NCBI RefSeq assembly: GCF_000582535.1 | Contig: NZ_CP006932.1 | Coordinates: forward strand, 210,001 to 242,000 | Length of the DNA stretch: 32,000 nt | Source: Candidatus Saccharimonadota bacterium | Lineage (GTDB): Bacteria; Bacillota_I; Bacilli_A; Mycoplasmatales; Hepatoplasmataceae | Direction of reading: 5' to 3' | Shown here: positions 1 to 32,000 of the stretch, piece by piece | How positions within the stretch are numbered: position 1 is the stretch's first letter | How the letters are laid out: each line of letters starts with the position of its first letter | Notes under the pieces: model-generated | What the model was told of the DNA's origin: nothing | What the model saw: only the letters and a program-made list of their open reading frames with translations | The model's database searches: none | Position numbers and translations under genes: made by a program

Positions 1-729
1 AAAGATAATTACAAAAAAAGGATTAAATTGATTGCTTTTTAATAAATTAATTAAAGTTTCTAGTCGATCATTATTTAAGATTTTTATTAAATTAATATTA
101 ATCTTTTTTTCTAATTTACTATTTAAATTAATTACTTTTGCTTTAATTTTAAAAAGTTTTTCAATTTTATTCTGCAAATTTTTTTCTAATGTTGCAGAGA
201 AAAAAGAAAAAGAAACATTATTTTTAATTTTTAAAATATCAACAAATTTTTTAATTTGTTCTAATTGTTTAAAATTATCAATCATATCTACTTCATCAAC
301 AACAATATATTTTAGTTTTTTATAGCTAATTGGTGATTTTTTTTGTAAACTAGAAATTTTATCAATTGTTGAAATTATTATTTTTGCTTCTTTATTATAT
401 TTATTTTTTTCTATATCATAATCAAGATTTTTTGTAATTGCAAAATAAGAAAAATTAAGATATTTATTAATTTTTAATAATTGATTTTTCAATTGATGAA
501 TTAATTCATTAGTTGGAACAAGAATAATTGCCTCTACTCCCTTTTTATCCATTTCTATTTGATTTAGAATTGGTAAAAGATAAGCAAGCGTTTTTCCTGT
601 CCCAGTAGGAGATTGACAAAAAAGATTATTTTTAACTTCAAGAATTGAAAATACATCTTTTTGTACTTCCAATAAATTATTAAATTTTTCTGATTCTAAA
701 TATTTGTTTAGATTTATTTTTATCTTCAT
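1..729 (-). CDS. DEAD-box ATP-dependent RNA helicase (N-terminal 243 codons; C-terminus lies beyond the window start)
   Basis: Reverse-strand ORF from ATG at 729, open to position 1. Translation starts MKIKINLNKYLESEKFNNLLEVQKDVF and contains SPTGTGKT (motif I), PTNEL, VVDEVD (motif II) and FSAT (motif III). The + strand track ORF 32..325 is its low-complexity shadow. Confidence 0.85.
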   Translation of the reverse strand, partial: MKIKINLNKYLESEKFNNLLEVQKDVFSILEVKNNLFCQSPTGTGKTLAYLLPILNQIEMDKKGVEAIILVPTNELIHQLKNQLLKINKYLNFSYFAITKNLDYDIEKNKYNKEAKIIISTIDKISSLQKKSPISYKKLKYIVVDEVDMIDNFKQLEQIKKFVDILKIKNNVSFSFFSATLEKNLQNKIEKLFKIKAKVINLNSKLEKKININLIKILNNDRLETLINLLKSNQFNPFFVIIF

Positions 730-765
730 TTGTAATTTCTACCTTTTAATTTATTATATATTTAT

Positions 766-1308
766 ATGAAAATTAATTTTGGAAAATATCGTAGTAAAAA
801 TTTAATAGTAGGAAAAAATCAAAAAATGCGGCCAACACAAGCGATTGCAAAAAAGATTATTTTTAATTTAATAAAAATTAAAAATGAAGATTTAGTTTTG
901 GATCTTTTTGCTGGAACAGGTGCATTAGGATTTGAATCATTATCATTAGGTGCTAAAAAAGTGATTTGAATTGATAATAATTTAAAATCTTATCAAGCAA
1001 TTAAAAATAACATTTTTAATTTAAAATTAGATCAAAAAAATTATCAAGTTTTTCATACAGATTTTCGTAGGGCTCTTAAAAAAATTCCTTATAAACCAAC
1101 AATTATTTTTTTGGATCCTCCATTTATTTCTGAAAAATATTATGATATTAGTTTAAAGTTAATTTTTGAAAATGATTTATTATCTAAGGATGGGATTATA
1201 ATTTTAGAAAAACCTATTGATTACAAAATTGATAATCTTAAATTGTATAATATATTTATTAATAAAAAATTAGGAGTTAATAAAGAAATTATTTTTATAA
1301 AAAAATAA
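766..1308 (+). CDS. rsmD: 16S rRNA (guanine966-N2)-methyltransferase RsmD-like SAM-dependent methyltransferase
   Basis: Track ORFs 766..969 and 1111..1308 share a frame and join across in-frame TGA 967-969 with no TAA/TAG between. Contains LDLFAGTGALGFESLSLGA (SAM-binding motif I) and FLDPPF (DPPF/Y N-methyltransferase motif). It sits immediately upstream of coaD, as in Firmicutes. Confidence 0.8.
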
Positions 1309-1317
1309 ATTAATTAT

Positions 1318-1824
1318 ATGAAAAAAGAAAATACTGATATTCAAAATCAAGAAATCGCAATTTTTCCTGCATCTTTTAATCCAATTCATAATGGTCATAT
1401 TGAACTTATTGAAATTTCAGCAGAAATTTATAAAACATTATATGTGTTTGTTGCAAATAATGAAAGTAAAAATTATTCTGTTGATCTTGAAGAAAGATAT
1501 AAAATTGTAAAAAAAGCAATTTCATCATTGAATAAGGATAATATTATAGTTGTGAAACAAAGTAATTTACAAACAACGGGATTATTTACAAAATTAAATA
1601 AAATTAATGTTGTAATAAGAGGAAGCAGAGAAGTAAAATTATCATCTTATGAATCAATTCTAGCTGATAAATATTTGGAAGATAATAGTCAATTAAAATT
1701 TCATTTTTTTAGTTTTGAAGATGAAAAAACTTCTTCTACTAAAATAAGAGAATTAATTTCAAATAATCAATCAATTAGTGAATTTGTCCCTAAAATTGTT
1801 GAAAAAGATATAATAAAACTATGA
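1318..1824 (+). CDS. coaD: phosphopantetheine adenylyltransferase
   Basis: 168 aa. IAIFPASFNPIHNGHIELIE matches the nucleotidyltransferase (T/H)xGH motif. C-terminal SSTKIRE resembles the CoaD ISST-type motif. Size and rsmD adjacency fit CoaD. Confidence 0.75.
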   Translation: MKKENTDIQNQEIAIFPASFNPIHNGHIELIEISAEIYKTLYVFVANNESKNYSVDLEERYKIVKKAISSLNKDNIIVVKQSNLQTTGLFTKLNKINVVIRGSREVKLSSYESILADKYLEDNSQLKFHFFSFEDEKTSSTKIRELISNNQSISEFVPKIVEKDIIKL

Positions 1825-2387
1825 AAAAACGCGGAAAAATAATTGTTTTTACTGGACCTAGTGGTGTTGGAAAAGAAACTGTTAAAAAATTATTTATTAA
1901 TGATAAAAGGTTTAATCTTCGTTATTCAATTTCAGCAACATCTCGCCCAAAAAGAAAAGGTGAATTAAATGGTAAAAATTATCATTTTTTAACAAAAGAG
2001 AAATTTGAAAAATGAATTAAGAAAAATAAATTTTTAGAATGAGTTATATTTTCAAATAATTATTATGGTACTCCTGATCATTTTTTAAACAAATATTTAA
2101 AAAAAGGTGAGAATGTTTTATTAGAAATAGAACTTATTGGCGCAAAAAAAGTGATAAAAAAATATCCAGATGCTGTTACAATTTTCTTATTGCCTCCAAA
2201 AATTAGTGATTTAGAAAAGCGTTTGTCTTTAAGAAAAACTGAAAATGAGGAAGAAATTAGAAAAAGAATCGAAATTGCAAAAGCAGAAATTAAAGAAAAA
2301 GATTTATTTAAATATAGAGTTGTAAATAAAGAACCTAAAGAAAGTGCAAAAGAAATAATTGAAATTTTAAAAAAGGAACTTTTATAA
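1821..2387 (+). CDS. gmk: guanylate kinase
   Basis: Track ORFs 1821..2015 and 2151..2387 are in the same frame and join through TGA codons. Contains P-loop GPSGVGK, SATSRPKRKGELNGKNYHF and NNYYGTP. There is a 4-nt ATGA overlap with the coaD stop. Confidence 0.9.
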
Positions 2388-2390
2388 ATA

Positions 2391-3122
2391 ATGAAATTTA
2401 ATTTTGCTGGAAGTACAATTAAGGGAGTCAGGGTTGAAAACCAAGACAACTTTACTGTATTTTGAGCAAAAAATAAGAGTTATATAGTTGCAGCAATTGC
2501 AGATGGAATGGGAGGATATAAAGGGGGAAAATTAGCATCAGAAGTAGTAATAAATTTTATTGAAAAAGATTTTGAAAATTTAGATTTAAAAGAAAAGAAT
2601 GATAATGAAATTTTTAATCTAATGATTAGAGAAATCAGATTAGTTCAATTGAAATTAATTGATCTTACAAAAAAAGAAAACGCCCCACTAGAAATGGGGA
2701 CAACAATAAATTTTAATTTAATATATAAAAATAAGATATATACTTTAAATATTGGTGATACAAGAGCCACTCATTATTATAATAAGAAGTTAATTGATAT
2801 TTCTGAAGATCATAATTTAGCTACGCTAGCTAAAAAAGATAGTAATTTTCGAAAATATCGAAAATATACAAATTTTTTAACTTCTGCACTTGGTCCTAAA
2901 AAAGAATCAAGATTAGATATTTTTATTACAAAATTACAAAAAAAAGGAATTCTTATTCTTGCATCAGATGGAATTCATAATTTTGTAAAAAAACAAGAAT
3001 TGAAGAAAATTTTAAAATTAAGAAATCCTGTTGCAAAAAAAGTTGAAAAGATCATTAAGAAAGCAAAAAAAAGTTATTCGAATGATAATATGACTTGCGT
3101 CTTGGTGGAATATGGAATTTAA
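2391..3122 (+). CDS. PP2C-family Ser/Thr protein phosphatase (Stp/PrpC-like)
   Basis: ATG at 2391 is in frame with track ORF 2508..3122 across one TGA. Translation includes MKFNFAGSTIKGVRVENQDNF, AIADGMGG, NIGDTRA, ASDGI and DNMTCVLVE, the typical PP2C metal-binding motifs. It overlaps the kinase start by 11 nt. Confidence 0.85.
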
Positions 3123-4119
3123 GACAAATATAGTTATTAATGATAAATATAAAATTGTTTCTGAAATTGGACGTGGTGCTTCTGCTGTAGTTTATTTGGG
3201 TTATGATTTATTTAGTGAAAAAAATGTAGCTTTAAAAATTCAAAATCAAAAAGATGAATTTTCAAATATGGATAAAAGATTTAAATTAGAAGCAAACGCA
3301 CTTTTAAATTTAAATCATAAAAATATTGTAAGTACTTATGATTATTTTATTTGAAATAATCGTAGAGTAATTGTAATGGAATATTTAGATGGAAAAACTT
3401 TGGAAAGATATATTAAAGAAAAAAAATACCTTTCATCTGAGGAAGTTGCTTCTTTTGCTCTTGAAATTTTAAAAGCATTAGATTATGTTCATCAAAATGG
3501 AATTATGCATCGTGATCTTAAACCAGCAAATATTACAATAACAATTGATAATAAATTAAAATTAATGGATTTTGGAATTATCCAAACATCAATTAATCAA
3601 GAATTAACAAGAGAAGCAAGTATAATCGGAACAATTCAATATCTTGCTCCAGAAATATTTAAAGGAGAAAAATCTTCACCACCTTCAGAAATGTTTTCAA
3701 TTGGTGTTTTACTTTATAGAATGTCAACTGGTGTCTTACCTTTTAAAGGTACAAGTCATGAAGATACAGCAAAAAAAATATTAAATGATGAACCATTACC
3801 ACCGACTAAAATAAATCCTAATTTAGATTCTGGACTTGAAAAAATTATCTTAAAATTATTAGAAAAAGATTATTATAATCGCTATCAAACAGCACAAGAA
3901 ACAATTAAAGCAATTAATGATTATTTGCACAAAAGTAAAAATATTCTTAAATTTAGGACAATTGCACAAGAAAAAAATAAAATAAATCCGGAACAAAAAT
4001 TACAATCAAAATCAAAGAAAAAAGCAAAGAAAATTAAACTATTAAATTATTTGCTTTTTTTTATTACAATTATTATTGTTTTAATAATTGCTTTATTACT
4101 AGTTTTTATTATTAATTAA
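3112..4119 (+). CDS. Ser/Thr protein kinase (PrkC/PknB-like, no PASTA domains, C-terminal TM helix)
   Basis: Track ORFs 3112..3354 and 3376..4119 share a frame and join over a TGA. Contains GRGASAVVY..ALK (ATP site), HRDLKPANI, DFG and YLAPE. The C-terminus LLFFITIIIVLIIALLLVFII is hydrophobic and ends the protein. Confidence 0.9.
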
Positions 4120-4131
4120 AAGGAGATTAAA

Positions 4132-5343
4132 ATGTATTGATTTAAAAGAGTACTTTGAGCCTTTTTCTTATTTTTTTGATTATTTATCTGTTGATTAATA
4201 GTGTTTTTCTTTTTAAAACCACAAGATAATAGTTTTATTTATGATTTTTTAAATAAATATAATCCAATAGAATATATTCCAGAAAATTCTCAACAACATC
4301 CAGGAATAAATTATCAAATTCAATTTGATCAAAAAGTAGAAAAACCGATTGGCTGAAGTGAATTTACTTCAGGAAATCCATCAGAAATTGAAGATTATGT
4401 AGAAAAAAATGTAACTTATGATTCTTCTGTTAATAATATTAATGTTTCAAATTTAGGTAATTATTCTGCTGATATTTATTTTTCAAGTGATCCAACAACA
4501 TGAGAAGATCCAAATATTGATAACCCTTATGGAAACGGGCGATCTTATGAAGTTGTCGGAATTCAAATATCTTATCTTGTTGGTGTATTAAATGTTGTTG
4601 ATTTAGTAAAAGGAGGGGATTTTGAATTTAATCCAATTTGAGATAGTAATGATCTTATTAATCCAGATGATCCAAATTACGATCCTTTAAATACTCCGCT
4701 TACTATTAGAAAAGATGATCCAAGTACATGAACTTTGGAATATCATTTAAATGATATTTCTACTGATCATAGAAATCCATTAGAAAACATTATATTTTAT
4801 AGTTTTTGAATTAATGTTATTTATGAAGATACAGAAAGCAATCAATTATTTATGTCTACTGATTTTTCAGGAATGGATCGCGGATTTGTTGCAAATGATC
4901 ATCAAGAATATAATCAAAATGTAAAAATACAATGAAAAAGGGATAATGGAACTTTTGCTACTGATTATTATAATGGAGACCCAACTGATACTAGAGGACT
5001 TTTATATCCAGAATATGATGAAGTTTATTTTCAATATCAAGATCAAACAGAAAATCCTGTTGATGATATTTCAACTTTAGATTCAATAGTTATACAAATT
5101 CTTAATGTTAATTTATTATCGGTTGCTTATGATAATAATTTACCTGATTGAATAAATGATCACTATGATCAAATTATTTCAAATTTAAATGATACTTTAT
5201 CTTGAGTCGCTTATGTTGTAATTTGTTTTCTTATTACATTTATAATGGCTTTAATTGCTTTAATCTTTTTATTTATTAGTTCCTCTTATAAAAGTAGCGA
5301 TTCCTATATTGAAAAGAAAAATAATAAGCAAAATAAAGAATAA
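4132..5343 (+). CDS. hypothetical membrane protein (N-terminal and C-terminal TM helices, about 330-aa central domain)
   Basis: RBS AGGAG at 4122-4126, ATG at 4132, and hand translation is open to TAA 5341-5343 with 13 in-frame TGA codons. N-terminus MYWFKRVLWAFFLFFWLFICWLIVFFF, C-terminus WVAYVVICFLITFIMALIALIFLFI. It is invisible in the standard-code ORF track. I recognise no family. Confidence 0.6.
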
Positions 5344-5369
5344 TTTAAATTATATTTCTTAAATTAACA

Positions 5370-5397
5370 TTTTTATTGATTTTATAATCAATAAAAA
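5370..5397 (+). terminator. AT-only perfect hairpin (12-bp stem, 4-nt loop) downstream of the membrane protein gene; weak terminator candidate
   Basis: tttttattgatt-ttat-aatcaataaaaa. No 3' T-run on the + strand, so support is weak. Confidence 0.25.
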
Positions 5398-5440
5398 ATA
5401 AAGCATTTTGAAATTATGAAACAATTATAAAGATTAAAAA

Positions 5441-5448
5441 TGTATAAT
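5441..5448 (+). promoter_or_regulatory. extended -10 promoter element TGTATAAT
   Basis: Exact TGnTATAAT 35 nt upstream of ATG 5483. The same ATGTATAAT string precedes rpmF and both other RCC1-like genes. Confidence 0.4.
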
Positions 5449-5482
5449 TTACTTAATTTTATTTAATTTTATTTAATTTGTT

Positions 5483-8404
5483 ATGAAAAAATTTTCAATT
5501 TTATTTCTTATTCCTATTTTGTTATTAGGTATAAAAACTCCTAAATTAAAGGAATTAAATGATATAGAAATAAGTCAAAATGATACTATTATTAGTTTAT
5601 CTTTGAATTCTTATCATAGTGGAATTACCGTTAATACTAATAATGATGGTTACGCCGATACTCTTTATATGTGAGGAGATAATTCTTTTGGTCAACTTGG
5701 TGATGGAACAACAGAAGATTCTTTAGTTCCAATAAAAATAATTCCTCAAGGACAAGCTGATTGAAGCGGTAATTTAATTGATTTATCTTTAGGAGATTCT
5801 CATTCAGGAGTAACAGTTGATACTGATTTAGATGGTTATGCTGATACACTTTATATTTGAGGATCAGATAAATTTGGTCAAATTGGAAATGGATCAATTA
5901 GCAATAATATTTTAATTCCAATAAAAATAACTCCTCAAGGACAAACTGATTGAAGCGGTAATTTAATTGATTTATCTTTAGGAGATTATAATTCAGGAGT
6001 AACAGTTGATACTGATTTAGATGGTTATGCTGATACACTTTATATGTGAGGGTTAAATAATAGCGGTCAAATTGGAAATGGATCAAGTGGAAATAATATT
6101 TCAATTCCAACAAAAATAACACCTCAAGGACAAACTGATTGAGGTGGTAATTTAATTGATTTATCCTTAGGATACAATCATACAGGAGTAACGGTTGATA
6201 CTGATTTAGATGGATTTGGTGATACTCTTTATATGTGAGGAGATAATACATATGGTCAAATTGGAAATGGATCAAATGGCAATAATATTTTAATTCCAAC
6301 AAAAATAGCACCACAAGGACAAACTGATTGAGGTGGTTATTTAATTGATTTATCTTTAGGAAATACTAATACTGGAATTTTAATTGATAGTGATTTTGAT
6401 CAAAATGCCGATACTCTTTATATATGAGGAGATAATCTATATGGTCAAATTGGTGATGGAACAACAAAAGATTCTTTAGTTCCAAAAAAAATAACACCTC
6501 AAGGACAAACTGATTGAGGTGGTAACTTAATTGATTTAGCTTTAGGCCCATCAACTCGAAGTGCAGGAGTTTTAGTTGATGTAAATAATGATCAAAATGC
6601 CGATACTCTTTATATGTGAGGAGATAATTCTTCTGGTCAACTCGGAGATGGAACAACAAAAGTTTCTTCAATTCCAAAAAAAATAACACCTCAAGGACAA
6701 ACTGATTGAAGTGGTAATTTAATTGATTTATCTTTAGGATCATCTCATTCGGGTGTAATAGTTGATATTGATTTCGATGGTTATGCGGATACACTATATA
6801 TGTGAGGATATAATGCTTTTGGTCAACTTGGAGATGGAACAACAATAAGTGAAAGTTATCCAAAATTAATTATTTCATCTTCTCCGTTTTTTATCAAAAA
6901 TTTAGATTTTTTTAGTTATAACAACAAAATTGAATTTAATCTTGAAATAGATGATTATCAAAATATTATAAATGAAGCCCCAGAAGTAATATTAACTGAT
7001 CAAAATGATATTCAATATCAAACAACTTTTATTGCTGATAAATCAAATATTGATAATGATCAATACTATTATCAAGTTAATAATACTTTATATGGCGATA
7101 GTTATAACTTTACAGAAATTTTAATAAATGATAACAGTTTTAACATTGAGCAAAATCAAATATTAACTGATTATTTAATTTCTAATTATAGTTTTATTTC
7201 CTCTACCGAAGAAGAAGCAATTTTATCACTAGATTTAAGTCAAAATAGTGATAATTTTAATCTTGATAATTACACAAATGAACAAAAGCAAATAAATGTT
7301 AATTATACAAATCTTGATAATAATATTAATAATTCACAGCAATTTATTTTAGATCAAACAAATCAAATAAAATTAATAAATCTAAATGCAGAAACAAATT
7401 ATCAAATAGATTCAATTCAATATTTTTATGAAGATGGAAATTATAAATATACAATTGATCAAGAAGCGATGCAATTTCAAACAATTCCTGCAAATCCTAT
7501 TATTTTAGCAGATTCAATTTTAATTATAGAAAATTCAATTACAGCGAATTCTTTTCAATATACAATTGAAATTAATAATTTAAAAATAAATGAAACAAAA
7601 GATAATTTTACACAATATGATATAAATAATGGTATTTGATTAATTGATGAAAATGGCGAAAGTTATAATTCTTCTTTTATTGATGCAAAATTAATTACAA
7701 ATGGAGAAATTAATGGAACACAGAATTATCAATTAACTTTTTTGCAAGAAAATTTAATTAGTGGTCAAACTTATAATTTTACTGGAATTGGTTTTAATGA
7801 TCCAAATGGATCAAATCCTGATACGGTAAATTTTTCAAATTTAATTATAGTTGAGACGACTTTAGTAAATAAAGCCTTTGTTGATAATTCATTTTTAATA
7901 GATCAAAATTCAATTACAACAAATTCTTTTCAATATACAATTGAAATTGATAATTTAATATTAAGTAATGACTTAGAAGAAGAACCTATTTTTTCAAATT
8001 TTGATTTAAATGGAATTCTTTATTTAAAAGATCAAAATAATAATATTTATTCTTCTTATTATATTTCGAATAGTGCTTTAAATCTTGGAATAGGAGAAGA
8101 AGAAGGAACATTTAAATATCAATTTAGATTTGAAGTTAATAATTTAGAACCTAATACTAATTATAATTTTATTAGTTTAAGCTTTACAGATAATTTTGAT
8201 GATACATCTCTAGATATTTCAGAAAATGGTCAAATTATAACTGATAGTAATGCTTCCGCTAAGATAATTATTTATACAATAATTATTATCTTAATATTAA
8301 TTATATTGTTAACTATAATTTTATTATTTATTGATTTAAAAATGAAAAATAAAACAAAAAGAATGGCTGAAGCATTAGATAATCCTGATAATTATAATAA
8401 TTAG
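5483..8404 (+). CDS. surface-anchored RCC1-like seven-blade beta-propeller repeat protein (973 aa) with repeated-module stalk and C-terminal TM anchor
   Basis: Track ORFs 5483..5674 and 7742..8404 share a frame, and hand translation between them is open with many TGA=Trp. The N-terminus is signal-like (MKKFSILFLIPILLLGI). There are seven repeats of LGxSHSGVTVDTDLDGYADTLY(M/I)WGxNxxGQ(L/I)GDGT...P.KITPQGQTDW(G/S)GNLIDL. The C-terminus IIIYTIIIILILIILLTIILLFI is followed by a basic tail. Confidence 0.85.
5590..6860 (+). repeat. in-frame tandem coding repeats, period 186-192 nt, about 7 copies (propeller blades)
   Basis: The conserved Trp TGA of the LY(M/I)WG motif occurs at 5672, 5858, 6047, 6236, 6425, 6617 and 6803. 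Long stretches are nearly identical, e.g. caaggacaaactgattgaggtggtaatttaattgatttatc. Confidence 0.9.
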
Positions 8405-8415
8405 AAAATTAATAA

Positions 8416-8423
8416 TGTATAAT
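8416..8423 (+). promoter_or_regulatory. extended -10 promoter element TGTATAAT upstream of rpmF
   Basis: Exact TGTATAAT 54 nt upstream of ATG 8477. RBS AAGGAG at 8468-8473. Confidence 0.4.
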
Positions 8424-8476
8424 TTGTTGGATATTTTTAGTTTTATTTAATATTTATTAAGTATAAAGGAGAAATT

Positions 8477-8662
8477 ATGGCAATTCCATTTAGAAGAACA
8501 TCTAAAACAAGAAAAGCAAAACGTCGGACACATCAAAAAGCAAAAATGCCAACAACTATTCAATGTCCAAATTGTGGAGCAACAATTAAACCACATACTG
8601 TTTGCAAAGTTTGCGGTTATTATGACAATAAAAAAATTATTGATGTAAAAGAAAAAAATTAA
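8477..8662 (+). CDS. rpmF: 50S ribosomal protein L32
   Basis: MAIPFRRTSKTRKAKRRTH... with CPNCG...CKVCG zinc-ribbon cysteines, 61 aa. Confidence 0.95.
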   Translation: MAIPFRRTSKTRKAKRRTHQKAKMPTTIQCPNCGATIKPHTVCKVCGYYDNKKIIDVKEKN

Positions 8663-9063
8663 TGAATTCAGAATTAAATAATTGTTCAATTCGTGATAAA
8701 AAAATTTATTTTTTTTATAAACAATTTCTTTTTGAAAATAAAAAAAAAGAAATGATAGAAGATCTTTATCAAAATTTTTCTGAATATAATTTTTCAGAAA
8801 AAGCAGAGCAAGAAATTTTTAAAATAATTGAAAATTTTCAAGAGATTGAAAATAAAGTAATAAAAGCACTACCAGATGATTGAAGATGAACAAGAATTAA
8901 TAATTTAGAAAAAGCAATTTTATTTTATTCAATTGCAGAAATGTTTATTTTTAATCAAAAAAAAGCAATAGCAATTGATAATGCAATTGAATTTGCAAAA
9001 AAATATTGTGATGTTAAAACATATCGTTTAATAAATTTGATTTTAGATAAAATAGAAATTTAA
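8662..9063 (+). CDS. nusB: transcription antitermination factor NusB-like
   Basis: ATG 8662 overlaps the rpmF stop (TAATG). Track ORF 8662..8883 continues through two TGA codons to TAA 9061-9063. The C-terminal half reads DDWRWTRINNLEKAILFYSIAEMFIF...AIDNAIEFAKKYCDVKTYRLINLILDKI and matches the NusB pattern. The N-terminal half is divergent. Confidence 0.65.
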
Positions 9064-9064
9064 A

Positions 9065-9098
9065 AATATCTAAAGAATTATCTTTAGATATTTTTTTT
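9065..9098 (+). terminator. rho-independent terminator after nusB
   Basis: aatatctaaaga-atta-tctttagatatt (12-bp stem) followed by a T-run through 9098. Confidence 0.6.
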
Positions 9099-9135
9099 AT
9101 ATATATAATAATTTTGTATATTATAGGTTAAAAAA

Positions 9136-10038
9136 ATGATAAATCACGAACCAGTTTTATTAAAAGAAACAATTCAAAAACTAAAAATTAAAGAAGATGG
9201 AATTTATGTAGATGCTACCTTAGGATTAGGTGGACATAGTGAAGCTATCTTAAAAAAAATTAAAAAAGGAAAATTAATTGCAATAGATCAAGATTTAGAT
9301 GCTTTAAATTTTTCAAAAAATAAATTAAAAGGATATAAAAATATTATTTTTATTCATGGAAATTTTCGAGATTTAAAAGATTATTTAATTAAATTAAAAA
9401 TCGAAAAAATTGATGGAATTATTTATGATTTAGGAACAAGTTATTATCAACTCACCGATATAGGAAGAGGATTTAGTTATAAAGCAAAAGATATTTTATT
9501 GGATATGCGAATGGATCAAAAAAATCAAAAGCTAACAGCTTCAATAATTTTAAATACTTATCCTGAAGAAAAGTTACTTTATATTTTTAAAAGATATGCA
9601 GAAGAAAAATTAGCAAAAAAATTAGTTGAGGAAATAATAAATTATCGTAAAGATACTAAAATACTTTTTAATCATCAATTAAACGAAATTATTGCAAAAG
9701 TTAAGATTTATAATAAAAAGAAGAATCGTTTTAAAAATATTTATCAAGGGTTAAGGATAGAAGTTAATAACGAAATTGATGCAATTGAAAAGTCTTTATT
9801 ACAAGCTGCTGATATTTTAAATAAAAATGGGAGAATAATAGTAATTACATTTCATTCATTAGAAGATCGGATTGTAAAAGATATTTTTTTTAAATTTAAA
9901 GATTTAAAAGAAGAAACAGAATATCAAATTATCAAAAATTTTCGAACATTAAAAACAATTTATCCTTCAAAAGGAGAGATTGAAAAAAATAATTCATCAA
10001 GATCTTCAAGAATGAGAGTATTAGAAAAAATAAGATAA
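9136..10038 (+). CDS. rsmH: 16S rRNA (cytosine1402-N4)-methyltransferase RsmH (MraW)
   Basis: 300 aa. HEPVLLKE, DATLGLGGHS, DLGTSYYQL and FHSLEDRIVK are canonical RsmH motifs. Confidence 0.95.
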   Translation: MINHEPVLLKETIQKLKIKEDGIYVDATLGLGGHSEAILKKIKKGKLIAIDQDLDALNFSKNKLKGYKNIIFIHGNFRDLKDYLIKLKIEKIDGIIYDLGTSYYQLTDIGRGFSYKAKDILLDMRMDQKNQKLTASIILNTYPEEKLLYIFKRYAEEKLAKKLVEEIINYRKDTKILFNHQLNEIIAKVKIYNKKKNRFKNIYQGLRIEVNNEIDAIEKSLLQAADILNKNGRIIVITFHSLEDRIVKDIFFKFKDLKEETEYQIIKNFRTLKTIYPSKGEIEKNNSSRSSRMRVLEKIR

Positions 10039-10168
10039 TGAAAAAAAATAAATTTTATTTTAATAAAATTTAAAAAAATAAAAAATATAAAAAAATCAAT
10101 TAGATATTATAATTATATTTAATATTTATTGTAATATTTATTATGTAAAGGAAATTTATAATATTTAT

Positions 10169-11359
10169 ATGAATTTTAAAACAACTGAATTTGATAAATT
10201 CACAGCGGATGAGGATCGTGGTGCTCGAATAAAAATATTTGGTATTGGTGGTGGAGGATCTAATGCTGTAAACAAAATGATTGAAGCAAAAATTACAGGA
10301 TTAGATTTTTATGTTGCAAATACTGATGTTCAAGCCTTAAATGATTCAAAAGTAAAATCAGAAAATAGGATAGCTCTTGGGAAAAATTTAACAAAAGGAT
10401 TAGGAGCAGGAGCGAATCCGGATATTGGAACAAAAGCAGCACAAGAATCAATAGAAGATTTAAAAGAAATTATTAAAGATACAGATTTAATTTTTATTGC
10501 AGCAGGAATGGGAGGAGGAACAGGAACAGGAGCAGCTCCAATTATTGCTAAAGCTGCAAAAGATTTAGGATGCCTTGTTGTTGGAATAGTAACTACTCCA
10601 TTTGATTTTGAAGGGAAAGCACGTTCACTTAATGCAAAAATTGGTTTAAAAGCATTAAAAGATAATGTTGATTCTATTATTGTTGTTTCCAATAATCGTT
10701 TACTTGCTGAATTAGGAGATTTTTCAATTACTGATGCTTTTAAATTTTCTGATGCCACTTTAAAAAATGCTGTTCGTACAATTACTGATTTAATAAATAA
10801 ACATTCACTTATTAACTTAGATTTTGCAGATGTAAAAGCAGTACTTGCAAATCAAGGTCTTTCTTTAATTGGAACAGGTAAAGCATCGGGAGAAGATGGA
10901 GCTGTAGAAGCAGCAATTAATGCAATTCAATCACCAATTTTAGAATCTTCAATTGAAGGAGCTAAAAATGCAATTGTAAATGTACTTGGTTCACCAACTT
11001 CACTTACTTTAAAACAAGCTCAAGAAGCTGTACAAACAATTAAAGAGGCAGCAAATTCAAATGTGGATGTTATTTTTGGTGTTACAATAAATGAAGATAT
11101 GGGTGAAGAAATAGTTGTTTCAGTAATAGCAACAGGATTATCGCAAATTAAGGATTTTGATTTTGATAATATTACAATAAATCCAACAATTCAAAAAGAT
11201 AATTTTGAAGATTCCGATTTAGAGACATTCAAACAAGCAATTACGCAAGAAATGAATTTACGCGGAAAGAAAACAAAAAATCAAAAAACTGTTGATCCAC
11301 AATTAACAAAGGAGGAAACAGATATTTTCTCAGGTCTATCTCTTTTAGATGATGAGTAA
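10169..11359 (+). CDS. ftsZ: cell division protein FtsZ
   Basis: 396 aa. Contains GIGGGGSNAVN, the tubulin signature GMGGGTGTGAAP, and NLDFADV. Confidence 0.97.
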   Translation: MNFKTTEFDKFTADEDRGARIKIFGIGGGGSNAVNKMIEAKITGLDFYVANTDVQALNDSKVKSENRIALGKNLTKGLGAGANPDIGTKAAQESIEDLKEIIKDTDLIFIAAGMGGGTGTGAAPIIAKAAKDLGCLVVGIVTTPFDFEGKARSLNAKIGLKALKDNVDSIIVVSNNRLLAELGDFSITDAFKFSDATLKNAVRTITDLINKHSLINLDFADVKAVLANQGLSLIGTGKASGEDGAVEAAINAIQSPILESSIEGAKNAIVNVLGSPTSLTLKQAQEAVQTIKEAANSNVDVIFGVTINEDMGEEIVVSVIATGLSQIKDFDFDNITINPTIQKDNFEDSDLETFKQAITQEMNLRGKKTKNQKTVDPQLTKEETDIFSGLSLLDDE

Positions 11360-11380
11360 ATAATTGGATAATTTAAATTT

Positions 11381-11725
11381 ATGGGTAAAAATTCTTTAAA
11401 TCAGCAACAAACAATTGAGTTGAATCGTATGTTACTTATGAAAAGTAATAGAATTGAAAAAAAAGTTTACAAAAGAGCAGAGCTTGTAAGGATAAATCCG
11501 AAATCTTTTCGTGATGCAAAACAAATTGCAAAGGAATTAAAAAATTATAATGCAGTAATTGTTGATCTAGAAAGCACAACAGATAAAGATGCAACAAGAA
11601 TAATGGATTTTATTTCAGGCGTTTTATTTGCAATGGGAGGAAAACATAAAAAAATTTCTGAACGTAGTTTTTTTCTTGCTCCAATTCCAGATCTTACAGA
11701 AAAATTTTCAAACAATTTAGAGTAA
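11381..11725 (+). CDS. sepF: cell division protein SepF (DUF552)
   Basis: 114 aa, immediately after ftsZ. P.SF.DAKQIAKELKNYNAVIVDL...ATRIMDFISGVLFAMGG fits the SepF core. Confidence 0.8.
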   Translation: MGKNSLNQQQTIELNRMLLMKSNRIEKKVYKRAELVRINPKSFRDAKQIAKELKNYNAVIVDLESTTDKDATRIMDFISGVLFAMGGKHKKISERSFFLAPIPDLTEKFSNNLE

Positions 11726-11729
11726 TAAT

Positions 11730-11772
11730 ATAAAACAAAAAAGAAGGAGTTTATCCTTCTTTTTTGTTTTAT
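11730..11772 (+). terminator. rho-independent terminator after sepF
   Basis: ataaaacaaaaaagaagga-gttta-tccttcttttttgttttat. Long stem with a GC core and a T-rich tail. Confidence 0.75.
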
Positions 11773-11832
11773 ATTATTTTGTTATAATTCAATAAATTTT
11801 TAAAATAATATCATAAGAAGGTAAATTAAATA

Positions 11833-13539
11833 ATGTATGCGAGAAATTTATGTATAAAAGAATATTTTGAAATCAATTTTTTTGATATTCCTCATTTTCA
11901 AAGAAGTTATGTTTGAAAAAAAGGAGAAATTGATGAAATTTATGATGATTTTTATATTTTTTGATTAAATAATAATGTCAAAGAGAATTCTAATATTTTT
12001 CTTGGAAGTATTTTTATATTTAAAGAAAGTAATTGGAATACAATAATAGATGGTCAACAAAGAACAATTTTTTTATATATTTTATTAACATGTTTTAAAA
12101 AAAATATTGATAATTGAAAAAAATCAGGAAATAATATAGAATCAATTTTAGAAAATTGTTCTGAAGATCAAAAAATTATGTTTAAGGATATATTGGATTG
12201 ATTTGAAAAAAGATTTATGTTTTTAGAAATAAAATATCATAATAATAAATTAATTTGAAATTCTGAAAAAGAATCATTTATAATTGAAAATAAAAAATTT
12301 ATTCAAATGAATAATCATTTTAAATATTTAATGAAAAAAATTCAAAATGATAATAAAATGAAAGAAATAAGAAATATAATTTCAATATCAAATTTTATTT
12401 TAAAAAAAATAAACATAACTTTAAATTCAATTGATAATAATGATTCTATAAATGATATTTTTGAGTCAATTAATTCAAAAGGAAAAAAATTAACTACTTT
12501 AGATTTAATAAGAAATGATTTTTATAAAAAAAATAAAAATTTATTAAAGGAATTAGATTATATAATTGAAGAAAAAAAAATTATACAAAATAATATTGAA
12601 ATTATTTTAAATGTTTTTATTTGTACAAAAAGAAAAAAATTTTTTCCTAATAATTTAGTTTATAGAGAATTAAAAAAAATTTTTAATAATAATGAAGATA
12701 AAATAGAGAATTTGTTAGAAATAATTTCTTTTTACAATAAATATTTTTCAGAAAAAATAAATAGTAAAAATTATTTTCAAAAGTGAATTTTTTTTATTGC
12801 TGAAAAATTTAATTTAAAACAATTTAAGAAAATATTTTTATTGTATATTTGAGAAAATAGAAGTTTAAAATATGATGATGAATTTTTAAAAAAAATTTTA
12901 TTAAGTATTATTTATTTTATAAATTTAAAAAATAACAGAGCAAATGAAATAGAAAGATTAATGATTAGTAATAAAAATCAATTTATAAATAATATTTTAA
13001 TTAATAATGAATTTGAATTATCTAAATTAAATTTTTGATTTAAAGATAATTATAATAATTTCATTGATCTTAATGAATTTAAAGAAGATATAAAAATGAT
13101 TTATTTATTTTATTTTTTGAATATAAAGGAAATTGATAATGCAGAACATTGATGAAATATAATTCATAAAAATATAGAGCATGTTAAATCTAAATCAATA
13201 TGTAAAGAAAAGAATATTAATTGATGTGAAAACATTGGTAATATAATTTTTTATGATTCTAAGAAAAATAAAATAGCAAGTGATTTGGATTATATAGAAA
13301 AATTAAATAGATTTTATAATGATCCAAATGGTAGAATGAGTATTAATTATAATGGTAAAAATGGAGATCCTGTTTATATAATGTACAATTATATTACAGA
13401 ATTAAAAGGAAAGATTTGAGATTTTAATACAATTAAAAATAGAAATTTTGATATATTAAATAATATAAAAGAAAAATTTCTAGAAAATTTTTCAAATTCA
13501 AATTTAAGAATAAGTAAATTTAATTATTTAGATAGATAA
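11833..13539 (+). CDS. DUF262 + DUF1524 (GmrSD-like, ParB-type NTPase/HNH-like nuclease) protein, 568 aa
   Basis: ATG 11833 is in frame with track ORF 12307..12786 and open through many TGA codons to TAA 13537-13539. The N-terminus has the DUF262 hallmarks IPHFQRSYVW and IIDGQQRT. The C-terminus has a DUF1524-type pattern, NIEHVKSKS...NIGNIIFYDSKKNKIASD. Confidence 0.7.
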
Positions 13540-13658
13540 CCAATATGCTAGTTTAATTTTATATTAAAATTATCTTGTTAAGTGCATTTAAAATTATTAT
13601 ATTCAATTTATATAATTGGGTTGTGTTTTTCGCAAATTATTTATATCAAATATTTTTA

Positions 13659-14180
13659 TTAATTTTCTATGATAATTTTAAAAAGCTTAAATTTATTTAC
13701 TGTAATTGGTTCTTCTCAATTTAGATAACAAATATTATTATTTAAATTTATCTTTATCAAATTTTCTCTTTCTTTTGATGATATTTGATAAAGAACAATC
13801 TTGTAATTACTTGTTGTATTAGGATTACTTACATAATAAGGTCTTATTTTATTTTCTGAATTTTTATATTTGTAATCTAAAATTTTATTATCATTTAGAT
13901 AAATTATTTCTTTTTCTTTTATTTTTAAACTAGCATTTATATACTTTTTAAATTTTCTTTTAAGATTACTGAAATATTTTGTATCGTTTTGATCTATTAA
14001 GAAATTATTGTAATTTTCTAAATATTGATTTTTAATATTAATTCTTTTATATTCAATAAATTTATAATATTTATCTGTTCAATTTTTAAATTTATTGAAT
14101 ATATTATTGTTTACTGAGGATGTAATAAAAATATAAAATTTAAGATTTGAGAGATTTACTTTATTATTTTTTTCTTTCAT
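13659..14180 (-). CDS. hypothetical protein, 173 aa (paralog A of an unrecognised family)
   Basis: Reverse ORF from ATG 14180 to TAA 13659-13661 with two TGA=Trp. Starts MKEKNNKVNLSNLKFYIF and ends ICYLNWEEPITVNKFKLFKIIIEN. It aligns end to end with the reverse ORF at 16174..16740. Confidence 0.6.
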
Positions 14181-14338
14181 TTTAATAATAAATCTTAAAT
14201 CTTATATATTATTTTAAATTTCAATTTAAAAAACATATTTAATCTCCCTATCTAATTAAATTATATTATTTTTAAATTATTTAATTTAATTAAAAAAATT
14301 AATATTATAATTAATTTAAAGAAGATATTAAAAATAAA

Positions 14339-15352
14339 ATGATAGATTGTAATTTAATTGAAGAATTGATAATTAAAGAGAATTTATATTTAGCATTGAA
14401 TAATTACTATGATTTTAGAAGTAAGTTTTCTTTTAGAAATTTTATATTAAATTTGGATTCAGCTTATTTGTTTTTTTTTACATATTTTTTGGAAAAAAAT
14501 AAAATTCCTTATAAAAAAGAAAATCAAAAAAATAAAGATAAAACAAAAGAGGTGGAACAAATATATAATGATTTTAATCATTATATATTTGAAAATAAAT
14601 TATTCGAACTTCCAAAAAATTTTAAAAAAAATTATGAAACTTTAAGAATTTGAAGAAATATTTTTTATCATAACCCTTTTCCTGATTCAAAAAATAAATA
14701 TTATGAATTTAATTTAAAATATTACACAGAAAAAAATTGGGATAAAAATATTAAAAAACTTTTTTTGAATTTTACAAATATAATAATTTCAAATTATATT
14801 TATTTTTATGAAAAGATTTTTAATAAAAAGATAGATGTAATTTATCCCTTTTATAAAGATTTTTCTTTTTCTGATAATTTTTCTGAAAAAATGCAAAAAG
14901 TATTTTTAAAAATTCCAAAATTAAAAGAAATTGATAATTTTTATAATGAAAATTTATTTTTCATTAATAAAATAAATCCTAATGATTATTATGGGTCAGA
15001 AAAATTATTGAAAAATATTTTAGATGATTTTATATATTTAAAATATAGAAAGTCTTACTTAAATAAAAAAAATGAAGCAACAGGATCAGAAGCTTATAAA
15101 ATTTATTATTGTTTAAATATTCATAATGATTTTTATACTAATATTAATAATAGGAAATGAATTCAAAAATATCATTTTCCTCAAAATAAATTACATGGAA
15201 TCAATTTAAAAGCTTATCATAAAGATTTAATTCCCTATATAAAATATATAGTAGATAATTTTGATAAATTTGAAATAAGAAAAAGATGAATTAATAAAAA
15301 ACCATTTTTATTATCAGAAATAAAAAAGTGAAATATTGAAAAATATAGATAA
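14339..15352 (+). CDS. hypothetical protein, 337 aa, possible Abi-like HEPN-domain protein (RNxxxH motif)
   Basis: Track ORFs 14339..14653 and 14765..15160 share a frame, and the ORF is open through TGA codons to TAA 15350-15352. Motif LRIW-RNIFYH (14654-14671) fits the HEPN R-x4-6-H signature. The size and the N-terminal LALNNYYDF resemble my memory of AbiD/AbiF (Abi_2) proteins. No profile search was possible. Confidence 0.55.
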
Positions 15353-15353
15353 A

Positions 15354-15381
15354 AAAAAGAGAACTAAAAGTTCTCTTTTTT
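15354..15381. terminator. bidirectional terminator hairpin between convergent genes
   Basis: aaaaagagaac-taaaa-gttctcttttt, with an A-run 5' and a T-run 3', so it can serve both strands. Confidence 0.65.
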
Positions 15382-15390
15382 AAAATATTA

Positions 15391-16173
15391 CTATTTTATT
15401 AATTCTGGATTTGTATCTCTTGAATCAATATTTGTATAATAATCATTTGATAATTTTAATTTATTATGATTATCAATTATTCCTAAAATATTATTACTTT
15501 TATAAAGAATATATGTATCTTCTGCTAATTCTTCTGCTGATTTTCTTTCTCAACTTTTATAATTATTTATTCAGTCTTTTGGAAGATTAGATTTTTTAGA
15601 TGCTCTTTCTGCAAATTCTGTGCTTGTTCCTGCAGGAGCCATTACTTTTACTTTTATTTTTTTATTTAATTTTTGAAGTTCTTTTGCTACATTTTCTGTT
15701 CACGCACTTACAAATACTTTTGTACTACAATATGTAATTGCAGTAGGAAGAATTTTATATCCGCCTACTGAAGATACATTTATTAATTGAGCATCTTTAT
15801 CCAAATTATCTTTTATAAACATCATTGAAAGTAATGTAAGAGCTTTAATATTTAAATCTAACATTTTTTCAGTTTTATCAATGTTAGCTTCTCATACTAA
15901 ATTTTGATCACCAAATCCGGCATTATTTATAAAAATTTCTATTTGATATTTTTTTACATCTTGATAAAATTTTTTTATTTGATCTGAATTTGATAAATCT
16001 ATTGTAAATACAATAACATCAATTTTATATTTACTTTCTAATTGATTTTTAATTTCATTTAATAAATTTGTTCTTCTTGCTGCAATTATAAGATTATGTC
16101 CTTCTCTTGCAAATTTTTCAGCAAGTGCTTTTCCGATTCCTGAACTTGCACCTGTAATTAATGTATATTTCAT
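15391..16173 (-). CDS. SDR-family NAD(P)-dependent oxidoreductase (paralog 1, 260 aa)
   Basis: Track ORF 15892..16212 extends through TGA codons to TAG 15391-15393. Contains MKYTLITGASSGIGKA (TGxxxGxG), NNAG and the catalytic YCSTK (YxxxK). The start is taken at ATG 16173 by alignment with paralog 2. The frame stays open upstream into the preceding gene. Confidence 0.8.
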
Positions 16174-16740
16174 ATTTATTATCTTTCTGCACCATATTAT
16201 ATTATTTTTCACTGAATTAGATTCAAGAATTATTTTAAATAATTTAAATTTATTTACTGTAATTGGTTCTTCTGAATTTAAATAACATATATGATTATTT
16301 ATTTCAATTTTTTTTAAACTCGGTCTTTCTTTTGAAGAAATTTGATAAATTACAACTTTATGATTATTTTTTGTATTCGGATCATTTATAAAATATGGTC
16401 TATTTTTATTCTCTGAGTCTTTATATTTATAATCTAAAATTTTATTATCATTTAAATAAATTACTTCTTTATTTTTTACTTTTAAATTAGCATTTACATA
16501 TTTCTTAAATTTTTTCTTAAGATTACTAAAATATTTTGTATCATTTTCATCTATTAAAAAATTATCATATTTTTCAAAATACTTATCTTTACAATCAATC
16601 CTTTGATATTCGATAAAATTTTGATATTTATTCGTTCAATTTTTAAATTGTTCTAAAACATTAATTCCTACTTTTTCTGAAATAAAAATTTTAAATTTTA
16701 TTTCTAGCAAATTAAATTTATCAAAATTTTTTTCTTTCAT
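16174..16740 (-). CDS. hypothetical protein, paralog B of the 13659..14180 family; no stop codon, reads in frame into SDR paralog 1
   Basis: ATG 16740. Starts MKEKNFDKFNLLEIKFKIF and ends ICYLNSEEPITVNKFKLFKIILESNSVKNNIIWCRKIIN, running directly into MKYTLITGASS. Hand translation finds no TAA/TAG between 16740 and 15394. Under code 4 a single 449-codon ORF 15391..16740 is equally callable. Confidence 0.55.
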
Positions 16741-16750
16741 TTCATTTTAA

Positions 16751-17506
16751 TTAAACTCAACGAATATCATAATAACCATCATTCATTTTTAATTCATTAT
16801 TTTTAATTATTCCAAGAATATTATCACTTTTATATAATTTGTAAGTTTCCTCTGCTAATTCTTGTGCTGATTTTTTATTTACTCTATTTTTATATTCTTC
16901 AATTTGTTTTTGATTATATTTTGTTTTTGTTAAGGCTCGATCGTTAAATTCACTTTCGGTTGCTCCGGGGGCTAAAATTTTTACTTTAATTTTTTTATTT
17001 AATTTTCTTAATTGTTTTGCAACGCTTTCTGTTCATGATGATACAAAAACTTTTGAAGCTGAATAACTTATTGCTTTTGAAAAAATACTATAACCAGCAA
17101 CAGAAGATACATTTATTAATTGAACATCATTATCTAAATTATCTTTAATAAACATTATTGAAAGTGTTGTTAATGATTTAATATTTAGATCAATCATTTT
17201 TTCAATTTTTTTAATATCTGAATCTCAAGGTAAATTTACATCTCCAAATCCAGCATTATTTATAAAAATTTCAATTTGATATTTTTTTACATTTTTATAA
17301 AAATTTTGTATTTCATTAGAATTAGATAAATCGACAGTAAATACAATAACATCAATTTTATATTTACTTTCTAATTGATTTTTAATTTCATTTAATAAAT
17401 TTGTTCTTCTTGCTGCAATTATAAGGTTATGTCCCTCTTTTGCAAATTTTTCAGCAAGTGCTTTTCCGATTCCTGAACTTGCTCCTGTAATTAATGTATA
17501 TTTCAT
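16751..17506 (-). CDS. SDR-family NAD(P)-dependent oxidoreductase (paralog 2, 251 aa)
   Basis: RBS AGGAG lies 6 nt upstream of ATG 17506. Track ORF 17225..17527 continues through TGA codons to TAA 16751-16753. Contains TGASSGIGKA, NNAG and YSASK. Confidence 0.85.
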
Positions 17507-17738
17507 TTTTATCTCCTTTCTAAACAAATTATATTATTTTTTAAATGATTATTTAAATTTTCAATATATGTATCTTTCTTTATTTTAATTCATATTATTT
17601 TCTAAAAAAAAGATATATTTTCTTAAAAAATAAAAAGAATATAATTATTTTGAAAAGTGAAAATAAAATAAGCTTTTTTTAGGGGATTTTTAATTTTTAT
17701 GTATTAAAAATTAATAATTAAATAAAGGGATAAAAATT

Positions 17739-18950
17739 ATGATTAATATAAATTCAGAGTATAAAAAACTTAAAAAAGTTCTTTTGCATAGACCTGGTTG
17801 AGAAACAGAAAATTTAACACCAAGTACTTACGAACGTTTACTTTTTGATGATTCTTATTATTTAAAAGAGGCACAAAGAGAACATGATGAATTTGCTAAA
17901 TTACTTAAAAGTAAAGGCGTGGAAGTTTTTTATTTGGAAAATTTAATTGCTGAAACAATTTCAATTTCAAAAGATATTAAAGAAAATTTTTTAAAAGAAT
18001 TTATTATAGAGGGAGAGGTTTCACATCATTCACATCTTTATATAAGAGTAAAAAAATATCTTGATTCTTTCAAAAATAATAATGAACTTATTTTAAAATT
18101 GATGGCAGGAATTAGATTTAGTGAACTCCCAAATGTTGGAGGGAAAAAATCTCTGAGAGAATTAGAAAGTCAGAGCGATGTTTTTGTTCTTGATCCACTT
18201 CCAAATTTAATTTTTACAAGAGATCCATTTGCTTCACTTGGAAATGGGGTAACAATTCATAAAATGACTTTTAAAACAAGACGAAGAGAAACAAAGTTTG
18301 CTGAGTATATTTTTAAATATCATCCAGATTACAAAAATACACCTTTATATTACAATAGGAATCGATCAACAAGTATTGAAGGTGGAGATATAATGATTCT
18401 TTCTAAAACAGATATTGCTGTTGGAATATCACAACGAACAAATCCTGATTCACTTGAAAAATTAGCACATAATCTATTTGAAGATAAGAAATCTAAAGTT
18501 TTAAGAATTTGAGGAATATCAATTCCAAAAGGGAGATCTTGAATGCATTTAGATACAGTATTTACACAAATTGATATTAATAAATTTGCAATTTTTTCAA
18601 ATTATAAATTTGAAATCTTTCAGATAGCAAAAACAGGAAGCGATTTTAAAATAACTTCGGAAAAAATGTCAATTGATCAGTTGATGTCTAAAATTTTTAA
18701 TATTAAAAAAGTTACACTTATTCATTGTGGAGGGCAAGATCCAATTCATTCTGAACGTGAACAATGAAATGATGGATCAAATGTTCTTGCAATTGCTCCT
18801 AATGAAGTTATTGCTTATGATCGAAACCATGTAACAAATGATTTAATGCGAAAACATGGAGTTATTGTTCATGAAATTCCATCATATGAACTTTCAAGAG
18901 GACGCGGGGGACCAAGATGTATGTCTATGCCTCTTGAAAGAGAAGATTAA
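17739..18950 (+). CDS. arcA: arginine deiminase
   Basis: ATG 17739 is in frame with track ORFs 17919..18512 and 18543..18767. Contains [32 protein letters not shown] and the C-terminal [10 protein letters not shown] (catalytic Cys). Confidence 0.95.
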
Positions 18951-18972
18951 TTATTTATAAAAAGGAACAAAG

Positions 18973-19965
18973 ATGACAATTAATTTAAAAAATAGATCAA
19001 TACTTACAGTTGCTGATCTAACAACAGAGGAAGTTAAATATTTATTAAATCTTTCTCAAGATTTAAAAAAAGCAAAAAAATCAGGAAAAGAAACTTCAGA
19101 ATACAAAAAAAGCAATAAAAATATTGCAGTTATTATGCAAAAAACATCAACTCGAACAAGATCGGCATTTGAAGTTGCGGCAATGAATTTAGGAATTGGA
19201 ACAACTTATATTTCTGGATCAGATTCACAAATGGGAATTAAAGAATCGATGGAAGATACTGCAAAAGTTATGGGAAGATTTTATGATGGAATTGCTTTTC
19301 GTGGATTTAAGCATCAAGATGTCGAAATTCTAGCAAAAAATGCTGGAGTTCCTGTGTGAAATGCTCTTACAGATAAATGACATCCAACACAAATGTTTGC
19401 TGATTATCTTACAGTACTTGAAAATTTTAAAACAACCAAAGTTAAATTTGTTTTTTTTGGTGATGCTAAAAATAATATGGGAAACTCACTTGTTGTAATG
19501 TCTGCTCATATGGGAGCTCATTTTGTTGGCTGTGCACCAAAAACATATTGACCTTCTGATGAAGTTATCAAAAAAGCAAATGAAATTGCAAAAAAAACAG
19601 GAGCAAAAATTGAGTTTACAGAAGATCCAATGATTGCTTCCAAAGATGCTGATGTTCTTTATACAGATATTTGAGTATCAATGGGTGAACCAGATGAAGT
19701 TTGAAAAAAAAGAATTCATGATTTAAAACCTTATCAAATTAATAAAAAATTAATGAATAATGCAAAAAAAACAGCAATTTTTATGCATTGTTTACCATCA
19801 TATCATGATTTAAATACAGATATTGCAAAAGAAATTAGCAAAAAATTTGGACTTAAAGAATTTGAAGTTACTGATGAAGTATTTAGATCAAATCAATCAA
19901 AAGTATTTGATGAAGCTGAAAATAGAATGCATACAATAAAAGCAATTATTGCTGCTACTATTTAG
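18973..19965 (+). CDS. arcB: ornithine carbamoyltransferase (catabolic)
   Basis: Track ORFs 18973..19359 and 19753..19965 share a frame and join through TGA codons. Contains STRTR, HPTQ, DIWVSMG and HCLP. Confidence 0.95.
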
Positions 19966-20031
19966 TTTTTATATTTTTTAACTTAAAAAAATATAGTTAA
20001 ATATAAATAAAAAAAGAGGTGAAAATTTATT

Positions 20032-21639
20032 ATGTCGGAAGAGACAGAAATTAAGCCGCTAAAATCTAAAACTGATAATTCAGTTGATGATAGTGGTAAA
20101 AAAAAGCGCAAATTTAAAATGCCTTCTGCTTTAATTATAATTTTAGGAATTATTGTTATTGTTACAATTCTTACTTGAGGATTTCAAGGGCAAAGTTATA
20201 ATTATTATGATCAAAATGGTAATCCTGTTGCTTCTACAGTTACTGCGGTTGGTTTATTTTCAATTCCTGTTTATATAATTGAAGGATTTGCAAATGCTGC
20301 AGGAATTATATTTTATTTATTTGTTTTAGGTTGATTTTTAGATGTAGTAATTGGAAGTGGAGCGATGGAAAGTGGGATTAAATCGCTTATTTCTGGATTA
20401 CATGGAAAAGAAATTATTTTAGTTCCTATAATGTTTTTCTTATTTGCTTTGGGAGGAACAACTTATGGTATGCAAGAAGAAACGTTAGCTTTTTATTTAA
20501 TTATAATTCCAATGTTTTTACTTGCTGGATTTGATACAGTAACAGGACTTTTAGTAATTCTTTTAGGAACAACAACAGGATTTGCTTCATCTGTAATAAA
20601 TCCTTTTTCTATTGGTGTTGCGGTAGATTCTATCAATAATGTAAATATAATTATTGATGGCCAAACTATCAATATTACAATGGGTGATGGAATGATTGCA
20701 AGATTAATTATGTTTATTATTCTTACTACTGTAGGTTGTATATTTATGACATTATATGCAATGAGAATAAAAGCAAAACCAGAAAAATCATTAACATATA
20801 AAACACATAATAATGATGTTGAATGAGCAAAAGAAACTTTTAAAACTTCAACGGCAGAAAATAAGAAAATGAATGGACGACAAAAATGAATTCTTTCAAT
20901 TTTTGGAATTACATTTTTAATTATGTTTTTAGGAATGTTTCCTTGATATACATTTTTTAATGATGGAATTCCAAGAAATAATATTGATAATGATGGTTGA
21001 AATTCATGATTAATTGGGGGAATGAGTACATTTGGAGCTTGAGATTTTCCTGAATTAATTTTATTATTTACTGCTTCTACCATTGTGATTTCTTTAATTG
21101 CAAAAATGCGAGGTAGTCAAATAATGGAATCCTTTTGAAGAGGATCAAAAGATATGCTAAGTGTAGCAATTATTATTGCGGTTGCTCGAGCAATTCCTGG
21201 AATTTTAGCTGCCTCTGGATTAGATTATTATATTGCTCAAGGAATTGGGGGAGCAATAAGTAATGTAGGAGCATGAGGATGATCATATACAATGTTTATT
21301 GTCTTTTTTATCTTTGGATTATTAATTCCTTCTACATCAGGATTAGCAGCAGCAACAATGGGAACATTTTCAATAATAGCATCACAAATTGCATCTTTTA
21401 ATACAAGTCCAGAACAATTTACACAAATATTAATTGTAACTACTTGTGTTTATGCATTAGCAGTTGGAATGATTAATATGTTTATTCCTACACAAGCTGT
21501 TGTTATGCTTTCTTGTGAAAAGGCAAGAGTTCCTTATGGAACGGCTTTAAAACCAATTGGAATTTATCTTGGAATACAATTAGTAGTAACGCTTGCAATA
21601 ATAATTCCATTATTACAGATTGTTGCAAATAATTACTAA
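20032..21639 (+). CDS. YfcC/DcuC-like anaerobic C4-carrier-family membrane transporter, putative arginine/ornithine antiporter
   Basis: ATG 20032 with a GAGGTG RBS. Track ORFs 20365..20826 and 21292..21639 share a frame, and the ORF is open through many TGA codons. It is polytopic and hydrophobic throughout. It sits between arcB and arcC, as in other Mollicutes/Firmicutes ADI operons. Confidence 0.75.
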
Positions 21640-21674
21640 TATAAAAAGAAAGAATTAATATTAATAAATATATT

Positions 21675-22616
21675 ATGAAAAATAAACGCATAGTCCTTGC
21701 TTTAGGTGGTAATGCTTTAGGTGATACTCCAAAAGAACAACAAGAAGCAGTAAAAAAAACAGCAATTTCTATTGTTGATTTAATTGAAAAAGGATATCAA
21801 ATTTTAATAGGACATGGAAATGGACCTCAAGTTGGGATGATTTCTTTAGCTTTTGATGAAGCTTCAAAAATTAATAAAAAGATACCAAAATTAGATTTAG
21901 TTCTTGCAGGAGCAATGTCTCAAGGTTATATAGGAATTCATTTAAAAAATGCAATTGATAATGAACTTTTAAAAAGAAAAATTAATAAAAATGTTTATGC
22001 ATTAATTTCACAAGCAATAGTTGATCATAATGATCCAGCTTTTAAAAATCCAACAAAACCAATTGGAGGATTTTATTCAAAAGAAGAATCAAAAGAATTA
22101 GCAAAAAATACTACATGAAAATTTATAGAAGATGCTGGAAGAGGCTATCGAAGAGTTGTTCCTTCTCCTAAACCAATTACATTAATGGAAAAAGATTTAA
22201 TTAATAAAGGATTAGATGCTGGTTTTATTTTAATTGCTGGAGGTGGAGGTGCTATTGCAACTTATAAAGAAAATGATAAATATAATATGATTGATGCAGT
22301 AATAGATAAAGATTATACTGCAGAAATAATGGCTGAAATGATTGATGCTGATTTATTTATAATAGTAACTGCAGTAGATGGAATTTATTTAGATTATAAT
22401 ACACCAAACCAAAGAATTCTTTCTAATCCAAAAATAAAGGATTTAAAAAAACTTCTTGATCAAAAAATATTTCCTTCTGGTTCTATGGAACCTAAAGTTG
22501 AAACAGCAGTAAAATTTGCTTCTTCCAAAAAAAGCAGAAAATCAATTATTACTTCGCTTGCAAAATTAAAAGAATCTTTAGAAGGAAATAAATATGGGAC
22601 ACATATTGAAAACTAA
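21675..22616 (+). CDS. arcC: carbamate kinase
   Basis: Track ORFs 21675..22118 and 22185..22616 share a frame and join over one TGA. Contains RIVLALGGNAL, GHGNGPQVG, AGRGYRRVVPSP and GGGGAIA. Confidence 0.95.
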
Positions 22617-22660
22617 TATTTAATTAATTTTTTATATTATTTTATAGATTAAATATTCTA

Positions 22661-22699
22661 AAATAATTATTAAATCTAAATTTAATAATTATTTTTTTT
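22661..22699 (+). terminator. candidate rho-independent terminator of the ADI operon
   Basis: aaataattattaaat-ctaa-atttaataattattt (15-bp all-AT stem) followed by a T-run. Confidence 0.45.
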
Positions 22700-23353
22700 A
22701 TTTAAAGTATATGAGATTAATTTAAAGATAAAACCAATATATAATTATCTTAATAAAAGGAAATAGAATAATGAATCAAAATAAAATTGAAAAAATTATT
22801 ATATTAATTATTTTGAAAATACAAAAGATGAGAATATTTCTAAATGAATAAAAAAACATTTAAATTCATTGAAAGATTTAAATTTTGAGTTAAATAAATT
22901 TAAAGAAGAAAATTTAAAATTAATAAGTAAATTAGATGATCAGATAAATAATAAATTTAATTTAAAAAAAGAAGAAAAAAAACTAAGTAAAATATATTAA
23001 TTAATGATTTGAATAAATGAAAATTTAAATTTTATTTTTAATATCATATACAATTTATGAATTTATTGTTGATAATCAAATTGATTATTTTTCTGAAATT
23101 GAAGAAATTTTTTCAATTTTTATTTCTTTATCTATATTTATAATGATTTTATATTTTTCTTTATTTATTGAAAAAAACAAAAAACAACAAAAAATAAAAA
23201 AAGGTTCGGAAAAAAACAATCAAGAAAATAAAAGAATAATATTAGAATGAGATTTTTATAATACGAAGGGAAAAGAAATTATATTAAAAGATAATATTGA
23301 AAATTAAAAAGAATTAGATATAAATATGAAAAAAGAAAATAATTAATATAAAT

Positions 23354-23385
23354 AAAAGGAGCAGAAAATTAATTCTGCTCCTTTT
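23354..23385. terminator. terminator hairpin downstream of SDR paralog 3
   Basis: aaaaggagcagaa-aattaa-ttctgctcctttt. GC-containing stem, T-rich on both sides. Confidence 0.65.
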
Positions 23386-23392
23386 ATTTATA

Positions 23393-24157
23393 TTACATTC
23401 AAATTTTACGTAAACGTTTTCTTAAAATGAATTTTTTAAATACAGGATGAACAATTCCAACTGTTTTTTTTGAATTATATAATTTTCAAGTATATTCAGC
23501 TAGTTTCTGTGGGTCTTTTCCTTTACTATTAAAAATTTCAATTAGTGTTTTTTTATTTTCTTTTTCAATATTTGCATTTAGTACTGCTACTTCTGCAAAT
23601 TCTGTTTTTGTAATACTTGGAGCTAAAACTTTAACTTTTAATTTTGCTTTGCTTTTTTTAAGAATTTTTGTGATTATTTCACTATATACAGATACATAAA
23701 ATTTAGTAGCTGAATAGATAGATTCTCTTCCTCAAGCCATATATCCTGCTACAGAAGAAACATTGATAATTTGTGATTCTTTTTCTAAATTATCTTTGAT
23801 AAATAATGTTGTAAGGATTGTAAGGGCTTTTATATTTAAATCAATCATTTGTTCTGCCTTTTTAAGATCAGTATCTCATGGTTTTGCTTCATCACCAAAA
23901 CCAGCATTATTTACCAAAAGATTAATATCATTTTGCTTGATTTGTTGATAGAATTTATAAACATTTTCTGAAATTGATAAATCATATACATAAACTAAAA
24001 CTTTTATTTTATATTTATCTTCTAATTCTTTTTTTAAATTATCAAGTAATTCTTTTCTTCTTGCAACAATTATTAAATTATATTTCTCGCTTGCAAATTT
24101 TATTGCAATTTCTTTTCCAATTCCAGAACTTGCTCCTGTTATTACTACATATTTCAT
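23393..24157 (-). CDS. SDR-family NAD(P)-dependent oxidoreductase (paralog 3, 254 aa)
   Basis: Track ORF 23876..24157 continues through TGA codons to TAA 23393-23395. Contains MKYVVITGASSGIGKE, NNAG and YSATK. Confidence 0.85.
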
Positions 24158-24187
24158 ATTTTCGTTTTTCTTTCTTTTATTTAATTT

Positions 24188-24463
24188 TTAATAGTATTTT
24201 GAAAATACTATCATTGGTGTTAAAACATGATTATAAAGTTGACCTAATACTAATTGACTATTAGTATTAGAATCTCACACATAAACAATATCTCCTAATA
24301 CATTATTATTTTAATCTAAAAGTAACATAGCATCATCATTTCCTACTTGTTTTTTAATAATATTATCATTTTAATCTTTTTCTTGTTATGTTATTTTTGT
24401 AATTGGAAAATTTAAAGTATTTGATTCTCCATTTTCAATTTGTCCATATTGATTTTTCTTCCA
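24188..24463 (-). pseudogene. inverted remnant of about 1.5 RCC1-like propeller blades with in-frame stops
   Basis: One reverse frame reads LWKKNQYGQIENGESNTLNFPITKIT*QEKD*NDNIIKKQVGNDDAMLLLD*NNNVLGDIVYVWDSNTNSQLVLGQL. It aligns with a one-residue gap to the blade consensus YMWGDNxYGQIGNG...IPTKITPQGQTDWGGNLIDL..G...GV.VD.D.DG.GDTLYMWGDNxxGQ. Confidence 0.6.
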
Positions 24464-25075
24464 CAAGCAATAGTTGATCATAATGATCTAGCTTTTAAAA
24501 ATCCAACAAAACCAATTGGAGGATTTTATTCAGAGCAAGAGGCAAAAAAAATAACAAAAGAGACTGGATGAAAATTTATAGAAGATGCTGGAAGAGGCTA
24601 TCGAAGAGTTGTTCCTTCTCCTAAACCAATTACATTAATGGAAAAAGATTTAATTAATAAAGGATTAGATGCTGGTTTTATTTTAATTGCTGGAGGTGGA
24701 GGTGCTATTGCAACTTATAAAGAAAATGATAAATATAATATGATTGATGCAGTAATAGATAAAGATTATACTGCAGAAATAATGGCTGAAATGATTGATG
24801 CTGATTTATTTATAATAGTAACTGCAGTAGATGGAATTTATTTAGATTACAATACACCAAACTAAAGAATTCTTTCTAATTCAAAAATAAAGGATTTAAA
24901 AAAACTTCTTGATCAAAAAATATTTCCTTTTGGTTCTATGGGTCCTAAAGTCGAAACAGTTATTAAATTTACTAATTCAAAATTAAATAGAAAATAAATT
25001 ATTATTTCGCTTGATAAATTAAAAGAATCTTTAGAAGGAAATAAATACAGAATTCATATTGAAAATAATTATTAA
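24462..25075 (+). pseudogene. truncated carbamate kinase copy (3' two-thirds of arcC) with premature stops
   Basis: Homologous to arcC from codon ~110 (SQAIVDHND) to the end, and it lacks the 5' third. CAA is replaced by TAA at 24863-24865, and there is a second in-frame TAA near 24996. Track ORF 24638..24865 is identical in protein to arcC 22185 onward. Confidence 0.85.
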
Positions 25076-25097
25076 ATTAATTAATATATGATTTTTA

Positions 25098-25105
25098 TGT
25101 ATAAT
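25098..25105 (+). promoter_or_regulatory. extended -10 promoter element TGTATAAT
   Basis: Exact TGTATAAT 23 nt upstream of ATG 25128. RBS AAGAGG at 25113-25118. Confidence 0.4.
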
Positions 25106-25127
25106 TTTTTATAAGAGGTCTTTTATA

Positions 25128-28103
25128 ATGAAAAAAAATTTTATATTTTCGATATTATTATTTTTAATTACATCTTTTTCTTTTAAATCATTTGATTTAA
25201 TTTTTGATAATAAAAATATAATTGAATCTTTAGATCAAAATGTAAAAGTTTTAGATTATGAAATGGCTGATTCTACTGCTGGTGTTATTGTTGATACAGA
25301 TAGTGATTATTTGGGAGATACACTTTATATGTGAGGATTAAATAGTCGTGGTCAAATTGGTGATGGAACAACTACACTTGCCACTGATCCAAAAATGATA
25401 ACTCCAACTGACCAAACAGATTGAGGTGGTAATTTAATTCAATTTGAATCATCACTTTATAATTCAGGTGTAACGGTAGATACTGATTATGATGGCTATG
25501 CAGATACAATTTATATTTGAGGAGATAATCAATATCATCAAATATTCAATGATGAAAGTGAAAGTAAAACTATTTTATTTCCTACTCTTGTTTTACCTTC
25601 TAGTGGATCTTGAAATGGAAATATTATTGATTTTTTTCTTGGAGACTCATATGTTGGTATTTTATTAGATACTGATTATGATGGATTTGGTGATGATTTA
25701 TATACTTGAGGTAATAATAATAATGGGGAACTTGGAAATGGAACAACTCAAACAGCTTCTGAACCTGTAGAAATATTTCCATCTGGACAAACTTCTTGAA
25801 ATGGTAATATAACTGATATTTATGGATATAATTCTACTTTTCTTTTATTAGATACTGACTATGATGGATATGCAGATACTGGATATTCTTGAGGTAATAA
25901 TAGTAATTATAAATTAGGTATTAATAGTACATCATCAAGTGTTACTACTCCAACAGAAATCGTTTCAAATGGGGGAACTTGAAATGGTAATATCCTTGAT
26001 GTTTCTTCAAATTCTGATAATTCTATGCTTTTACTTGATACAAATTTTGATGGATATGGAGATGAAGTTTATTTATCAGGGACTAATTATGAATTTCAAC
26101 TTGGAATTGGTGGCAATGAAAATTATGTAAAGCACTCTATTTTTTATCCTGCTAGTCATACTTGAGGTAATGGTTATATTATTGATGTTTCAATGGGCAA
26201 AAATTATTCAGTAATTATTGTAGATACTGATTTAGATGGATATGCAGATGCTTTTTATGGTGATGGTTATAATAGTCATGGACAACTTGGAACATCTAAT
26301 TATGCAGGTAGTCGTAAAGGACCAAGAAAACTTACAAAAACCTTTGATAGAAATGATTTTTCTAGTTATTATAAATATAATTTTATGCAAATTGAAACAG
26401 GAACTAATTCTACAGGAATTTTAGTTGATACTGATCTTGATGGATATGGCGATACATTATATATGTCAGGAGCAAATGTAAATTCTGATTTCGGTAATAG
26501 TATTATTTCTTCTGGAGATTATAAAACTCCTATTGCTACAAATTCAACTTATGATTTTTTAATTCAGGATTTGTATTTTGATTTTGATGGAGTTTTGTTA
26601 TCAATAGATTTAAAATTAAATGATTATCAAAATATTTTTAATGAAGAAACATTACCCACTAATGTTTTATTAATTGATGATAATAATATCAGTCACCAAA
26701 CAATTTTTGAAGAAGATTTATCAAATATTACAGATGATCAATATCATTATAAAGTTGAAGATATTGAAGGTGTTCAAACTTATATATTTAAAAATATATC
26801 AATAAATGATAATATTTTTAATTTAAATGATGAGCAATTTTCTACTGATTATTTAATATCAGATTATCAAATTTCTAATATTTCAGAACAGTCAGCGACA
26901 ATTAATTTAAATTTTGAAAATAATAGTGAAGAATTTGATTTATTAAATTACACTTCTTCTGAACGAAAAATTAAAGTAAATTATACTGATTTGGATCAAA
27001 ATATCTCTAATTCCCAAGAATTTGTAATTGATGATTCCTATGAAATTACACTAATAAATTTAAATGCTGAATCAAATTATCAAATAGATTCAATTCAATA
27101 TTTTTATCAAGATGAAAATTATAAACATACTATAGATCAAGAAAAAACACAATTTCAAACATCTTCTGCTATACCTTTAATAGAATCTGATAGTATAAAA
27201 TCTATCGATAATTCAATTACAACAAATTCTTTTCAATATACAATTTTAATTGATAATTTAAAATTAAATCAAACAAAAGATAATTTTACACAATATGATA
27301 TAAATAATGGTATTTGATTAATCGATGAAAATAATGAAAATTATAATTCAACTTATATTAATGCAAAAATAATTAATTCTGGTTCAATAAATGGAACAGG
27401 AAAATATCAATTAACATTTAAGCAAGATCAATTAATTGAAAATACAACATATAATTTTATTGGTATAAGTTTTGATGAGCCTTCAAGTTCTAGTGATCCT
27501 AATATAGTATTTTTTTCTAATGTTTTTTCAATAACAACAGCTTCTGCAAATAAAGAAATTATTCCTTCTACTTTTTCAATAATTGAGGATTCAATTACAA
27601 AAACTTCATTTCAATATACAATTGAAATAGATAATTTGTTTTTGATAGAGGATTCTTTATTAATTAAAAATAATCTTGAAGCAGAAATAAATTTTAGTAA
27701 TTTTAATCTTGATGAAGGAATTTATTTAATAGATGATAATGGAAATATATATAATTCTTTTTATGTAAATGATAGTTCACTTTATCTTGGAGAAGGAAAA
27801 GATGAAGGAACTTCAAATTATCAATTTACATTTGAACAAAATAATCTTGAAGCAGGCAGAACATATAATTTTGTTGGAATAGGATTTACTGATTTAGAAG
27901 AAGACTTTATTAATTTTGACTCTTCAATAGCAATTAACACTGTTCCTAATAATACACAAATGATAGTAATTATTATTATTATCATTATTTTAATCATTAT
28001 TTTGCTACTTATTTTTATCTTATTATTTGTTGATTTAAAAATGAAAAAAAATACAAAAAAAATGAATAATAAACTTAATAATCCTAATGGTTTGGAAGAT
28101 TAA
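25128..28103 (+). CDS. surface-anchored RCC1-like seven-blade repeat protein, paralog 2 (991 aa)
   Basis: Track ORFs 25128..25334, 26193..27317 and 27636..28103 are all in one frame, and the gaps checked by hand are open through TGA codons. The N-terminus is signal-like. There are seven degenerate blades (GDTLYMWGLNSRGQIGDGT through GDTLYMSGANVNSDFG). It has the same stalk modules and the same TM plus basic tail as 5483..8404. Confidence 0.85.
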
Positions 28104-28261
28104 GATTTATTTTTAATTTCTTTGTTTTATAAAATTAATTATTAAATATATTTATTTTAGTCGTAATTTTTTTATAGCTACTAAAAAAAACAACAAGAAG
28201 AATTAAAAAAAGTAATTCTAATTGTTAATTTAATTTAAAAAAGAAAATTAAGAAAATATTT

Positions 28262-28799
28262 AATGCTTTAATTTCACAATCATAGCCAATCTTAATGATT
28301 CTGTTTTTAAAAATTCAGCAAAACAAATTGGAGGATATTTTATTCAAAAGAAGAATCAGAAAAATTAGCAAAATCTAATGGATGAAAATTTATAGAATAT
28401 TTTGTAAGAATTTATTGAAAAATTGTTTCTTTTCTTAAATCGATTACATTAATGGTAAAAATATTTAATTAAAAAAATTTAGATAATTGATAAAGATTAT
28501 ACTGCTGAAAAAATGTCTGAAATGATTGATATTGATTTATTTGTAATAGTAACTGCAGTAGATGGAATTTATTTAGATTACAATACACCAAACCAAAGAA
28601 TTCTTTTTAATCCAAAAATAAAAGATTTAAAAAAACTTCTTAATTAAATAATATTTCCTTCTGGTTCTATGGGTCCTAAATTGGAAACAAATATTAAATT
28701 TACCAATTCCAAATTAAATAGAAAATCAATTATTACTTCGCTTGATAAATTAAAAGAATCTTTAGAAGGAAATAAATACGTAACTCATATCGAAAAATA
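28262..28799 (+). pseudogene. more degraded truncated carbamate kinase copy
   Basis: aatgctttaatttcacaatcatagcc...caaattggagga aligns to arcC 22000-22075. There is an internal deletion of about 95 nt relative to arcC 22215-22310, plus multiple stops and frameshifts. The 3' end gaaggaaataaatacgtaactcatatcgaaaaataa matches the arcC terminus. Confidence 0.8.
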
Positions 28800-28829
28800 A
28801 TTACTAAATTAATAAGTATATGATTTTTA

Positions 28830-28837
28830 TGTATAAT
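28830..28837 (+). promoter_or_regulatory. extended -10 promoter element TGTATAAT
   Basis: Same gatttttatgtataatt context as at 25091-25107. Confidence 0.4.
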
Positions 28838-28856
28838 TCTTTATAAGAGGTCTTTT

Positions 28857-31826
28857 TTGAAAAAAAATTTTATTTTTTCCATATTGTTGTTTTTAATTAC
28901 ATCTTTTTCTTTTAAATCATTTGACTTAGTTTTTGATAATAAAAATATAGTTGAATCTTTAGATCAAAATGTAAAAGTTTTAGATTATGAAATGGCTAAT
29001 TCTACTGCTGGTGTTATTGTTGATACAGATAGTGATTATTTGGGAGATACACTTTATATGTGAGGATTAAATAATTATGGCCAAATTGGTGATGGAACAA
29101 CTACACTTGCAACTGATCCAAAAATGGTAATTCCAACTGACCAAACAGATTGAGGTGGCAATTTAATTCAATTTGAATCATCTGCTTATAATTCAGGTGT
29201 AACAGTAGATACTGATTATGATGGTTATGCAGATACAATTTATATTTGAGGAGATAATAGATATCATCAAATATTTAACAACGATGAAAGTGGTTCTATC
29301 TTATTTCCTACTCTTGTTTTACCTTCTAGTGGATCTTGAAATGGAAATATTATTGATTTTTTTCTTGGAGATGCATATGCTGGTATTTTATTAGATACTG
29401 ATTATGATGGATTTGGTGATGATTTATATACTTGAGGTAATAATAATAATGGGGAACTTGGAAATGGAACAACTCAAACAGCTTCTGAACCTTTAGAAAT
29501 ATTTCCATCTGGACAAACTTCTTGAAATGGTAATATAACTGATATTTATGGATATAATTCTACTTTTCTTTTATTAGATACTGATTATGATGGATATGCA
29601 GATACTGGATATTCTTGAGGTAATAATAATAATTATAAATTAGGTGTCAATAGTACATCATCAAAAGTTACTACTCCAACAGAAATCGTTTCAAATGGAG
29701 GAACTTGAAGTGGTAATATTCTTGATGTTTCTTCAAATAGTAATAATTCTATGCTTTTACTTGATACAAATTTTGATGGATATGGAGATGAAGTTTATTT
29801 ATCAGGGACTAATTATGAATTTCAACTTGGAATTGGTGGCAGTAATAATGTAAAGCACTCTATTTTTTATCCTGCTAGTCATACTTGAGGTAATGGTTAT
29901 ATTATTGATGTTTCAATGGGTGTAAATTATTCAGTAATTATTGTAGATACTGATTTAGATGGATATGCAGATGCTTTTTATGGTGATGGTTATAATAGTC
30001 ATGGACAACTTGGAACATCTAGTTATGCAGGTAGTCGTAAAGGACCAAGAAAACTTACAAAAACCTTTGATAGAAATGATTTTTCTAGTTATTATAAATA
30101 TAATTTTATGCAAATTGAAACAGGATCTAATTCTACAGGAATTTTAGTTGATACTGATCTTGATGGATATGGTGATACATTATATATGTCAGGAGCAAAT
30201 GTAAATTCTGATTTCGGTAATAGTATTATTTCTTCTGGAGATTATAAAACTCCTATTGCTACAAATTCAACTTATGATTTTTTAATTCAGGATTTGTATT
30301 TTGATTTTGATGGAGTTTTGTTATCAATAGATTTAAAATTAAATGATTATCAAAATATTTTTAATGAAGAAGCATTACCCACTAATGTTTTACTAATAGA
30401 TAATAATAATATCAGTCATCAAACAATTTTTGAAGAAGATTTATCAAATATTACAGATGATCAATATCATTATAAAGTTGAAGATATTGAAGGTGTTCAA
30501 ACTTATATATTTAAAAATATATCGATAAATGATAATATTTTTAATTTAAATGATGAGCAATTTTCTACTGATTATTTAATATCAGATTACCAAATTTCTA
30601 ATATTTCAGAACAATCAGCGACAATTAATTTAAATTTTGAGAATAATAGTGAAGAATTTGATTTATTAAATTACACTTCTTCTGAACGAAAAATTAAAGT
30701 AAATTATACTGATTTGGATCAAAATATCTCTAATTCACAAGAATTTGTAATTGATGATTCCTATGAAATTACACTAACAAATTTAAATGCTGAATCAAAT
30801 TATCAAATAGATTCAATTCAATATTTTTATCAAGATGAAAATTATAAACATACTATAGATCAAGAAGAAAAACAATTTCAAACATCTTCTGCTATACCTT
30901 TAATAGAATCTGATAGTATAAAATCTATCGATAATTCAATTACAACAAATTCTTTTCAATATACAATTTTAATTGATAATTTAAAATTAAATCAAGCAAA
31001 AGATAATTTTACACAATATGATATAAATAATGGTATTTGATTAATCGATGAAAATAGTGAAAATTATAATTCCACTTATATTAATGCAAAAATAATTAAT
31101 TCAGGTTCAATAAATGGAACAGGAAAATATCAATTAACATTTAAGCAAGATCAATTAATTGAAAATACAACATATAATTTTATTGGTATAAGTTTTGATG
31201 AACCTTCAAGTTCTAGTGATCCTAATATAGTATTTTTTTCTAATGTTTTTTCAGTAACAACAGTTTCTGCTAATAAAGAAATTATTCCTTCTACTTTTTC
31301 AATAATTGAAGATTCAATTACAAAAACTTCATTTCAATATACAATTGAAATAGATAATCTGTTTTTGATAGAAGATTCTTTATTAATTAAAAATAATCTT
31401 GAAGCAGAAGTAAATTTTAGTAATTTTAATCTTGATGAAGGAATTTATTTAATAGATGATAATGGAAATATATATAATTCTTTTTATGTAAATGATAGTT
31501 CGCTTTATCTTGGAGAAGGAAAAGATGAAGGAACTTCAAATTATCAATTTACATTTGAACAAAATAATCTTGAAGCAGGTAGAACATATAATTTTGTCGG
31601 AATTGGCTTTACCGATTTAGAAGAAGATTTTATTAATTTTGACTCTTCAATAACAATTAATACTGTTCCTAATAATACACAAATGATAGTAATTATTATC
31701 ATTATCATTATTTTAATCATTATTTTGCTACTTATTTTTATCTTATTATTTGTTGATTTAAAAATGAAAAAAAATACAAAAAAAATGAATAATAAACTTA
31801 ATAATCCTAATGGTTTGGAAGATTAA
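28857..31826 (+). CDS. surface-anchored RCC1-like seven-blade repeat protein, paralog 3 (989 aa), apparent TTG start
   Basis: Track ORFs 28857..29063, 29916..31040 and 31365..31826 share one frame. It is near-identical to 25128..28103, with only a handful of substitutions in the 374-aa track segments. The position homologous to the ATG of paralog 2 is TTG, after a 3-nt deletion. Confidence 0.8.
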
Positions 31827-31959
31827 GATTTATTTTTAATTTATTTGTTTTAGTGGTATTTTTTTTATAGCATATTAAAAAAAACAATAATTCTAATTTT
31901 TAATTAAATCGAAAAATAATATCAAATTTTAATAGTACATCAGAATTGACTATAATTTA

Positions 31960-32000
31960 AAATTATTTATTTAGCATTTGATGAAGCTTTAAAAATTAAT
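31960..32000 (+). pseudogene. start of a further arcC-derived fragment (runs off the window)
   Basis: atttatttagcatttgatgaagctttaaaaattaat aligns to arcC 21840-21876 (atttctttagcttttgatgaagcttcaaaaattaat). Confidence 0.55.

Follow-up and report, generated by a model that had tools for sequence, protein, structure and literature searches.

Calcium-binding loops have been described in the blades of several kinds of beta-propeller, including integrin alpha chains (FG-GAP), VCBS proteins, the PVL lectin, the YesW lyase and PilY1 (Rigden et al. 2011, PMC3123361; Pereira & Lupas 2021, PMC8023676). The rule for these "calcium blades" is the pattern Dx[DN]xDG, followed two positions past the Gly by an acidic residue; Asn is nearly as common as Asp at position 3, and the ions in the solved proteins are mostly structural or regulatory (PMC3123361). 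In integrin/VCBS propellers the motif sits in loop A-B (PMC8023676), and integrins carry it in three or four of their blades. A second set of propellers, the RCC1-like domains (RLDs) of RCC1, UVR8, HERC2 and RPGR together with the bacterial RCC1/BLIP-II group, is built from seven four-stranded blades that bear the signature [YF]-x-W-G-x-N-x-x-G-Q-[LI]-G, and many of its bacterial RCC1 members are extracellular and fused to Ig-like modules. Guanine-nucleotide exchange is the defining activity of RCC1 proper and not of the fold family. In characterised RLDs, partners are bound by the face on which the A-B turns and C-D loops lie.

The gene analysed here, gene A, belongs to the same family as the RCC1-like proteins of the Hepatoplasmataceae surveyed by Kawato et al. 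in 2024 (PMC10928387), who counted 7-10 such proteins per Hepatoplasma genome. Their ColabFold model of the Tokyo2021 protein HCTKY_2170 showed a seven-blade propeller followed by four Ig-like folds, an N-terminal propeller and four Ig-like domains being the arrangement of this multi-copy family. The proteins had surfaced in a screen for eukaryote-like proteins and were treated as candidates of unknown role; Kawato et al. concluded that the resemblance to eukaryotes is at the level of the fold, and they regarded the bacteria as ectosymbionts. Asp loops, a transmembrane (TM) anchor and a gradation of loops are not mentioned in that paper, and the word calcium occurs in it zero times. A sequence-only reading of the present locus had not recognised the protein as one of a characterised Mollicutes family; that view holds in part only, since gene A was already annotated as an RCC1 repeat protein and its family is the one described in 2024. 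The propeller-plus-Ig architecture is thus already published, and the new part is a predicted face of seven Ca2+ sites on the stalk side of the propeller.

The window, meaning the whole 32,000-nt stretch that was analysed, comes from Ca. Hepatoplasma crinochetorum, an isopod gut symbiont, and all coordinates below are positions within it (Table 1). When TGA is read as Trp (translation table 4), gene A is one open reading frame that runs from ATG to TAG, and with table 11 the region splits into fragments. Gene A uses TGA for all 14 Trp residues and TGG for none, and 13 of these residues belong to the WG and DW pairs conserved in the blades. The product, protein A, opens with a signal-like N-terminus and seven RCC1 blades; a stalk of four beta-sandwich domains comes next, then a TM helix and lastly a basic tail. 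An NCBIfam search with protein A matched no family. A scan for promoters found 31 sites against 30.5 expected and a scan for terminators found 0, which is chance level and uninformative in DNA of 20% GC. The membrane protein encoded upstream (4132-5343) matched no Pfam family and had no detectable homolog at the syntenic locus of H. scabrum.

Table 1. Features of gene A, its blades and its relatives, in window positions (aa, residues of protein A unless stated otherwise).
Feature	Position	Strand	Basis
Gene A, predicted RCC1-like surface protein, 973 aa	5483..8404	+	Code 4 ORF; 100% identity with NCBI protein P0001 (Ca. Hepatoplasma crinochetorum)
Signal-like N-terminus, MKK then hydrophobic FSILFLIPILLLGI, aa 1-18, without lipobox Cys	5483..5536	+	Sequence
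Seven-blade RCC1-like beta-propeller, aa 35-465, 28 strands, blade order A-B-C-D	5585..6877	+	Pfam, AF2 DSSP, Foldseek
Tandem DNA array encoding the blades, 189 bp, 6.4 copies, 81% matches	5645..6842	+	Tandem Repeats Finder
Blade 1 B-C loop NTNNDGYAD, aa 51-59, degenerate, positions 1 and 3 both Asn	5633..5659	+	
Blade 2 B-C loop DTDLDGYAD, aa 113-121, canonical Dx[DN]xDGxxD	5819..5845	+	
Blade 3 B-C loop DTDLDGYAD, aa 176-184, canonical	6008..6034	+	
Blade 4 B-C loop DTDLDGFGD, aa 239-247, canonical	6197..6223	+	
Blade 5 B-C loop DSDFDQNAD, aa 302-310, position 6 Gly to Gln	6386..6412	+	
Blade 6 B-C loop DVNNDQNAD, aa 366-374, position 6 Gly to Gln	6578..6604	+	
Blade 7 B-C loop DIDFDGYAD, aa 428-436, canonical	6764..6790	+	
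Stalk, four all-beta (Ig/fn3-like) domains, aa 470-920, last two internal repeats	6890..8242	+	AF2 DSSP; weak fn3 match; PMC10928387 homolog
C-terminal transmembrane segment, aa 928-950	8264..8332	+	Kyte-Doolittle maximum aa 928-934; AF2 helix 925-966
Short tail, opening with basic DLKMKNKTKR..., aa 951-973	8333..8401	+	Sequence
Remnant, decayed RCC1 fragment of ~86 aa, ~1.3 blades, in-frame stops (pseudogene)	24215..24466	-	tblastn E = 1e-5, 36% identity; translation
Paralog B, 991 aa, identical to P0009, Asp loop in all 7 blades	25128..28103	+	
Paralog C, 989 aa from TTG start, tandem duplicate of B	28857..31826	+	

The propeller of protein A is a member of the RCC1/RCC1-like domain family, both by Pfam thresholds and by fold superposition. 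PF00415 matches seven stretches of the protein (E = 1.6e-54, 182.7 bits, cutoff 21.7) and PF25390 (RLD) passes its cutoff of 150 with 184.6 bits, in agreement with the seven repeats with RCC1 elements, spaced at a period of 62-64 aa, that had been read by eye. The AF2 model (mean pLDDT 87, the propeller mostly above 90) folds these repeats into seven blades of four strands each. Foldseek superimposes them best on UVR8 (TMt 0.91, rmsd 2.4 Å), so that the proposed seven-blade propeller is borne out. All of the best 50 PDB fold matches are RCC1-like domains; BLIP-II, a secreted stand-alone propeller that binds an enzyme by one of its faces, has its fold class in common with protein A, which differs from it by a stalk and TM anchor, and is absent from these 50. 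The signature [YF]xWGxNxxGQ[LI]G, which occupies the C strand and the C-D loop, was scored in 131 blades taken from 19 paralogs and orthologs, the set used for all conservation figures here: Y is kept in 100%, W in 92%, the next G in 99%, N in 93%, G in 78%, Q in 75% and the last G in 89%. The other RCC1 element of the earlier reading, LG.SHSG, is present in a loose form, its hallmark His being kept in only about 30% of the 131 blades, which sets the family apart from RLDs. Protein A begins its propeller with strand A of blade 1 and finishes it with strand D of blade 7, an order that we take to be a circular permutation relative to RCC1.

A feature that distinguishes protein A from other RLDs is a five-residue extension of the B-C hairpin in every blade, which forms the pattern Dx[DN]xDGxxD and shows as a gap in UVR8 when the two are aligned. 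The motif lies at the tip of a beta-hairpin in all seven blades according to DSSP of the AF2 model, which places no ions (for example, strand 107-113, loop 114-121, strand 122-128). The hairpin can be identified as B-C because in UVR8 the first strand of a blade stops at the Cys of C-GWRHT, adjoining the central channel (PMC9546227); the assignment thus combines the UVR8 alignment, that published description and the AF2 DSSP. A perfectly regular DTDLDGYAD had been claimed for each repeat, and the regularity is overstated. That exact string occurs in two of the seven blades and the strict motif Dx[DN]xDG in four, while a relaxed pattern recovers the Asp motif in all seven. The pattern [DN]x[DN]x[DN][GQ]xxD is seen 7 times in protein A against 0.07 expected, with a maximum of 3 among 20,000 shuffles. 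Some of the sites may be inactive, given the Gln at position 6 in two of the seven loops and the Asn residues at positions 1 and 3 in blade 1. The propeller carries a net charge of -39, of which -25 resides in the seven loops, compared to -1 to -12 for canonical bacterial RCC1 propellers.

Position by position, the family loop fits the Dx[DN]xDG-xx-D consensus of the calcium blades, and the acidic ligand expected two residues after the Gly is there, position 9 being Asp in 96% of blades. Further points of likeness are the frequent Asn at position 3, the location at the tip of a blade hairpin, the repetition in several blades, and an extracellular setting, which is predicted for protein A. The differences are that protein A belongs to the RCC1 superfamily and not to VCBS/integrin, that its loop is in hairpin B-C and not A-B, that all seven of its blades carry the motif, and that its Ca2+ binding is a prediction. 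The loop had also been likened to those of FG-GAP blades and thrombospondin type 3 repeats, and that likeness holds for the short motif and no further. A Pfam scan of protein A at E <= 1 gave no match to FG-GAP, VCBS or TSP_3, so that only the RCC1 half of the suggested profile check turned out positive. A thrombospondin type 3 repeat was rejected on the missing TSP_3 match and on the embedding of the motif in RCC1 blades with a 62-64-aa period. An Asp-box was likewise rejected, its pattern SxDxGxTW not fitting the loop sequence when the two were compared by eye.

If the blades were mosaic with, or homologous to, integrin-type FG-GAP/VCBS blades, the loop could have been inherited or transferred from that superfamily. 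RCC1 and FG-GAP do occur in one chain in the bacterial proteins P0060, P0061, P0074 and P0103, and the local likeness reaches slightly past the motif (a hydrophobic strand, DxDxDGxxD, a second hydrophobic strand and a Gly). Membership in FG-GAP/VCBS was nevertheless rejected: neither PF01839 nor PF13517 matched, and an hhalign comparison with 11 genuine FG-GAP/VCBS calcium blades gave a probability of 4%, with only the 12 motif columns aligned. No integrin is found among the best 50 fold matches, the hairpin is the wrong one, and intermediates within the Hepatoplasmataceae show growth from the native RCC1 DG turn (see below). We regard such an origin of the blades as highly improbable and, in effect, already refuted.

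Conservation within the loop is concentrated where a metal site would need it. Across the 131 blades, the residues that would serve as ligands in D-x-[DN]-x-D-G-x-x-D are kept at about 96%, on par with the fold core. Asp occupies position 1 in 96% of blades, position 3 in 56% (Asn in 41%) and position 5 in 90% (Asn in 6%), and Gly fills position 6 in 71%; positions 2, 4 and 7 are far less constrained. The information content of the loop, 3.2-4.0 bits, equals that of the core Y-x-W-G and is far above that of the RCC1 His. Of the 131 blades, 82 carry the strict motif and 125 the ligand set, figures that are partly inflated between blades by recent blade amplification (81% DNA identity). The loop pattern also holds across paralogs that are just 37-45% identical.

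These data bear directly on the possibility that the loops bind no metal at all and are a lineage-specific, hydrogen-bonded extension of the hairpin, comparable to the metal-free Asp-box of sialidase-type propellers, or simply an acidic hydrated surface, the likeness to Dx[DN]xDG being a coincidence in an Asp/Asn-rich, AT-biased proteome. The whole ectodomain is indeed very acidic, including a stalk that has a net charge of -54 without any Asp-loop motif, and positions 6 and 3 depart from the motif in several blades. Furthermore, a 20-column profile of the loop alone returned only chance-level matches from PDB sequences (best E 0.62), with no integrin among them and no significant link to a solved calcium-binding loop, an outcome that by itself points in neither direction. 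The focus of conservation on the four ligand positions and the Gly argues against such a decoration, as does the agreement of the D/N mixture at position 3 and the acidic residue after the Gly with the calcium-blade rules (PMC3123361). Three to four carboxylates in each nine-residue loop, repeated seven times on one face, would destabilise the protein unless counter-ions were present, and the misfit to SxDxGxTW counts against the Asp-box parallel. Metal-free loops are for these reasons considered unlikely, though they deserve to be kept in mind; if they are the correct explanation, the finding shrinks to a lineage-specific decoration of a described protein family.

The loop is confined to the Hepatoplasmataceae. 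Its full form is found in Hepatoplasma, the metagenome-assembled genome GLR43 has DTTxDGxAD, a shorter NDGxxD occurs in Bg1 and P0038, and elsewhere the canonical short turn is found; the shorter intermediates are those of deep-sea relatives. About 98 of the best 120 homologs lack the loop, and a profile search of a library of 1.84 billion representative proteins found it in none of about 3,480 other RCC1 blades. The proteins matched in that search were mostly giant multi-propeller RCC1 proteins, and six further mollicute members of the family were also recovered. Because the intermediates are graded within one bacterial family, the loop most likely arose independently, by lengthening of the native RCC1 "DG" turn. 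Should the loops bind calcium, they would be the first known case of a calcium blade beyond the integrin/VCBS lineage and in another hairpin, and the series from the short DG turn through NDGxxD and DTTxDGxAD to DT[DN]xDGYAD would document with rare clarity how a metal site is made by loop extension.

The remaining parts of protein A suggest how the propeller is displayed. The signal-like N-terminus, the stalk and the C-terminal TM segment had all been proposed from the letters, and each can be recovered from sequence, AF2 DSSP and hydropathy. The N-terminus has MKK and 14 hydrophobic residues with no recognisable cleavage motif, and AF2 assigns a pLDDT below 50 to aa 1-30; if this segment stays uncleaved, the topology would be that of a two-anchor loop. 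By the positive-inside rule, the tail should be cytoplasmic. This predicted topology makes guanine-nucleotide exchange by protein A unlikely. It also speaks against a eukaryote-like RCC1 effector that, like the RCC1-repeat effectors of Legionella, would target Ran or some other small GTPase of the host within the host cell. The RCC1 repeats themselves and the discovery of the family in a screen for eukaryote-like proteins (PMC10928387) would suit such a role. The signal sequence, the TM anchor and the Ig-like stalk instead predict a tethered ectodomain, its nearest relatives in sequence are bacterial RCC1 proteins of the surface type, and Kawato et al. arrived at fold-level similarity and an ectosymbiont lifestyle. 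An intracellular effector accordingly seems exceedingly improbable.

The best account of these observations is that gene A encodes a TM-anchored surface protein whose RCC1 propeller has a putative Ca2+-binding loop in each blade, the calcium being mainly structural, and we lean toward this explanation with moderate confidence. The product would be a type I membrane-anchored surface protein of an extracellular isopod-gut symbiont, in which the four Ig-like domains keep the N-terminal propeller away from the membrane and the TM helix and basic tail lie at the C-terminus. In this lineage the tight RCC1 B-C hairpin, with its canonical "x-D-G-x" turn, is extended by five residues to a nine-residue D-x-[DN]-x-D-G-x-x-D loop. 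Each loop could hold one Ca2+ through the side chains of positions 1, 3, 5 and 9 and the backbone carbonyl of position 7, as in the integrin-type calcium blades. A propeller might thus contain up to seven sites, of which about five would be canonical in protein A. Since the strands of a blade alternate in direction, all seven loops should share one face with the D-to-A linkers, both chain termini and the attachment of the stalk. By the strand topology of the model, this is the stalk-attachment face and not the membrane-distal one, and that location makes a structural role for the calcium the most likely one. The ions would neutralise and stiffen a very acidic propeller face in the extracellular gut lumen. 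The opposite face, with the A-B turns and C-D loops, varies between paralogs and would be free for a host or luminal ligand.

The loop face might instead be functional in itself, with seven Ca2+ sites and the D-to-A linker together making a multivalent, Ca2+-dependent surface that binds as a lectin does or binds mineral, and that holds the bacterium on the gut epithelium of its host; besides lending stability, the calcium would then help to bind the ligand. The linker, Q-x-D-W-x-G-N, is conserved (67% of blades have the W, 78% the G and 61% the N), linker and loop are both kept in every blade and across paralogs, and a conserved site repeated seven-fold is a common trait of lectin propellers, PVL and tachylectin among them (PMC8023676). 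Hepatoplasmas are, moreover, regarded as ectosymbionts of isopod digestive glands. The layout of the chain argues against it: the last D strand spans 457-465 and the first stalk strand begins at 470, only four residues on, and with both termini located there the loop face is probably partly occluded and membrane-facing. The linker Trp and an aromatic residue at loop position 7 do co-occur (p ~ 1e-7 overall); within Hepatoplasma the association falls to p = 0.13, and the covariation was therefore rejected as evidence of contact and attributed to lineage alone. The mostly structural or regulatory use of the ions in solved calcium-blade proteins (PMC3123361) also weighs against a binding role, and a functional loop face is judged improbable.

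A further, rather improbable reading casts protein A as a multivalent adhesin or lectin, dependent on Ca2+, by which Hepatoplasma would hold on to the digestive-gland epithelium of the isopod, with attachment that would track luminal calcium. Luminal calcium in isopods changes with the moult cycle. As a multi-copy, rapidly duplicating family of predicted surface proteins, the Hepatoplasma RCC1-like proteins would be the leading candidates for host attachment in this uncultured symbiont, and EDTA or Ca2+ dependence would offer a simple experimental handle on them.

The window itself illustrates this multiplicity, and the three paralogs and one remnant that had been counted in it were all recovered, A, B and C as full copies and the remnant on the minus strand. 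Paralog B is of the same length as HCTKY_2170, the protein modelled by Kawato et al. (PMC10928387), and its identity with A is 40-45% in the propeller and about 55% in the stalk. Paralogs B and C are 96% identical at the nucleotide level, upstream region included.

The window has a GC content of about 20%, and under the standard bacterial code (table 11) the region of gene A falls apart into short ORFs; under code 4 (TGA = Trp) it forms a single ORF of 973 aa, from ATG to TAG. All 14 Trp codons of the gene are TGA and none is TGG, and since 13 of the 14 sit at conserved Trp positions of the repeats, code 4 is validated from inside the gene. Tools restricted to table 11 predict spurious antisense ORFs over gene A. 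The neighbors are housekeeping genes plus one unannotated membrane protein, with a PP2C phosphatase, a Ser/Thr kinase and the membrane protein upstream and NusB, RsmH and FtsZ downstream. An RCC1-like gene is likewise found between the kinase gene and nusB-rsmH in Ca. H. scabrum. The acidic 403-aa protein encoded directly upstream of gene A matches no Pfam family, and the syntenic locus of Ca. H. scabrum holds no homolog of it that could be detected.

Protein A contains seven consecutive repeats spaced 62-64 aa apart, and the DNA encoding the blades is a 189-bp tandem array (6.4 copies, 81% identity). As the sequence-only reading had proposed, the repeats are of the RCC1 type and every blade carries an Asp-rich insert: Pfam recognizes seven RCC1 repeats (E = 1.6e-54), the whole-domain model for the RCC1-like domain (RLD) scores 184.6 bits against a cutoff of 150, and the Asp motif is found in all seven blades, with a relaxed pattern occurring seven times when 0.07 are expected from composition-preserving shuffles. 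Calling the insert perfectly regular overstated the case, however, as DTDLDGYAD is exact only in blades 2 and 3; the other five loops read NTNNDGYAD, DTDLDGFGD, DSDFDQNAD, DVNNDQNAD and DIDFDGYAD. A sub-threshold match to DUF5726 (PF18996; 23.5 bits, cutoff 25) spans exactly the B strand, Asp loop and C strand of one blade, and this domain is also precomputed for proteins P0002 and P0005.

An AlphaFold2 model built on an alignment of 22 family members (mean pLDDT 87.2, propeller mostly >90) bears out the predicted architecture. A disordered, signal-like N-terminus (aa 1-30) is followed by seven sets of four strands (28 in all, aa 35-465), four all-beta domains forming a stalk (aa 470-920), and a long C-terminal helix with a hydrophobic, membrane-spanning core (aa 928-950) and a tail that opens with a basic stretch. 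The top 50 Foldseek matches in the PDB are RLDs only (UVR8, HERC2, RPGR, RCC1 and others), UVR8 being the best (TM 0.91, rmsd 2.4 A), and include no integrin. The sequence-only reading did not recognize a characterized Mollicutes family here, but the family is annotated, and Kawato et al. 2024 (PMC10928387) described 7-10 RCC1-like proteins per Hepatoplasma genome and used ColabFold to model a 991-aa homolog, obtaining a propeller of seven blades plus four Ig-like folds. They concluded that the resemblance to RCC1 is at the level of the fold; that protein A acts as a eukaryote-like Ran effector has, in our view, a negligible probability. Their paper never uses the word "calcium".

In the alignment with UVR8, the hairpin before the "LYxWG" strand contains the Asp-rich segment as an insertion of 5 residues. 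With the first strand of the UVR8 blade ending at the Cys of C-GWRHT, beside the central channel (PMC9546227), this alignment and DSSP analysis of the model assign "LIDLSLG" to strand A, "HSGVTVD" to B, "TLYxWG" to C and "IPxKI" to D, which places the Asp loop in the B-C hairpin, whereas DxDxDG lies in loop A-B of integrin and VCBS propellers (PMC8023676). The motif itself does resemble that of FG-GAP blades, as the sequence-only reading noted, but true homology of the blades is very improbable. Pfam gave no match to an FG-GAP, VCBS or thrombospondin model at E <= 1, which also leaves the comparison with thrombospondin type 3 repeats without support. When a profile of whole Hepatoplasma blades was compared by hhalign with one of 11 genuine FG-GAP/VCBS calcium blades, drawn from other hits, the probability was 4% and only the 12 motif columns were aligned. 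A loop-only profile had no significant match among PDB sequences.

The loop is strongly conserved among 131 blades, which come from 19 Hepatoplasma proteins that in some cases share only 37-45% identity with A. Position 1 is D in 96%, position 2 T in 59%, position 3 D in 56% and N in 41%, position 5 D in 90% and N in 6%, position 6 G in 71%, position 7 Y in 66%, position 8 A in 61% and G in 31%, and position 9 D in 96%; position 4 is variable. Of the 131, 82 blades show the strict pattern Dx[DN]xDGxx[DE] and 125 have the full ligand set. Information at the four putative ligand positions (3.2-4.0 bits) equals that of the structural core Y-x-W-G, and the RCC1 hallmark His, present in only 30% of blades, falls far below them. 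Recent blade amplification partly inflates this conservation between blades, but the pattern still holds across distant paralogs. Rigden et al. 2011 (PMC3123361) found that calcium blades of propellers have an extra acidic ligand two residues after the Gly and that Asn is nearly as frequent as Asp at position 3, and the Hepatoplasma profile reproduces both rules.

The propeller has a net charge of -39, compared to -1 to -12 in canonical bacterial RCC1 propellers, and -25 of it lies within the seven nine-residue loops. One Ca2+ is predicted per B-C loop, with about five of the seven putative sites of protein A canonical and blades 1, 5 and 6 degenerate. AlphaFold2 places no ions, and the loops might bind no specific metal; this is unlikely, as carboxylates clustered in this way are hard to account for unless cations are bound.

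The loop is restricted to one lineage. Of the best 120 homologs in a 5.8-billion-protein collection, those with the loop in register are all from Hepatoplasma, except for two mollicute MAG proteins. When 1.84 billion cluster representatives were searched with a profile, 140 further proteins with about 3,520 recognizable RCC1 blades were added. Only 34 of these blades have an Asp-type loop, all within six small proteins whose signal sequences are mollicute-style; at least two of the six also have a C-terminal TM anchor. Across Hepatoplasmataceae, the B-C hairpin varies stepwise in both length and composition. In a scan of reference genomes it is short and canonical in Eubacterium, Lachnospiraceae and Cytophagales (e.g. 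TEDGSLYMWG), NDGxxDHLYTWG in Mycoplasma sp. Bg1 and protein P0038, DTTxDGxADxLYMWG in the MAG GLR43, and DT[DN]xDGYADTLYMWG in Hepatoplasma. Kawato et al. (PMC10928387) placed GLR43, Bg1 and Bg2 in the Hepatoplasmataceae genus g_Bg2, some of whose members are symbionts of marine and semiterrestrial isopods. On the simplest interpretation, the native RCC1 "DG" turn grew stepwise into a Dx[DN]xDG loop during the evolution of this crustacean-gut symbiont family, an independent origin consistent with the repeated convergence discussed by Rigden et al. (PMC3123361). A literature search found no paper linking "calcium blade" and RCC1; while the family and its architecture were known, the predicted seven-fold calcium-blade-like loop in a new context, the B-C hairpin of an RCC1 blade, is new and comes with natural intermediates. 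Within the family, a conserved Trp in the D-to-A linkers and an aromatic residue at loop position 7 are found in Hepatoplasma only.

Strand alternation puts the B-C loops on the same face as the D-to-A linkers and both chain termini, and with only four residues between the last D strand (457-465) and the first stalk strand (470), the loop face is the stalk-attachment face. The opposite face, of A-B turns and C-D loops, binds partners in characterized RLDs (RCC1-Ran, the UVR8 dimer), and here it holds the family's most variable positions (about 1 bit). The N-terminus with its signal-like sequence, a single TM segment at the C-terminus and the basic residues after it lead us to infer that protein A is exported, with its bulk outside the cell. 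The propeller would sit at the tip of an Ig-like stalk, calcium in the loops would be structural, neutralizing and stiffening the propeller in the gut lumen, and the variable distal face would bind a host or luminal ligand. We consider this scheme probable, with modest confidence; the structural role is favored because the putative sites line the stalk-side face. That the loop face itself has a Ca2+-dependent, multivalent, lectin-like function is quite unlikely, and covariation of the linker Trp with position 7, a possible sign of a joint pocket, is a lineage effect only. The observation in the sequence-only reading is real, and its structural reading largely right.

That reading had also counted three paralogs and one remnant in the window, and these are all present. 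B and C arose by a tandem duplication of about 3.7 kb with 96% nucleotide identity that includes the upstream intergenic region and has a 671-bp stretch of 100% identity.

Features of the window (SDR, short-chain dehydrogenase)
Feature	Position	Strand	Remarks
Acidic protein	4132-5343	+	403 aa, unannotated; hydrophobic segments at both ends
Gene A	5483-8404	+	973 aa
Spurious ORFs, examples	5898-6314; 6366-6863	-	table 11 only
DUF5726 match	5969-6049		aa 163-189 of gene A
AT-rich stretch	11830-15352		between sepF and SDR genes; 13-16% GC
Three SDR paralogs	13659-17533; 23393-24187 (-)		
Separate ORF	13659-14201		
SDR with additional domain	15391-16746		
Intact arcC	21645-22616		
Decayed RCC1 blade fragment	24215-24466	-	~86 aa, in-frame stops
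Truncated second carbamate kinase	24416-24865	+	overlaps RCC1 fragment
B/C duplication	24866-32000		
Paralog B	25128-28103	+	full length, 991 aa; identical to P0009
Paralog C	28857-31826	+	full length, 989 aa; ATG lost, start would have to be TTG

The truncated carbamate kinase copy duplicates the C-terminal part of arcC, and together with the RCC1 fragment it points to a scar left by rearrangement between the arginine deiminase operon and the B/C paralogs. At its N-terminus, one of the SDR paralogs has an additional domain (about 190 aa) with almost the same sequence as the separate ORF. The extremely AT-rich stretch holds a 337-aa ORF and a 568-aa ORF with a DGQQR motif, which by eye we take to be typical of DUF262/ParB-like nucleases, and may be a defense or mobile island.

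Follow-up and report, generated by a model that had tools for sequence, protein, structure and literature searches.

The concept of chromosomal defence islands and hotspots reportedly goes back to the work of Makarova and colleagues in 2011 and to later hotspot studies. HEPN ribonucleases of the abortive-infection and toxin type carry an Rx4-6H motif, which is said, after a 2013 analysis by Anantharaman and colleagues, to sit on the fourth helix. For the GmrSD family (single-chain Type IV enzymes of the GmrSD, BrxU and SspE type, DUF262-DUF1524), the motifs DGQQR and E/D-H-N-N have been defined, and its genes are often located in mobile defence islands (PMC4619093; Machnicka et al., 2015). TumE of the TumE-TumA system has been described with two helices and seven strands (PMC10584680; Durairaj et al., 2023).

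The interval between sepF and arcA of Candidatus Hepatoplasma crinochetorum Av, an isopod symbiont and the source of the 32,000-nucleotide stretch of DNA analyzed here (the window), is probably a chromosomal defence-gene hotspot, in which cargo is exchangeable in two slots on a conserved, genus-specific backbone. It resembles described hotspots and islands in its conserved flanking genes, its precise breakpoints and the alternative defence cargoes of near-identical strains. It differs from them in its setting in a symbiont genome of ∼0.65 Mb, without an integrase or mobile-element signature, and in that the slots are interleaved with a backbone of short-chain dehydrogenase (SDR) and g173 genes instead of lying between two housekeeping genes. 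As bacterial defence hotspots go, we regard it as clear but not unusual; its slots are set among conserved dehydrogenase genes. The cargo may have an anti-phage role; we know of no Hepatoplasma phage.

Gene content and boundaries of the slots

In this organism TGA is decoded as Trp. Reading with genetic code 4 resulted in complete ORFs, whereas table 11 broke up all genes here. Under code 4 the region from 11773 to 17527, flanked by cell-division genes on one side and the arginine operon on the other, contained five genes; the original prediction had counted six proteins, which become five when TGA is read as Trp. The strong sepF terminator at which the housekeeping genes had been proposed to end was found as a hairpin of 20 pairs followed by a T-run at 11728-11774 on the forward strand, and it forms the left edge of the first variable slot. 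Contig L085, with flanks 99.3% identical to the window, matches it until 11769 and is unrelated beyond this point, and the terminator is therefore a true and exact boundary. In the Ps lineage the corresponding break is found ∼52 nt past the sepF stop codon. In the proposed architecture, slot 1 would begin directly past the sepF terminator and slot 2 would span from g173 to the terminator of the SDR operon.

The occupants of the slots were compared on contigs from the same and from sister lineages, mostly short metagenome or SRA assemblies. Within the Av lineage, slot 1 holds the GmrSD-family gene in the window and in L081, L083, L084, L087 and L096, while L085 has a D12 methyltransferase (PADLOC MTase_II, E = 3.9e-73) together with a 188-aa protein bearing a PD...E-x-K motif. 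The swap between GmrSD and this Type II D12 methyltransferase/PD-(D/E)XK cassette, directly 3' of the sepF terminator, recurs in the Ps lineage, where L094 carries GmrSD and L092 the restriction-modification (R-M) cassette between flanks that are 99.2-99.5% identical. The PD-(D/E)XK assignment of the methyltransferase partner is weak (PDDEXK_11, E = 0.0033).

Slot 2 is occupied by g337 (14339-15352, forward strand) in the window and in L084. The same position contains an 873-aa RecD-like helicase in L083 (PDC-S68, E = 6.6e-24), a SLATT-like 2TM protein and a weakly assigned Panacea-like protein (SocA_Panacea, E = 0.03-0.08) in L092 and L094, and, in the empty alleles of L087 and L081, an unrelated non-coding stretch of ∼237 nt; g337 is missing from these two contigs and from L091. 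The slot opens with a promoter-like leader (14274-14338, forward strand) that is partly common to the g337 and helicase alleles: L083 can be aligned with the window to ∼14316, and the empty alleles part from it at ∼14273. A TTAATA-16-TATAAT match in the leader lies on the minus strand (14331-14304). The right edge is a bidirectional terminator at 15353-15381, where g337 and the fusion gene converge, with a 13-pair hairpin of which each allele has its own variant, and L083 returns to 98.8% identity with the window from 15377. The exchangeable part of the interval comprises only ∼1.8 kb (GmrSD) and ∼1.1 kb (g337). In some lineages a third slot adjoins arcA.

g568, a putative Type IV restriction enzyme

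The slot 1 cargo of the window, g568 (11833-13539, forward strand; 568 aa), matched Pfam GmrSD_N/DUF262 with E = 5.6e-23 and the PADLOC models HEC-06, Orf5 and SspE with values down to 1.1e-22. It had been predicted to be a DUF262/DUF1524 GmrSD-like protein, and the GmrSD call and its DUF262 part were borne out; DUF1524 gave no profile match in Pfam and was seen via an intact E-H-N-N motif alone (E449-H450...G469-N470...N479), at columns that are conserved or invariant in an alignment with PF07510-bearing homologs. Both family motifs (PMC4619093) are present with matching spacing. The protein resembles GmrSD, BrxU and SspE in its N-terminal DUF262 domain with IIDGQQR (residues 71-77), its linker of ∼215 residues ahead of the C-terminal E-H-N-N, and its nature as one polypeptide within a variable defence locus. 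It differs from these enzymes in a DUF1524 half below Pfam detection, in a best PDB similarity limited to DUF262 and in an extreme, AT-driven composition. Homologs outside Hepatoplasma share at most 33% identity.

Based on its sequence, we consider g568 a putative Type IV modification-dependent restriction enzyme with a DUF262 and a degenerate DUF1524 domain. By analogy with the family, NTP would be bound and hydrolysed by the DUF262/ParB-like domain (DGQQR), and modified foreign DNA would be cut by the His-Me finger of DUF1524 (E449-H450-N470-N479). The nuclease may be decaying in some lineages, because DUF1524 escapes profile detection, its predicted general-base His is a Tyr in Ca. H. scabrum, and dN/dS against the latter is 0.49.

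Alternative explanations for the interval and its genes

The original prediction had described an accessory, defence-like island of ∼5.7 kb. Its defence-type cargo proved to be strain-variable in the synteny comparison from sepF to arcA among relatives, which had been suggested as a test of strain specificity, but the interval is not one such island; a backbone of ∼2.7 kb is conserved. Acquisition of the whole interval as one strain-specific, horizontally transferred mobile-element remnant, SDR operon included, would fit the strong terminator at the end of the housekeeping genes, the frequent presence of GmrSD genes in mobile islands and an overall GC content of g568, g173 and g337 that is ∼3 SD under that of neighbouring genes (14.5-15.5% vs 24.9 ± 3.3% for other genes). 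However, the low GC stems entirely from codon positions 1 and 2; the comparison with the flanks found GC3 to be indistinguishable, and the composition therefore bears no sign of foreign origin. As the original prediction had noted, there is no integrase or transposase among the ORFs, no tRNA and no flanking direct repeat; a search for Rfam elements was likewise negative. Besides Av, three further Hepatoplasma genomes have the backbone (g173, fusion and SDR) at this site: AP027132 and Ps, both Ca. H. crinochetorum, and Ca. H. scabrum. It is kept in three lineages under purifying selection comparable to that on sepF and rsmH (dN/dS 0.19-0.26 vs 0.18-0.22), and strains differ in sub-cassettes only, with internal breakpoints. 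Synteny largely refutes the single island, which we consider very improbable. It is also unlikely, though less so, that the interval is unrelated to defence, a fast-evolving lineage-specific region of a reduced genome in which g568 would be a relic in decay and neutral indels would account for the differences between cassettes. The dN/dS of g568 (0.49), its degenerate DUF1524 with the His-to-Tyr change and the dispensability of slot 2 cargo, which follows from the empty alleles, would agree with such decay. Against it, g568 is intact at 565-568 aa in at least five lineages with an invariant DGQQR, the GmrSD/R-M dimorphism is retained in two lineages, and every alternative cargo that could be identified is of a defence or toxin-antitoxin family (R-M, RecD-like PDC-S68, SLATT 2TM), which neutral indels do not predict. 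In the favoured hotspot reading, cargo would be swapped probably by homologous recombination via the conserved flanks after DNA uptake, without a mobile element.

The identities of g337 and g173 were weighed in the same manner. The predicted 337-aa protein with an RNxxxH motif is present (R106-N-I-F-Y-H111) and is a candidate HEPN-type effector, but we lean slightly towards a coincidental motif in an unrelated orphan, which could be a toxin or abortive-infection effector of another kind, a factor for immunity or anti-defence, or a young gene without function. A search of 5.8 billion proteins returned g337 itself only, and one of 1.84 billion representatives a single distant homolog, P0008 (42% identity), which is split into ORFs of 83 and 236 aa; the split suggests that the gene is dispensable. 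Searches of Pfam, NCBIfam, PADLOC, PHROGs and PDB gave no match, even when a two-sequence profile was used, and there was none to defence, HEPN or toxin profiles; the AF2 model is uninformative (pLDDT 38), and ∼38% of shuffled g337 sequences contain a generic Rx4-6H. On the other hand, RNxxxH is expected by chance in only ∼2%, P0008 keeps both R and H inside the most conserved block (YHNPF.D.KNK), the motif falls on the fourth predicted N-terminal helix (low confidence), as reported for HEPN motifs, and all other slot 2 occupants are defence- or toxin-antitoxin-like. The protein shares with HEPN RNases the motif, a predicted all-alpha fold and a site in a defence slot, but no HEPN family matched it by profile, sequence or structure, and neither a partner antitoxin nor an MNT gene lies in its vicinity. 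Judged by its position and short motif, this slot 2 cargo would most plausibly act on its own as an effector of abortive infection or as a toxin, possibly as a HEPN RNase via R106/H111. The gene for the 173-aa protein of no recognized family, as predicted, lies at 13659-14180 on the reverse strand between the two slots; g173 had no match in Pfam, PHROG or PDB, its homologs form six clusters, all from Hepatoplasma, and it was found in every locus variant examined (dN/dS 0.21). A reading of the g173 family as divergent, TumE-like (DUF6516) toxin domains, with g173 and the fusion as parts of a conflict or toxin-antitoxin-type system instead of metabolic genes, seems improbable to us. Weak matches to PADLOC PDC-M44B (E = 0.002-0.003) and NCBIfam TumE (E = 0.05-0.06) overlap on residues 34-111, the low-confidence AF2 model (pLDDT 52.7) has TumE's count of two helices and seven strands, and g173-like genes of strain Ps repeatedly adjoin the SLATT-like/Panacea-like pairs. 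Yet these matches occur in only three of eight family members and score 13-15 bits, far under the curated cut-off of 90, the model gave no significant Foldseek match, no HTH antitoxin gene or TumA-like neighbour is adjacent, and g173 is ∼50 residues longer than TumE; a core function would agree with its fixed position and with the strong purifying selection on it.

SDR genes of the backbone

The backbone consists of g173, the g173-like::SDR fusion and at least one SDR paralog, co-oriented, vertically inherited and kept by purifying selection. An SDR-unknown-SDR operon had been predicted, but it comprises two genes, as no stop codon separates the 'unknown' and SDR halves of g449 (15391-16740, reverse strand), a single table 4 ORF. 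In this in-frame fusion, a g173-like domain (residues 1-175) is joined by a linker of 15-16 residues to a classical SDR (residues 190-449; adh_short E = 1.5e-37 over 192-383) with the motifs TGASSGIG, NNAG and YCSTK. The N-terminal domain is a paralog of g173 (69% amino-acid and 82% DNA identity). The fusion is kept at 449 aa in Av and AP027132, 448 aa in Ps and 442 aa in Ca. H. scabrum. All versions have W-C in the linker; the Trp codon is TGG in the window but TGA in both Ps and Ca. H. scabrum. The N-terminal domain has a dN/dS of 0.19, the SDR domain one of 0.25.

The first gene of the operon, g258/251 (16751-17506, reverse strand), probably starts at the ATG at 17506, with AGGAG 8 nt upstream, and an end at 17527 corresponds to a TTG extension. 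Judged by sequence, its product is a classical SDR of generic ketoreductase type (adh_short E = 9.3e-38), which shares 72% identity with the SDR portion of g449. The SDRs have the TGxxxGIG, NNAG and YxxxK motifs of the COG0300 type, and the closest solved structures to g258/251 are promiscuous ketoreductases (E about 1e-50; such as PDB 9D7J CaADH and 7E28). The Hepatoplasma genes differ from these in that one copy carries a 175-residue N-terminal domain seen only in this genus and in that a very small genome has three paralogs within 32 kb. The third paralog (23393-24157, reverse strand; adh_short E = 5e-37), 51% identical to g258, lies outside the sepF-arcA interval in the window, and its counterparts SDR260 (L094) and SDR253 (L091) lie inside it, ahead of arcA, in Ps and Ca. 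H. scabrum.

Gene content and boundaries of the sepF-arcA interval

By homolog searches the window was assigned to Candidatus Hepatoplasma crinochetorum. Translation of the window with table 11 fragmented all of its genes, and complete open reading frames were obtained with table 4, in which TGA encodes tryptophan. TGG was extremely rare: across the genes of the window, tryptophan is specified by 3 such codons and by more than 100 TGA codons. One of the three, at 16159-16161, encodes Trp-183, the conserved linker tryptophan of g449. The interval between sepF and the arcA operon begins at the sepF terminator, a 20-pair hairpin at 11728-11774, which bears out the strong terminator that had been proposed as the boundary. 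It contains g568 (11833-13539, + strand), encoding a GmrSD-family protein; g173 (13659-14180, - strand), without a significant family match; g337 (14339-15352, + strand), without a family match in any library; g449 (15391-16740, - strand), in which a g173-like domain continues in frame into a classical SDR; and g258 (16751-17506/17527, - strand), a classical SDR with AGGAG ahead of the ATG at 17506. A bidirectional terminator (15353-15381) lies between the convergent g337 and g449. With table 4 the original prediction of six genes was reduced to five, one of them a fusion, and the supposed SDR-unknown-SDR operon to an SDR and an unknown::SDR gene, the two halves of g449 being uninterrupted by a stop codon. 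As had been stated, no tRNA, flanking direct repeat, integrase or transposase was present in 11773-17527, and an Rfam search of the same region returned no family.

Two exchangeable slots in a conserved backbone

Related loci were gathered by exact-protein look-ups of FtsZ and SepF, and then of g173 and g568 homologs; an FtsZ scan of species-representative genomes gave a best match of 52% identity and no usable synteny. The gathered contigs, from the Av, Ps and Ca. H. scabrum lineages, differed at two sites: slot 1 directly after the sepF terminator, and slot 2 between g173 and the terminator of the SDR operon. Within the Av lineage, contig L084 was 100% identical to the window over 8.1 kb, with GmrSD in slot 1 and g337 in slot 2. 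Contig L083 was 99.9% identical to the window up to 14316 and 98.8% identical from 15377, and between these points an 873-aa RecD-like helicase (AAA_30 E=2.4e-17; PADLOC PDC-S68 E=6.6e-24) occupied slot 2, again with GmrSD in slot 1. L081 and AP027132 (L087) also carried GmrSD, and their slot 2 held ∼237 nt of unrelated non-coding DNA. L085 was 99.3% identical to the window up to 11769, and its slot 1 held a different cargo, a D12 methyltransferase, a 188-aa PD...E-x-K protein and a membrane protein; this contig ends before slot 2. In Ca. H. scabrum (L091), GmrSD (565 aa) filled slot 1, slot 2 was empty, and an extra SDR, a SLATT-like 2TM gene and a Panacea-like gene lay beside arcA. In strain Ps (L094) the interval extended over 11.4 kb; GmrSD (566 aa) filled slot 1 and a 2TM and Panacea-like pair slot 2, and the interval further contained another pair of this kind, an RCC1-type gene and three SDR genes. 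The Ps-like contig L092 had the same type of pair in slot 2 and a four-gene R-M cassette in slot 1. Where the cargo differed, the flanks were 98.7-100% identical in the Av lineage and 99.2-99.5% identical in the Ps lineage, and the breakpoints were defined.

The cargoes include several recognised defence or TA families, namely GmrSD, a Type II methyltransferase, a RecD-like PDC-S68 protein and SLATT_4/2TM proteins. The L085 methyltransferase matched PADLOC MTase_II (E=3.9e-73), and the 188-aa protein weakly matched PDDEXK_11 (E=0.0033), with nothing found for this candidate REase in PDB sequence and profile searches. Two further genes of the R-M allele (L092 2428-3550; L085 5767-5991) encode proteins of 218 and 158 aa with N-terminal transmembrane segments and no family match. 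The Panacea-like/2TM pairs were located at L094 12509-13710 and 16170-17403, L091 5308-6550 and L092 391-1592. Their Panacea-like member (253-274 aa) matched phrog_1281 (E=2e-11) and, weakly, SocA_Panacea (E=0.03-0.08), and the two-TM member (116-146 aa) matched SLATT_4 (E=1e-5) and the PADLOC 2TM effector (E=2e-6). The pairs look like modules of a PanA-type antitoxin and a membrane toxin. The recurring gene order in strain Ps is SDR, Panacea-like, 2TM, g173-like.

Close relatives thus carry different content between conserved flanks, and the locus is a predicted defence hotspot in which two slots of exchangeable cargo are set into a conserved backbone specific to the genus. The original prediction of one 5.7-kb accessory defence island between the division cluster and the ADI operon holds in its defence aspect; the single island gives way to two slots and a conserved backbone. 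The cargo was strain-variable as expected of an island, but Av, AP027132, Ps and Ca. H. scabrum all retain g173, the fusion gene and one or more SDRs, co-oriented and in the same order.

A comparison of GC and codon usage with the flanks had been proposed as a check, and composition was rejected as evidence of foreign origin. The GC content of g568, g173 and g337 was indeed low (14.5-15.5%, against 24.9 ± 3.3% in other genes), but their GC3 of 6.5-9.8% equaled the background of 8.6 ± 2.6%, so that the deficit stems from the amino acids encoded and does not point to foreign DNA. The breakpoints fall in the sepF terminator, in the intergenic leader next to g173 and in the SDR-operon terminator. 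The terminator hairpin differs by allele, each bringing its own version, and a promoter-like leader of ∼45 nt is common to the g337 and helicase alleles. Cargo exchange would proceed by homologous recombination through the conserved flanks, a step that we infer as the simplest one because mobile-element features are absent. A simple deletion of g337 was rejected as the origin of the empty slot 2, the 237-nt spacer found there being unrelated to any cargo gene.

g568 is a member of the GmrSD family

Residues 15-230 of g568 matched Pfam PF03235 (GmrSD_N/DUF262) with E=5.6e-23, and the PADLOC models HEC-06, Orf5 and SspE covered most of its length. Similarity to PDB entries (SspE, a DUF262 protein) was limited to the N-terminal domain. 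The GmrSD family is defined by the motif (I/V)(I/V)DGQQR in DUF262 and E/D-H-N-N in DUF1524, with a linker of 200-400 residues joining the two domains (PMC4619093). In g568, a single polypeptide of 568 aa, IIDGQQR is found at residues 71-77, with D73-R77 invariant in an 11-sequence alignment, and a linker of ∼215 residues separates the end of DUF262 (∼230) from the nuclease motif, which starts at 449. Pfam PF07510 (DUF1524) did not match g568, even when the isolated C-terminus was searched at E≤10; thus, of the DUF262/DUF1524 architecture originally proposed, the first domain was recovered by profile and the second as an aligned motif. In the 11-sequence alignment, in which 7 sequences have a precomputed PF07510 match, the columns of E449, G469, N470 and N479 show no variation, and histidine occupies the H450 column in 9 of 11 sequences, g568 included. 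Tyrosine replaces it in Ca. H. scabrum and in one remote homolog. Most remote homologs carried both PF07510 and PF03235, and a 61%-identical ortholog showed a faint PF07510 match. The spacing H-20-N-9-N in g568 matches that of E. coli GmrD (H114, N169, N178), which is H-19-N-9-N after removal of a 36-residue insertion (PMC4619093).

We therefore place g568 in the known GmrSD family as a new member, whose predicted nuclease domain is degenerate but motif-complete. NTP-stimulated cleavage of modified DNA (e.g. containing glucosyl-hmC), a feature of the family, is a putative activity of g568. Between Av and Ca. H. scabrum its dN/dS was 0.49, indicating faster evolution than that of neighboring genes. 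The Ca. H. scabrum ortholog (L091 10646-12343) reads FEYV in place of IEHV, exchanging the predicted general-base histidine for tyrosine, and has an intact DGQQR. This copy may have lost its His-Me nuclease activity.

The g173 family and its fusion to an SDR

The dN/dS values of the backbone between Av and Ca. H. scabrum were 0.21 for g173, 0.19 and 0.25 for the N-terminal and SDR domains of the fusion, and 0.26 for g258; those of sepF, rsmH and arcA were 0.22, 0.18 and 0.17. Residues 1-175 of g449 are a paralog of g173 (69% amino-acid and 82% DNA identity), and residues 190-449 form the SDR (adh_short E=1.5e-37). The linker is open in all three lineages and retains a Trp-Cys pair, whose tryptophan codon is the rare TGG in Av and TGA in the other two. 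As a sense codon has been maintained here in either form, the fusion is real. All three SDR paralogs of the window matched adh_short with E about 1e-37 and conform to the classical signature TGxxxGxG, NNAG, YxxxK, with TGASSGIG, NNAG and YCSTK/YSASK/YSATK intact; their closest likeness is to promiscuous ketoreductases.

The g173 family was found in Hepatoplasma only, by protein-cluster search and metagenome profile scan, the latter returning no relatives. No match to g173 was obtained in PDB sequence and profile searches, PHROGs or Pfam, or by tblastn against plasmids, and a Foldseek search with its AF2 model (pLDDT 52.7) found nothing below E=0.2. The sole signals in Pfam, PADLOC and NCBIfam were weak matches to PDC-M44B (E=0.003) and TumE (E=0.06). 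Identity with TumE (DUF6516) was rejected, as NF045777 scored 13.3 bits, far short of its curated cut-off of 90, and matched in 3 of 8 family members only; no small HTH gene that could represent a TumA-like antitoxin adjoins g173. The C-terminal half of g173 resembled the MazF/PemK signature by eye, but hhalign gave a probability of 0.1% against B. subtilis EndoA (PDB 4ME7), the Smith-Waterman score equaled the shuffle mean (p about 0.5), and the family profile had no PDB match, so this candidate was also dismissed. Of all parts of the locus, the conserved g173 domain fused to a ketoreductase is understood least, and it may prove the most original.

g337 is an orphan of slot 2

The RNxxxH motif of the proposed HEPN protein g337 is present as R106-N-I-F-Y-H111, a form of Rx4-6H, but no similarity to HEPN families was found in the libraries searched. 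The specificity of the motif is low, with RNxxxH arising in ∼2% and the generic Rx4-6H in 38% of g337 shuffles. Among 5.8 billion clustered proteins g337 matched itself only, and an exhaustive HMMER search yielded one uncharacterized homolog, P0008, with 42% identity over residues 101-333. Its counterpart motif, RGTYYH, keeps R and H, and R106 and H111 fall inside the best-conserved block of the two proteins, YHNPF.D.KNK. The P0008 gene (L093 1937-2949) belongs to another Hepatoplasma-like lineage and has an SDR gene, an aldehyde dehydrogenase gene and three small uncharacterized genes as neighbors. It is split into ORFs of 83 and 236 aa just upstream of the R-x4-H motif; the gene could be a pseudogene, or the split could come from a frameshift or from misassembly. 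Sequence and profile searches of Pfam, PADLOC, NCBIfam, PHROGs and PDB gave no match to g337, nor did tblastn against phages.

In HEPN superfamily proteins four helices form an up-down bundle, and the last core helix carries the motif. An AF2 single-sequence model of g337 was all-alpha, with helices at 4-24, 32-53, 66-84 and 95-110 and RNIFYH at the end of the fourth helix; at a pLDDT of 38 this model is unusable and too low in confidence to count as evidence. We treat the HEPN assignment as a tentative hypothesis, more probably wrong than right. A stronger argument than the motif for a defense-type role is that all identifiable occupants of slot 2 are defense- or TA-like, and g337 is an orphan candidate effector supplied by the locus.

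Polymorphism of the locus and its significance

The GmrSD/R-M dimorphism of slot 1 was present in both the Av and Ps lineages, which share about 80% identity at SepF and RsmH. Between them, the methyltransferase alleles were 73%, the REases 61%, GmrSD 61%, g173 69% and the flanking genes 69-81% identical. The divergence of the R-M alleles is similar to that of GmrSD and the flanking genes. Two further readings we consider, under a single joint estimate, improbable. In the first, which builds on this similarity, GmrSD and Type II R-M would be an old polymorphism that balancing selection has kept in the Hepatoplasma lineages; the modification-dependent nuclease and the methyltransferase would be alleles that exclude each other and divide gene flow in an obligate symbiont. 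In the second, the genus-specific g173 domain, which occurs free or fused to a ketoreductase and is repeated beside SLATT-like/Panacea-like pairs in strain Ps, would form the core of a new type of conflict system that employs an SDR enzyme.

Hepatoplasma is an uncultured isopod symbiont with a genome of about 0.65 Mb. That so small a genome keeps a multi-slot defense hotspot, in which predicted Type IV and Type II restriction systems are alternative alleles, points to continuing pressure from phage or foreign DNA, and also to recombination within symbiont populations. The locus is usable as a strain-typing marker. The defense systems listed for Hepatoplasmataceae are Type I and Type II R-M and CRISPR-Cas9 (PMC10928387); neither that study nor the original genome paper (PMC3942034) mentions GmrSD or the sepF-arcA locus, and a full-text literature search found no paper combining Hepatoplasma with GmrSD or DUF262.

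Other variable features of the window

The region downstream of arcC (22617-25058) is a second variable spot. It contains the third SDR paralog (23393-24157, - strand) and a 141-codon arcC fragment (24440-24865) with 95% DNA identity to arcC 22006-22305. In AP027132 an RCC1-type gene directly follows arcC, which indicates a duplication or insertion of ∼2.4 kb at this position in Av. Three large RCC1-repeat proteins are encoded at 5483-8404 (973 aa), 25059-28103 (about 1000 aa) and 28857-31826 (989 aa). Each has a C-terminal membrane anchor, and the last two are near-identical tandem paralogs. The copy number and position of RCC1-type genes vary among L087, L091 and L094.

What the first reader, a model, noticed from the sequence alone, without database searches (positions are those of the whole stretch)
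24462..32000. Tandem amplification of an [arcC-fragment + RCC1-like surface gene] cassette, probably continuing past the window
Two cassettes of about 3.72 kb are almost identical. Their coding regions differ by a few substitutions and small indels. Each begins with a decayed 3' portion of a carbamate kinase gene, followed by the same promoter (TGTATAAT), RBS and a ~990-aa gene. A third arcC-derived fragment starts at about 31960, so more copies may follow. The unit boundaries lie inside arcC-like sequence, which implies the duplication arose by recombination involving an ancestral second carbamate kinase gene next to the surface gene. Recent amplification of a surface protein gene is typical of contingency or antigenic-variation loci in Mollicutes.
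Basis: seen in the sequence. Interest (0 to 1): 0.7.

Follow-up and report, generated by a model that had tools for sequence, protein, structure and literature searches.

The report
Tandem surface-protein genes with kinase pseudogenes
A gut symbiont of woodlice carries a head-to-tail array of three near-identical genes for a membrane-anchored propeller-shaped surface protein, each preceded by a dead copy of the neighbouring carbamate kinase gene; this is real but ordinary gene-family expansion, and no on/off switching system was found.

Summary
The window comes from Candidatus Hepatoplasma crinochetorum Av, which reads TGA as Trp. Two cassettes of about 3.7 kb (24459-28183 and 28184-31875) are 95% identical overall and 96.9% in the coding region. 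Each holds a carbamate kinase pseudogene, a TGTATAAT -10 box, an AAGAGG ribosome-binding site and an intact gene of about 990 aa. That gene encodes a seven-bladed RCC1-like propeller, a beta-sandwich stalk and a C-terminal membrane anchor. A third pseudogene starts near 31850, not 31960. Consecutive protein accessions show exactly one more copy beyond the window, after which the array ends.

The intact arcC of the arc operon lies 1.8 kb upstream. In a sister strain and a sister species, arcC directly abuts an RCC1-family gene. The ancestral unit was therefore nearly all of arcC plus the surface gene, and no second kinase gene is needed.

The array predates the strain split, and copy number differs between strains (3 versus 2). 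Both window copies are under purifying selection (dN/dS 0.17-0.25). The propeller evolves faster than the stalk, and there are traces of gene conversion. I found no switch machinery, so "contingency locus" is unsupported. The protein family was already described in 2024.

The parts
21675..22616 (+). Intact arcC (carbamate kinase, 313 aa), the last gene of arcA-arcB-arcD-arcC and the source of the pseudogene copies
   Evidence: Code-4 ORF. Pfam AA_kinase E = 1.3e-27. Identical to AHK22336 'Carbamate kinase 1'.
22644..24458 (.). A 1.8-kb segment separating arcC from the array in this strain only. It holds an SDR gene on the minus strand (23393-24157) with a hairpin terminator (23344-23395) and a decayed minus-strand RCC1 remnant (about 24164-24466). 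It is flanked by 638-nt direct repeats of the arcC 3' part.
   Evidence: Absent at this place in strain Tokyo2021. In H. scabrum arcC is followed after about 300 nt by an RCC1-family ORF. BLAST and tblastx of the segment. Terminator.
24459..25070 (+). arcC pseudogene 1. It covers arcC residues 111-313, has no 5' third and no start codon, and carries two in-frame stops (CAA>TAA, TCA>TAA).
   Evidence: 92% to arcC 22006-22643. tblastn with code 4. Sequence. RefSeq calls its longest ORF a 138-aa 'amino acid kinase family protein'.
25098..25118 (+). Putative extended -10 box TGTATAAT (25098-25105) and RBS AAGAGG (25113-25118) of copy A
   Evidence: Sequence. Conserved in copy B and in part in the Tokyo copies. 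The promoter scan itself is uninformative in this AT-rich DNA: 110 sites found against 100 expected.
25128..28103 (+). RCC1-like membrane protein gene, copy A (991 aa): N-terminal hydrophobic helix, seven-bladed propeller, beta-sandwich stalk, C-terminal TM helix and basic tail
   Evidence: Code-4 ORF. 100% to P0001/AHK22339. Pfam RCC1 E = 8e-30. AlphaFold2 model with pLDDT 80. Foldseek hits UVR8 and RCC1 with TM 0.81-0.87.
28104..28183 (+). Unit junction: the short 3' flank of the RCC1 gene joined to sequence from the arcC 5' end (about arcC nt 15-20)
   Evidence: Pairwise alignments to arcC 21646-21808. Four-way alignment of the 3' flanks.
28184..28800 (+). arcC pseudogene 2. It covers nearly the full length of arcC but has two internal deletions (arcC 21795-21952 and 22209-22299), frameshifts and stops.
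   Evidence: It shares the 22209-22299 deletion and many substitutions with the Tokyo spacer pseudogene.
28830..28850 (+). Putative extended -10 box TGTATAAT (28830-28837) and RBS AAGAGG (28845-28850) of copy B
   Evidence: (family D10)
28857..31826 (+). RCC1-like membrane protein gene, copy B (989 aa, TTG start), intact
   Evidence: Code-4 ORF. Equals P0064/AHK22340. 96.3% aa and 96.9% nt identity to A. Branch-specific excess of synonymous changes.
31848..32000 (+). arcC pseudogene 3, cut by the window end. It covers arcC residues about 8-67, carries three stops, and keeps the stretch that pseudogene 2 has lost.
   Evidence: 31876-32000 against 21751-21875 at 78%..
5483..8404 (+). Dispersed paralog RCC1-C (973 aa, 47% aa identity to A) with the same architecture. 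It shows that the family is not confined to the array.

Best explanation
The locus is a three-copy head-to-tail array of paralogous genes in Ca. Hepatoplasma crinochetorum Av. Each gene encodes a type-I membrane protein: an N-terminal signal helix, a seven-bladed RCC1-like beta-propeller, a beta-sandwich stalk and a C-terminal TM anchor.

**How the array arose (inferred)**
- A segment was duplicated in tandem. Its left end lay about 15-20 nt inside arcC, the last gene of the arginine deiminase operon. Its right end lay about 20 nt past the stop codon of the adjacent RCC1-family gene.
- Every extra unit therefore carried an arcC copy with no start codon and no promoter. These copies were dead on arrival and have since decayed through stops, frameshifts and deletions.
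- The RCC1 gene in each unit kept its own promoter and RBS and stayed functional.
- Homologous unequal crossing-over and gene conversion between units then changed copy number (3 in Av, 2 in Tokyo2021) and shuffled sequence types. Conversion also spilled into the intact arcC.

**Likely function (inferred)**
- The proteins are probably surface binding or adhesion proteins of this extracellular symbiont, which lives on the isopod midgut-gland brush border.
- The propeller is the fast-evolving ligand-binding head.

**Shown versus inferred**
- Shown: the anatomy, the pseudogene status, purifying selection on both window copies, the strain difference in copy number and the predicted fold.
- Inferred: the duplication mechanism, surface exposure and a binding function.
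For: **Repeat anatomy and pseudogenes**
- Repeat structure.
- Pseudogene status.
- Junction at the arcC 5' end.

**Comparison with relatives**
- In strain Tokyo2021 the order is arcABDC, then directly RCC1 copy 1, then a 451-nt spacer with an arcC remnant, then RCC1 copy 2.
- That remnant shares the 22209-22299 deletion with Av pseudogene 2.
- In H. scabrum arcC also abuts an RCC1-family gene.
- Gene order from accessions shows three copies in Av, followed by the same downstream genes as in Tokyo.

**Selection**
- Between A and B: dS 0.082, dN 0.020, dN/dS 0.25.
- Polarised branch counts: A has 9 synonymous and 6 nonsynonymous changes; B has 14 and 14. Both show an excess of synonymous changes with p < 0.001.
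- Housekeeping genes between the strains have dN/dS of about 0.06 and a pooled synonymous divergence of 0.065.
- Among five copies, 23% of propeller residues vary against 11% of stalk residues. Type-1 versus type-2 propeller dN/dS is 0.8-0.9.

**Conversion and reshuffling**
- The Tokyo copies are 99-100% identical over aa 701-900 although they are only 81-88% identical over aa 1-500.
- There are 29 sites with conflicting two-by-two site patterns.
- Position in the array and sequence type disagree: Av's last copy is most like Tokyo's first.
- Between-strain divergence jumps from 8 differences in 5 kb to 3-5% exactly where arcC enters the repeat unit.

**Fold**
- Pfam RCC1, AlphaFold2 model and Foldseek.
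- This agrees with the published ColabFold model of the Tokyo ortholog HCTKY_2170 (PMC10928387).
Against: - The DNA beyond 32000 was not available. The third copy and the end of the array rest on protein accessions, not on sequence I read.
- The order of events cannot be resolved, because position and sequence similarity of the copies conflict. This covers which copy duplicated, and whether the 1.8-kb segment is an insertion in Av or a deletion in Tokyo.
- Exchange between strains could mimic some conversion signals.
- Expression of each copy is untested. Copy B has a TTG start, and the promoter assignment is by eye in DNA where consensus matches are no more frequent than chance.
- Surface exposure and binding function are inferred from the predicted topology and from the symbiont's lifestyle only.
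Confidence: 0.78

Rival explanations
1. The array is a contingency or antigenic-variation locus like the mycoplasma vsa, vlp, vsp, vlhA or MgPa systems. Under this reading the cell expresses one variant at a time and switches by slipped-strand mispairing, promoter inversion or recombination with silent cassettes.
For: - The genes are tandem paralogs of a membrane-exposed protein.
- The distal propeller evolves faster than the stalk, with dN/dS up to 0.8-0.9 between types.
- There are traces of gene conversion, and copy number differs between strains.
- An A8 tract lies directly after the start codon.
Against: - Every copy is a full-length ORF with its own -10 box and (except Tokyo copy 2) its own RBS, so none is a silent promoterless cassette.
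- The A8 tract has the same length in all four copies for which DNA is available.
- No inverted repeats bracket the promoters, and no recombinase gene lies in the window. The Av genome is reported to have no mobile elements (PMC3942034).
- There is no lipobox cysteine.
- Both window copies are under purifying selection.
- The isopod host has no antibody-based immunity (general knowledge).
Confidence: 0.1
2. The repeat is an assembly artefact: a repeat expanded or mis-joined in the published Av assembly.
For: Reads could not be inspected here.
Against: - The two cassettes differ at 185 substitutions and 10 indels, and their arcC remnants have decayed in different ways. An artefactual duplicate would be identical.
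- An independent metagenome assembly of another strain has the same tandem layout with an orthologous spacer pseudogene.
Confidence: 0.02
3. The array came from recombination with a second, once independent carbamate kinase gene that sat next to the surface gene.
For: - Pseudogene 1 and the 3' end of the intact Av arcC differ over the last 150 nt.
- There, pseudogenes 1 and 2 resemble the Tokyo arcC more than the Av arcC. This could suggest two arcC lineages.
Against: - In Tokyo2021 and H. scabrum the only intact arcC is itself the gene next to the RCC1 gene.
- The unit junction maps into that gene's 5' end.
- The mosaic pattern is what gene conversion between the gene and its own dead copies produces.
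- Only one intact arcC per genome is listed for each of the three Hepatoplasma species (PMC10928387).
Confidence: 0.08

Closest known systems
RCC1-like beta-propeller proteins of Hepatoplasmataceae (Kawato et al. 2024, PMC10928387; e.g. HCTKY_2170)
   Same: This is the same family. Window copy A is 94.6% identical to HCTKY_2170. The published ColabFold model shows a seven-blade propeller plus four Ig-like folds, which matches my model.
   Different: The paper counts family members (7 in Tokyo2021, 10 in Ps-JP) and discusses them as possible host-interaction proteins. In the text I searched it does not mention the tandem cassette, the co-amplified arcC pseudogenes, the copy-number difference or the selection pattern.
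Bacterial surface proteins with RCC1-like domains (COG5184 / 'alpha-tubulin suppressor-like RCC1 family'), e.g. in Bifidobacterium, Clostridia and Akkermansiaceae
   Same: They combine an RCC1-repeat propeller with Ig/FN3-like domains and a cell-envelope anchor. They are the nearest homologs outside the genus, at 25-34% identity.
   Different: Those proteins use LPXTG (PF00746) or other cell-wall modules. The wall-less Hepatoplasma protein ends in a single TM helix with a basic tail. The stalk domains have no Pfam match.
Eukaryotic RCC1 / UVR8 / HERC2 RLD propellers
   Same: They share the seven-bladed RCC1 fold (Foldseek TM 0.73-0.87) and the Pfam RCC1 repeats.
   Different: Sequence identity is only 14-18%. 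The Hepatoplasma domain is predicted to be extracellular and membrane-anchored, so it cannot act as a Ran exchange factor. The resemblance is at fold level.
Mycoplasma multigene surface-variation loci (vsa, vlp, vsp, vlhA, MgPa repeats)
   Same: They are clustered paralogs of surface proteins in a mollicute, with recombination or conversion between copies.
   Different: No switch element was found, no lipoprotein signal and no silent cassettes. All copies look independently expressible.
Segmental tandem duplications that carry truncated flanking genes (generic bacterial amplicons)
   Same: The structure is head-to-tail, the junction is inside a neighbouring gene, the truncated passenger decays, and copy number later changes by unequal crossing-over.
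   Different: Nothing essential. This is the class the locus belongs to.

Membership tests
RCC1-like domain proteins (Pfam PF00415 / PF25390) | Multiple RCC1 repeats scoring above the Pfam gathering threshold | tested here: met
   Copy A scores 103.6 bits on PF00415 against a cut-off of 21.7. Paralog C scores 182.7 bits. PF25390 (the whole-domain model) scores 100 bits for A, below its 150-bit cut-off, and 184.6 bits for C, above it.
RCC1-like domain proteins (Pfam PF00415 / PF25390) | Seven-bladed beta-propeller fold | tested here: met
   Seven DNA repeats of 183-204 nt per gene. The AlphaFold2 model has seven four-stranded blades over residues 40-470 at pLDDT mostly 80-93. Foldseek hits UVR8 and RCC1 with E of 1e-21 to 1e-17 and TM up to 0.87.
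RCC1-like domain proteins (Pfam PF00415 / PF25390) | Guanine-nucleotide exchange activity on Ran-type GTPases | not testable with these tools
   This is biochemical. It is not expected for a predicted extracellular domain.
Carbamate kinase (arcC, AA_kinase PF00696) | Full-length uninterrupted ORF with the N-terminal nucleotide-binding region | tested here: not met
   This applies to the three cassette copies. Pseudogene 1 lacks residues 1-110 and has 2 stops. Pseudogene 2 is frameshifted, carries two deletions and has stops. Pseudogene 3 has 3 stops within 42 codons. The upstream arcC at 21675-22616 does meet the feature.
Tandem segmental amplification | Head-to-tail direct repeats with a constant period and the same junction in each unit | tested here: met
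   The period is 3723-3732 nt. The same junction of RCC1 3' flank to arcC 5' sequence lies after A and after B.
Tandem segmental amplification | More than two units | tested here: inconclusive
   Pseudogene 3 lies at the window edge. AHK22341 is a third copy with a consecutive accession, and AHK22342 is the downstream gene. The DNA of unit 3 could not be fetched.
Mollicute phase- or antigenic-variation loci | A switch element: a variable simple repeat in the promoter or 5' coding region, an invertible promoter with a site-specific recombinase, or promoterless donor cassettes | tested here: not met
   The A8 tract is invariant in 4 copies, and each copy has its own -10 box. Only chance-level AT-rich inverted repeats were found. 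No recombinase ORF lies in the window.
Mollicute phase- or antigenic-variation loci | Lipoprotein signal peptide with a lipobox cysteine | tested here: not met
   There is no Cys in the first 40 residues of A, B or C. Anchoring is predicted through the C-terminal TM helix 947-983.
Mollicute phase- or antigenic-variation loci | Observed on/off or variant switching within a population | not testable with these tools
   This needs reads or expression data from populations.

The most novel reading that the evidence does not exclude
The array may be a recombination-driven diversification locus for the host-binding head of an adhesin, in an extracellular symbiont of an invertebrate. Unequal crossing-over and gene conversion would keep generating new propeller variants and copy numbers between strains. 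As a side effect, dead arcC copies would act as conversion donors that accelerate evolution of the functional arcC. arcC dS between the strains is 0.13, against about 0.01 for arcA, arcB and arcD.
Probability: 0.3. Interest if true: 0.5.

Novelty: new member of a known kind. Interest (0 to 1): 0.3.

Why it matters
- The locus gives a clean, datable example of how a highly reduced genome with no reported mobile elements still expands a host-interface gene family. The arcC fossils mark the unit boundary and the order of decay.
- It flags the RCC1-propeller membrane proteins as the fastest-evolving, copy-number-variable genes in this window. That makes them reasonable candidates for attachment to the isopod brush border.
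- It corrects database annotation. A 138-aa 'amino acid kinase family protein' is a pseudogene fragment.
- It does not open a new kind of biology.

Tried and rejected
**Access problems**
- The table-11 ORF list splits every gene at TGA. I replaced it with code-4 ORF calling in Python.
- The DNA downstream of the window could not be fetched.
  - The genome-contig scan returned only H. scabrum and distant bacteria.
  - No Av gene is on record for P0001 or P0002.
  - I used accession order from cluster look-ups instead.

**Searches that found nothing useful**
- The promoter and terminator scan is uninformative here: 110 promoter-like sites against 100 expected. The only convincing hairpin belongs to the SDR gene.
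- The inverted-repeat search gave only AT-rich matches at 70-79% complementarity.
- Rfam and tRNA scans of the window found nothing.

**Ideas considered and dropped**
- An 'old array' reading based on arcA-D dS of 0.01. I rejected it once other housekeeping genes gave a pooled synonymous divergence of 0.065. The arc genes are the outlier.
- A full reconstruction of the order of duplications. I abandoned it because position and sequence type of the copies conflict and unit 3 DNA is missing.
Full report
**Source and genetic code**

The window is 19-30% G+C. Its genes are whole only when TGA is read as Trp. The table-11 ORF list breaks them, while code-4 calling gives long ORFs. Copy A is 100% identical to AHK22339 of Candidatus Hepatoplasma crinochetorum Av, on a 657,101-bp contig. 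This organism is an extracellular mollicute of the isopod midgut gland (PMC3942034, PMC10928387).

**Checking the observation**

- Self-BLAST aligns 24753-28129 with 28484-31852 at 96.0% over 3381 columns. Start-to-start spacing is 3723-3732 nt.
- Taken as cassettes (24459-28183 and 28184-31875), identity is 94.9%, with 185 substitutions and 10 indels.
- Identity varies by part:
  - coding regions: 96.9% (92 substitutions, two 3-nt indels)
  - last 300 nt of the arcC remnant plus the promoter: 91.7%
  - 5' part of the arcC remnant: 75.7%
- Three points need adjusting. The substitutions are more than 'a few'. The third arcC piece starts near 31850, not 31960. Fragments 2 and 3 are not only 3' portions of arcC.

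**Anatomy of the locus**

| Feature | Coordinates | Notes |
|---|---|---|
| arcA | 17739-18950 | arginine deiminase operon |
| arcB | 18973-19965 | |
| arcD | 20032-21639 | |
| arcC, intact | 21675-22616 | 313 aa |
| Strain-specific segment | 22644-24458 | minus-strand SDR gene 23393-24157 and a decayed minus-strand RCC1 remnant at about 24164-24466 |
| Pseudogene 1 | 24459-25070 | arcC residues 111-313, two in-frame stops |
| Copy A | 25128-28103 | 991 aa |
| Pseudogene 2 | 28184-28800 | two internal deletions, frameshifts, stops |
| Copy B | 28857-31826 | 989 aa, TTG start, RBS spacing 3 nt shorter |
| Pseudogene 3 | 31848-32000+ | arcC residues about 8-67, three stops; keeps a stretch that pseudogene 2 has lost |

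**Where the unit came from**

- The 3' flank of each RCC1 gene runs about 20 nt past the stop codon. It then continues into sequence that aligns with arcC from about nt 15-20 onward.
- The ancestral unit was therefore about 4 kb: nearly all of arcC, minus its start, plus the RCC1 gene.
- The sister strain Tokyo2021 (AP027132.1, locus L006) shows the expected layout:
  - arcABDC
  - RCC1 copy 1, 49 nt after arcC
  - a 451-nt spacer with an arcC remnant
  - RCC1 copy 2
  - a minus-strand RCC1 gene and several SDR genes
- The Tokyo remnant shares the 22209-22299 deletion and many substitutions with Av pseudogene 2. The array therefore predates the strain split.
- In H. scabrum (L001) arcD-arcC is also followed directly by an RCC1-family gene.
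- The donor of the fragments is thus the operon's own arcC. A second kinase gene is unnecessary.

**Beyond the window**

I could not fetch the DNA. Cluster look-ups give the Av gene order by accession:

| Accession | Gene |
|---|---|
| AHK22336 | arcC |
| AHK22338 | SDR |
| AHK22339 | copy A |
| AHK22340 | copy B |
| AHK22341 | third copy, 89% identical to A |
| AHK22342 | 464-aa minus-strand RCC1 gene |
| AHK22343 | 95-aa protein |
| AHK22344 | SDR |

The genes from AHK22342 onward match those downstream of the Tokyo array. Av therefore has three annotated copies and Tokyo has two.

**Relationships and selection**

- The five copies form two types:
  - type 1: Av third copy and Tokyo copy 1, 92.9% aa identity
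  - type 2: A, B and Tokyo copy 2, 93-96% aa identity
- Position and type disagree. Av's last copy resembles Tokyo's first.
- The Tokyo copies are 99-100% identical over aa 701-900, although they are only 81-88% identical over aa 1-500.
- 29 sites show conflicting two-by-two site patterns.
- I take these three observations as traces of gene conversion or unequal crossing-over. Exchange between strains is an alternative.
- Nei-Gojobori estimates with code 4:

| Comparison | dS | dN | dN/dS |
|---|---|---|---|
| A vs B, whole gene | 0.082 | 0.020 | 0.25 |
| A vs B, propeller half | | | 0.41 |
| A vs B, C-terminal half | | | 0.10 |
| Type 1 vs type 2, whole gene | | | 0.6-0.7 |
| Type 1 vs type 2, propeller half | | | 0.8-0.9 |
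| Ten housekeeping genes, Av vs Tokyo | 0.065 (pooled synonymous divergence) | | about 0.06 |

- The A/B split is therefore about as old as the strain split. It is not a very recent event.
- Polarised branch counts show an excess of synonymous changes on both branches: A has 9 synonymous and 6 nonsynonymous changes, B has 14 and 14, both with p < 0.001. Both window copies are maintained genes.
- Among the five copies, 23% of propeller residues vary against 11% of stalk residues. Variation is mildly enriched in loops (27% versus 17.6%, p = 0.03).

**The protein**

- Pfam finds RCC1 repeats (E = 8e-30).
- An AlphaFold2 model built on 19 family members has pLDDT 80. It shows:
  - an N-terminal helix (2-16)
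  - a seven-bladed propeller (40-470)
  - beta-sandwich domains (478-940)
  - a TM helix (947-983) followed by a basic tail
- Foldseek's best hits are UVR8 and RCC1, with TM 0.73-0.87.
- This repeats what Kawato et al. 2024 reported for the Tokyo ortholog HCTKY_2170: a seven-blade propeller plus four Ig-like folds, in a family of 7-10 members per genome.
- The nearest relatives outside the genus are bacterial RCC1-family proteins, some of which carry cell-wall-anchor (LPXTG) domains, at 25-34% identity.
- Surface exposure and a binding role are inferred from this topology and from the symbiont's habitat.

**Is it a contingency locus?**

I looked for switch machinery and found none.

- The A8 tract after the start codon has the same length in all four copies with DNA.
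- Each copy has its own -10 box.
- Inverted repeats are chance-level AT-rich matches.
- No recombinase ORF lies in the window. The genome is reported to lack mobile elements.
- There is no lipobox cysteine.
- The isopod host has no antibody-based immunity (general knowledge).

The tandem layout, fast propeller evolution and copy-number difference fit diversification of a host-binding protein. They do not show phase or antigenic variation.

**Artefact?**

This is unlikely. The cassettes differ at about 5% of positions and their pseudogenes have decayed differently. An independent assembly of another strain has the same design.

**Verdict**

The locus is an ordinary tandem paralog expansion with a hitchhiking truncated gene, in a published genome and a protein family that has already been discussed. 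In the papers I could search, the cassette structure, the arcC fossils and the selection pattern appear unreported. Interest is modest.

Noticed in passing
window 16723-21722, against 21723-22643: Strains Av and Tokyo2021 differ at only 8 positions across these 5 kb (SDR gene to arcD; arcA, arcB and arcD dS about 0.01). Elsewhere in the window divergence is 1-2%, with a pooled synonymous divergence of 0.065. Divergence jumps to 3-5% at 21723, about where arcC becomes part of the repeated unit, and arcC dS is 0.134. This suggests a recent exchange or sweep of the arc operon, plus conversion of arcC by its pseudogene copies.
   Followed up: partly
window 22644-24458, flanked by 22006-22643 and 24459-25095: A 1.8-kb segment lies between 638-nt direct repeats of the arcC 3' part. 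It holds small ORFs, a minus-strand SDR gene and a decayed minus-strand RCC1 remnant. It is absent between arcC and the RCC1 gene in Tokyo2021, and in H. scabrum arcC is followed after about 300 nt by an RCC1-family ORF. Over the last 150 nt, pseudogene 1 resembles the Tokyo arcC more than the Av arcC does. Whether this is an insertion in Av or a deletion between direct repeats in Tokyo is unresolved.
   Followed up: partly
window 24440-24865: RefSeq annotates the longest ORF of arcC pseudogene 1 as a 138-aa 'amino acid kinase family protein' (WP_128571626.1). It is a truncated fragment followed by in-frame stops.
   Followed up: yes
window 13659-14180, 15391-16740, 16751-17527, 23393-24157 (all minus strand); L006 18302-22680: This is an expanded family of short-chain dehydrogenase paralogs. 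It includes a 449-aa ORF that fuses an orf173-like N-terminal part with an SDR part. At least four more copies lie downstream of the array in Tokyo2021. Between-strain divergence is raised in 15331-16722.
   Followed up: no
window 5483-8404: The dispersed paralog RCC1-C has very regular internal repeats of 186-189 nt that are 78-87% identical to each other. Between-strain differences peak in the repeat zone 5700-6900 (up to 35 per 300 nt), and dN/dS is 0.27. This suggests repeat shuffling within the gene.
   Followed up: partly
window 28857; L006 13376-13427: Copy B has lost the ATG. It has a TTG start and RBS spacing 3 nt shorter. Tokyo copy 2 lacks the RBS altogether through a 15-nt deletion, which puts TATAAT 8 nt from the ATG and may give a leaderless mRNA. 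The copies may differ in translation efficiency.
   Followed up: no
L001 13274-15268 (+) and 15189-16259 (-): In H. scabrum the RCC1-family sequence next to arcC is split. An ORF matching the N-terminal two thirds of RCC1-C and an ORF matching its C-terminal third lie on opposite strands. This looks like an inversion inside a former gene.
   Followed up: no
window 11833-13539: A GmrSD_N-domain protein gene (PF03235, a family of restriction enzymes that cut modified DNA) lies between sepF and the SDR cluster. It is conserved in Tokyo2021.
   Followed up: no
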